Origin: Clostridia bacterium
GTDB lineage: Bacteria; Bacillota; Clostridia; Christensenellales; Aristaeellaceae
Direction of reading: 5' to 3'
DNA: 41,162 nt
NCBI GenBank assembly: GCA_016295665.1
Contig: JAEDKS010000001.1
Location: 1-41,162, forward strand
How positions within the stretch are numbered: the first letter of the stretch is position 1; every line of letters starts with the position of its first letter. The notes beneath the pieces were generated by a model that saw nothing but the letters and a program-made list of their open reading frames with translations, was not told the DNA's origin and searched no databases. Both the position numbers and the translations under genes were made by a program. Positions 1 through 41,162 of the stretch are shown one piece after another.

Positions 1-423
1 GCGCTGCGGGCGCAGGCGGCCCGCCTCAGACGGTGGGACGCGCTGGTGCAGCGCCTTCAGCTGCTGCTGCAGGAGAGCGCCTATGCCCTGCCCGACGCCC
101 TGGCGATGGCGGCGGACGGCACGGGCCTGCCGGATCAGGCCCTGCAGACCGTCGCCCGGGGGCTGCGGACAGCGCCGAGGGAGCCTCTGTCCGCACAGGT
201 GCGCGCCCTGGCCCTCCCGATGCCGGAGCGGGACGTGCTGGAGCGCATGGCGGAGCGGCTGAGCCACGGCAGCCTGGAGGCCCGGTGCCTCGCGGTGGAG
301 CAGGCCCGCGCCGAGCTGGCGCCCCTGTGCGAGGAGGCGGGACAGACCGTCCGGCGGGATGCGCGGATGTGGGCCTCCCTGGGCTGGACGGTGGGGGCCT
401 GTGTGACCATTCTGCTGTTGTGA
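1..423 (+). CDS. spoIIIAB: Stage III sporulation protein AB, 5'-truncated by the window edge
   Basis: Frame 1 is open from base 1 (the ORF track lists 46..423). It has a C-terminal hydrophobic segment and sits directly upstream of spoIIIAC-AH in the canonical order. Confidence 0.7.
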   Translation, partial: ALRAQAARLRRWDALVQRLQLLLQESAYALPDALAMAADGTGLPDQALQTVARGLRTAPREPLSAQVRALALPMPERDVLERMAERLSHGSLEARCLAVEQARAELAPLCEEAGQTVRRDARMWASLGWTVGACVTILLL

Positions 424-432
424 GGAGAGAGC

Positions 433-630
433 ATGCAGATCGAGCTTCTGTTTCGGATCGCCGGGGTTGGCGTGCTGACCTGGGTGGTGTGCGCCGTGCT
501 GCGGCAGGCGGGCCGCGACGAGCTGTCCACCCTGGCGGCGGTGGCGGGGGTTGCCATCGCGCTGCTGATGGTGGTGGACATCATCTCGCAGCTCTTTGGC
601 AGCGTGCAGACCATCTTTCAACTCTACTGA
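433..630 (+). CDS. spoIIIAC: Stage III sporulation protein AC (65 aa, two TM segments)
   Basis: Sequence MQIELLFRIAGVGVLTWVV...QTIFQLY has the size and pattern typical of SpoIIIAC. Its position in the operon also fits. Confidence 0.85.
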   Translation: MQIELLFRIAGVGVLTWVVCAVLRQAGRDELSTLAAVAGVAIALLMVVDIISQLFGSVQTIFQLY

Positions 631-644
631 CGCGAGGTGCGGCG

Positions 645-1031
645 ATGAACGCTTTGAAGCTGGCGGGCTTCGCGGTGGGGGCGGCACTCATCCTGCTGCT
701 GCTGCGCCGCCTGAAGCCGGAGGTGGCGACGGTGGCGGCGGTGGCGGCGGGGTGCATGCTGCTGCTCATGGCGCTGCCCGGGGTGCGGGAGATCATGACC
801 GGGCTGGTAACCCTGTCGGAGAAGGGCGGCGTGCAGGACGGGTACCTGATGCAGCTGCTGAAGGTGACGGGCATCAGCCTGCTCATGGACTTCGCCTCCC
901 AGACCTGCCGGGATGCCGGGGAGGAAGGACTGGCGATGAAAACGGAGCTGGCGGGGCGGGTGATGCTGCTGACGCTGGCGCTGCCCGCCATGGAGACGCT
1001 GCTGCGGCAGATGATGGAGCTGTCGCCATGA
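645..1031 (+). CDS. spoIIIAD: Stage III sporulation protein AD (128 aa membrane protein)
   Basis: Uses the internal ATG at 645 of ORF 33..1031. The upstream part of that ORF overlaps spoIIIAB/AC in another frame. The product is hydrophobic, SpoIIIAD-like, and in the canonical position. Confidence 0.8.
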   Translation: MNALKLAGFAVGAALILLLLRRLKPEVATVAAVAAGCMLLLMALPGVREIMTGLVTLSEKGGVQDGYLMQLLKVTGISLLMDFASQTCRDAGEEGLAMKTELAGRVMLLTLALPAMETLLRQMMELSP

Positions 1032-2170
1032 GGCGCCTGACGGCCCTGGCCCTGCTGCTGGCGGCGCTGCTCGTACCGGTGTCGGGGGCCTGCGGGGAGG
1101 TCACGCTGAGCGACGCGCTGGATCAGGTCATCGATGGTCTGGATACCGCCGCGCTGGAGGAGGCGCTGCAGTCCGCCGACCCCTTCGCGGCGACGGGCGG
1201 CTTCCGGGAGACGCTGCGGAAAATCGCGCGGGGTGAGCTGACGCTCTCCTTCGATGACATGATGCGGCTTCTTCTGAACCGCTTCGCCTCCGCGTGGACG
1301 GGCAGCCTGTGGCGGATCACCCGGCTGTGCGCGCCGGCGGTCATCTGGAGCATTCTCAGAAGGCTGTCCGGCAGGAGCGCGGAGGCGGGGCAGGTGGTGT
1401 GCAGCCTGCTGGTGTGCGTGTTCCTCTCGCAGGACCTGAGCGAGCACAGCAGCCTGTGCCTGACGACCATGGATCGGATGAGCAGCGGGATGCAGGGCCT
1501 TTTTCCGCTGCTGCTGACGATGATGGCGGCGGTGGGCGGCTCGGCGGGCTCGGCGCTGCTGCAGCCGGCGGTGGTCACGGCGGCAAGCTCCATGACGGGA
1601 CTGATCCGGCACGTCACCGTCCCGCTCACGGCGGGGGCGGCGGTGCTGACCATGCTGTGCTATCTGGGCGACGGCGTGCGGGTGACCCGGCTGGCGAAGC
1701 TGCTGCGGCAGCTGGCGAGCTGGTCGCTGGGGGTCTGCTTCACGGTGTTCATCGGCGTGCTGGCGACCCGGGGCGTGACGGCGGCGGCGGTGGACGGCGT
1801 AACCATCCGCACCGCGAAGTACGCCATGGACAACCTGATTCCTGTGGTGGGCGGGCTCTTTGCGGACACGGTGGACGCGCTCATCGGCAGCGGCATGCTG
1901 GTGCAGAGCGCTCTGGGGGTCACGGGGCTGCTGCGGATCGTCTCCTGGTGCATCGGCCCCAGGGGTCAGACGCTGGCGGCGGCGGTGCTCTACAAGCTGA
2001 CCGCCGCCGTGATGCAGCCCGTGTCCGACGGCCCGCTGGCGGACTGCATCCACGAGTTTTCCGAGCTGCTCATGCTGCTTTTCATCATCCAGCTGTGCGC
2101 CGCGGCGATGTTTCTCATGCTCATCGCGCAGCTGATTGCGGTGAGCGGCATGACGATGATGCTGAGGTGA
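1028..2170 (+). CDS. spoIIIAE: Stage III sporulation protein AE (380 aa polytopic membrane protein with signal peptide)
   Basis: ATG at 1028 overlaps the spoIIIAD stop (ATGA). Signal-like N-terminus MRRLTALALLLAALL is followed by multiple TM segments. Position in the operon fits. Confidence 0.85.
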   Translation: MRRLTALALLLAALLVPVSGACGEVTLSDALDQVIDGLDTAALEEALQSADPFAATGGFRETLRKIARGELTLSFDDMMRLLLNRFASAWTGSLWRITRLCAPAVIWSILRRLSGRSAEAGQVVCSLLVCVFLSQDLSEHSSLCLTTMDRMSSGMQGLFPLLLTMMAAVGGSAGSALLQPAVVTAASSMTGLIRHVTVPLTAGAAVLTMLCYLGDGVRVTRLAKLLRQLASWSLGVCFTVFIGVLATRGVTAAAVDGVTIRTAKYAMDNLIPVVGGLFADTVDALIGSGMLVQSALGVTGLLRIVSWCIGPRGQTLAAAVLYKLTAAVMQPVSDGPLADCIHEFSELLMLLFIIQLCAAAMFLMLIAQLIAVSGMTMMLR

Positions 2171-2175
2171 TAAAA

Positions 2176-2448
2176 ATGGAGCTGCTCTGGCGGTTTTCGG
2201 CGCTGTCCATGTGCTGCTGCGCGGTGCTGACCCTGCTGCGGGAGGGGACGCTGCGAAGGACGGCGGTGTTTGTGGTGGGGGTGCTGCTGGTGAGCCTGTG
2301 GGTGGACGGCGTGGGGGCGCTGCTGCCGTCCCTGCGTCTGGACGCGGGGGAGGCGCCGGAGACGGTGCTGACGGAGGTGCGCTTCGTCCCCTCCGATTCG
2401 GCGGAGGAGGTCTATGCAAGACGTGCGGAGGGGGAGAGCCTGCCATGA
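2176..2448 (+). CDS. spoIIIAF: Stage III sporulation protein AF-position ORF (90 aa, unusually short)
   Basis: ATG at 2176 lies 6 nt after the spoIIIAE stop. It has two hydrophobic segments. The call rests mainly on position between AE and AG. Confidence 0.55.
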   Translation: MELLWRFSALSMCCCAVLTLLREGTLRRTAVFVVGVLLVSLWVDGVGALLPSLRLDAGEAPETVLTEVRFVPSDSAEEVYARRAEGESLP

Positions 2449-2795
2449 GCAAGCTGATGGAGCGCCTGCGGCGGGACGGCTGGATCTTCGCGCTCATCGG
2501 GCTGTGCGTGCTGCTGTGCCTGACGCTGGGCAGCGGCGGCACCGGGGAGGCGCAGAGCAGCGCCACACCGCTGGAGGCGCAGCTGTCCCGGGTGCTGTCC
2601 GCCATGGAGGGCGCGGGACGGGTGGAAGTGGCGGTGTCCTTCCAGGATGAGGACGGGACGGTGCCCTGCGGCGCGGTGGTGGTGGCGGACGGGGCGGGGG
2701 ACGTTTCCGTGCAGCTCCGGCTGACCCGCGCTGTCATGACGCTGCTGGAATTGGACGCGGACGAGATCAGTATTTTTCAGCGCAAGGAGGAATAG
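2445..2795 (+). CDS. spoIIIAG: Stage III sporulation protein AG-like (116 aa; TM plus short ring-building-motif-like domain)
   Basis: ATG at 2445 overlaps the AF stop. One TM is followed by LSRVLSAMEGAGRVEVAVSF...GAVVVADGAGDVSVQLRLTRAVMTLLELDADEISIF, which resembles the SpoIIIAG C-terminal motif. Confidence 0.65.
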   Translation: MSKLMERLRRDGWIFALIGLCVLLCLTLGSGGTGEAQSSATPLEAQLSRVLSAMEGAGRVEVAVSFQDEDGTVPCGAVVVADGAGDVSVQLRLTRAVMTLLELDADEISIFQRKEE

Positions 2796-2797
2796 CG

Positions 2798-3310
2798 ATG
2801 CTCACATGGTTCATGAAGTACCGGAACCTGCTGCTGCTGGGGCTGCTGGTGGTGATGCTGGCGGTGTCGTCGCAGCTGAACACGAGCCGCATCTCGGAGG
2901 AATCCACGGCGGTCGCCCTGCCGGTGACCTACAGCGGCAGCGCCGCGCAGCAGACGCCCATGGAGGTCTACCGCCAGCAGCGGGACGAAACGGCGCTGCA
3001 GGACATGGCGGCGCTGCAGGCGCTGGTGGATGCGTCGGAGGTGGACGAACAGACCCGGGAGGATGCCGCCCTTCGTCTGCAAACGCTGGTCTCGCAGCGG
3101 GAGCAGCAGTCCGCCCTGGAGGGCGCGCTGCTGGAGAGCGGGCTGTGGCCCTGCGTGGCGGTGGTGACCCCCGGCAGCGTGACCGTGGTCACGGGCCGGG
3201 AGAGCCTGAGCGAGGAGGAGCGCACCCTGCTGCTGACCATGGTGCAGGCGCACACGGAGGTGGATGCAGGAGGCGTGCGGATCGTCTGCGGATATTCGGG
3301 AGAAAAATGA
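2798..3310 (+). CDS. spoIIIAH: Stage III sporulation protein AH (170 aa)
   Basis: N-terminal TM, a Q/E-rich linker, and a C-terminal VAVVTPGSVTVVTGRESLSEEERTLLLTMVQ domain typical of SpoIIIAH. It is the last gene of the spoIIIA order. Confidence 0.75.
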   Translation: MLTWFMKYRNLLLLGLLVVMLAVSSQLNTSRISEESTAVALPVTYSGSAAQQTPMEVYRQQRDETALQDMAALQALVDASEVDEQTREDAALRLQTLVSQREQQSALEGALLESGLWPCVAVVTPGSVTVVTGRESLSEEERTLLLTMVQAHTEVDAGGVRIVCGYSGEK

Positions 3311-3320
3311 AGAAAGGGGG

Positions 3321-3348
3321 TTTGCAACGCGGGAAAACGTGGTATAAT
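3321..3348 (+). promoter_or_regulatory. Sigma-A-type promoter (TTTGCA, 16 nt, TGgTATAAT extended -10)
   Basis: TTTGCA at 3321..3326 and TATAAT at 3343..3348, preceded by TG at 3340-3341. It lies about 50 nt upstream of the RseC-like start. Confidence 0.5.
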
Positions 3349-3396
3349 AGAAGTGGGAAAATGCCCGCTCGGGCAGGACAGAAGGAGGCGTACAGC

Positions 3397-3834
3397 ATGG
3401 AACGGATAGGTGAGGTTACGGCGGTGCGCGGCGAGTGTGTGGAGATCACATTCTGCCGTCCGACGGACTGCGGCAAGTGCCATGCGTGCCAGGGGGCGAG
3501 GGACAGGATGCAGGTGACGGTGAAGGGGACGGCGGAGGTTGGCGACTTCGCCGTGGTGGACATGCCCTCCGCCACGGTCATGAAGGCCTCCCTGCTGGCG
3601 TATGTGCTGCCCCTGGGCGGCCTGCTGGCGGGTGTCGCGGCGGGCACGCTGCTCTTTCCCGCGCAGGAGGCGGTCGCCGGCATCGTCGGCGGCGCACTGG
3701 GTCTGGCGGTGACGCTGGGCGCTGTCGCCCTGACGGAGAAGAAGCGCCGGAATGACCCGCAGTGGCGTCCGCAGCTCCTGCGCGTGATCCCCAAGGCGGA
3801 GTGCCCCGCGGCCACGGCTTCCACCGGGCTGTGA
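3397..3834 (+). CDS. RseC/MucC-family (SoxR-reducing-system-type) membrane protein
   Basis: ATG at 3397 is preceded by GAAGGAGG at 3381..3388. N-terminal GECVEITFCRPTDCGKCHAC Cys cluster is followed by two TM helices, which is the RseC-family layout. Confidence 0.7.
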   Translation: MERIGEVTAVRGECVEITFCRPTDCGKCHACQGARDRMQVTVKGTAEVGDFAVVDMPSATVMKASLLAYVLPLGGLLAGVAAGTLLFPAQEAVAGIVGGALGLAVTLGAVALTEKKRRNDPQWRPQLLRVIPKAECPAATASTGL

Positions 3835-3898
3835 GCGATGACGCCATGCGGCCCGGGGAACCGGAAAAACAATCAAACAATCATGATGACTGAGGTGA

Positions 3899-4222
3899 AT
3901 GGAAATGGCCATGGAAATCAAATCGGAAACCTTTGACAGCTTTGTGAATCAGCCGGACAAGACCGTGCTGGTGGACTTCTGGGCCTCCTGGTGCGGCCCC
4001 TGCCGGATGCTCTCGCCCGTGGTGGACGAGGTGAGCCGCGAGCATGAGGACACCCTCAGCGTGGGCAAGGTGAACGTGGACGACTGCCCCGACCTGGCGA
4101 AGAAGTTCGGCGTGATGAGCATTCCCACCCTGCTGCTGTTCAAGGGCGGTCAGCTGGTGGATCAGCGCGTGGGCTACATGCCCAAGTCGGAGCTGAACGA
4201 AATGGTGGAGAAGGCGCTGTAA
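3899..4222 (+). CDS. trxA: Thioredoxin
   Basis: WCGPC active site, about 105 aa, and a GVMSIPTLLLFKGG motif. The start could be 3899, 3905 or 3911. Confidence 0.93.
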   Translation: MEMAMEIKSETFDSFVNQPDKTVLVDFWASWCGPCRMLSPVVDEVSREHEDTLSVGKVNVDDCPDLAKKFGVMSIPTLLLFKGGQLVDQRVGYMPKSELNEMVEKAL

Positions 4223-4258
4223 GCCCTGCGGCGTTCGTGTTCTTTCGCTGTTTTTTCC

Positions 4259-4287
4259 TTGACAAGCGGAACGCGCCGTGCTACAAT
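4259..4287 (+). promoter_or_regulatory. Consensus sigma-A promoter for the aspS leader (TTGACA, 17 nt, TACAAT)
   Basis: TTGACA at 4259..4264, a 17-nt spacer, and TACAAT at 4282..4287. A T-tract lies just upstream. Confidence 0.7.
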
Positions 4288-4293
4288 AGCGTC

Positions 4294-4618
4294 AATTTCA
4301 CAGGAGCGCAAGCTCCGCAAAGGCTGTGAAAAGCAGCAGTAGCCGGAAACCAGCCAGGCAGAGAGCCGCGTGAAGGTGCGAGTGCGGCAGGTGAGGAACG
4401 GTGAAGAAACAGCTTGGAGCCGCCGCCCGAACGCCCTTCCGAAGGAAGCGGTCAGTAGGCACGGACGGGTGAAGCCCGTAACAGCTTCGGGCAATCGGAC
4501 GATTCCGAAAGCGGAAAGGTCCCGTTGCTGATGAGATAAGTCTGAAGAAGGCTTAATTTGGGTGGTACCGCGAAGACAGGCGTCCTTCGTCCCATGACAG
4601 GGAGGAAGGACGCTTTTT
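4294..4618 (+). promoter_or_regulatory. T-box riboswitch leader (tRNA-sensing), putative Asn (AAC) specifier
   Basis: Stem I elements: K-turn GGC-UGUGAA-AAGC with GCUU-GGA-GCC, AGUA at 4338..4341, AG bulge CAGAGAG, and distal loop GGUGCGA. The specifier loop 3' strand GAAGA-AAC-A is at 4403..4411. The T-box sequence AATTTGGGTGGTACCGCG is at 4555..4572. A terminator follows. Confidence 0.85.
4580..4618 (+). terminator. Intrinsic terminator of the aspS T-box leader
   Basis: GCGTCCTTC at 4580..4588 pairs with GAAGGACGC at 4605..4613 and is followed by TTTTT at 4614..4618. Its 5' side overlaps the antiterminator/T-box region. Confidence 0.8.
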
Positions 4619-4652
4619 CATGGAAACAGCCATGGAGCAAGGAGGAATCAGG

Positions 4653-6728
4653 ATGAAGCGGACGCATTATTGCGGACAGATTCGCAGGGAGCATATGGGG
4701 CAGACGGCCACGCTGTGCGGCTGGGTGCAGACCAAGCGCGACATGGGCGGCGTCATCTTCCTGGACGTGAAGGACCGGGAGGGCATCGCGCAGGTGGTGT
4801 GTGACCTGTCCTACCTGCCGGAGGAGGACTTCCACCGGGCGGAGAGCGTGCACATGCAGAGCGTGGTGCAGGTGACGGGCGAAATCCGCCACCGGGACGA
4901 GAGCACCTACAACCCGCGCCTGCTCACGGGCGAGGTGGAGCTGAAGGCCACGGCGCTGGAGGTGCTGAGCGAGGCGAAGCCCCTGCCCTATGCGCTGGAT
5001 GAGGACGCGAAGGTGCGCGAGGAGCTGCGGCTGAAGTACCGCTACCTCGACCTGCGCCGCCCCGCCATGCAGAACGCGCTGCGCTTCCGCCACAAGGTGC
5101 AGCTGGCGACGGAGCATTTCCTGGACGCGGAGGGCTTCTGTCAGGTGGAGACGCCCATGCTGTGCAAATCCACCCCCGAGGGCGCCCGCGACTATCTGGT
5201 GCCCAGCCGCGTGCATCCGGGCACCTTCTACGCCCTGCCCCAGAGCCCGCAGATTTTCAAGCAGCTGCTGATGGTGGGCGGGCTGGACCGGTACTATCAG
5301 GTCGCCCGCTGCTTCCGCGACGAGGATCTCCGCGCCGACCGTCAGCCGGAGTTCACGCAGGTGGACATGGAGATGTCCTTCGTGGATCAGGAGGACATCC
5401 TGCAGCACCTGGAAAAGCTGTTCAAGACCGTGTTCCATGAGGTGATGGGCAGGACGGTGGACTACACCTTCCCGCGCCTGACCTGGCAGGAGTCCATGGA
5501 CTGGTACGGCTGCGACAAGCCCGACCTGCGCTTTGGCATGCGCATCCGCGACGTGACGGAGCTGGCCTCCCGCTGTACCTTCTCGGTGTTCCGCAAGGTG
5601 GCGGATCAGGGCGGCAAGGTGCGGGCGCTGAACTGCAAGGGCTGCGGCGACAAATTCACCCGTACCACCATCGAAACGCTGACCGACCATGCCGTCTCCT
5701 ACGGGGCCAAGGGCATGGCGTGGATTCTGATTCACGAGAGCGGCGAGGTCAACTCCATTCTGCAGAAGTACTTCACCAGGGCCCAGTGGCAGGAGCTGCT
5801 GGATGCGCTGGACGCTGAGAACGGCGACTTCATCCTGTTCTGCGCGGACAAGTTTGAGGTGGTGTGCCGGACGCTGTGCGGTCTGCGTCTGGAGGTGGGC
5901 GACATGCTGGGCCTGCGCCCCAGGGATGATTATCAGTTCTGCTTCGTGACCGACTTCCCGGAGTTCGAGTGGAGCGAGGACGAGCAGCGCTGGGTGGCGA
6001 CCCACCATCCCTTTACCATGCCCTACGAGGAGGACATGCAGTACCTCTTTACCGACCCGGGCCGGGTTCGCTCCCAGGCCTACGACGTGGTGCTCAACGG
6101 CACCGAGCTGGGCAGCGGCTCCATCCGAATCCACCGCGCCGATGTGCAGGCGACCATGTTCCGGGCCCTGGGCTTCACCGAGGAGTCGGCGCGGCAGCGC
6201 TTCGGCTTCCTGATCGACGCCTTCCAGTACGGCACCCCGCCCCATGGTGGCTTTGCCTTCGGTCTGGATCGCTTCGTGATGCTGCTGCTGGGCGCGGACA
6301 GCCTGCGCGATGTCATCGCGTTCCCGAAGGTGCGCGACGCCTCCTGCCTGATGACCGGCGCGCCGGACTTCGTGGACGCGGAGCAGCTGGAGGTGCTGAA
6401 GCTGGGCGTGGCGGCGGGCGCCGACGAGACGAAGCGCCCGAAGCGCAAGCCCACCATGGCGGTTCGTCAGGTGGCGGAGCTGGCAAAGCTGGCCCTGAGC
6501 CCCGAGGAGGAGGAGCGGATGGGCGGCGAGCTGTCCACCATCCTCCAGTTTGCCGAGACGCTGCAGGGCGTGGACACCACGGATGTGCCCATGACCGCGC
6601 ATGTGATCCCCACCGAGAACGTGTTCCGCGAGGATGTCCCCGAGGCGCCCTTCGACCGTGCCCTGCTGCTGCAGAACGCGGCCACCGCCACGGAGACCTG
6701 CCCCACGGTGCCCAAGACCTTTGAATGA
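4653..6728 (+). CDS. aspS: Aspartate-tRNA ligase with an in-frame C-terminal GatC domain (AspRS-GatC fusion, 691 aa)
   Basis: Start MKRTHYCG at 4653 has GGAGG 7 nt upstream. Class II AspRS motifs are present (FYALPQSPQ, RCFRDEDLRADRQPEFTQVD, GGFAFGLDR). After ...EQLEVLKLGV a basic linker runs without a stop into MAVRQVAELAKLALSPEEEERMGGELSTILQFAETLQGVDTTDV...NVFREDV..., which is GatC-like. Confidence 0.85.
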   Translation: MKRTHYCGQIRREHMGQTATLCGWVQTKRDMGGVIFLDVKDREGIAQVVCDLSYLPEEDFHRAESVHMQSVVQVTGEIRHRDESTYNPRLLTGEVELKATALEVLSEAKPLPYALDEDAKVREELRLKYRYLDLRRPAMQNALRFRHKVQLATEHFLDAEGFCQVETPMLCKSTPEGARDYLVPSRVHPGTFYALPQSPQIFKQLLMVGGLDRYYQVARCFRDEDLRADRQPEFTQVDMEMSFVDQEDILQHLEKLFKTVFHEVMGRTVDYTFPRLTWQESMDWYGCDKPDLRFGMRIRDVTELASRCTFSVFRKVADQGGKVRALNCKGCGDKFTRTTIETLTDHAVSYGAKGMAWILIHESGEVNSILQKYFTRAQWQELLDALDAENGDFILFCADKFEVVCRTLCGLRLEVGDMLGLRPRDDYQFCFVTDFPEFEWSEDEQRWVATHHPFTMPYEEDMQYLFTDPGRVRSQAYDVVLNGTELGSGSIRIHRADVQATMFRALGFTEESARQRFGFLIDAFQYGTPPHGGFAFGLDRFVMLLLGADSLRDVIAFPKVRDASCLMTGAPDFVDAEQLEVLKLGVAAGADETKRPKRKPTMAVRQVAELAKLALSPEEEERMGGELSTILQFAETLQGVDTTDVPMTAHVIPTENVFREDVPEAPFDRALLLQNAATATETCPTVPKTFE

Positions 6729-6745
6729 GAGAGGAGGCAATCGCC

Positions 6746-8209
6746 ATGAAGGAAATCACCAGCATGACCCTGACCGAGCTGTCGGAGGCGCTGCGCCGGG
6801 GCGAAGTGACCTCCCGTGAGGCCACCGAGGCCTATCTGGATCGCGTGGAGCGGGTGGAGCCGAAGGTGGGCGCCTATCTGACCGTGTGCCGGGAGGAGGC
6901 CCTGCGTCAGGCCGATGAGGCCGACGCGCTCCGCCGCAGCGGGCAGAAGGTGCACCCGCTCTGCGGTGTGCCCGTGGCGGTCAAGGACAACATCTGCACC
7001 CGGGGCATCCGGACGACCTGCGCCTCCAAAATGCTGGAGGACTTTGTGCCGCCCTATGACGCCTGCGCGTGGGAGAAGCTGCGGAGCGCCGGCTGCGTGC
7101 TGCTGGGCAAGACGAACCTGGATGAGTTCGCCATGGGCTCCACCACCGAGAACAGCGCGTTCCACGTCACGCACAACCCCTGGGGCCTGGATCGGGTGCC
7201 CGGCGGCTCCTCCGGCGGCAGCGCGGCCTGTGTCGCGGCGCGGGAGGCGCCCTTCTCCCTGGGCAGCGATACCGGCGGCTCCATCCGTCAGCCTGCGGCC
7301 TTCTGCGGCGTGGTGGGCATGAAGCCCACCTACGGCATGGTGAGCCGCTACGGACTGGTGGCCTTCGCCTCCTCCCTGGATCAGATCGGCCCCATGACCC
7401 ATACGGTGGAGGATAACGCCCTGGCGCTGGATGTCATCTGCGGCTATGACCGCCGGGACACCACCTCCGTCAAGCGCGGCTACACGCCCATGAACCGCCA
7501 GCTGAAGGACGGCGTGAAGGGCCTCAAAATCGGCCTGCCCCGGGAGATGTTTGCCGAGGGCCTGTCCGCGGAGGTGCGCGAGGCCGTGACCGGTGCCGCG
7601 AAGGCGCTGGAGAAGCAGGGCGCCATCATCCGGGAGGTCAGCATTCCCTCGCTGGAATACGCGCTGCCCGCCTACTATGTGCTGTCGAGCGCGGAGGCGT
7701 CCTCCAATCTGGCCCGCTTTGACGGCGTGCGCTACGGTCACCGGGCCGCAGAGTATGCCGATCTGGAGGAGCTGTATGTCAAGAGCCGCTCCGAGGGCTT
7801 CGGCGCGGAGGTGAAGCGCCGCATCCTGCTGGGCACCTACACCCTTTCTGCCGGCTACTTTGACGCCTACTACAAGAAGGCGCTGCAGGTGCGGACGCTG
7901 GTCATCCGGGACTTCGAGCGGGTGCTGCACGACTGCGACTGCCTGCTGGGCCCGGTGGCCCCCACCACGGCCTACAAGCTGGGGGAAAAGACCATGAGCC
8001 CCCTGGAAATGTATCTGGGCGACATCCATACGGTGCCGGTGAACATCGCGGGCATTCCCGCGCTGTCCATGCCCTGCGGGCTGGATCGGGCCGGGCTACC
8101 GGTGGGGCTTCAGCTGATGGGCGCCACCTTCTCCGAGCCGCTTCTGTACCGTGTGGGCTATGCGCTGGAGAAGGCGCTGGGTGAGGTCGTGAAGGAGGTG
8201 TCGCTGTAA
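6746..8209 (+). CDS. gatA: Asp/Glu-tRNA amidotransferase subunit A
   Basis: Amidase signature GGSSGGSAA, about 487 aa, and GAGGAGG 9 nt upstream of the ATG at 6746. Confidence 0.93.
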   Translation: MKEITSMTLTELSEALRRGEVTSREATEAYLDRVERVEPKVGAYLTVCREEALRQADEADALRRSGQKVHPLCGVPVAVKDNICTRGIRTTCASKMLEDFVPPYDACAWEKLRSAGCVLLGKTNLDEFAMGSTTENSAFHVTHNPWGLDRVPGGSSGGSAACVAAREAPFSLGSDTGGSIRQPAAFCGVVGMKPTYGMVSRYGLVAFASSLDQIGPMTHTVEDNALALDVICGYDRRDTTSVKRGYTPMNRQLKDGVKGLKIGLPREMFAEGLSAEVREAVTGAAKALEKQGAIIREVSIPSLEYALPAYYVLSSAEASSNLARFDGVRYGHRAAEYADLEELYVKSRSEGFGAEVKRRILLGTYTLSAGYFDAYYKKALQVRTLVIRDFERVLHDCDCLLGPVAPTTAYKLGEKTMSPLEMYLGDIHTVPVNIAGIPALSMPCGLDRAGLPVGLQLMGATFSEPLLYRVGYALEKALGEVVKEVSL

Positions 8210-9645
8210 TGGCGGAATGGCGTATGTTGGACGGGTACGAGATGGTCATCGGCCTGGAGGTACACGTCGAGCTGAAAACGAAAACCAAAATCTTCTGCTC
8301 CTGTCCCACCACCTTCGGTGCGGAGCCAAACACCCAGTGCTGCCCGGTGTGCATGGGCTTCCCGGGCACGCTGCCGGTGCTCAACGCCGAGGTGGTGCAC
8401 TACGCGGTGAAGGCCGGTCTCGCCACCGGCTGCACCATCAGCAAGTACAGCAAGCAGGATCGCAAGAACTACTTCTATCCCGACCTGCCCAAGGCCTATC
8501 AGATCAGCCAGTATGACCTGCCCCTGTGTCTGGCGGGCCACCTGACCATCGAGACCCCCAAGGGTAGCAAGGACATCGGCATCACCCGCATCCACATCGA
8601 GGAGGACGCGGGCAAGCTGGTGCACGACCCGGAGAAGGGCACGCTGATTGACTGCAACCGCTGCGGCGTACCGCTGATTGAGATCGTGTCCGAGCCGGAT
8701 ATCCGCACGCCCCAGGAGGCGGTGGCCTATCTGCAGAAGCTGAAGGCCGTCATCGCCTACACGGGCGTCAGCGACTGCAAGATGAACGAGGGCAGCCTGC
8801 GCTGCGACGTGAACCTGTCCATCCACAAGCCCGGCGAGCCCTTCGGCACCCGCACCGAGATGAAGAACCTGAACAGCTTCCAGAGCGTGCAGCGCGCCAT
8901 CGAGGAGGAGTACCGCCGTCAGGTGGAGGCCCTGCGCAAGGGCGAGACCATCGAGCAGGAGACCCGCCGCTTTGACCAGACCACCGGCAAGACCAGCTCC
9001 ATGCGCCGCAAGGAGAATGCCAACGACTACCGCTACTTCCCGGATCCTGACCTGGCGCCCATCGTGCTGCCGGAAGCAACGGTGAGGGCGTGGCGGGACG
9101 AGCTGCCGGTGCTGCCCGACGCCCGCAAGGCCGCGTACATGGAGCAGTATGGGCTGACCAGCTATGCCGCCGAGCAGCTGGTGAGCGAGAAGGCCTTCGC
9201 CGAGTACTTCGAGCAGGCGGCCCAGTCCACCCGTGCGCCTCGCACGCTGGCGAACCTGATGATCACCGAGGTGTTCCGTCTGCTGGAGGGCGAGAGCACC
9301 GCCATCCGCATCGCTCCGGCGCATCTGGCGCAGATTGCCACCATGCAGGAGGAGGGCGTCATCAACAGCGGCGCCGCGAAGAAGGCCGTCGCGGCCCTCT
9401 GGGAGCAGGACGAGGATCCCGTGGCCTACGTGGAGCGCAACGGGCTGCGTCAGCTCAATGACCCCGAGGCGCTGCGCAACGCGGTGCGTCAGGCCATCGC
9501 GGAGAACCCCGCCATGGTGGAGGGCTACCGCAAGGGCAAGCTGCCGCTGAAGAAGGCGCTGATGGGCGCCGCCATGCGGCTGACCGGCGGCATGGCGAAC
9601 CCCGTGCTGCTCCAGCAGCTGGTGGACGAGGAGCTGGACGGCTGA
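8209..9645 (+). CDS. gatB: Asp/Glu-tRNA amidotransferase subunit B
   Basis: Typical GatB sequence IGLEVHVELKTKTKIFCSC...NTQCCPVCMGFPGTLPVLN. TAATG overlaps the gatA stop, and GAAGGAGG is at 8191..8198. Confidence 0.93.
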   Translation: MAEWRMLDGYEMVIGLEVHVELKTKTKIFCSCPTTFGAEPNTQCCPVCMGFPGTLPVLNAEVVHYAVKAGLATGCTISKYSKQDRKNYFYPDLPKAYQISQYDLPLCLAGHLTIETPKGSKDIGITRIHIEEDAGKLVHDPEKGTLIDCNRCGVPLIEIVSEPDIRTPQEAVAYLQKLKAVIAYTGVSDCKMNEGSLRCDVNLSIHKPGEPFGTRTEMKNLNSFQSVQRAIEEEYRRQVEALRKGETIEQETRRFDQTTGKTSSMRRKENANDYRYFPDPDLAPIVLPEATVRAWRDELPVLPDARKAAYMEQYGLTSYAAEQLVSEKAFAEYFEQAAQSTRAPRTLANLMITEVFRLLEGESTAIRIAPAHLAQIATMQEEGVINSGAAKKAVAALWEQDEDPVAYVERNGLRQLNDPEALRNAVRQAIAENPAMVEGYRKGKLPLKKALMGAAMRLTGGMANPVLLQQLVDEELDG

Positions 9646-9696
9646 GAAAAGCGCCCCCGGGCGGCGCAGCCGGAAGAAAAAACATCGCGACATGTC

Positions 9697-9725
9697 TTTA
9701 CAGCGGGACGGCGATGTGCTATGAT
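9697..9725 (+). promoter_or_regulatory. Sigma-A-type promoter (TTTACA, 17 nt, TATGAT) for the pnuC leader
   Basis: TTTACA at 9697..9702, a 17-nt spacer, and TATGAT at 9720..9725. Confidence 0.55.
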
Positions 9726-9754
9726 ACCACCACTGCCACCGGGTAGGAATGCAC

Positions 9755-9810
9755 AGCATTCGTTTACACATCGTCAGGTCTTGGAAGATGTGTATGCGGA
9801 TGCTGTTTTT
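9755..9810 (+). terminator. Leader terminator upstream of pnuC (candidate attenuator or expression platform)
   Basis: AGCATTCG...ACACATC at 9755..9771 pairs with GATGTGT..CGGATGCT at 9787..9804 and is followed by GTTTTT. The upstream hairpin GAATGC-ACA-GCATTC (9747..9761) competes for the left arm. Confidence 0.6.
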
Positions 9811-9831
9811 CACGAAAGGAATGGAACGCAC

Positions 9832-10533
9832 ATGAATCCGCTCAGACGACTGCTTCGCTACTTCACCCGGGGAGAGCTCCTGCTGTGGGGCTCCTCCGTG
9901 CTGCTGATCTCGCTTGCCTTCTTTGCCTTCAACGGCGGGAGTCAGCTGACCCTCGTGGCCTCGCTGATCGGCGCGACGGCGCTGATTCTCTGCGCGAAGG
10001 GCAACCCGGCAGGACAGGCGCTGATCGTCGTGTTCAGCCTGCTCTACGGGGTCATCTCCTACGGCTTCGCCTACTACGGGGAGATGATCACCTACCTGGG
10101 CATGACGGCGCCCATGGCGATGCTGGCGCTCGTCTCCTGGCTGCGCAATCCCTATCAGGGGCGGCGGAGCGAGGTGCGGGTCAACCGCATCACCGGCAGG
10201 GAGACGGCGTTCATGCTGCTGCTGTCCGCGGTCGTGACCGGGGTCTTTTACCTGATCCTGCGCGCCTTCGGCACAGCGAACCTGCTGCCGAGCACCCTGT
10301 CGGTGACGACCAGCCTTCTGGCGGTTTACCTCACCTTCCGCCGGAGCCCCTACTACGCGCTGGCCTACGCGGCGAACGACCTGGTGCTGATCGTGCTGTG
10401 GGTGCTGGCGTCGATGACCAGCACGTTCTACCTCTCGGTGGCGGTGTGCTTCGTGATGTTCTTCGTCAACGACCTGTACGGGCTGGCGAGCTGGCTGCGG
10501 ATGGAGCGCAGGCAGCGGGATGCTGAATCGTAA
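9832..10533 (+). CDS. pnuC: PnuC-family nicotinamide riboside (or related vitamin) transporter
   Basis: 233 aa, about 7 TM segments, with PnuC-like motifs (CAKGNPAGQ, WLRNPY..., YALAYAANDLVLIVLW). The start at 9832 follows the terminator, so the in-frame extension to 9721 is rejected. Confidence 0.8.
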   Translation: MNPLRRLLRYFTRGELLLWGSSVLLISLAFFAFNGGSQLTLVASLIGATALILCAKGNPAGQALIVVFSLLYGVISYGFAYYGEMITYLGMTAPMAMLALVSWLRNPYQGRRSEVRVNRITGRETAFMLLLSAVVTGVFYLILRAFGTANLLPSTLSVTTSLLAVYLTFRRSPYYALAYAANDLVLIVLWVLASMTSTFYLSVAVCFVMFFVNDLYGLASWLRMERRQRDAES

Positions 10534-10559
10534 AATCCTGCGGCAGGCCCGGGAACGAA

Positions 10560-10588
10560 TTGCATTTCAGAGGGCAACGTGCTATAAT
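10560..10588 (+). promoter_or_regulatory. Sigma-A promoter (TTGCAT, 17 nt, TATAAT)
   Basis: TTGCAT at 10560..10565, a 17-nt spacer, and TATAAT at 10583..10588. Confidence 0.65.
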
Positions 10589-10594
10589 ATAGAC

Positions 10595-10742
10595 TGTTAT
10601 TCTGTAACCAGACGGAAGGAGTGTGGGGAATCATGGATCAGCCTCCCAGTTGCTGTTGCGGCAGTTCGTGCGTTCCGCACACCCTCCGTCGTGACGACCT
10701 GCCCGGAAAACGGGCAGAAGCTGAAAGGATTGTCTGATTTTC
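10595..10742 (+). promoter_or_regulatory. Structured 5' leader of the CNNM/CorC gene containing a 34-codon Cys-rich uORF (10633..10737)
   Basis: A long-range helix pairs GACGGA..GG.GTGTG..GG (10611..10628) with CC.CACAC.CC.TCCGTC (10675..10690). A hairpin CTGCCCG-GAAAA-CGGGCAG is at 10699..10717. The uORF encodes MDQPPSCCCGSSCVPHTLRRDDLPGKRAEAERIV and has AAGGAG upstream. Confidence 0.45.
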
Positions 10743-12005
10743 ATGACACCTGCCATGTGGATCATGGTGGCAGCCCTCGCCGTGTGCGTGGCGCTGTCCG
10801 CGTTCTTTTCCTGTTCTGAGACGGCCTATTCCGCGGTCAACAAGGTCAAGCTGAAGACCCTGCAGCAGGACGGCAAGACAAGAGCCGCCGCGGCGCTGGA
10901 GCTGGCCGAGCAGTATGACCGGCTGCTGACCACCATTCTGGTGGGCAACAACGTGGTGAACATCGCCGGCACCTCGATTGCCACGGTGCTGTTCACCGGC
11001 CTTGCGGGCAGCATGGGCGCGACGCTCTCCACTGTGGTGATGACGCTGCTGATTCTGCTCTTTGGCGAGGTATCGCCCAAAACGCTGGCGAAGGAATCCC
11101 CGGAGACCATCGCCATGGCGGTGGCGGGCCCGCTGAAGCTGCTCATGAAGCTGCTCGGGCCCGTGAACGCCCTGTTCGCCCTGTGGCGGCGTTTGATGAC
11201 CAGGGTGTTCAAGCCGAAGGAGGGCGAGAGCCACATCGAGGCCGAGCTGATGAACATGGTGGACGAGGCGCAGTCCGAGGGCGACATGGACGCCCACGAG
11301 GGCGAGCTGATTCGCTCCGCCATCGAGTTCAACGACCAGGACGTGCTGGCGATCATGACCCCCCGCGTGGACGTGACCGCGCTGGAGGACACCGCCACCA
11401 TGGAGGAGGCGGCAGACCTGTTTCGGGACACGGCCTATTCCCGCGTGCCGGTGTACCACGAGGACATCGACCATGTGGTGGGCATCCTCAACGAGAAGGA
11501 CTTCTACGTGGCCCAGCATGAGGGCGTGACGGACATCGGGCAGATCATGCAGCCGCCCGTCTACGCGCCCAGTACGCTGATGGTCTCCAAGCTGCTCAAG
11601 CTGTTCCAGTCCACCAAGACCCACATCGTGGTGGTGCTGGATGAGTTCGGCGGCACGGAGGGCATCGTGACCATGGAGGACGTGCTGGAGGAGCTGGTGG
11701 GCGAGATCTATGACGAGCACGACGATGTGAATCAGGAGCTCATCACCCGCGAGGACGGCTCCATGCTGGTGGACGGCGGCATGCAGCTGAGCGAGCTGCT
11801 GGAGCAGCTCGGTCTGGAGGATCCCTACGAGGCCGAGACCGTGGGTGGCTGGGCCGGCGAGGTGCTGGGGCGCATTCCCAGCGTTGGTGCCACCTTCGAG
11901 GTACCCGGTCTGCAGGGCACGGTCATCAGCATGGATAAGCGCCGCGTGACCTGCGTGCGCATCTGCCGCACGGAGCAGGCGGCGGAGAAGGAAGAGGACA
12001 AATAA
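10743..12005 (+). CDS. CNNM/DUF21-CBS-CorC_HlyC family transporter (hemolysin-C/CorC-like, putative Mg/Co efflux)
   Basis: N-terminal DUF21 TM domain (SAFFSCSETAY...VGNNVVNI), a CBS pair (IMTPRVDV..., HIVVVLDEFGGTEGIVTMEDVLEELVGEI), and a C-terminal CorC_HlyC-like domain. Confidence 0.88.
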   Translation: MTPAMWIMVAALAVCVALSAFFSCSETAYSAVNKVKLKTLQQDGKTRAAAALELAEQYDRLLTTILVGNNVVNIAGTSIATVLFTGLAGSMGATLSTVVMTLLILLFGEVSPKTLAKESPETIAMAVAGPLKLLMKLLGPVNALFALWRRLMTRVFKPKEGESHIEAELMNMVDEAQSEGDMDAHEGELIRSAIEFNDQDVLAIMTPRVDVTALEDTATMEEAADLFRDTAYSRVPVYHEDIDHVVGILNEKDFYVAQHEGVTDIGQIMQPPVYAPSTLMVSKLLKLFQSTKTHIVVVLDEFGGTEGIVTMEDVLEELVGEIYDEHDDVNQELITREDGSMLVDGGMQLSELLEQLGLEDPYEAETVGGWAGEVLGRIPSVGATFEVPGLQGTVISMDKRRVTCVRICRTEQAAEKEEDK

Positions 12006-12046
12006 AACGCGCGCCGGTCGAAAGGCCGGCCGCAGGAGGCGAGAGC

Positions 12047-12166
12047 ATGACGACGAAGAAGAAGCAGGACAGAAAGCAGCTCATGACCCGTGTGGTCTGT
12101 CTGGCGCTGGCGGCGGTGATGGTGCTGACCACCCTGGTGGCGGCGATCCTGTCGCAGATCTGGTAA
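12047..12166 (+). CDS. Small membrane protein (39 aa; basic N-terminus plus one TM), not in the ORF track
   Basis: AGGAGG lies 6-7 nt upstream of the ATG at 12047. The product is MTTKKKQDRKQLMTRVVCLALAAVMVLTTLVAAILSQIW. Third-position G/C bias matches the neighbours. Confidence 0.5.
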   Translation: MTTKKKQDRKQLMTRVVCLALAAVMVLTTLVAAILSQIW

Positions 12167-12214
12167 GCCCGGCGGAAACGAAGGATGCGGCCTGAGGGAA
12201 GGAGGTGGACAGAT

Positions 12215-13540
12215 ATGGCGAAGCGCCGGAAGCACCGCGGCTTGTCCGTTGGCACCCTGGTGATGCTTGCGGTGACGGCGGTGGTGCTGGGCGGTATGCT
12301 GCACGTCCTTGGAAGGCTCAACGGATCCACCCGCGTGACCATCGACACGGGCAAGGTGCTGGAGGCGCTGAACCTGACGGGCGGCGTGGAGCTGACCTTC
12401 AGCGAGATTCCGCTGTATATGTCCACCGCCGCGCCCACGGAGCCGCCGCAGGCACAGGGGCAGGCGCTGCTCCCGACCCCTGCGCCCACCGCGACACCTG
12501 CGCCCACCGCCACGCCCTTTGCCGGCGGCACGTTGTCCATGACCTTCGGCGGCAGCGTCTGCGTGGAAACCGGCGTGCGGCAGAGCGGCTACTACAGCGA
12601 CTCCCAAAAGTACGACCTGGACGAGGTGCTTGACCTGGTCGCCAACGAGATGACCGGCGACGTGTGCCTGGTCACGCTGGAGAATCTGGTGTACGAGGCG
12701 GGCAAGGTCTCCGATCTGGTGGCGCCCCCGGCGGCGCTGCAGATGCTCCGGAGCGCCGGCATCAACGCGGTGGCCCTCGGCTTTTCCCATACGCTGGACA
12801 AGGGCACGGATCCCCTGACGGAGACGGTGAACACCGCGAAGGACAAGGGCCTGCGGGTGATCGGTGCCTACAGCCAGGAGGCGGAGAGCGCCGTCTCTGC
12901 GCAGATGGTGGAGGCGGGCGGCGTCCGGGTGGCGCTGCTGCACTACACGGACAACCTGAGCAGCACCGCACTGCGGAAGATCAGCGATCAGCCGTGGATG
13001 GTGCCCACCACGGCCTCGGCGGCGGAGGACATCGCCCGGGCCCGCCAGATGGGCGCGGACGTGGTGGTGGTCAGCCTGCACTGGGGCAAGAGCGGCACAG
13101 CCAGCGTGAGCAAGGCGCAGCGGACGCTGGCCCAGCAGCTGGCAGATGCCGGCGCTGACGTGATCGTGGGCGCGGGCAGCCGCATCGTGCAGAGCGCCGA
13201 ATGGCTGACGCGGGCGGACGGCGGGCAGACGCTGTGCTGCTACAGCCTCGGAACCCTCGTCAGCGACAGCCGCACCGATGCCGGGGTCGCCGGCATGCTG
13301 CTGCAGCTGACCCTGCGGGTGGACAGCGAGCGGCGTGTGTCCTTCCTGCGCACGGAGTACACGCCCACCTACGTCTGGCGCTACAAGCAGGACGGCAGCT
13401 ATCATTACCGGGTGGTCGCCAGCGACCTGCCAGCGCCGGAGGGCATGGACGATGCCCAGAACACGAGCAAGGAGCGGGCAGCGGTCAACACGGCAAAGTA
13501 TCTGGGCGCGGACGCCCCGCTGACGGTGCGCGTCCGCTGA
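12215..13540 (+). CDS. CapA-family (PGA_cap metallophosphatase-like) membrane-anchored protein
   Basis: GAAGGAGG is upstream of the ATG at 12215. It has an N-terminal TM, a Pro/Thr/Ala linker, then CapA-like blocks (LSMTFGGSV..., VTLENLV..., INAVALGFSHTLD, VVVVSLHWGKS, GADVIVGAGSR). Confidence 0.8.
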   Translation: MAKRRKHRGLSVGTLVMLAVTAVVLGGMLHVLGRLNGSTRVTIDTGKVLEALNLTGGVELTFSEIPLYMSTAAPTEPPQAQGQALLPTPAPTATPAPTATPFAGGTLSMTFGGSVCVETGVRQSGYYSDSQKYDLDEVLDLVANEMTGDVCLVTLENLVYEAGKVSDLVAPPAALQMLRSAGINAVALGFSHTLDKGTDPLTETVNTAKDKGLRVIGAYSQEAESAVSAQMVEAGGVRVALLHYTDNLSSTALRKISDQPWMVPTTASAAEDIARARQMGADVVVVSLHWGKSGTASVSKAQRTLAQQLADAGADVIVGAGSRIVQSAEWLTRADGGQTLCCYSLGTLVSDSRTDAGVAGMLLQLTLRVDSERRVSFLRTEYTPTYVWRYKQDGSYHYRVVASDLPAPEGMDDAQNTSKERAAVNTAKYLGADAPLTVRVR

Positions 13541-13580
13541 GCATTCCCTCACGCGGCAACAGGGACAGGAGGAAGGACGG

Positions 13581-15308
13581 ATGGACGAATCCAAGACCCG
13601 GGCGGAGCGGATCGCCCTGAAGACCCGGCGGAAGCAGCGCATGGTGCGCGTCGCCATGGGTCAGGAAAAGGCTGACCTGGTGCTGAAGAACGCCACCTAT
13701 GTCAACGTGTTCTCCGAGGAGCTGTGCCGGGGAGACATCGCCGTGGTGGGCGGGCTGGTGGTCGGCATGGGCGAATACAGCGGTCTGCAGGAGGTTGATG
13801 TCTCCGGGAGGATCGTGGCGCCCGGCTTTCTGGATGCTCACATTCACCTGGAGTCCTCACTGGTCTCGCCCTACAGCTTTGCCCGGGCGGTGGTACCCCA
13901 CGGCACCACCACCGTCATCACCGATCCCCACGAGATTGCCAACGTCTGCGGCGTGGGCGGCATCGACTACATGATGAGCGCCTCGGAGGGGCTGCCGGTG
14001 GATGTGCACTTCATGCTGCCCTCCTGCGTGCCCGCCATGCCCTTCGACGAGAACGGCGAGCGCCTGACGTGGCGGGACATCAACGCCTACTTTGACCACC
14101 CCCGGGTGCTCGGTCTGGCGGAGATGATGAACTACCCGGGCATCATCAGCGGTGACCGCACCACCATCGAGAAGATCGTGGTGTCGCAGGCGCACCACAA
14201 GAAGATCGACGGTCACGCGCCCGGGCTCTCGGGGCATGCGCTGGATGCCTACATCTCCGCGGGCGTGTACTCCGACCACGAGTGCGACAGCTTTGAGAAC
14301 GCCCTGGAGAAGCTGCGCAAGGGTCAGTTCATCATGATTCGAGAGGGCACCGCCGCCCAGAATCTGGAGGCGCTTATGCCGCTGCTGACCCCGCGCTACG
14401 CCTCCCGATGCATGTTCTGCACCGACGATAAGCACCCCTATGACCTGCTGCACCGGGGGCACATCGACGCAATCGTTCGCAAAGCCATCCGCCTGGGTGC
14501 CGACCCCATTCTGACGATCAAGGTCGCCAGCCACAACGCGGCCCGCTACTTCCTGTTGAACAACAAGGGCGCCATCGCGCCGGGCTATCTGGCGGACTTC
14601 GCGGTGCTGGACGATCTGGAGCGCGTGAACGTCCAAATGGTGTTCAAGCGCGGCGTGTGCGTCTATGACGGGCGGACGGTGCAGGCGCGGGAGCCGGAGA
14701 TTGATCCCGACATCCTCTCGGTCGTGTCGGACACCTTCCACCTGCCGGAGCTGACGCCGTCCCGCCTCCGCGCCGGGGAGACGATGCCGCTCATGGGCCT
14801 GATTCCCAAGTCCATCGTGACCCGGAACCTGGGCACGGCGTCGGGGGTCAATCCGGCGGAGGACATTCTGAAGCTGGTGGTCTGCGAGCGCCACCACAGC
14901 ACCGGTCATGTGGGCGTTTGCTACGTGAAGGGCTACGGGCTGAAGCGGGGTGCGATTGCCGCGTCCATCGCCCATGACAGCCACAACATCATCGCCTGCG
15001 GTGTCACGGACGAGGACATCTGCGCGGCGGTGAATCGCATCCGTGCCCTGCGGGGCGGCATCACCGTGGCGGATGGCGGTCAGGTGGTGGCGGAGCTGCC
15101 GCTGCCGGTGGGCGGTCTGTTCACCAACGAGCCGCTGGAAAAGGTGAATGAGCAGCTGGAAAACTGCAAGCGCCGCGCTTATGACATGGGCGTGACCGAG
15201 GGGGTCGATCCCTTCATGACCATGAGCTTCACGAGCCTGTGCGTCATTCCGAGCCTGCGGCTGACCACGCAGGGCGTGTTCGATGTGGATGGGCTCACCT
15301 TCCTGTGA
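13581..15308 (+). CDS. ade: Adenine deaminase
   Basis: 575 aa. Contains the amidohydrolase motif PGFLDAHIHLESS, plus HGTTTVITDPHEIANV and SIAHDSHNIIACG, which are typical of Ade. Confidence 0.9.
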   Translation: MDESKTRAERIALKTRRKQRMVRVAMGQEKADLVLKNATYVNVFSEELCRGDIAVVGGLVVGMGEYSGLQEVDVSGRIVAPGFLDAHIHLESSLVSPYSFARAVVPHGTTTVITDPHEIANVCGVGGIDYMMSASEGLPVDVHFMLPSCVPAMPFDENGERLTWRDINAYFDHPRVLGLAEMMNYPGIISGDRTTIEKIVVSQAHHKKIDGHAPGLSGHALDAYISAGVYSDHECDSFENALEKLRKGQFIMIREGTAAQNLEALMPLLTPRYASRCMFCTDDKHPYDLLHRGHIDAIVRKAIRLGADPILTIKVASHNAARYFLLNNKGAIAPGYLADFAVLDDLERVNVQMVFKRGVCVYDGRTVQAREPEIDPDILSVVSDTFHLPELTPSRLRAGETMPLMGLIPKSIVTRNLGTASGVNPAEDILKLVVCERHHSTGHVGVCYVKGYGLKRGAIAASIAHDSHNIIACGVTDEDICAAVNRIRALRGGITVADGGQVVAELPLPVGGLFTNEPLEKVNEQLENCKRRAYDMGVTEGVDPFMTMSFTSLCVIPSLRLTTQGVFDVDGLTFL

Positions 15309-15333
15309 GACCGGGTGCGATGAACCACAAAAT

Positions 15334-15365
15334 GGGCTGCGGCAGACGGCTTGTCTGCGCAGCCC
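15334..15365. terminator. Bidirectional terminator hairpin between ade and the mreB-like gene
   Basis: GGGCTGCGGCAGAC pairs with GTCTGCGCAGCCC with one bulge. It is flanked by AAAA on the left and TTT on the right, between convergent genes. Confidence 0.65.
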
Positions 15366-15390
15366 TTTCGTGAAGCGGCCTCTGGAAGGC

Positions 15391-16422
15391 TTATCGCCGG
15401 CGCCTGCCGGCAACCCGGGAGGCGTTGAGCATGTCGCGGTTGGTCTGGCTGGGCTCCAGGGCGCGCCCGCAGCCCACCGCCACGCTGGTCTGGGGGTCAT
15501 CCGCCACGCCGCAGGGGATATGCAGCGCGTCATAGACCGCCTCCGCCAGACCCGTCAGCGCCGCCGCGCCACCGGTCAGCACGATGCCCTCCTCGAAGAT
15601 GTCGGCAGCCAGTTGGGGCGGCGTCCGCTCCAGCACGCCCTGAATGGCCTCAATCAGCTCTGACACGGGCTCCCGAAGCGCCTCGTAGACCTCCACCGAA
15701 GTGATGGCCTGCGTCCGGGGCATGCCGGAGATCAGGTTGCGGCCTGTCACGTCCATGGTCACCTCGTTGGGCTGGGGCACGGCGCTACCGATGCTCATCT
15801 TGATCTCGTCCGCTGTGCGCTCGCCGATGAGCAGGTTGTGCTTCTTGCGCAGGTAGCGGATGATGGCGTCGTTGAAGTAATCGCCGCCGATGCCGTTGCT
15901 GGTGGCGATGACCACCTCGCCCATGGCCAGCACCGCGATGTCGGTCATGCCGGCGCCCATATCCACGATCATGGTGCCGTAGGCCTCGCTGAAGTCGATG
16001 CCCACGCCCAGCGCCGCCGCCATGGAGCGATCCAGCAGCTGCGTGTGCCGGGCGCCCGCGTCGAACATCAGGTTGATGATGGAGCGCTTCTCCATGTCAT
16101 TGACGCCGGAGGGCACGGAAATCACCGCCCGGGGCCGGTTGAAGAAGTGCTTGCCGCAGGTGTGAAGGATGAACTGCCGTACCATGGTGTTGAGCAGGCC
16201 AAAATCCCCCACGGTTCCCTGCCGAAGGGGCCGGATGGTCACCACGTTGCCGGGGGTGCGCCCGATCATGCGGTAGGCGTCGCTGCCCACGGCGAGCACC
16301 GTGTTGGTGTCCCTGTCCAGCGCAACCACCGCCGGCTCGCGCAGCACGATGCCCTTGCCCCTCATATAGATCAGCACATTGGATGTGCCCAGATCGATTC
16401 CGATGTCATTCACCTGCGCCAT
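15391..16422 (-). CDS. mreB: Rod-shape-determining actin homolog, MreB/Mbl family
   Basis: Start MAQVNDIGIDLGTSN with GGGAGG upstream. Also contains DMGAGMTDIAVL and LTGGAA motifs. It has no adjacent mreCD, so it is probably an Mbl/MreBH-type paralog. Confidence 0.9.
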   Translation of the reverse strand: MAQVNDIGIDLGTSNVLIYMRGKGIVLREPAVVALDRDTNTVLAVGSDAYRMIGRTPGNVVTIRPLRQGTVGDFGLLNTMVRQFILHTCGKHFFNRPRAVISVPSGVNDMEKRSIINLMFDAGARHTQLLDRSMAAALGVGIDFSEAYGTMIVDMGAGMTDIAVLAMGEVVIATSNGIGGDYFNDAIIRYLRKKHNLLIGERTADEIKMSIGSAVPQPNEVTMDVTGRNLISGMPRTQAITSVEVYEALREPVSELIEAIQGVLERTPPQLAADIFEEGIVLTGGAAALTGLAEAVYDALHIPCGVADDPQTSVAVGCGRALEPSQTNRDMLNASRVAGRRRR

Positions 16423-16465
16423 GAAGCGGCATACCTCCCGTCCAAGGACGAATTTGTCACATGCC

Positions 16466-16494
16466 ATTATAGCATGATTGGCGAAAAACGCAAA
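16466..16494 (-). promoter_or_regulatory. Sigma-A promoter for the mreB-like gene (TTTGCG, 17 nt, TGcTATAAT)
   Basis: The minus strand reads TTTGCG-tttttcgccaatcatgc-TATAAT, with an extended -10 TG. Confidence 0.55.
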
Positions 16495-16547
16495 TACCTT
16501 TTTCAAATCCCGGCTGAACCGGGCAGAGCCTGACAGGCCTGCGGTGG

Positions 16548-16575
16548 GATAAGCGGCATCCAGTCCGCATACCCT
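16548..16575 (+). promoter_or_regulatory. Possible sigma-E-type sporulation promoter upstream of yqfC
   Basis: GATAAG, 14 nt, CATACCCT resembles the B. subtilis sigma-E pattern (ATA-type -35, CATACA-T -10). It lies about 27 nt upstream of the yqfC start. The match is weak and judged by eye. Confidence 0.25.
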
Positions 16576-16601
16576 GCGGTGAAAGGCGGAGGTGAGAGGA
16601 C

Positions 16602-16862
16602 ATGGAAAGAGGCGTTTTTCCCAGAGAGGTCACCACGGACACGCCGCGCATCACCGTCACGGGGCGGGAGCAGGTGCGCGTGGAGCAGCACGGCGGACTG
16701 ACCTCCTTCTCCCCGGAGGAGATCGTGCTGCGCACTGCGGGCGGTGCCATCGCCATTCAGGGGGAGGCGCTGCGGTTCAGTGCCTATTCCGCGGCGGAGG
16801 CGGTGATTCTGGGGCACATCAGCCGGATCACCCTGCGCGAGGGAAGCGGTGGTGAGCGGTGA
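16602..16862 (+). CDS. yqfC: Sporulation protein YqfC (YabP family)
   Basis: 86 aa with YabP-like pattern ITVTGREQVRVEQHGGLTSFSPEEIVLRT..GAIAIQGEAL. It is followed by yqfD and phoH, as in B. subtilis. Confidence 0.8.
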   Translation: MERGVFPREVTTDTPRITVTGREQVRVEQHGGLTSFSPEEIVLRTAGGAIAIQGEALRFSAYSAAEAVILGHISRITLREGSGGER

Positions 16863-18010
16863 GGGAATGGCTGGTGGACTTCACGGCGGAGGGGCTGAAT
16901 TTGGAACGGCTTATCCGTCAGGCGGCGGAGGAGGGCGTGCTGCTCCGAAGGCTGCGGCGGCAGGGCCGACGGCTGACCGCCTGTGTGCCGGAGAAGCAGC
17001 TGGGCATCGTGTCCTCGCTGTGCGAGCGGGGCGGCTGGCGCTTTGTCCCCGGCAGGCGGCACGGGGCAGGACGGCTGCTGGAGATGCTGGAGCGCAGATG
17101 GCTGGCGGGCGTGACGCTGCTGCTGGTCTCCGTGGCGGTCGTGGCGGGCTCCATGATGATGTGGCGGGTGGAGATTGTCGACGGCGGCAGCTATGAGGCC
17201 GACCTGCGGATGTACCTGGACGTGCTGGAGGTCACGCCGGTGCGCTGGAAGCAGTCGGTGGATACCGCCTGGCTCCGGGACACGCTGGAGTGGCGCTACC
17301 CCGAGGTGGCGTGGATTGAGGTGGGCTGGCGCGGCATGACCCTGTGCATCACCCTGCACGAGGGACAGCCCATGGGGGAGACGGTCAGTCTGGCGGGCTG
17401 CTGCGACGTGGTCGCCAGCCGGGATGGCATCATCGAGCAGATCATCACCCTGGCGGGCACCCCGCAGGTGCAGGTGGGGGAGCTGGTGAAGGCGGGCGAT
17501 GTGCTGATACGGGGCGAGGAGCGCGGCGCGCAGGAGACGGTGCGCCCGGTGGCGGCCCGGGGAACGGTGCTGGCGCGGGTGTGGGACGGCGCGGCGGTCA
17601 GCGTGCCCACAACGGAGACCCGCACCGTCTATACCGGACGGGAGCAGGAGCGCGTCAGCGTGCTGACCCCCTGGTTCCCCATGTGGCCCGACCCGGGCTC
17701 GGACTTCGCGCAGCAGGACGAGAGCATCCGGGAGGTGCCCCTGGGCGGCCTGTTCCTGCCGGTGACCATCCGCTACACCCGCTGCATGGAGGCGGAGATT
17801 ACCCTCGTCCAGCGTGACCCGGAGGCGGTCAGGGCGGAGGCAGGGGTCGCGGCGCTGCGAAAACTGAGGGAAAAAATCGGTGTGCGCGACAAACTGATTG
17901 ACAAATGGGTAGAATATAGTATGATAAAGGATGGAGAACTGCAGGCTGTCGCCTATGGCGAGCGCTGCATCGACATCGGTGTGCGCCGGGAGCTTTCCCC
18001 GCAGCAGTGA
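16859..18010 (+). CDS. yqfD: Sporulation protein YqfD
   Basis: The GTG start overlaps the yqfC stop. It is about 383 aa with a single central TM, and its position and size match YqfD. Confidence 0.75.
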   Translation: MREWLVDFTAEGLNLERLIRQAAEEGVLLRRLRRQGRRLTACVPEKQLGIVSSLCERGGWRFVPGRRHGAGRLLEMLERRWLAGVTLLLVSVAVVAGSMMMWRVEIVDGGSYEADLRMYLDVLEVTPVRWKQSVDTAWLRDTLEWRYPEVAWIEVGWRGMTLCITLHEGQPMGETVSLAGCCDVVASRDGIIEQIITLAGTPQVQVGELVKAGDVLIRGEERGAQETVRPVAARGTVLARVWDGAAVSVPTTETRTVYTGREQERVSVLTPWFPMWPDPGSDFAQQDESIREVPLGGLFLPVTIRYTRCMEAEITLVQRDPEAVRAEAGVAALRKLREKIGVRDKLIDKWVEYSMIKDGELQAVAYGERCIDIGVRRELSPQQ

Positions 18011-18061
18011 CATTGGCCGCCCGGCAGTTCCAATGCGGCGAGAAAGGGAGGACAACCTGAT

Positions 18062-19030
18062 TTGTCTCAAACGAGGAAATTGCTGCTGCCGTCAGCGTCC
18101 ATGGATGCCTACATGACCCTGTTCGGTCTCAATGACCAGAATGTGGCGCTGCTGGAGCAGGAGTGCGGCGTGGGCATCGCGCTGCGCGGAAACGAGCTGA
18201 TTGTGCAGGGCGACGAGGAGGACACCGCGCTGGCGGAGACCGTCATCCTCAAGCTGCTGGACATGATTCGCCGGGGCGACCTGGTGGACAGGAGCCGCGT
18301 GCGCTATGCCGTGGCGCTGGCGCGGGAGGGCAAGGCGGATATGCTGGACGAGATCCTGCGCAGCGTGGTGGCGATCACCCACCGCGGCAAGCAGGTTCGC
18401 TGCAAGACCCTGGGACAGCAGCAGTATGTGCAGGCCATCCGGGAGCATGATCTCACCTTCGCGGTGGGCCCCGCCGGCACGGGCAAGACCTATCTTGCCA
18501 TGGCGCTGGCGGTGGTCGCGCTCCGGAACAAGGAGATCGAGCGCATTGTGCTGACCCGTCCCGCAGTGGAGGCCGGCGAGAAGCTGGGCTATCTCCCCGG
18601 CGACCTGACCCAGAAGGTGGATCCGTATCTGCGCCCGCTCTATGACGCGCTCTATGACTTCATGGGGCTGGACTCCTATCAGAAGCTGATGGAGCGCGGC
18701 ACGGTGGAGGTGGCGCCCCTGGCCTATATGCGCGGCAGGACGCTGAACAATGCCTTCATCATCCTGGACGAGGCGCAGAACACCACCTCGGAGCAGATGA
18801 AGATGTTCCTGACGCGCCTGGGCTTCGGCAGCCGGGCGGTCGTCACGGGCGACATCACCCAGACCGACCTGCCCTCCGGCAAGCGCTCCGGTCTGGCGGA
18901 GGCCATCGAGGTGCTGAAGGACATTCCGGAGATCGGCATGGTGCATCTGACCGCCAGAGACGTGGTTCGGCACGAGCTGGTGCAGAAGATTGTCCAGGCC
19001 TATGACGCATACAACGCGGGAAGAGGGTGA
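18062..19030 (+). CDS. phoH: PhoH-family ATPase
   Basis: Walker A GPAGTGKTYLAMA, plus LTRPAVEAGEKLGYLPGD and IILDEAQN. The start is uncertain: either TTG at 18062 with GGGAGG 10 nt upstream, or ATG at 18101. Confidence 0.9.
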   Translation: MSQTRKLLLPSASMDAYMTLFGLNDQNVALLEQECGVGIALRGNELIVQGDEEDTALAETVILKLLDMIRRGDLVDRSRVRYAVALAREGKADMLDEILRSVVAITHRGKQVRCKTLGQQQYVQAIREHDLTFAVGPAGTGKTYLAMALAVVALRNKEIERIVLTRPAVEAGEKLGYLPGDLTQKVDPYLRPLYDALYDFMGLDSYQKLMERGTVEVAPLAYMRGRTLNNAFIILDEAQNTTSEQMKMFLTRLGFGSRAVVTGDITQTDLPSGKRSGLAEAIEVLKDIPEIGMVHLTARDVVRHELVQKIVQAYDAYNAGRG

Positions 19031-19035
19031 ACCTG

Positions 19036-21468
19036 ATGAAGCGGCGTAAGCTGGAAAGGAAGAACAAGGCAAAGTCACGGAAGCTGGGGAGCCTGGTGGC
19101 GTGGCTGCATACGGAGAAGGCGAAGGCTGCGCTGGTGATGGCGGTGGGCAGCATGCTGCTGATGGTGCTGCTGTGCGCGGCCTGCGCGCCGCAGCGCTAC
19201 AGCCTGGAGGTGGGCAGCATCTCCCACCAGACCATCACCGCCACCAAGGACGTGGTGGATGAGCTGGCGACGGAATCGCGCCGCAGCGCGGCGGAGAACA
19301 GCGTCGAGCTGACCTATCACCCCCTGGAGGGCGTGACCGAGCAGGTCATGGCGGATCTGACGGCGGTGTTTGACGAGCTGCGCAAGGTGCAGCAGTATGG
19401 TCTGACCCTGCGCTCCGACAAGGACACAGCGGAGACTATCCGCAACCGCAACTTCACCGAGAGCGAGCTGGAGTACGCCCAGAGCCTGGTGACGCTGCTC
19501 AAGCTGAGCAACTATCAGTACACCACCCTGCTGCGGACGGAGACGGCGGACTATGATACCATGGCCTCCACTGTGACCATCGCCGTGGAGAACCAGATGA
19601 ACAACAGCATCCGCGAGGGACAGGTGACCCAGGCCATCGAGACCATCAAGCAGATCGTGGCCTATCGCGTGGACATCTCCCTGATGCAGAACATCGTGCC
19701 CACGGTGCTGAAGCTGTGTGTCAAGGCCAACATGGGCATCGACCAGACCGCCGCCGAGGAGGCCCGCCTGCGGGCCCGCGAAGCGGTGGAGCCCGTGGTG
19801 TACCTGCAGGGCCAGAACATCGTCCGGGAGGGCGAGGTGGTCAGCGCCAATCAGATTGCCATGCTGAAAAGCCTGGGTCTGCTGGAGAGCGCGGAGTACG
19901 ACTACGCGCTCTACGGCGGCGTGCTGCTGCTGGTGCTGCTGGCGGTTTCGCTGCTGATTCTTCTGCTGGGGCTTCTGGACAGGCATCAGCTGCAGACCAT
20001 CCGCTCCACCATGGTCATCATGCTGGTGATGGTGGTCAGCGTGGGGCTGTGCATCTGCGTGTACAAGCTGCTGAATCCCTACCTCATGCCCCTGCCTCTG
20101 GCTGCCATGCTGCTGACGGGTCTGCTGGGCTGGCGGGCGGGACTGCCCGCAGCCATCAGCCTGTCCATGCTGGTGGGCAGCCTGGCGGCGGGCGGTGCCA
20201 CCACCACCTCTGCGGAGATGGTGCAGCTGATGCTCTGCGGCCTGGTGTCCGGCGTGGTGGCGGTGCGCTACCTGAAGGGCAAATCGCAGCGCGTGCGGAT
20301 GATCCTCTGCGGCGTGCTCACGGCGGTTACGAATCTGGCGGTGCTGGTGGGCATGGCGCTGATGACCTCCATCGACCTGAGCCGGATTCTGCAGACTGCC
20401 GCCTGGAGCGCGGGCGGGTCGCTGCTCAGCGGCGTGCTGGCGCTGGGCCTTCAGCCGGTCTTTGAGACGGCCTTCAACCTGGCGACCCCCAGCAAGCTGC
20501 TGGAGCTGGGCAATCCCAACCAGCCCCTGCTGAGGCGGCTGCAGATCGAGGCGTCGGGCACCTATCATCACTCCATCATCGTGGCGAACCTGGCGGAGGC
20601 GGCGGCGGAGCGCATCCATGCCAACCCGCTGCTGGCCCGCACCGGTGCCTACTTCCACGACATCGGCAAGCTGAAGCGTCCCCTGTACTTCAAGGAGAAC
20701 CAGATGGGGGAGAATCCCCATGACACCACCGACCCCTATGTGTCGGCAGCCATCGTGACCACCCATACCCGCGACGGCCTGCTGCTGGCGCAGAAGTACC
20801 ACCTGCCGCCGGAAATTCAGGACATCATCGTCGAGCATCACGGCGACACGCCGGTCATGTACTTCTATCACAAGGCGCTGCAGCAGTCCAACGGTAAGCC
20901 GGTGAACATCGACGATTTCCGCTATGACGGGCGCCGCCCCACCACCCGGGAATCCGCCATCATCATGCTGGCGGACACGGTGGAGGCCGCCGTGCGCTCC
21001 ATGCCCAACCACACGCCCCAGGGCATTGAGGACTTCATGGTGAAGCTGGTGCGGGGCAAGCTGGAGGACGATCAGCTGAGCGACGCGCCGCTGACCCTGC
21101 GGGACATTGACGGCATCTGCAAGGCGTTCTGCAGCGTGCTGAACGGCGTGTTCCACGAGCGCATCGAGTACCCGACCACAGCCGTGCCGACCAGAGGCCA
21201 GTCCGCTGCCCCGGCACAGCCTGCTGCTACCGAACCCGAGAAGCCAGCGGCATCTCCCGCGCCCGTGCAACCCGCACCGCAACCCGCAGCGCCTGCGCCC
21301 GTGCAGCCCGCACCGGCGGCACCTGTGGCTCCGGCTGCTCCGGCCCCTGCGGCGGACAAGACCGTGGAGAAGCCGGACATGCCTGTGGCGTCCGGGCCGG
21401 AGAACGCGGCAGGGGCGGAGACATCGCCCCAGGAGGAAGCAAAAGATGATACTGCTGTGGGAAATTGA
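19036..21468 (+). CDS. pgpH: 7TM-HD (HDIG) membrane phosphohydrolase, PgpH/YqfF-type cyclic-di-AMP phosphodiesterase, with Pro/Ala-rich C-terminal tail
   Basis: Extracellular N-domain, seven TM segments, then an HD domain (HHSIIVANLAE...YFHDIGK...IVEHHG). It is syntenic with B. subtilis yqfF. The alternative GTG start is at 19027. Confidence 0.88.
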   Translation: MKRRKLERKNKAKSRKLGSLVAWLHTEKAKAALVMAVGSMLLMVLLCAACAPQRYSLEVGSISHQTITATKDVVDELATESRRSAAENSVELTYHPLEGVTEQVMADLTAVFDELRKVQQYGLTLRSDKDTAETIRNRNFTESELEYAQSLVTLLKLSNYQYTTLLRTETADYDTMASTVTIAVENQMNNSIREGQVTQAIETIKQIVAYRVDISLMQNIVPTVLKLCVKANMGIDQTAAEEARLRAREAVEPVVYLQGQNIVREGEVVSANQIAMLKSLGLLESAEYDYALYGGVLLLVLLAVSLLILLLGLLDRHQLQTIRSTMVIMLVMVVSVGLCICVYKLLNPYLMPLPLAAMLLTGLLGWRAGLPAAISLSMLVGSLAAGGATTTSAEMVQLMLCGLVSGVVAVRYLKGKSQRVRMILCGVLTAVTNLAVLVGMALMTSIDLSRILQTAAWSAGGSLLSGVLALGLQPVFETAFNLATPSKLLELGNPNQPLLRRLQIEASGTYHHSIIVANLAEAAAERIHANPLLARTGAYFHDIGKLKRPLYFKENQMGENPHDTTDPYVSAAIVTTHTRDGLLLAQKYHLPPEIQDIIVEHHGDTPVMYFYHKALQQSNGKPVNIDDFRYDGRRPTTRESAIIMLADTVEAAVRSMPNHTPQGIEDFMVKLVRGKLEDDQLSDAPLTLRDIDGICKAFCSVLNGVFHERIEYPTTAVPTRGQSAAPAQPAATEPEKPAASPAPVQPAPQPAAPAPVQPAPAAPVAPAAPAPAADKTVEKPDMPVASGPENAAGAETSPQEEAKDDTAVGN
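21259..21315 (+). repeat. In-frame direct repeat inside the pgpH tail (GCGCCCGTGCARCCCGCACCG twice, 36 nt apart)
   Basis: The copy at 21259..21279 and the copy at 21295..21315 differ at one base. They encode APVQPAP twice within a P/A-rich low-complexity tail. Confidence 0.7.
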
Positions 21469-22339
21469 CACCCCCGTCGATCCGGCGCTGACCACGCTGA
21501 TGCAGACGGCGGCGGACTGTGCGCTGTGGGCGGAGGGCGTCTCGCGCCGGTGCGCCGTGTCGGTGCGGCTTTGCGACGACGAGGCCATTCATCAGATCAA
21601 CCGGACGTTCCGGCAGGTGGATCGTGCGACGGACGTGCTGTCCTTCCCGATGGTCACCTACCCTTCGGGCGTCACGGCGGGCAGGGCCGACCGGCTGCTC
21701 CGGCAGGCCTATGATGACGACGTGGACGCCTGTATGCTGGGCGACCTGGTGCTATCGGTGCCGCATATCTACCGGCAGGCGGAGGAGTACGGTCACTCTC
21801 CGCGCCGGGAGGCCGCCTATCTGCTGGTGCATGGTCTGTGCCACCTGATGGGCTACGACCACATGGAGGACGAGGAAAGAAAGGAGATGCGCGCCATGGA
21901 AGAAAAGATTCTGTCAGCTGTGGGCATGAGCCGTGAGGAGCAGGGGAGCGTTTCGGACGAGGCGCTGCTGGCCCTGGCCCGTGCCGCGATGGAGCGCAGC
22001 TATTCGCCCTACTCCCACTTTGCGGTGGGGGCCGCGCTGCTCTGCGAGGACGGGCGCGTGTTTCAGGGCTGCAATATCGAGAACGCCGCCTTCAGCATGA
22101 CCAACTGTGCCGAGCGCACGGCGGTGTTCAAGGCGGTCAGCGAGGGGGAGACCGCCTTCACGACCATTGCCATCGCCGCCTCCGGTGCCGCCCCCTGGCC
22201 CTGCGGCGCCTGCCGTCAGGTGCTGCATGAGTTCGCGCCGGACATCCGGGTGCTGGTCACCTGGGACGGACAGGTAGCGGAGGCCATGCTGAAGGAGCTG
22301 CTGCCCAACGGCTTCGGCCCCAGGGAACTGATGAAGTGA
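21446..22339 (+). CDS. ybeY: Fusion protein: rRNA maturation endoribonuclease YbeY (N-terminal) plus cytidine deaminase (C-terminal)
   Basis: Residues ~1-155 carry the YbeY motif HGLCHLMGYDH. Residues ~170-297 carry CDA motifs NCAERTA and PCGACRQ. It is a single open frame of 297 aa, and it overlaps the pgpH end by 23 nt. Confidence 0.85.
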   Translation: MILLWEIDTPVDPALTTLMQTAADCALWAEGVSRRCAVSVRLCDDEAIHQINRTFRQVDRATDVLSFPMVTYPSGVTAGRADRLLRQAYDDDVDACMLGDLVLSVPHIYRQAEEYGHSPRREAAYLLVHGLCHLMGYDHMEDEERKEMRAMEEKILSAVGMSREEQGSVSDEALLALARAAMERSYSPYSHFAVGAALLCEDGRVFQGCNIENAAFSMTNCAERTAVFKAVSEGETAFTTIAIAASGAAPWPCGACRQVLHEFAPDIRVLVTWDGQVAEAMLKELLPNGFGPRELMK

Positions 22340-22355
22340 GTAGGAGACAGGAACA

Positions 22356-23255
22356 ATGACGAATACAGCAAAGAAGTTTCATTCCGGCTTCATCACCATT
22401 GTCGGACGGCCCAATGTGGGCAAGTCCACGCTGATGAACGCGCTGGTGGGCGAGAAGATCGCCATCGTGTCGAACCGCCCCCAGACCACCCGCAACCGCA
22501 TCATGGGTGTGGTTTCCAACCCGGACTGGCAGATGGTGTTTCTGGACACCCCCGGCATCCATCATCCCCGCAACCGGCTGGGCGAGTACATGATGCAGTC
22601 CGTGCGGGACGCCATGGATGGCAAGGATGCCCTGCTGGTGCTGGTGGATGCCACGCAGATCGGCGAGAACGACCGGAAGATCGTGCAGGAGATGGCGACC
22701 CAGCCGGTGCCCCGGGTGCTGGCGCTGAACAAGATCGACCTGCTGCCCCCGGAGAAGCTGCTGGGGCTGATCGCCGGGTTTGCGGACGCGGGCTATGACG
22801 CCATCGTGCCCATCAGCGCCAAAACCGGCAGCGGTCTGCAGGAGCTGACCGACGAGCTGGTGAAGCGCCTGCCGGAGGGCCCCCGGTACTTCCCGGACGA
22901 CATGATCACCGACCAGCCGGAGCGGCAGATCTGCGCGGAGATGATCCGCGAGAAGGCGCTGCTGCACCTGCGGGACGAGGTGCCCCACGGCATCGGCGTG
23001 GAGATGATGGCCATGACCAAGGAGAATGACCAGTTCATGGAAATCCACGCCACCATCTACTGCGAGCGGGAGGCCCACAAGGGCATCGTCATCGGCAAGC
23101 ACGGCGCCATGCTGCAGCAGATCGGCAGCGAGGCCCGCATGGACATCGAGCAGCTGCTGGGGATGCACGTCAATCTGAAGCTGTGGGTAAAGGTGCGCCC
23201 CGACTGGCGCAACCGCATGGATGACCTGCGCACCCTGGGCTACCAGAGCAAGTGA
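22356..23255 (+). CDS. era: GTPase Era
   Basis: G1 GRPNVGKST, G3 DTPG, G4 NKID, and a C-terminal KH domain. 299 aa. Confidence 0.95.
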   Translation: MTNTAKKFHSGFITIVGRPNVGKSTLMNALVGEKIAIVSNRPQTTRNRIMGVVSNPDWQMVFLDTPGIHHPRNRLGEYMMQSVRDAMDGKDALLVLVDATQIGENDRKIVQEMATQPVPRVLALNKIDLLPPEKLLGLIAGFADAGYDAIVPISAKTGSGLQELTDELVKRLPEGPRYFPDDMITDQPERQICAEMIREKALLHLRDEVPHGIGVEMMAMTKENDQFMEIHATIYCEREAHKGIVIGKHGAMLQQIGSEARMDIEQLLGMHVNLKLWVKVRPDWRNRMDDLRTLGYQSK

Positions 23256-23282
23256 GCGCGGAAGGGAAATTCTTCGGCGCGC
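23256..23282 (+). terminator. Hairpin directly after era (no U-tract)
   Basis: GCGCGGAAG pairs with CTTC(GG)CGCGC. It has no T-run, so its function as a terminator is uncertain. Confidence 0.3.
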
Positions 23283-23304
23283 ACTACCAAAAGACCGGAC
23301 AATA

Positions 23305-23313
23305 TGCTATAAT
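23305..23313 (+). promoter_or_regulatory. Extended -10 promoter element (TGcTATAAT) upstream of mrnC
   Basis: TG at 23305-23306 and TATAAT at 23308..23313. The -35 region (TACCAA) is weak. Confidence 0.45.
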
Positions 23314-23343
23314 ACAACGGTGCGTGCAAAGGAGGCGAAGCGC

Positions 23344-23769
23344 TTGTTCCTGCGGGAAGCTGAACCCATGTCGGCGGAGGCCGCACGGCTGATGAATCCG
23401 CTGCGGCTGGCCTATCTGGGCGATACGGTCTGGGAGCTGCTCATCCGCTCCCGGCTGGTGTATGCCGGGAAGAACGTGCGGCATATGCACCAGGGCGCGA
23501 TCGCCGGGGTGAACGCGCAGGCACAGGCACAGGCGCTGCACCGGGTGGAGCCGCTGCTCTCCCCGGAGGAGAGCGCCATCGTGCTGCGCGGGCGCAACGC
23601 CCACAGCAGGCACCCCGTACCAAGGCATCAGTCCCCGGCGGATTACCAGGCCGCCACCGCGCTGGAGGCGCTGATTGGCTACCTGTACCTGACCGGACAG
23701 GAGGAGCGGCTGCTGCAGCTGTTCCAATATACGCAGCAGGAGGCGGAACCATGCCAGAGGTCAAACTGA
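23344..23769 (+). CDS. mrnC: Mini-ribonuclease III
   Basis: NPLRLAYLGDTVWELLIR and ATALEALIGYLYL motifs (RNase III-like fold without a dsRBD). The TTG start at 23344 has AAGGAGG 8 nt upstream. The alternative ATG is at 23368. Confidence 0.85.
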   Translation: MFLREAEPMSAEAARLMNPLRLAYLGDTVWELLIRSRLVYAGKNVRHMHQGAIAGVNAQAQAQALHRVEPLLSPEESAIVLRGRNAHSRHPVPRHQSPADYQAATALEALIGYLYLTGQEERLLQLFQYTQQEAEPCQRSN

Positions 23770-24488
23770 ACGTGAAGCTCATCCGGCACACCCTCTCCCC
23801 GGAGGAGGTCGTGGCGCTGGGTGCGCGGCTTTGCTATTCCAGACTGACGGTGGACGGGCTGACCGAGCGGGTCAGCCGGGAGGATCAGACGGCCTTCGTG
23901 GAAAAGATCCTCGGCATGGGGCATGATTCCGTGCTGGAGCATGCCAGCTTCACCTTCGGCGTGGAGGGCGTGAGCCGGGTGCTGCTGGCCCAGCTGACCC
24001 GCCATCGCCTGGCGAGCTTCTCGGTGCAGAGCCAGCGCTATGTGTCCTACGCCAAGGGGTTCGGCTATGTCGTGCCGCCCCGGATTGAGGCGCTGGGCGA
24101 GGAGGCGGTGCAGGAGTACCACCGGCAGATGGCGCAGCTTCATGCATGGTACACCGCGTGGCAGGAAAGGCTTGGTACTGGTGAGGGAAGCAACGAGGAT
24201 GCCCGCTTCGTGCTGCCCGGCGCCTGCGAGACACGCCTGATGATGACCATGAACGTGCGGGAGCTGCGGCACTTCTTCTCCCTGCGGATGTGCAGTCGCG
24301 CCCAGTGGGAAATCCGGGCGCTGGCGACGGAGATGCACCGCCTGTGCATGGAGGTGGCGCCGGCGCTGTTTGCGGATGCGGGCCCGGGCTGTCTGCGCGG
24401 CGCGTGTCCCGAGGGCGCCAAGAGCTGCGGACGGGCGCTGGAGATCCGTGCGGAGCGCAAGCGCCTGCTGGCGGAAATGGCGGAGTGA
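23751..24488 (+). CDS. thyX: FAD-dependent thymidylate synthase ThyX
   Basis: ThyX signature RHRLASFSVQSQRY. 245 aa. It overlaps the mrnC end by 19 nt. Confidence 0.93.
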   Translation: MPEVKLNVKLIRHTLSPEEVVALGARLCYSRLTVDGLTERVSREDQTAFVEKILGMGHDSVLEHASFTFGVEGVSRVLLAQLTRHRLASFSVQSQRYVSYAKGFGYVVPPRIEALGEEAVQEYHRQMAQLHAWYTAWQERLGTGEGSNEDARFVLPGACETRLMMTMNVRELRHFFSLRMCSRAQWEIRALATEMHRLCMEVAPALFADAGPGCLRGACPEGAKSCGRALEIRAERKRLLAEMAE

Positions 24489-24559
24489 ACCCCCGAAGAA
24501 AACGAATGACCCCGACGAATTGATCTTGAATTGAGCCGAATGGCCGGAAAGAGGAAGAA

Positions 24560-25708
24560 ATGGCATACTACAAGGATGCGCCCAATCAGCGCAATCACAA
24601 GCGTAACTATGGCAACGAGGGCAGCTGGGACGACGAGGGTGCCCACTATCGCCCGGCAAACCGCCGCTTTGGGCCGGATTCCGTGGGCGCGGACGAGCGT
24701 CCCCGCCGGGAGCAGCCCTATCGCGCCGGACACGGCAGCCGCAGCCGCGACGACCGTCCCGGTGACCGCCGCGAGGGCCGTCGGGAGGACTTTGGCCCCC
24801 GGGGTGAGCGTCATGACCGTCGCCCCCACAGCGATGAGCATCGCCCGGAGCGCCGCCGCCCGGTGGAGAACGGTTTCGAGCGCCGTCCGGAGGGCAAGCC
24901 GCCCCGCCCCGCCCAGGACTACCGCGATTTCGAGCATCGCCCCGCGCCGGTGGCTGCGGCGGCGGAGGAGCGCATCGACCCGCAGGAGAATCTGCTGGCG
25001 GGCCGCAATCCCATCCGGGAGGCGCTGAAGTCCGGGCGTGACCTGGAGAAGCTGCTGGTGCAGAAGGGCGAGCTGTCCGGCTCCGCTCGCGAGATCGTGC
25101 AGATGGCCCGCGAGCGCCGCATTCCCGTGCAGGAGGTGGACAAGAGCCGCCTGGACGAGCTGGCACCCCATCATCAGGGCATGCTGGCCTTCGCCTCTGC
25201 CTATGCCTACGCCACCGTGGAGGACATGCTGGAGGAGGCTGCTGCCCGGGAGGAGGAGCCCTTCCTGATCCTGCTGGACGGCGTTACCGATCCCCATAAC
25301 CTGGGCGCCATCATCCGCTCTGCGGAGTGCGCGGGTGCGCATGGCGTGATCGTGCCGGAGCGCCGCAGCGTGGGTCTGACCCCGGCGGCGGTCAAGGCCT
25401 CCGCCGGTGCGGTGGAGCACTGCAAGGTGGCCCGGGTGACGAACCTGAACCGCACCATCGAGGAGCTGAAGAAGCGCGGCATCTGGACCTACGCGGTCAC
25501 CATGGACGGCGAGGACTATGAGAAGGTGGACTTCAAGGGCGGCGTGGCGCTGGTCATCGGCTCCGAGGGCGAGGGCATCAGCCGCCTGACGCTGGAGGGC
25601 TGCGACCAGAAGGTCAGCCTGCCCATGAAGGGCGAGATCGACAGCCTGAATGCCTCCGTGGCGGCGGGCATCATGATGTACCGCGTGCTGTCCTCCCGCA
25701 GAGCATGA
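24560..25708 (+). CDS. rlmB: 23S rRNA 2'-O-ribose methyltransferase RlmB/YacO (SpoU/TrmH family) with ~140-aa Arg/Pro/Asp/Glu-rich N-terminal extension
   Basis: The C-terminal ~240 aa contain SpoU motifs (LLAGRNPIREAL, LDGVTDPHNLGAIIRSA, LVIGSEGEGIS, SLNASVAAGI). AGAGGAAG is upstream of the ATG at 24560. It sits between mrnC and yacP, as in B. subtilis. Confidence 0.88.
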   Translation: MAYYKDAPNQRNHKRNYGNEGSWDDEGAHYRPANRRFGPDSVGADERPRREQPYRAGHGSRSRDDRPGDRREGRREDFGPRGERHDRRPHSDEHRPERRRPVENGFERRPEGKPPRPAQDYRDFEHRPAPVAAAAEERIDPQENLLAGRNPIREALKSGRDLEKLLVQKGELSGSAREIVQMARERRIPVQEVDKSRLDELAPHHQGMLAFASAYAYATVEDMLEEAAAREEEPFLILLDGVTDPHNLGAIIRSAECAGAHGVIVPERRSVGLTPAAVKASAGAVEHCKVARVTNLNRTIEELKKRGIWTYAVTMDGEDYEKVDFKGGVALVIGSEGEGISRLTLEGCDQKVSLPMKGEIDSLNASVAAGIMMYRVLSSRRA

Positions 25709-26307
25709 AACCGCTGCTGATTGTGGACGGCTACAACGTGATCGGCTGCTGGGCCGAGGCGGAGCGCCAGATGTGGCCCCTGGATGTCTGCAGGGACAAG
25801 CTGCTCCACCTGCTGCAGGACTACAGCGGCTACTCCGGCGAGGAGATCGTGCTGGTCTTTGACGGCTACCAGTCCGACAAGCAGACGACCACCGAGGAGA
25901 ACTGGGCAGGCATCCGCTTGGTCTATACCCGCCACGGCGAGACGGCGGACAGCTACATCGAGCGCCTGGCGGCGCAGGTGCCGCGCTACCGGCAGGTGCG
26001 CGTGGCAACCTCCGATGGGCTGGAGCAGAGTCAGGTGCTGTCCACCGGCGCCGTCCGCATGACGAGCCGCGAGCTGCTGCGGGAGCTGCAGCAGATCCGC
26101 CGTCAGGGCTATGCCGGACACAACGCCACCGGCACGGTACAGAAATCGAACCTGGAATCCCGCCTGCCGGAGAACACCCGGCAGCTGCTGGAGCAGCTCC
26201 GCCGCGGCGACGCGGAGGAGCCCGCACCGCCCACCGGGTCGGCGCAGGGCACCGGACGAAAGCCGAAGCGTGCCCGAAGACCACGGGAGGGGCACCTGCA
26301 GGGATAG
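25705..26307 (+). CDS. yacP: NYN-domain ribonuclease YacP/Rae1 family
   Basis: LLIVDGYNVIG...VLVFDG...YTRHGETADSYIER...VATSD is a YacP-like NYN pattern. ATGA overlaps the rlmB stop, and the gene precedes sigH. Confidence 0.85.
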   Translation: MKPLLIVDGYNVIGCWAEAERQMWPLDVCRDKLLHLLQDYSGYSGEEIVLVFDGYQSDKQTTTEENWAGIRLVYTRHGETADSYIERLAAQVPRYRQVRVATSDGLEQSQVLSTGAVRMTSRELLRELQQIRRQGYAGHNATGTVQKSNLESRLPENTRQLLEQLRRGDAEEPAPPTGSAQGTGRKPKRARRPREGHLQG

Positions 26308-26360
26308 CCGGGACGGCTTCGGGCCGGAAGAAAATACACACACAAAGCGAGGCGAACGCC

Positions 26361-27125
26361 ATGGATGAGCAGGATATGAATTTCACAGAGGAAGAGCTGG
26401 AGACGATGGCCGCCATCCAAAAAGCCCGCGAACGACAGAAGGAGCGGGGTGCGACGCTGGAGCCTCCGGAGGGCGCCAACGAGGAGGATACCGAAACGCA
26501 CCTCACCTCCTATTACGTGGATATGCAGGACGAGGACGTGGTGGAGCTGTGTCATCAGGGCGACACCATGGCGGAGGAATATCTGCTCAACAAGTACAAG
26601 AACTTCGTGCGGAGCAAGGCGCGCAGCTACTTCCTCATCGGCGCGGATCATGAGGACATCGTGCAGGAGGGCATGATCGGCCTGTACAAGGCCATCCGTG
26701 ACTTCCGCACGGAGAAGCTGGCCTCCTTCCGGGCCTTCGCGGAGCTGTGCATCACCCGGCAGATCATCACCGCCATCAAGACGGCGACCCGTCAGAAGCA
26801 CATTCCGCTGAACAGCTATGTTTCGCTGAACAAGCCCCTCTACGACGAGGAGTCCGACCGCACCCTGCTGGATGTCATCATCGAGGGCCGGGCCGCGAAT
26901 CCGGAGGAGCTCATCATCAGCCAGGAGGATCTGAACAACATCACCGGACGCATCAACGAGGTGCTGTCCCCGTTGGAGCAGGATGTGCTGCAGGCCTATC
27001 TGGATGGCAAGAGCTATCAGGAGATCGCGGAAAAGCTGGGGCGCCACGTCAAGAGCATCGACAACGCGCTGCAGCGGGTGAAGCGCAAGCTGGAAAAGTA
27101 CCTGCAGGAAAAGCAGGAGGGATAA
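26361..27125 (+). CDS. sigH: RNA polymerase sporulation sigma factor SigH
   Basis: Near-identical blocks to B. subtilis SigH (KARSYFLIGADHEDIVQEGMIGLYKAIRDF, FAELCITRQIITAIKTATRQKHIPLNSY, HVKSIDNALQRVKRKLEKYL). The N-terminus is about 30-40 aa longer, and an alternative ATG lies at 26523. Confidence 0.93.
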   Translation: MDEQDMNFTEEELETMAAIQKARERQKERGATLEPPEGANEEDTETHLTSYYVDMQDEDVVELCHQGDTMAEEYLLNKYKNFVRSKARSYFLIGADHEDIVQEGMIGLYKAIRDFRTEKLASFRAFAELCITRQIITAIKTATRQKHIPLNSYVSLNKPLYDEESDRTLLDVIIEGRAANPEELIISQEDLNNITGRINEVLSPLEQDVLQAYLDGKSYQEIAEKLGRHVKSIDNALQRVKRKLEKYLQEKQEG

Positions 27126-27130
27126 AGGAC

Positions 27131-27161
27131 GAGCGGCACGGATTCGTTTTCCGTGCCGCTC
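27131..27161. terminator. Hairpin between convergent sigH and the ABC permease gene
   Basis: An 11-bp perfect stem pairs GAGCGGCACGG with CCGTGCCGCTC around a T-rich loop. The flanking U-tracts are weak. Confidence 0.5.
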
Positions 27162-27192
27162 GATGCGTCCCCGGGCCTTTGCGGGCGCGCTG

Positions 27193-28017
27193 TCAGCCCT
27201 TGACCGCGCCGGCGGTCAGCCCCTGAATGAGGGTGCGCTGTCCGAGGATGAACACGATGATGGAGGGAATCAGCACCATGACCACGCCAGCCATGATGGG
27301 GCCGTAGGCGTTGGCGTCCGCATCCTGAAGCATGCCGATGCCAATCTGCACGGTGCGGGTGGCGGGCTTGTTGGTGACGAGCAGGGGCCACAGATACTGA
27401 TTCCAGACGCTCAGGAAGGTGTAGATGCCCAGGGAGCCCAGGCTCGGCAGCACCAGCGGCAGACCGATGCGCACCAGAAACACCGGCGAGGAGCAGCCAT
27501 CCAGCTCGGCGGATTCCTTCAGCTCGGTGGGGATGCTGAGGAAGGCCTGACGCATGTTGAACACGCAGAAGGCGCTGGTCAGGTAGGGGATGATGAGCGC
27601 CTGATAGGTGTCAATCATGCCGAGGCCCGCCACGGTCAGGTAGTTGGAGATGATGATGGCCTGTCCGGGGATCATCATGGTGGCGAGCATGAGCAGGAAC
27701 AGCACCCGCTTGCCGGGAAACTCGTGCATGGCGAAGGCATAGCCCGCCAGCGCGCCGGTGATGAGCTGTCCTGCGGTGCAGGCCACCGCCGCGATGAGCG
27801 AGTTGAGCAGAAACTGCAGGATGGGCGCCATCTGCAGCGCGGCGCGGTAGTTCTCAAAGGAGAGCGCGGAGGGCAGAAGGCGCGGCGGGAAGTTCATCAG
27901 CTCCGGCTCGGTCATGAAGCTGACGGACAGACAGTAGAGCAGCGGCGAGACCAGCAGCAGTGCCAGCACCAGATTCAGCAGTAGAAACACCCAGGCGGAG
28001 AGGCCCTTGCGCACCAT
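27193..28017 (-). CDS. Carbohydrate/glycerophosphodiester ABC transporter permease (UgpE/MalG-like)
   Basis: 274 aa, six TM segments, and a BPD_transp_1-type EAA loop (ELKESAELDGCSSPVFLVRIGLPL). ATGA overlaps the upstream permease gene. Confidence 0.88.
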   Translation of the reverse strand: MVRKGLSAWVFLLLNLVLALLLVSPLLYCLSVSFMTEPELMNFPPRLLPSALSFENYRAALQMAPILQFLLNSLIAAVACTAGQLITGALAGYAFAMHEFPGKRVLFLLMLATMMIPGQAIIISNYLTVAGLGMIDTYQALIIPYLTSAFCVFNMRQAFLSIPTELKESAELDGCSSPVFLVRIGLPLVLPSLGSLGIYTFLSVWNQYLWPLLVTNKPATRTVQIGIGMLQDADANAYGPIMAGVVMVLIPSIIVFILGQRTLIQGLTAGAVKG

Positions 28018-28904
28018 CAGTACGTCACCTTCTTTTCGAGGCGGAACTGTGCCAGCGTCAGAATCAGCAGGAGGAGGAACATGATGACCGACTGGGCGCA
28101 GGCGTTGCCGAAGCGTCCGTTGACAAAGGCTTCCAGATAGATCTGATAGATGAACACACGGGTACACTTGCCCGGGCCGCCCCGCGTCATCAGGTTGATC
28201 TGGGCGTAGGACTGGAAGGAGTTGATGACGTTGACGATGAGCAGGAAGAACAGCGTGGGCGAGATGCAGGGCAGGGTGATGTGCCAGTGTTTGCGCAGGA
28301 GCCCCGCGCCGTCGATGGCGGCGGCCTCATACAGCGACGCATCCACGTTCTGCAGCGCCGCGATGGTGAAGATGTAGTTCAGCCCCAGGTGCATCCAGAT
28401 GGTCACCACCGCCACGGAGTTCAGCGCCGTCTTGACATCCTTCAGCCAGCGGATGTCCGTGCCGAGGAGGTAGTTGAGGATGCCCATGGTGGGGTTGAGG
28501 ATGAACACGCAGATCACCGTAATGCAGGCGGAGGAGACCGCCATGGGCAGGGCATAGACCGTGCGGAACAGGCCCTTCAGGTGCGTGACCTCATGGGCCA
28601 GAATCGCCGCCAGGACGCCCAGCGCGATGGAGCCCGCCACAACCTTGATGGCGAACTCGAAGGTCACGGACATGACCTGCGCGAAGTCCTTGCTCGTGAA
28701 GGTGCCGATGTAGTTGCTCAGCCCCACAAAGTCTACCAGCCTGCCGGCGGGATCGGTGGTGTAGAGGCTGGTGATCAGGGTCTTGACGAAGGGATAGAAC
28801 ACGAACAGCGCAAAGAGAAGCAGGGAGGGCAGCAGGTAGAGGTACGGAAGCGGGGAGACGCGGCGACGCTTCTGTGCGGGCCGCGCAACGGCGACGCCGG
28901 TCAT
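28017..28904 (-). CDS. Carbohydrate/glycerophosphodiester ABC transporter permease (UgpA/MalF-like)
   Basis: 295 aa with EAA loop LYEAAAIDGAGLLRKHWHITLP. The start MTGVAVARPAQKRRR at 28904 overlaps the stop of the phosphodiesterase gene. Confidence 0.88.
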   Translation of the reverse strand: MTGVAVARPAQKRRRVSPLPYLYLLPSLLLFALFVFYPFVKTLITSLYTTDPAGRLVDFVGLSNYIGTFTSKDFAQVMSVTFEFAIKVVAGSIALGVLAAILAHEVTHLKGLFRTVYALPMAVSSACITVICVFILNPTMGILNYLLGTDIRWLKDVKTALNSVAVVTIWMHLGLNYIFTIAALQNVDASLYEAAAIDGAGLLRKHWHITLPCISPTLFFLLIVNVINSFQSYAQINLMTRGGPGKCTRVFIYQIYLEAFVNGRFGNACAQSVIMFLLLLILTLAQFRLEKKVTY

Positions 28905-29632
28905 ACGCCCTGCACCTCCCGGCGCACCGCCAGCGCCATGTCGGGATGGTTGGTGATGATGGCGTAGATGTCCCGGCGGCACAGGTCGCGCATGACGTCG
29001 GCGTCGTTCACGGTCCAGACCTGGGCGCCGATGCCCTCGGCGTTCATCTCCGCAACCGTCTCATCGCTGATGAAGGAGAAGTGGGGATTGACCCAGCGGA
29101 AGCCCCGCTCCCGGGCATAGGCGCCGGCGCGCTCCAGATGGCACATGACCAGGCAGGCGCAGTCCATGTCCGGGGCGATGGTGTGCAGGTGGGTCAGGGA
29201 GCGGTGGTTGAAGGAAGAGAACAGCACCCGATCCCGCAGGTCAAACGCATCCACCAGCGCCATGACCTTCTCCTCGATGCCGGCATAGCGGACGAAGCCG
29301 GTTTTCAGCTCGATGTTGGTGAAGATGGGCAGCGACTGTACCAGCTCAAAGTACTGCCGCAGGGTCGGGACGCCCCGGTCGGTCAGACCGGCGTCGCCGC
29401 CCCGGATGACGACCTGCTGCAGCTCCTGCACCGTCATGTCGGCGATGGCCCTGTCCACCCCGGCGACCCGGCGCAGGTTCTCGTCATGGGCGACGACCAC
29501 CTCTCCATCCAGCGAGAGATGCACGTCCAGCTCGATGCCGTCGATGGGAAGCTCCACGGCCTTGCGGAAGGCCAGCATGGTGTTTTCCGGATAGAGGCCG
29601 CTGAAGCCCCGGTGCGCGATGATGCGTGTCAT
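28901..29632 (-). CDS. Glycerophosphodiester phosphodiesterase (GDPD family)
   Basis: IIAHRGFSGLYPENTMLAFRKAVELPIDGIELDVHLSLDGEVVVAHDENL is a GDPD motif. AAGGAG is upstream of the ATG at 29632. Confidence 0.9.
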   Translation of the reverse strand: MTRIIAHRGFSGLYPENTMLAFRKAVELPIDGIELDVHLSLDGEVVVAHDENLRRVAGVDRAIADMTVQELQQVVIRGGDAGLTDRGVPTLRQYFELVQSLPIFTNIELKTGFVRYAGIEEKVMALVDAFDLRDRVLFSSFNHRSLTHLHTIAPDMDCACLVMCHLERAGAYARERGFRWVNPHFSFISDETVAEMNAEGIGAQVWTVNDADVMRDLCRRDIYAIITNHPDMALAVRREVQGV

Positions 29633-29659
29633 GTTTCTCTCTCCTTTACGCAGGAAGGC

Positions 29660-29679
29660 AGGACCCCTGTCGGGGCCCT
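29660..29679 (-). other. Intercistronic hairpin between the binding-protein and phosphodiesterase genes
   Basis: AGGACCCC-TGTC-GGGGCCCT forms 8 bp with one mismatch, inside the 86-nt gap. It may be an mRNA-stabilising or attenuating element. Confidence 0.35.
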
Positions 29680-29718
29680 GACCTCCGCAAATCCCCTGCT
29701 TCTGGGGGGCTTGTGGTT

Positions 29719-31065
29719 TCACTTCACCGTGCTGTTGTAGTTGGCGATGGCGGCGTTGGACTCATTGGCCATCTCCTCCAGCGCTTCCTCCACGCTGATG
29801 GCATCCTGCAGCACCAGCTCCATCCAGGACTGGAAGATCTGCCGCAGCTCCGCCATGACGCCCACGGAGGCACCCTGGGTGGCGTAGTTGATGGGGCAGT
29901 CATGCAGCTGATTGATGGCGGTGCGGAAGTTGGGGTTCGCGTCCAGATAGGCCTGCATGGACTCGGTTCGGTAGGCGTTGGTGTTGGCGCAGAAGTAGCC
30001 GGTGGCCTGCGAGAAGGCCGCGGATACCTCGGCGGAGGTGGCATACTTCAGGAAGTCCCAGGCATCCGCCTGCTTCCGGGCATCCTCAGTTTTGGGAATC
30101 CACAGGTTGGCGCCGCCGATGAGCACGCCGCCGGTGGGCTCGTCAGCCATGGAGGGCAGATAGGCCGTGCCCACCTCGAACTTGCCGTCCACGGCCTTCA
30201 GAATGGAGGTCAGGGAAGCGGTGGAGGCCAGGGTCATGCAGGTCTGACCGGCGCAGAAGGCAGTCTGGGAATCAGTGCCGTTGGTGCCGTAGTCGTAGAT
30301 CACGCCGTCATCCACCAGCTGCTTCCACTTGGTGATGATCTGCGCACCTGCACCGCTCTGGTCATACTCGATGGCGGTGGCAACGCCGGTGCGTCCGTTG
30401 TCGTTGTTCACATAGTTGGCGTTCAGACCCGCCAGGAAGCTCTCGAAGAACCAGCCGTAGATGTACAGCCCCATGGTGTACCGGGTGGTTCTGCCGTTCT
30501 CCACCACGGTCAGCTTGTCCTTCAGGGCCGCGATCTCGTCAAAGGTGCGGGGCGGGTTTTCGGGATCCAGACCCGCCTCGGCAAAGGCGGTCTTGTTGTA
30601 GTACATGATGGGCGTGGAGGGGTTGAAGGGCATGCACTGCATCTTGCCGTCGTAGGTGTAGTAGTTGCGCAGCGCGGGCTCGATGTCATCCAGATCCACG
30701 TAGGGATCAGCGTCCAGCAGCTCCTGGAAGGGCGTGCACAGACCGGAGCCGACCAGCCAGGTGGTGCCCAGCTCGAACATCTGGAAGATGTCGGGCCCGG
30801 TGCCGGCGGGCAGAGCGGCCTTGATCTTGGTCAGGCAGTCGTCGTAGGCACCCTGGTAGATCGCGGTGACCCACACTTCGCTCTGGCTGGCGTTGTAGCC
30901 ATCGACCACGGCCTGTACGGCCTCGCCGATGGTGCCGCCGAAGCAGTGCCAGAACACCACCTCACGGCGTCCGTCGGGCACGGCAGCCTGGGTCTCCGCC
31001 AGGGCGGCGGGCAGCGCGGCGGTCAGCAGCGCCAGGGTCAGGAGCAGGGCAAGGATTCGTTTCAT
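29719..31065 (-). CDS. ABC transporter extracellular solute-binding protein (family 1, UgpB-like)
   Basis: 448 aa with signal peptide MKRILALLLTLALLTAALPAALA. It is the first gene of an operon with two permeases and a GDPD enzyme. GGAGG is upstream. Confidence 0.85.
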   Translation of the reverse strand: MKRILALLLTLALLTAALPAALAETQAAVPDGRREVVFWHCFGGTIGEAVQAVVDGYNASQSEVWVTAIYQGAYDDCLTKIKAALPAGTGPDIFQMFELGTTWLVGSGLCTPFQELLDADPYVDLDDIEPALRNYYTYDGKMQCMPFNPSTPIMYYNKTAFAEAGLDPENPPRTFDEIAALKDKLTVVENGRTTRYTMGLYIYGWFFESFLAGLNANYVNNDNGRTGVATAIEYDQSGAGAQIITKWKQLVDDGVIYDYGTNGTDSQTAFCAGQTCMTLASTASLTSILKAVDGKFEVGTAYLPSMADEPTGGVLIGGANLWIPKTEDARKQADAWDFLKYATSAEVSAAFSQATGYFCANTNAYRTESMQAYLDANPNFRTAINQLHDCPINYATQGASVGVMAELRQIFQSWMELVLQDAISVEEALEEMANESNAAIANYNSTVK

Positions 31066-31125
31066 GGATGGGTTACCTCCTTCATTTCATTCCCTTGGTT
31101 CGTCAGCATGATGCCATGGGCGTGT

Positions 31126-31180
31126 AAAAAGCGCCGGCATTCTTTGGCAAAAAGCGCGTAAAAACAAAAAGCGCCGGCGC
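31126..31180. repeat. Three copies of AAAAAGCGC (two extended to AAAAAGCGCCGGC) in the divergent intergenic region
   Basis: Copies start at 31126, 31150 and 31166. The third runs into the perfect palindrome GCGCCGGCGC at 31171..31180. Confidence 0.6.
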
Positions 31181-31292
31181 AGGCTGCCGTGCGATGGGAA
31201 TTGATACACTTTTTACGTAAAATCCCATGGTATTTTTGGAAAGGATGGTAGCATGGAGGGGTAAGCATCGGATGAAGGAAGGAAGAACGCTT

Positions 31293-31922
31293 ATGACGAA
31301 GCCGGTCATCTTCTTTGACTGGGACGGCACCCTTGCCGACAGCATGGATCACATGCGCGGAGAAATCCGTGCCACTCTGACCCGGATGGGGCTGCCGATG
31401 GTATCGGACGCGACCATGCTCCGCTGCAACGGTCCCACCTTTCTGGAGTGCGTGCCCGTGCTGGGCATTCCTCCGGAGCGGGTGGAGGAGTACCTGCGCA
31501 TCCGCACGGAGGCGGGACTGGCGCTGGTTCCCCAGCTGCAGCGGCTTTTTCCGTGCGTCCGGGAGCTGCTGGAGGAGCTGCCCGGGCGGTACCGCTTGGT
31601 CATCGCCAGCAATGGGCCCCGGGGCTACCTGGAGCGGAGCATCGCCCAGTTTCAGCTGACGCCGCTGTTCACCCGGGTGGAGGCTGCCAGGCCGGGACGC
31701 ACCAAGGCCCAGGCCCTGTCGGAGCTGCTTCGGGAGCTGGCGCCGGAGCGTGCCGTGATGGTCGGAGACCGCCTGACCGACACCCTGGCGGCCCGTGCGA
31801 ACCGGCTGCCGTCGATTGCCGTGCAATACGGCTACGGAAGCCCGGAGGAATGGCGTCAGGCGGACTATGCCGTGGCGGACACAGAGGCGCTGCGGGAGAC
31901 GCTGCTGATGCTGCTGGGCTGA
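31293..31922 (+). CDS. HAD-superfamily hydrolase (phosphoglycolate phosphatase-like)
   Basis: DxDGT motif FFDWDGTLADS, plus a later VGDRLTD motif. The alternative start is 31272. Confidence 0.8.
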   Translation: MTKPVIFFDWDGTLADSMDHMRGEIRATLTRMGLPMVSDATMLRCNGPTFLECVPVLGIPPERVEEYLRIRTEAGLALVPQLQRLFPCVRELLEELPGRYRLVIASNGPRGYLERSIAQFQLTPLFTRVEAARPGRTKAQALSELLRELAPERAVMVGDRLTDTLAARANRLPSIAVQYGYGSPEEWRQADYAVADTEALRETLLMLLG

Positions 31923-31941
31923 TACAGATGCGGACAGCAAG

Positions 31942-31972
31942 GGGCGGCACAGGACAGAAGCCCGTGCCGCCC
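31942..31972. terminator. Hairpin between the convergent HAD and pepC genes
   Basis: GGGCGGCAC pairs with GTGCCGCCC (9 bp, 13-nt loop). There is no clear U-tract. Confidence 0.35.
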
Positions 31973-31989
31973 ACCTTGCGATGATGCTG

Positions 31990-33324
31990 TTAGTCCGCCA
32001 GCGTGCCCATGGGATCCCAGGGTGCCAACTCGATGGCCTCCTGGTCGATCAGGCTGACCGCGTCGCCCAGGTACTCCTTTTCCACGGCGGCCTGGAACAC
32101 ATACTGGTCAAACCAGCTGTCGGAGCAGACATAGTAGCCCTTCCGACCGCTCTTTTCGCCCCAGGAGTTCTCGATCTTCCAGCGATTGGGCTTGCCGTCC
32201 ACCAGATTCACGCCGGTGATGACCATGGCGTGGTTCATGGCGGCGAAGGAGTAGTCGAGGCTGTCCGCCTTGGTCAGGGTCACATCCAGCCCGGAGAGCA
32301 GCTCGGCGTTGAAGCAGCCGTCATCCCAGATGCCGTTGGGACGGTCGCCCCACTTGCCCACGTCGCTGCCGAACCAGACCACCTTGCCGGCCTTCAGCTG
32401 CGCGATGATGGCGGCCTTGAACTCGTCCATGGTCAGGTTCAGGTGGCGCACCTGCCGTCCGCCGACCACGTTGCCCAGCAGCTTGATGGTGTACACCTTG
32501 CCGTAGGGCTTGTCGGCGGTGGGCGCGTTGATGATGCTGACAATCTGATCCAGCAGGTCGCCCACGTACTTCTGGCAGAAGCTCTGGGGCGTCATGTCCT
32601 GCTCCAGGAAGTACGCCTTGTCCTTGGTCACATACTCGAAGTCGAACTTCCTGGGCGGCTCGCCATAGCAGGAGCACAGGAAGCCGTACAGCTTGCCCAG
32701 CATGGCGTCCTTCTCCGCCTTGATCTCCTCGGCGCTGGCGCCATCCTTCACCATGCGGCGCAGTTTGGCAGCGCCCGCCTTGGTGCTGCGGTTGAGCAGA
32801 TGGTTCATGTCGCGGGTATGGCTGGCCTGATAGGTGTCGTCATACACATCCTTCGGCACCACGCCGTACTTCGCCACGATGTTGGCGAACATGTCCCACT
32901 GACCGCCGTCGTGAATGCCGGTCTGCAGAATGAACTGCACCTCGCGGCTGTCCACGGGCTGATCGGCGGTCTGCAGAATGCTCTCGAAGAAGTAGTTGCA
33001 GCGCTCGAACTTGTCCCAGAAGGCCAGGTAGCTCTGGCTCAGCTCGAAGTTTTCCAGGTTCAGGCGCTTGGCGATGCGCTCGCGGAGCACGTTGGTGGCG
33101 GCGAACAGCCAGCAGCGACCGCTGGACTGCTGGTCGGTCACATCCAGGCTCTCCAGGGTGATGGAGAACTTCATGCGCATGGCGTTGGCGCCCCGGGCGA
33201 TGTACATCACATCGTTGAGGGGTGTTTTGGAGAGGGCCATCGTCGCCAGCTGGCGGCTGGGATCGGACTGATAGGCCTCGGACCAGGCGTTCAGCTGCGC
33301 CTGAGTTACGGGAGTCTGCTGCAT
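31990..33324 (-). CDS. pepC: Aminopeptidase C (bleomycin hydrolase-type C1 cysteine peptidase)
   Basis: 444 aa. Catalytic Cys context QQSSGRCWLFAATN, with C-terminal MNHAMVITG and WKIENSWG blocks. The start at 33324 has AAGGAAGG upstream. The rest of ORF 31990..34455 is a spurious extension. Confidence 0.9.
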   Translation of the reverse strand: MQQTPVTQAQLNAWSEAYQSDPSRQLATMALSKTPLNDVMYIARGANAMRMKFSITLESLDVTDQQSSGRCWLFAATNVLRERIAKRLNLENFELSQSYLAFWDKFERCNYFFESILQTADQPVDSREVQFILQTGIHDGGQWDMFANIVAKYGVVPKDVYDDTYQASHTRDMNHLLNRSTKAGAAKLRRMVKDGASAEEIKAEKDAMLGKLYGFLCSCYGEPPRKFDFEYVTKDKAYFLEQDMTPQSFCQKYVGDLLDQIVSIINAPTADKPYGKVYTIKLLGNVVGGRQVRHLNLTMDEFKAAIIAQLKAGKVVWFGSDVGKWGDRPNGIWDDGCFNAELLSGLDVTLTKADSLDYSFAAMNHAMVITGVNLVDGKPNRWKIENSWGEKSGRKGYYVCSDSWFDQYVFQAAVEKEYLGDAVSLIDQEAIELAPWDPMGTLAD

Positions 33325-33382
33325 GGAAAAGACCTTCCTTTCCGGCTTGCTGCCGTTCATCCTTGATGGTACGGATGGTATC

Positions 33383-33411
33383 ATTTTACCGCGCATGGAG
33401 GAGAATGTCAA
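33383..33411 (-). promoter_or_regulatory. Sigma-A promoter for pepC (TTGACA, 17 nt, TAAAAT on the minus strand)
   Basis: The minus strand reads TTGACA-ttctcctccatgcgcgg-TAAAAT, about 60 nt upstream of the pepC start. Confidence 0.6.
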
Positions 33412-33504
33412 ATCGCGGATTGTTTTTTTGCCGTATTCCCATCCCAAAGGCGGCGGGCTGTGGTATGATGGTGGTATCCCCACGAAGGAGAAAGGTGAAA
33501 AGCG

Positions 33505-34305
33505 ATGAACAAGGTCTATGGTTGTTTTCCCGGCGGGCGTCACAAGGCGCTGACGCTCAGCTATGACGACGGCAAGCAGCAGGACAGGCGCCTGCTGTCG
33601 ATCTTCAACCAGCACGGCATCAAGGCCACCTTCCACATCAACAGCGGCCTCTATGAGGATCCGCGCCGCATTCAGCCGGAGGAGTTTCCCGCGCTGTATG
33701 CGGGCCATGAGGTGGCCTGCCACACGGTGACGCATCCGACCATCGCCCGGTGTCCGCTGCCGGAGGTGGCGCGGGAGGTGCTGGATGACCGTCAGGCGCT
33801 GGAGCGCGTCATGGGCTATCCCGTGCGCGGCCTGAGCTACCCCAACGGCTCCCTGTCGGAGGAGATCAAGCGCCTGCTGCCCGCCTGCGGCATCCGCTAC
33901 TCCCGGGTGGTGGGCAGCTCGGACAGCTTTGCGCTGCCCACGGACGCCTACGCCTGGCAGGCGACCTGTCACCACAACCATCGCCTGCTGGAGCTGGGCG
34001 AGGAGTTCCTGGGGCTGCACAAGCAGCAGTATCTCTACCTGATGTATGTCTGGGGCCACAGCTACGAGTTCGATGACAAAAACAACTGGGACGTGATGGA
34101 GCGCTTCTGCGCCATGATGGGCGGGCAGGAGGACATCTGGTACTGCACCAACATCGAGTACTGGGACTGCATGGACGCCTACAGCCGCCTGCAGTTCGCG
34201 GAGGACAACAGCTTCGTATTCAATCCGAACGCAGCGGACTGCTGGATTCGCGTGAACGACGGGGCGCCCCAGTGCATCCCGGGCGGAGCGCTGGTCAGGC
34301 TGTAA
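33505..34305 (+). CDS. Polysaccharide deacetylase family protein (NodB/CE4 homology)
   Basis: LTLSYDDG (the TFDDG-type motif) and HTVTHP (the HxxxH metal motif). An extended -10 TGgTATGAT is at 33461..33469 upstream. Confidence 0.8.
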   Translation: MNKVYGCFPGGRHKALTLSYDDGKQQDRRLLSIFNQHGIKATFHINSGLYEDPRRIQPEEFPALYAGHEVACHTVTHPTIARCPLPEVAREVLDDRQALERVMGYPVRGLSYPNGSLSEEIKRLLPACGIRYSRVVGSSDSFALPTDAYAWQATCHHNHRLLELGEEFLGLHKQQYLYLMYVWGHSYEFDDKNNWDVMERFCAMMGGQEDIWYCTNIEYWDCMDAYSRLQFAEDNSFVFNPNAADCWIRVNDGAPQCIPGGALVRL

Positions 34306-34361
34306 GGGCAGCGAAAAGGCGGCGGACACGCACGGAGCGCATCCACCGCCTTTGCTTTGCC

Positions 34362-34997
34362 TCAGATGTCGTTGCGGATATCGAGGTTCTCGCCCGTCAG
34401 CGCAACCACGGCGCCTGCGGCGGCCTCGGTGCTCTCGGCGTGGGCCAGCAGCCACTTGTTCCGCGCCCAGATGGTTTTGTCGGTGCCGTTGGGGGCGGGG
34501 AGCACGGGCTTGTAGTCGGTGTTGGTGCCCGCAGGCAGCGCAACCAGCACATGGAAGCCCTTCTGGGCATCCACATGGCAGGGCGCGTAGTGCAGCGTGG
34601 TGGCATAGACCTCCACCAGCACGCCTGCGGGGGCGCGGAAGGCCTTGACCTTGGCGGTATCCAGCACGCCGTCCACGATGTCGTCCTGCCTGGCGAGCAG
34701 CAGAATGAAATCCTCAACGCCCAGGTTGAACTCGCTGTCGCGGTGATACTCCAGGCAGTTCAGCTTCGTGTTGTGACCGTTGCACCAGCCCAGCTGGAAG
34801 GGCATGCCGCCGAACAGGGTTTCACCCACCACATCGGCATCGGGTGCGGCATGAAGCACCTCGTCCCGGGGCACATAGGCGACAGCATCGGTCACGGGCG
34901 TGGTTGCCAGTGCCTTCAGAATCCCTTCGGTGGGATAGCCCTCCACCACGCGTCCGTAGGGCTTGAATGCGGCATCATAAACAGACAGAATCTCCAT
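34362..34997 (-). CDS. Conserved uncharacterised protein, DUF4867-like (cupin/ureidoglycolate-lyase-like fold suspected)
   Basis: 211 aa soluble protein with clean codon bias. The family assignment is from memory of similar ~210-aa clostridial proteins and is not verified. Confidence 0.6.
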   Translation of the reverse strand: MEILSVYDAAFKPYGRVVEGYPTEGILKALATTPVTDAVAYVPRDEVLHAAPDADVVGETLFGGMPFQLGWCNGHNTKLNCLEYHRDSEFNLGVEDFILLLARQDDIVDGVLDTAKVKAFRAPAGVLVEVYATTLHYAPCHVDAQKGFHVLVALPAGTNTDYKPVLPAPNGTDKTIWARNKWLLAHAESTEAAAGAVVALTGENLDIRNDI

Positions 34998-35059
34998 CTT
35001 ACCTGCGCTTCCTTTCGTGTCCCGCCGGCGATGAGAACGGCGGGGATATTCTGTCTGTA

Positions 35060-35088
35060 AGTCTAAAACAAATGGCGCGGTCTGTCAA
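35060..35088 (-). promoter_or_regulatory. Sigma-A-type promoter for the DUF4867-like gene (TTGACA, 17 nt, TAGACT on the minus strand)
   Basis: The minus strand reads TTGACA-gaccgcgccatttgttt-TAGACT. It is followed by the 5'-UTR hairpin CCCGCCG...CGGCGGG. Confidence 0.5.
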
Positions 35089-35114
35089 GCGCGAAGGGGA
35101 TGTTGCAGAAAAAG

Positions 35115-35148
35115 CAATCTTTTGTCAATACTTTTGCAATATCTTTCG
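35115..35148. repeat. Three direct repeats with exact 11-bp phasing (CAATcTTTTG / CAATAcTTTTG / CAATATcTTTCG)
   Basis: Units start at 35115, 35126 and 35137. They lie between the two divergent promoters and end 10 bp upstream of the -35 of the DUF4317-like gene. Confidence 0.6.
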
Positions 35149-35157
35149 GCGCGCCTC

Positions 35158-35187
35158 TTGCATTTAGGCAGGAAAAGATGGTATAAT
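35158..35187 (+). promoter_or_regulatory. Sigma-A promoter for the DUF4317-like gene (TTGCAT, 18 nt, TGgTATAAT)
   Basis: TTGCAT at 35158..35163 and TATAAT at 35182..35187, with an extended -10 TG. Confidence 0.6.
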
Positions 35188-35248
35188 CATCCTCGTGTCC
35201 CGAAGCGTGGAACAGAAATCGAAGGAATCATAAGGAGAAAAACAGACC

Positions 35249-36415
35249 ATGAATGCTCGTGATCTTTCGGAACTCAAGCGTCGGCTGAACCCCGACCATC
35301 GCAATCCCACCGTGATTCGCGGCTGCTACATCAGCAGCGACGGTCAGGTGATCTCCTCCTTTGCGCAGCCCGTGGGCATGATGCCCCAGGAGGAGCTGGA
35401 GAAGTATCTTGCCATTTTCAAGCGCACCCTGTCCGGTACCATGGGCCAGAACCTGCTGTCCATTGACTTCAGTCAGGAGCAGATGGAGCAGAGCGAACCC
35501 TATCAGCTCCTCACCGAGCTGCACTCCTCCCAGCTGCAGGACGCTGCTGCGGTCGACCGGTTTTATGAGAAGGTCATCGGCTATGTGCAGGCGGAGCGGG
35601 AGCTGCAGGCCCAGTCCGTGGAGGAGGCGCAATCTGCCAGCAACTTCCTTGTGCTGCTGCTGCACGATGGCTACGACGTGCCCTACCGGGACGGGAACGG
35701 GGAAATGGATCGGGAGCGCTCCATGGACGTTTTCAGCTACATCCTCTGCAGCGTGTGCCCCGTGAAACAGACCAAGCCGTCCCTGCGCTACTTCGCGGCG
35801 GAGCAGGAGTTCCACTCCCGCGAGTCCGACTGGGTGGTTTCCGGCCCGGAGCTCGGCTTCCTGTTCCCCGCGTTCGAGGAGCGCAGCGCCAATGTGGGCC
35901 GCGCCATGTACTACACCCGGGACGCGGGCAACCAGCACGATGCCTTTGTGGAGCAGGTGCTGGGCGCGTCCGTGCAGATGACGGCGCAGGAGCAGAAGGA
36001 GACCTTCCAGGCCATCATGCAGGAATCCCTGGCGGAGGAGTGCAGCCTGTCGGTGGTGCAGAACGTCCATGAGGCCATCAGCGAGCTGATTGAGCAGCAG
36101 AAGGCGGACAAGACCGCCGAGCCCCTGAGCCTGTCCCGCCGCGAGGTGAAGCAGGTGCTGCTGGACAGCGGCGTGTCCGAGGAGAAGGCCGAGGCCTTTG
36201 AGGAGCGCTACACGGAGACCTTCGGTGAGCGCACCGCGCTGCCGGCGGTGAACATGATCACCCCCAAGCAGTTCAAGGTGGACACCCCCAACGTGTCCAT
36301 CAAGGTGGATCCGGAGCACAGCAGCCTGATCGAAACGAAGTTCATCGACGGACGGTACTACATCTGCATCCTGGTGGATGGCGAGATCGAGGTCAACGGC
36401 GTCAAGGTGAAGTAA
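35249..36415 (+). CDS. Conserved uncharacterised protein, DUF4317-like (388 aa)
   Basis: AAGGAG is upstream. The N-terminus LKRRLNPDHRNPTVIRGCYISSDGQVIS resembles the DUF4317 family as I remember it. I see no recognisable catalytic motif. The gene is monocistronic, with its own promoter and terminator. Confidence 0.65.
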   Translation: MNARDLSELKRRLNPDHRNPTVIRGCYISSDGQVISSFAQPVGMMPQEELEKYLAIFKRTLSGTMGQNLLSIDFSQEQMEQSEPYQLLTELHSSQLQDAAAVDRFYEKVIGYVQAERELQAQSVEEAQSASNFLVLLLHDGYDVPYRDGNGEMDRERSMDVFSYILCSVCPVKQTKPSLRYFAAEQEFHSRESDWVVSGPELGFLFPAFEERSANVGRAMYYTRDAGNQHDAFVEQVLGASVQMTAQEQKETFQAIMQESLAEECSLSVVQNVHEAISELIEQQKADKTAEPLSLSRREVKQVLLDSGVSEEKAEAFEERYTETFGERTALPAVNMITPKQFKVDTPNVSIKVDPEHSSLIETKFIDGRYYICILVDGEIEVNGVKVK

Positions 36416-36421
36416 ACACAG

Positions 36422-36468
36422 AAAAAGACCGAAGTCTGTTACGTGCATACAAGACTTCGGTCTTTTTT
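36422..36468. terminator. Strong bidirectional intrinsic terminator
   Basis: AAAAAGACCGAAGTCT pairs with AGACTTCGGTCTTTTTT (a 16-bp stem flanked by an A-run and a T-run) between convergent genes. Confidence 0.85.
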
Positions 36469-36475
36469 GACATCA

Positions 36476-37729
36476 TCAGAACACCTGATGTGCCATCACG
36501 GCCTCGATGTCCTCGGTGGTGCGGGGGATGTCCCGGGACAGGTTCTCGCAGCCGTCCTCCGTCACCAGGCAGTTGTCCTCCAGGCGGAAGCCGATGCCCC
36601 ACTCCTCGTGATAGATGCCCACGTCCACGCAGAACACCATGCCGGGCGCGATGACCTCCGGCGTGGCGACCACGTCGTGGACGTCATAGCCCACATGGTG
36701 GGCGCCGCCGTGCCACATCAGCCGGTCGATCTCGCGCACATCCTTCAGCACGCCCGCATCCACCAGCAACTGCGCGTTGTAGCTGCGGTTGATGGCATCC
36801 ACATCCGCCATCCGCATGCCGGGCTTCACGATGGAAAACATGTGATTGCTGGTCTGGAGCGCGCAGTCGAACAGCAGCTTCTGCCGCTCGCTGTAGCGTC
36901 CGTTGCAGGGCCAGCCCCGGGAGACGTCCGTCATCACGTTGTCCCACTGACCGCCCACGTCGTTGAGCACCATGTCCCCGTCCAGCGCCTGCCCCTCGTA
37001 GGCGTAGTAGTGGATGCAGAAGTTGTTCCTTCCGGCGCTGATGATGGAGGGGAAGGCGGGGCCCTGCGGGCCGTACTGCCCGATGGCGCGGTCAAACTCC
37101 GCCTTGTACTGGTACTCGTACATGCCGGGACGGGAGGCGCGCATCATCGCCAGGATGCCGTCCCGGGTGATGGTCTCCGCCTTGCGCATGGCCTCCAGCT
37201 CGCAGGGCTGCTTGATGAGCCGCAGCTGACGGATGAGCGCATTGGCGTTCTCGATGGTCAGGAAGGGGTACTCCCGCTGCGCCAGGCGGAGCAGGCGGTG
37301 GGCCGGCCTGTCCAGATCGCGGCTGCTGGCGCGGTACAGGTCAAGGTACAGGTGCGCCACGTGGCTCAGCGCCGCGAAGCGATGGAGCTCATCGGGGTAC
37401 TGATCCACATACCGCACATCGCTGATGCCGGACAGCGCCTCGGCTTCCTGCGGCTTGATGCGGCGCCCGGTCCAGCGCTCCGCCATCGCGTCGGGGCGCT
37501 GAATGTACAGCCGCTCTCGGACGCTGCCGTCCGCATCCTTGAGGGCCAGCAGCACTGCCTCCTTGCTGGAAATGCCGGTCAGGTACACAAAGCTGCGGTC
37601 GGCGTAGAAGGGATAGTACTCATCGTTAGTTTTGCGGATCTCCTCGCCGGAGAAGAGCACCAGCAGGGAAGCAGGCTTCATCAGCGCATAAAGGCGCTGC
37701 CGGTTGCCTGCGTGGAAGGTCTTGTCCAT
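36476..37729 (-). CDS. Xaa-Pro aminopeptidase (M24B, PepP-type with AMP_N domain)
   Basis: 417 aa. Contains the AMP_N-like motif FYADRSFVYLTGI and M24 metal-ligand blocks (DGDMVLNDVGG, DVSRGWP, HHVGYDVHD, GIGFRLEDN). AAGGAG is upstream of the start at 37729. Confidence 0.88.
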   Translation of the reverse strand: MDKTFHAGNRQRLYALMKPASLLVLFSGEEIRKTNDEYYPFYADRSFVYLTGISSKEAVLLALKDADGSVRERLYIQRPDAMAERWTGRRIKPQEAEALSGISDVRYVDQYPDELHRFAALSHVAHLYLDLYRASSRDLDRPAHRLLRLAQREYPFLTIENANALIRQLRLIKQPCELEAMRKAETITRDGILAMMRASRPGMYEYQYKAEFDRAIGQYGPQGPAFPSIISAGRNNFCIHYYAYEGQALDGDMVLNDVGGQWDNVMTDVSRGWPCNGRYSERQKLLFDCALQTSNHMFSIVKPGMRMADVDAINRSYNAQLLVDAGVLKDVREIDRLMWHGGAHHVGYDVHDVVATPEVIAPGMVFCVDVGIYHEEWGIGFRLEDNCLVTEDGCENLSRDIPRTTEDIEAVMAHQVF

Positions 37730-37766
37730 GGTCACACGGCTCCTTCTGTGTGGATTTGCGTCCAAC

Positions 37767-37795
37767 ATGATAGCACTCCGCCCATGAAAAAGCAA
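37767..37795 (-). promoter_or_regulatory. Sigma-A promoter for the aminopeptidase (TTGCTT, 17 nt, TGcTATCAT on the minus strand)
   Basis: The minus strand reads TTGCTT-tttcatgggcggagtgc-TATCAT. Confidence 0.5.
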
Positions 37796-37882
37796 GGGCT
37801 TTCCATTGTGCAATCTAATGTAGATTTGGGAATAATGGGACGTGAACAAACCAGAAAAACAATCGAAAAACAATTTTTCCGC

Positions 37883-37910
37883 TTGACATGCGCGAAAAGT
37901 GCAGTATAAT
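37883..37910 (+). promoter_or_regulatory. Consensus sigma-A promoter for the second T-box leader (TTGACA, 16 nt, TATAAT)
   Basis: TTGACA at 37883..37888 and TATAAT at 37905..37910. Confidence 0.7.
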
Positions 37911-37916
37911 AAAGGC

Positions 37917-38204
37917 GTCAACTGAACAGAAACCTGTGAGGGAGAGGAGTACCTTCGGAAGAGCACGGCAAAGGGAGTCGCTGAGAGTGGGACGGCGGCG
38001 CGTGTGTCCGGAGCGAATGGCCTCCTGAGGGTTCCTCCGAAGGGCCTGCCTGGTAGGAGGAAACGGGCATCGCACCCGTTATCCGGCGACGCATATCATG
38101 TGTATGCGATAGAGATTGCTTCCCGGAAGGGGAGCGAAGCTGAGTGGCACCGCGGGTATACCGCCTCAGTTCAGAGGAATGACCTCTGAGCTGGGGCGTT
38201 TTTT
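37917..38204 (+). promoter_or_regulatory. T-box riboswitch leader, putative Trp (UGG) specifier
   Basis: GA/K-turn GTGA, AGTA at 37948..37951, and a specifier strand GAA-TGG at 38015..38020. The T-box sequence AAGCTGAGTGGCACCGCGG is at 38137..38155, with UGGC predicting a G73 discriminator. A terminator follows. Confidence 0.8.
38162..38204 (+). terminator. Intrinsic terminator of the second T-box leader
   Basis: CGCCTCAGTTCAGAGG pairs with CCTCTGAGCTGGGGCG (16 bp including two G-U pairs) and is followed by TTTTTT at 38199..38204. Confidence 0.85.
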
Positions 38205-38262
38205 ATACCAAACCAAAGGATTGAACCGGCAGCGTCCGGCAACAAAGAAAGGATGGGTTTCC

Positions 38263-39255
38263 ATGATGAACATCAAGAAGCTGGTATCCCTGGTCCTGGC
38301 CCTGGCAATGCTCCTGTCCGTGTGTGCTGTCGCTTCCGCTGAGGAAGGCAAGACCTACACCATCGGCATCATCCAGTTTGCCGATCATCCGTCCCTGGAC
38401 AACTGCCGCGAGGGCTTCGTCGCCGGTCTGGCGGAGGCGGGCTTCGTCGAGGGCGTCAATGTGACCTATGTGTATCAGAACGCGCAGGGCAGCGTGGCTG
38501 ACTGCACGCTGATTGCCGAGAGCATGATCGCCACCTGCGACCTGATCTGTGCCATCGCGACGCCCTCTGCGCAGGCTGCCTTCAACGCCTGCGACGGCAC
38601 CGGCATCCCCGTGATCTACTCCGCCGTGTCCGACCCCATCGCCTCTGACCTGGCGACCGAGGACAAGCTGGGCATCGGTAATGTGACCGGCACCAGCGAC
38701 GAGCTGCCCGTGGCGGCGCAGCTGGCCCTGATCCATGCCATGATGCCCGAGGCTAAGACCGTCGGCATCCTGCACACCACCAGCGAGACCAACTCCGACT
38801 CCACCCTGGCGACCTACAAGGCGCTGGCTGCCGACTATGGTCTGGAAATCGTGGACAAGGGTATCGCCGACATCTCCGAGCTGGCGCTGGCGCTGGACGC
38901 GCTGCTGCCGCAGGTGGACTGCACCACCAACCTGACCGACAACACCGTGGTGAGCGGCCTGGAGCTGGTGCTGGAAAAGAGCCGTGAGGCCGGCAAGCCC
39001 GTGTTTGGCAGCGAAATCGAGCAGGTGAAGAACGGCTGCGTGGCAGCCGCTGGCATCGACTATGTGCTGCTGGGCAAGCAGACCGGCGCCATGGCGGCCC
39101 GGGTGCTGAACGGTGAGGATGCGCAGACCATCGCCTTCGAGACCTTCGCGGATGCGTTCCTGTATGCCAACGAAGCCTCCATGGCGGAGTTCGGCATCAC
39201 CCTGCCCGCTGAGTTCACGGACAGCACCGAGTTCGTGACCGCCGACGCCGAGTAA
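38263..39255 (+). CDS. ABC transporter substrate-binding protein (ABC_sub_bind/COG2984 type, TrpX-like)
   Basis: Signal peptide MMNIKKLVSLVLALAMLLSVCAVASA, then KTYTIGIIQFADHPSLDNCREGF, which is typical of this family. It is followed by the cognate permease and ATPase. Confidence 0.85.
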   Translation: MMNIKKLVSLVLALAMLLSVCAVASAEEGKTYTIGIIQFADHPSLDNCREGFVAGLAEAGFVEGVNVTYVYQNAQGSVADCTLIAESMIATCDLICAIATPSAQAAFNACDGTGIPVIYSAVSDPIASDLATEDKLGIGNVTGTSDELPVAAQLALIHAMMPEAKTVGILHTTSETNSDSTLATYKALAADYGLEIVDKGIADISELALALDALLPQVDCTTNLTDNTVVSGLELVLEKSREAGKPVFGSEIEQVKNGCVAAAGIDYVLLGKQTGAMAARVLNGEDAQTIAFETFADAFLYANEASMAEFGITLPAEFTDSTEFVTADAE

Positions 39256-39276
39256 GACGTCATCGCTTTCCAGGCT

Positions 39277-39305
39277 GTCCGGCTCCACCCCTTCAGGAGC
39301 CGGAC
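39277..39305 (+). terminator. Intercistronic hairpin after the binding-protein gene (possible partial terminator)
   Basis: A perfect 10-bp stem pairs GTCCGGCTCC with GGAGCCGGAC around a 9-nt loop. It is followed by the T-rich GGCATTTCCTGTTTC. Confidence 0.5.
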
Positions 39306-39354
39306 GGCATTTCCTGTTTCATCCCGATTCCAAGGAGAAAGGGCAGATTGTGCT

Positions 39355-40269
39355 ATGAGCGCCGTGCTTGCGTATTTCCAAATGCTTCCCGGGCTGGTGC
39401 CGGGCATCCTGGAGCAGGGCCTGATCTATGGTATCCTGTCGCTGGGGCTGCTGATTACCTACCGGATTCTGGATTTTCCGGATCTGACGGTGGACGGCTC
39501 CTTTCCGCTGGGCGCAGCCGTCTCCGCGACGCTGACGCTGCAGGGTGTTCCGCCAGCGCTGACGCTCCTGTGCGGCGCGCTCTGCGGGGCGCTGGCGGGA
39601 CTGGTGACCGGCCTGATCCATGTCAAGTGCCATGTGCGCGACCTGCTCAGCGGCATCATCACCATGACCGGGCTGTATTCCATCAACCTGCGCATCGCGG
39701 GCAAGGCCAATCTTCCTATTTTCAGTGTGGAGACGCTGTTCAAGAACAGCTTCACCAAATCGCTGCCCGCGTGGATTTCGCCCTATATCAATATCCTGGT
39801 GATTCTGCTCATCCTGCTGATCGCCAAGCTGCTGCTTGACCTGTTCCTGCGCACCAAGGCGGGCTATCTGCTGCGGGCCGCGGGCGATAACGCGGCGGTG
39901 GTCACCACGCTGGCGAAGGATCAGGGCACGGTGAAGATCATCGGCCTGATGATCGCCAACGCGCTGGTGGCGCTGGCGGGCGCGGTGATGTGTCAGCAGC
40001 AGCGCTTCTTCGACATCTCCATGGGCACGGGCACCATGGTCATCGGTCTTGCGTCCGTGATCATCGGTACCAACCTGTTCCGGAACGCCCGGCATCTGCG
40101 GAGCACCACCATGGTGGTTATCGGCGCGATTCTGTACCGCGCCTGCGTGTCCATCGCCATCTCCCTGGGCCTGGAGGCGTCGGACATGCGCCTGATTACG
40201 GCGGTGCTGTTCCTGTTGATTCTGGTGGCGGGCAATGTTCGCAGAAAGAAGGTGCGTATCCATGCCTGA
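39355..40269 (+). CDS. ABC transporter permease (COG4120 type, TrpY-like)
   Basis: 304 aa polytopic membrane protein of the branched-chain/BMP-type permease fold (GILSLGLLITYRILDFPDLTVDGSFPLGAA). Confidence 0.85.
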   Translation: MSAVLAYFQMLPGLVPGILEQGLIYGILSLGLLITYRILDFPDLTVDGSFPLGAAVSATLTLQGVPPALTLLCGALCGALAGLVTGLIHVKCHVRDLLSGIITMTGLYSINLRIAGKANLPIFSVETLFKNSFTKSLPAWISPYINILVILLILLIAKLLLDLFLRTKAGYLLRAAGDNAAVVTTLAKDQGTVKIIGLMIANALVALAGAVMCQQQRFFDISMGTGTMVIGLASVIIGTNLFRNARHLRSTTMVVIGAILYRACVSIAISLGLEASDMRLITAVLFLLILVAGNVRRKKVRIHA

Positions 40270-41047
40270 AGCAGCGATGCAGCTCAATCACATCACCAAG
40301 ATTTATAACCCCGGCACGGTGCATGAGACGCTGCTGTTCCGGGACTTCAGCCTTGAGGTGGAGAAGGGGAGCTTCGTCACCGTGGTGGGCAGCAACGGCT
40401 CCGGCAAGACGAGCATGCTGAACATTCTCTGCGGTACGATTCCCGTGGAGGACGGCACCGTTTGTCTGGGCGGCAGGGAAATCACCCGGATGAAGGAGTT
40501 CAGGCGCTATGCCCGCATGGGCCGCGTCTATCAGAACCCCGCCATGGGCACCTGTGCGAGCATGACCATTCTGGAGAATCTGGCGATGGCGGACAACAAG
40601 GGCCGCGCCTACGGTCTGCTGCCCGGCACCAACAAGCGCCGTATCGGCGCCTACCGGGACATGCTGGCGCCGCTGGGGCTGGGGCTGGAGGACAAGCTGG
40701 GGGTGCAGGTCGGCGCTCTCTCCGGCGGACAGAGACAGACGCTGGCGCTGCTGATGGCAACCATGACGCCCATCGACTTCCTGATTCTCGACGAGCATAC
40801 CGCCGCTCTGGATCCCAAAACCGCTGAAATCGTCATGGAGCTGACCGACAGGGTGGTGCACGAGAAGCACCTGACCACGCTGATGGTCACCCACAACCTG
40901 CGCCATGCCGTCACCTACGGTGATCGCCTGCTGATGATGCACCAGGGTCAGGTGGTGCTGGACAAATCCGGCGAGGAGAAGGAGAAGCTGCAGGTGGAGG
41001 ATCTGCTGGGGTTGTTCAACACCATCAGCATCGAATGCGGCAACTGA
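40262..41047 (+). CDS. ABC transporter ATP-binding protein (COG1101 type, TrpZ-like)
   Basis: Walker A GSNGSGKTS, signature LSGGQRQ, and Walker B FLILDEHT. The ATG at 40262 overlaps the permease stop. The alternative start is 40277. Confidence 0.9.
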   Translation: MPEAAMQLNHITKIYNPGTVHETLLFRDFSLEVEKGSFVTVVGSNGSGKTSMLNILCGTIPVEDGTVCLGGREITRMKEFRRYARMGRVYQNPAMGTCASMTILENLAMADNKGRAYGLLPGTNKRRIGAYRDMLAPLGLGLEDKLGVQVGALSGGQRQTLALLMATMTPIDFLILDEHTAALDPKTAEIVMELTDRVVHEKHLTTLMVTHNLRHAVTYGDRLLMMHQGQVVLDKSGEEKEKLQVEDLLGLFNTISIECGN

Positions 41048-41081
41048 GGCAAGGCACGGAACAAGATACAGACACCAAAAG

Positions 41082-41115
41082 ACCGGCACGGCTTCCACTC
41101 GGAAAGCGTGCCGGT
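41082..41115 (+). terminator. Hairpin after the ABC ATPase gene (no clear U-tract)
   Basis: ACCGGCACG pairs with CGTGCCGGT (9 bp, 16-nt loop) and is followed by TATGTG. Confidence 0.35.
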
Positions 41116-41162
41116 TATGTGACGGGGAATATCGTACAGAGAACGGGAGTCAGTCCCCGGCG

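Follow-up and report, generated by a model that had tools for sequence, protein, structure and literature searches.

The stability of transamidosomes and their importance in vivo are debated: those of thermophiles are stable, that of Helicobacter is dynamic, and in Pseudomonas the tRNA holds the complex together. In C. acetobutylicum, an aspS/gatCAB operon governed by an Asn-responsive T-box reportedly serves tRNA-dependent Asn synthesis. Besides three genes for AspRS, this species has an extra GatCAB (PMC4206432). The known Asn-transamidosomes are built from separate proteins, which are joined largely via the tRNA (PMC9499178). A single polypeptide that combines both activities is represented in NCBIfam by the model NF009460 (PRK12820 in CDD), named [quoted passage not shown], which covers a lineage of Desulfobacterota.

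The window analysed here (the whole stretch of DNA under study, 41,162 nucleotides, 64% GC) belongs to a spore-forming gut bacterium of high GC content within the Clostridia (Eubacteriales), whose named relatives are Oscillospiraceae and Aristaeellaceae. It contains a four-function operon, composed of a promoter-like site, an Asn-type T-box leader, aspS::gatC, gatA and gatB (Table 1). In this operon aspS and gatC constitute one conserved reading frame that encodes a complete AspRS followed by a complete GatC. The enclosing ORF is open over 4620..6728 (+), with ATG 4653 as the likely start; counted from this codon, the product has the same length (691 aa) as most of its closest homologs. At the junction, the AspRS sequence ...EVLKLGV runs into the linker AAGADETKRPKRKPT and then into MAVRQVAELAKLALSPEEEE... 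of the GatC part. The original prediction had proposed just such an in-frame fusion, which domain profiles, the 120 best homologs and other fused loci reveal to be real and conserved; the residues of the 15-residue basic linker and of the GatC tail are exactly those that it described. Its further claims that the frame stops 17 nt before gatA (TGA at 6726-6728, gatA start at ATG 6746) and that no separate gatC lies between aspS and gatA also hold, as none is present in the operon. A search of the whole 41-kb window with tblastn detected no second aspS or gatC; likewise, no tRNA genes and no asnS, asnA or asnB were found in the window.

Table 1. Features of the aspS::gatC operon and its leader, in window coordinates
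Feature	Position	Strand	Remarks
Promoter-like site TTGACA-17-TACAAT with TG extension	4259..4287	+	upstream of leader; consensus match only
T-box leader RNA	4317..4597	+	RF00230, precedes aspS::gatC
Specifier codon AAC (Asn), Stem I specifier loop	4408..4410	+	at the model's specifier triplet (cmscan alignment)
Conserved T-box sequence AAUUUGGGUGGUACCGCG, antiterminator side	4555..4572	+	cmscan alignment
Leader terminator hairpin, then UUUUU	4578..4618	+	-28.5 kcal/mol
Shine-Dalgarno AGGAGG of aspS::gatC	4640..4645	+	anti-SD duplex -11.4 kcal/mol
aspS::gatC fused CDS	4653..6728	+	single 691-codon frame, 691 aa plus stop
AspRS part, residues 1-586	4653..6410	+	OB anticodon-binding domain, class II catalytic core, GAD insertion
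Linker AAGADETKRPKRKPT, residues 587-601	6411..6455	+	short, basic, variable
GatC domain, residues 602-691	6456..6725	+	Pfam GatC, TIGR00135
gatA (amidase subunit)	6746..8209	+	Amidase 540 bits; own strong SD GAGAGGAGG, duplex -12.0 kcal/mol
gatB	8209..9645	+	GatB_N 410 bits, GatB_Yqey 118 bits; start overlaps gatA stop

Every one of the 120 best homologs, at 61-99% identity and with a length of mostly 689-699 aa, has the fused architecture; their linkers measure 12-22 aa and never break the frame. The cultured isolate Ligaoa zhengdingensis has the fusion as well. A cluster of copies with 99% identity comprises more than 100 independent contigs, every one of which encodes 691 aa. Since both the homologs and these near-identical copies share the architecture, an assembly error does not account for the fusion. 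GC3 is also uniform across the junction (0.91, 1.0, 0.89). Although chance stops are rare in DNA of 64% GC and long open frames are therefore common, the notion that the fusion is an artefact of sequencing or assembly, due to the loss of a stop codon or to an indel where aspS meets gatC, is already refuted by the conservation of the frame, and its probability is negligible.

Our Pfam and NCBIfam scans found both the AspRS domains and GatC in the product. The AspRS part comprises tRNA_anti-codon (PF01336), tRNA-synt_2 (PF00152, 399 bits) and GAD (PF02938), passes the aspS equivalog models TIGR00459 (752.7 bits, cut-off 373.85) and NF001750 (828.4 bits, cut-off 443), and can be aligned end to end with the AspRS chains 1efw, 4wj3_M and 1c0a from the PDB. 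By its sequence it is a complete AspRS of the bacterial type, of which the GAD domain is a criterion (PMC4206432). Its anticodon-binding domain scores best against the non-discriminating (ND) AspRS of P. aeruginosa in 4WJ3 (109 bits, compared to 95 for E. coli), which weakly favours assignment to the non-discriminating type. The positions implicated in the recognition of tRNA-Asn by the P. aeruginosa enzyme are His31 and Gly82/83, which are Leu and Lys in E. coli. At these two positions the AspRS from the window has Met and Ser, and thus matches neither P. aeruginosa nor E. coli.

The GatC part was identified by Pfam (PF02686) at residues 626-692 of the ORF (E-value 1e-16, 61-65 bits against a cut-off of 23), and with an E-value of 6e-18 when the 90-aa tail was scanned by itself. 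TIGR00135 (gatC) scores 72.4 bits within the fusion and 77.6 bits for the tail alone (cut-off 47.1), covering positions 5-93 of the 93 in the model. The alignments with the GatC proteins of S. aureus (residues 8-85 of 100), A. aeolicus (7-91 of 94) and P. aeruginosa (16-101 of 104) span nearly the full length of these three crystallised chains. Judging from the equivalog score and these alignments, the GatC part is complete. It is also constrained, with a column identity of 0.64 and a dN of 0.31, versus a dN of 0.75 in the linker. It differs from a typical GatC in that it is not a free-standing polypeptide of ~95 aa, being joined to AspRS and devoid of a conserved start or Shine-Dalgarno sequence. 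In a single-chain structural model the GatC part alone has low to medium confidence, which is in keeping with a subunit that adopts its fold on its partners. The C-terminal domain could be GatC-like and yet co-opted for another role, with the functional GatC encoded elsewhere in the genome, of which our view comprises 41 kb only; NCBIfam indeed recognizes a "GatC-like protein" family that is fused to other sequence (NF009461), to which weak matches were seen. We consider such co-option very improbable, because the domain exceeds the equivalog threshold for GatC, covers the whole model and occupies the position immediately before gatA, which is the usual place of gatC in gatCAB operons. Moreover, gatA and gatB are found directly downstream of the fusion in all seven fused loci (the window and L002-L007), even as the flanking genes vary, and no separate gatC has been called in any of the other six, nor is there one in the window.

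The two domains are connected by a segment that appears flexible and disordered, as its length and sequence vary and AF2 predicts pLDDT below 50 over residues 582-601. Among 119 sequences the linker ranges from 12 to 22 aa and is enriched in A, K, E, S and G, and its column identity is 0.38, versus 0.82 and 0.64 in the flanking AspRS and GatC parts; its dN relative to the L004 locus is 0.75, while that of the AspRS part is 0.13. A basic, disordered and exposed linker could be a protease site, and a Met opens the GatC part in the window and in 30 other homologs. It might therefore be argued that the gene is fused and the proteins are not, with free GatC released by proteolysis of the linker or made by internal initiation, and the fusion doing no more than ensuring coupled expression in a 1:1 ratio. 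The original prediction had noted that the internal ATG at 6456 lacks a Shine-Dalgarno sequence, and the calculated duplex of only -0.2 kcal/mol, versus -12.0 kcal/mol for gatA, bears this out. In the other loci the duplex at the internal site ranges from -0.6 to -7.3 kcal/mol: it is close to zero in three of them, as in the window, and the weak matches upstream of the site in L003 and L004 reach -6 to -7 kcal/mol. Most of the true starts and gatA starts have duplexes of -10 to -12 kcal/mol. Furthermore, the first GatC residue is Ile in 86 of the 119 homologs, and the corresponding codon is ATT, ATC or ATA in five of the seven fused loci. With Met so often replaced by Ile and the Shine-Dalgarno sequence lacking, the GatC part has no conserved translation start, and by these signals no separate product arises through internal initiation. 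Against proteolysis speaks the poor conservation of the linker, in which no cleavage motif is retained, and separate genes with coupled translation (cf. the overlap of gatA and gatB) would provide the same ratio without any fusion. On balance, a separate GatC product seems to us quite unlikely.

Upstream of the fused gene we identified a T-box leader, which was detected with an E-value threshold (RF00230, 85 bits, E-value 4.6e-19, full model 1-219); at the Rfam gathering threshold (score 93) there is no match in the window. The orthologous leaders of the six other fused loci score 93-120 bits in five cases and 59 bits in one. The leader exhibits the hallmarks of a T-box, namely a codon and a purine in the specifier loop, the T-box sequence, and a terminator/antiterminator pair. 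After the AAC specifier come the conserved purine A4411 and a GCUU strand that pairs with AAGC, and AAC-A is invariant in all seven fused loci. The terminator hairpin is far more stable than shuffled sequences (z = -6.9), none of 200 shuffles folding as well. The promoter-like site further upstream has 11 of 12 consensus matches, and four such sites occur in the region versus 0.5 expected in shuffles. The AAC specifier, shared by each of the seven fused loci examined, makes it probable that uncharged tRNA-Asn induces the operon and that its purpose is the indirect synthesis of Asn-tRNA(Asn). This conserved Asn-specifier T-box was not mentioned in the original prediction, and it provides an independent connection between the operon and the tRNA-Asn pathway. 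It also lends some indirect support to an AspRS of the non-discriminating type.

We propose that uncharged tRNA-Asn would pair with the AAC specifier and stabilise the antiterminator, leading to transcription of the whole operon. The AspRS part, if non-discriminating, would then make Asp-tRNA(Asn), while the GatC tail would wrap around the GatA/GatB interface like a free GatC. Each AspRS dimer could thereby carry two GatAB units, giving (AspRS-GatC)2 GatA2 GatB2, the subunit ratio of the Asn-transamidosome of P. aeruginosa. The covalent tether would fix the 1:1 stoichiometry and hold the amidotransferase beside the enzyme that produces the mischarged tRNA, which should promote the transfer of Asp-tRNA(Asn) between them and leave less of it to reach the ribosome. 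It is plausible that the fusion tethers a transamidosome, and it may even enforce one. As the best overall explanation, an Asn-T-box operon in which fused AspRS-GatC acts with GatA and GatB in channelled Asn-tRNA(Asn) synthesis appears likely. In an organism without GlnRS, this GatCAB would have to act on Glu-tRNA(Gln) as well, and the tether would then not be Asn-specific.

It can be objected that the fusion is of little consequence, i.e. that the AspRS is a housekeeping enzyme, that GatCAB works mainly on Gln-tRNA(Gln) or for both amide tRNAs, and that a flexible linker merely tolerates the join with no gain in channelling. The AspRS part is indeed highly canonical, with 753-828 bits to the aspS equivalogs, and strongly constrained. 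The sequence of the linker evolves with hardly any constraint, and approximately two-thirds of bacteria have no GlnRS and need GatCAB for Gln-tRNA(Gln) (PMC4206432). In addition, in a related locus with the arrangement hisS-aspS (L001) the unfused aspS adjoins the same rseC-like and thioredoxin genes, a hint that the housekeeping copy may have been the ancestor of the fused gene. On the other hand, the whole operon is governed by the conserved Asn-specific T-box, and the fusion has been kept over a clade of at least 61-99% identity and is also found in a second phylum, which argues for selective retention. For these reasons we regard a fusion with little functional effect as unlikely, and favour channelled Asn-tRNA(Asn) synthesis. 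A bolder version, which we put forward only tentatively and with some doubt, is that in these abundant gut Clostridia the fused protein is the only AspRS and the only GatC of the cell, so that all GatCAB would be anchored to the AspRS dimer in a permanent, tRNA-independent transamidosome, and that such a fusion originated independently in Clostridia and Desulfobacterota. If this were true, the complex would serve Asp-tRNA(Asp) and Asn-tRNA(Asn), as well as Gln-tRNA(Gln) if GlnRS is absent, and the two independent origins would provide natural evidence for in vivo selection on the channelling of Asp-tRNA(Asn).

The original prediction regarded the architecture as undescribed, which has to be corrected: a fused lineage in Desulfobacterota is covered by the curated NCBI model introduced above, and the ortholog from L. 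zhengdingensis is labelled "Multifunctional fusion protein" in UniProt. The AspRS-GatC architecture is therefore not new to NCBIfam and UniProt, although in the literature searched we found no paper describing such a fusion and no experiment on one, and among PDB chains none has both parts. The protein from the window shares with NF009460 the domain order AspRS, linker, GatC, and aligns to positions 23-690 of the 723 in the model. Its score of 619.8 bits is far below the cut-off of 1379, hence it is not a member of this equivalog, and the generic aspS and gatC models fit it better. The fragments with the best matches to NF009460 belong to MAGs of Desulfobacterota, and their linkers comprise about 20-45 residues. 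A search of a representative library with the 170-aa junction region revealed divergent fused fragments (including P0171, P0172 and P0218), the 50%-identity representatives being mostly short fragments. The AspRS half of the window protein is closer to an unfused AspRS from Eubacteriales (54% identity) than to the fused proteins from Desulfobacterota (41-44%), which suggests that the fusion in Clostridia arose independently of the one in Desulfobacterota. Since the fused proteins from Clostridia are named only "aspartate--tRNA ligase" by NCBI, pathway reconstructions based on gatC may wrongly call GatCAB incomplete in these common gut bacteria.

Several other systems resemble the one in the window. 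The C. acetobutylicum operon shares with it the Asn T-box and tRNA-dependent Asn synthesis, but aspS and gatC are reportedly separate there, whereas here they are fused. In Mycobacterium smegmatis, GatC also works when joined covalently to another component of its pathway; there, a mutation selected in the laboratory connects the C-terminus of GatC to GatA and raises mistranslation (PMC7541841), while the fusion in the window is natural, conserved, and connects the N-terminus of GatC to AspRS. The physical coupling of an aminoacyl-tRNA synthetase to whichever enzyme or module next handles its aminoacyl-tRNA, seen here, is also known in the GlnRS from D. radiodurans with its GatB-like YqeY domain (PMC1865053), in the transsulfursome bridged by SepCysE (PMC5688128), and in the AspRS-DUF2156 protein ErdS (PMC9437257), all of them with different partners and chemistry and without GatC. 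A natural and conserved covalent link between AspRS and GatC, present in two phyla and in the window placed under a sensor of tRNA-Asn, represents evolutionary evidence for the cooperation of AspRS with GatCAB, and the fusion offers a ready-made system in which substrate channelling can be studied by comparing fused and split versions. Compared to the Asn-transamidosomes composed of ND-AspRS, tRNA-Asn and GatCAB (P. aeruginosa 4WJ3, T. thermophilus 3KFU), the window encodes the same four polypeptide functions, with a bacterial-type AspRS that has a GAD domain like 4wj3_M and a GatC part homologous to 4wj3_C; what sets it apart from the known transamidosomes is that its GatC is covalently attached to AspRS.

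The aspS::gatC gene encodes an AspRS part (residues 1–586), a linker (587–601) and a GatC part (602–691) in a single open frame. Translation is likely to start at ATG 4653, which is preceded by AGGAGG (4640–4645; predicted anti-SD duplex -11.4 kcal/mol) and gives a product of 691 aa, the same length as most of its nearest homologs; another in-frame ATG upstream, at 4620, directly adjoins the leader terminator. The junction as read in the original prediction (...EVLKLGV, then AAGADETKRPKRKPT, then MAVRQVAELAKLALSPEEEE...) proved exact, and the AspRS and GatC domains were both recovered in the 691-aa product. On the AspRS side, Pfam identified an OB anticodon-binding domain, a class II core (399 bits) and the GAD insertion of bacterial enzymes; it also identified the GatC domain (E 1e-16 within the fusion, 6e-18 for the isolated 90-aa tail). 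The N-terminal 586 residues far exceed the NCBIfam aspS equivalog cut-offs (752.7 vs 373.85 and 828.4 vs 443), and the tail exceeds that for gatC (72–78 vs 47.1), spanning model positions 5–93 of 93. The tail corresponds to an entire GatC rather than to a fragment, because it aligns almost completely with GatC sequences from the PDB (S. aureus 8–85 of 100, A. aeolicus 7–91 of 94, P. aeruginosa 16–101 of 104). A search of PDB sequences found no single chain containing both parts, tblastn of the 41-kb window detected no second aspS and no second gatC, and no further synthetase or asparagine gene was found among the window neighbours.

Features of the aspS::gatC operon and its leader
Feature	Position	Strand	Details
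Promoter-like TTGACA-17-TACAAT	4259-4287		upstream of the T-box leader
T-box leader	4317..4597	+	RF00230, 85 bits, E 4.6e-19
Conserved T-box sequence	4555-4572		AAUUUGGGUGGUACCGCG
Leader terminator hairpin, then U run	4578-4615		-28.5 kcal/mol, z = -6.9
aspS::gatC frame	4620..6728	+	open end to end
aspS::gatC stop codon	6726-6728	+	
gatA start ATG	6746	+	behind GAGAGGAGG; 17 nt past the aspS::gatC stop
gatB	8209..9645		overlaps the stop of gatA

Judging from its conservation, the fusion is real, as the original prediction held. The AspRS domains together with PF02686 are present in all of the best 120 matches from a collection of 5.8 billion proteins (identity 99% to 61%, mostly 689–699 aa). 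The cluster at 99% identity was seen on more than 100 independent contigs, with 691 aa in every case, and a related cluster contains 6218 sequences; named members come from MAGs of Oscillospiraceae, Aristaeellaceae and Eubacteriales, and from the cultured Ligaoa zhengdingensis. In 119 aligned C-termini the linker comprises 12–22 residues, is rich in A/K/E/S/G, and is always in frame but weakly conserved (mean column identity 0.38; the AspRS tail reaches 0.82 and GatC 0.64). Comparison with a 79%-identical ortholog, in which dS is saturated, gave a dN of 0.13 in AspRS, 0.31 in GatC and 0.75 in the linker. GC3 is uniform over the junction.

Six more fused loci (L002–L007, 61–79% identity) have gatA and then gatB directly after aspS::gatC, within six differing sets of flanking genes, and no free gatC was called in any of them. 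Upstream of the fused gene in the window lies a T-box leader that the original prediction did not mention, and that a default Rfam scan missed because its score is just under the gathering score (93). All six other fused loci also possess a T-box (59–120 bits), and in 7/7 loci the triplet aligned with the specifier of the model reads AAC and precedes the conserved purine A and the helix-closing strand. AAC is an asparagine codon, so that uncharged tRNA-Asn is most likely the signal that switches the operon on. At the sequence level, this specifier ties the fusion to the tRNA-Asn pathway, and it provides the strongest available indication that the AspRS part would act on tRNA-Asn. We infer in this way that the enzyme is non-discriminating, i.e. 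aspartylates tRNA-Asn as well as tRNA-Asp; at two positions that we take to be discrimination sites (His/Gly in the non-discriminating P. aeruginosa enzyme, Leu/Lys in E. coli) it has Met and Ser, which fit neither reference pattern.

Internal initiation probably yields no separate GatC. The internal ATG had been noted as having no Shine-Dalgarno sequence, and indeed the predicted duplex before this Met is just -0.2 kcal/mol, vs -12.0 for gatA. At the first GatC residue, where the window has Met, 86 of the 119 homologs have Ile, and the codon there is ATT, ATC or ATA in five of the seven loci. Proteolysis of the fused protein could conceivably still set GatC free.

If AspRS and GatC remain joined, the fusion would act as a tether. 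AspRS, a class IIb synthetase, is dimeric in known structures, and because of this each particle would present two GatC tails and thereby recruit two GatA/GatB pairs. The resulting (AspRS-GatC)2 GatA2 GatB2 particle would be covalently tethered, with its stoichiometry fixed at 1:1, and the amidotransferase would be held near the source of Asp-tRNA(Asn), which could permit channelling. An AlphaFold2 model of the single chain, built on 58 fused homologs (mean pLDDT 76.8), is confident for much of the AspRS part, with low values at residues 167–200 and 221–232, and falls below 50 at residues 582–601, which include the linker. The GatC part reaches medium confidence for two helices only (604–610 and 617–639), the remainder being low; such a pattern agrees with a flexible tether and with a GatC that would fold upon GatA/GatB. 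For transamidosome channelling, the fusion offers a clean test case provided by nature.

Elsewhere in the window, one ORF of 297 aa (21446..22339, +) contains a YbeY endoribonuclease domain (14–158) followed by a cytidine deaminase domain (170–265), and is apparently another fused gene, ybeY::cdd. It sits within a yqfD-phoH-7TMR_HD-ybeY-era cluster, in which no separate dgkA or cdd was found. Sporulation genes at 596..3310 and 16859..18010 (spoIIIAE, a spoIIIAH-like gene and yqfD) indicate that the source is a spore-forming member of Clostridia. Two long ORFs, 31981..33363 (+), which overlaps the long opposite-strand ORF 31990..34455, and 581..2734 (-), have no Pfam match, and either could be spurious, the DNA being high in G+C (64%).

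Full-text literature searches found neither a paper on an AspRS-GatC fusion nor an experimental study of one. The architecture, which the original prediction suggested might be undescribed, is nevertheless not new to databases: the NCBIfam model NF009460 (PRK12820) bears the name [quoted passage not shown], and the Ligaoa ortholog is listed in UniProt as "Multifunctional fusion protein". The window protein falls outside the NF009460 equivalog (619.8 bits, cut-off 1379). This model is the best fit for P0171 and P0172, divergent fused fragments from a junction search of the representative library. Their relatives, from Deltaproteobacteria, Desulfatiglandales and Thermodesulfobacteriota MAGs, include many fused and some unfused proteins, the fused ones with linkers of roughly 20–45 residues. 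The C-terminal half of the window AspRS shows 54% identity to the unfused Eubacteriales AspRS of L001 and only 41–44% to fused Desulfobacterota proteins; hence the AspRS parts track taxonomy and not fusion status, a pattern suggesting that fusion occurred independently at least twice. The window protein, a bifunctional AspRS/GatC, is probably of independent evolutionary origin. L001 (567..3817 of MAG JAVBPC010000110) is a hisS-aspS pair with an AspRS of 594 aa (52% identity to that of the window) and a weak, partial upstream T-box match (40 bits). Its rseC-like and thioredoxin genes follow hisS-aspS, and in the window and L004 they lie just upstream of the fused operon, possibly a trace of once-shared synteny. 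Two other library fragments were observed: P0218, with a far more divergent AspRS-GatC junction (34% identity, PPHAGMAPGIDR-type motif 3, linker of ~25–30 residues), hints at a third fused lineage, and P0202, in which the AspRS C-terminus runs into unrelated sequence resembling a methyltransferase end, could come from a contig that is chimeric or frameshifted. The AspRS-GatC fusion is not surprising in kind, and it is a pitfall for the annotation of common gut Clostridia. Its nearest counterparts in the literature are the gatC-gatA fusion of M. smegmatis (PMC7541841), the GlnRS-YqeY chimera of D. radiodurans (PMC1865053) and the tRNA-dependent route to Asn in C. acetobutylicum, which is T-box-controlled (Saad 2012, as cited in PMC4206432).
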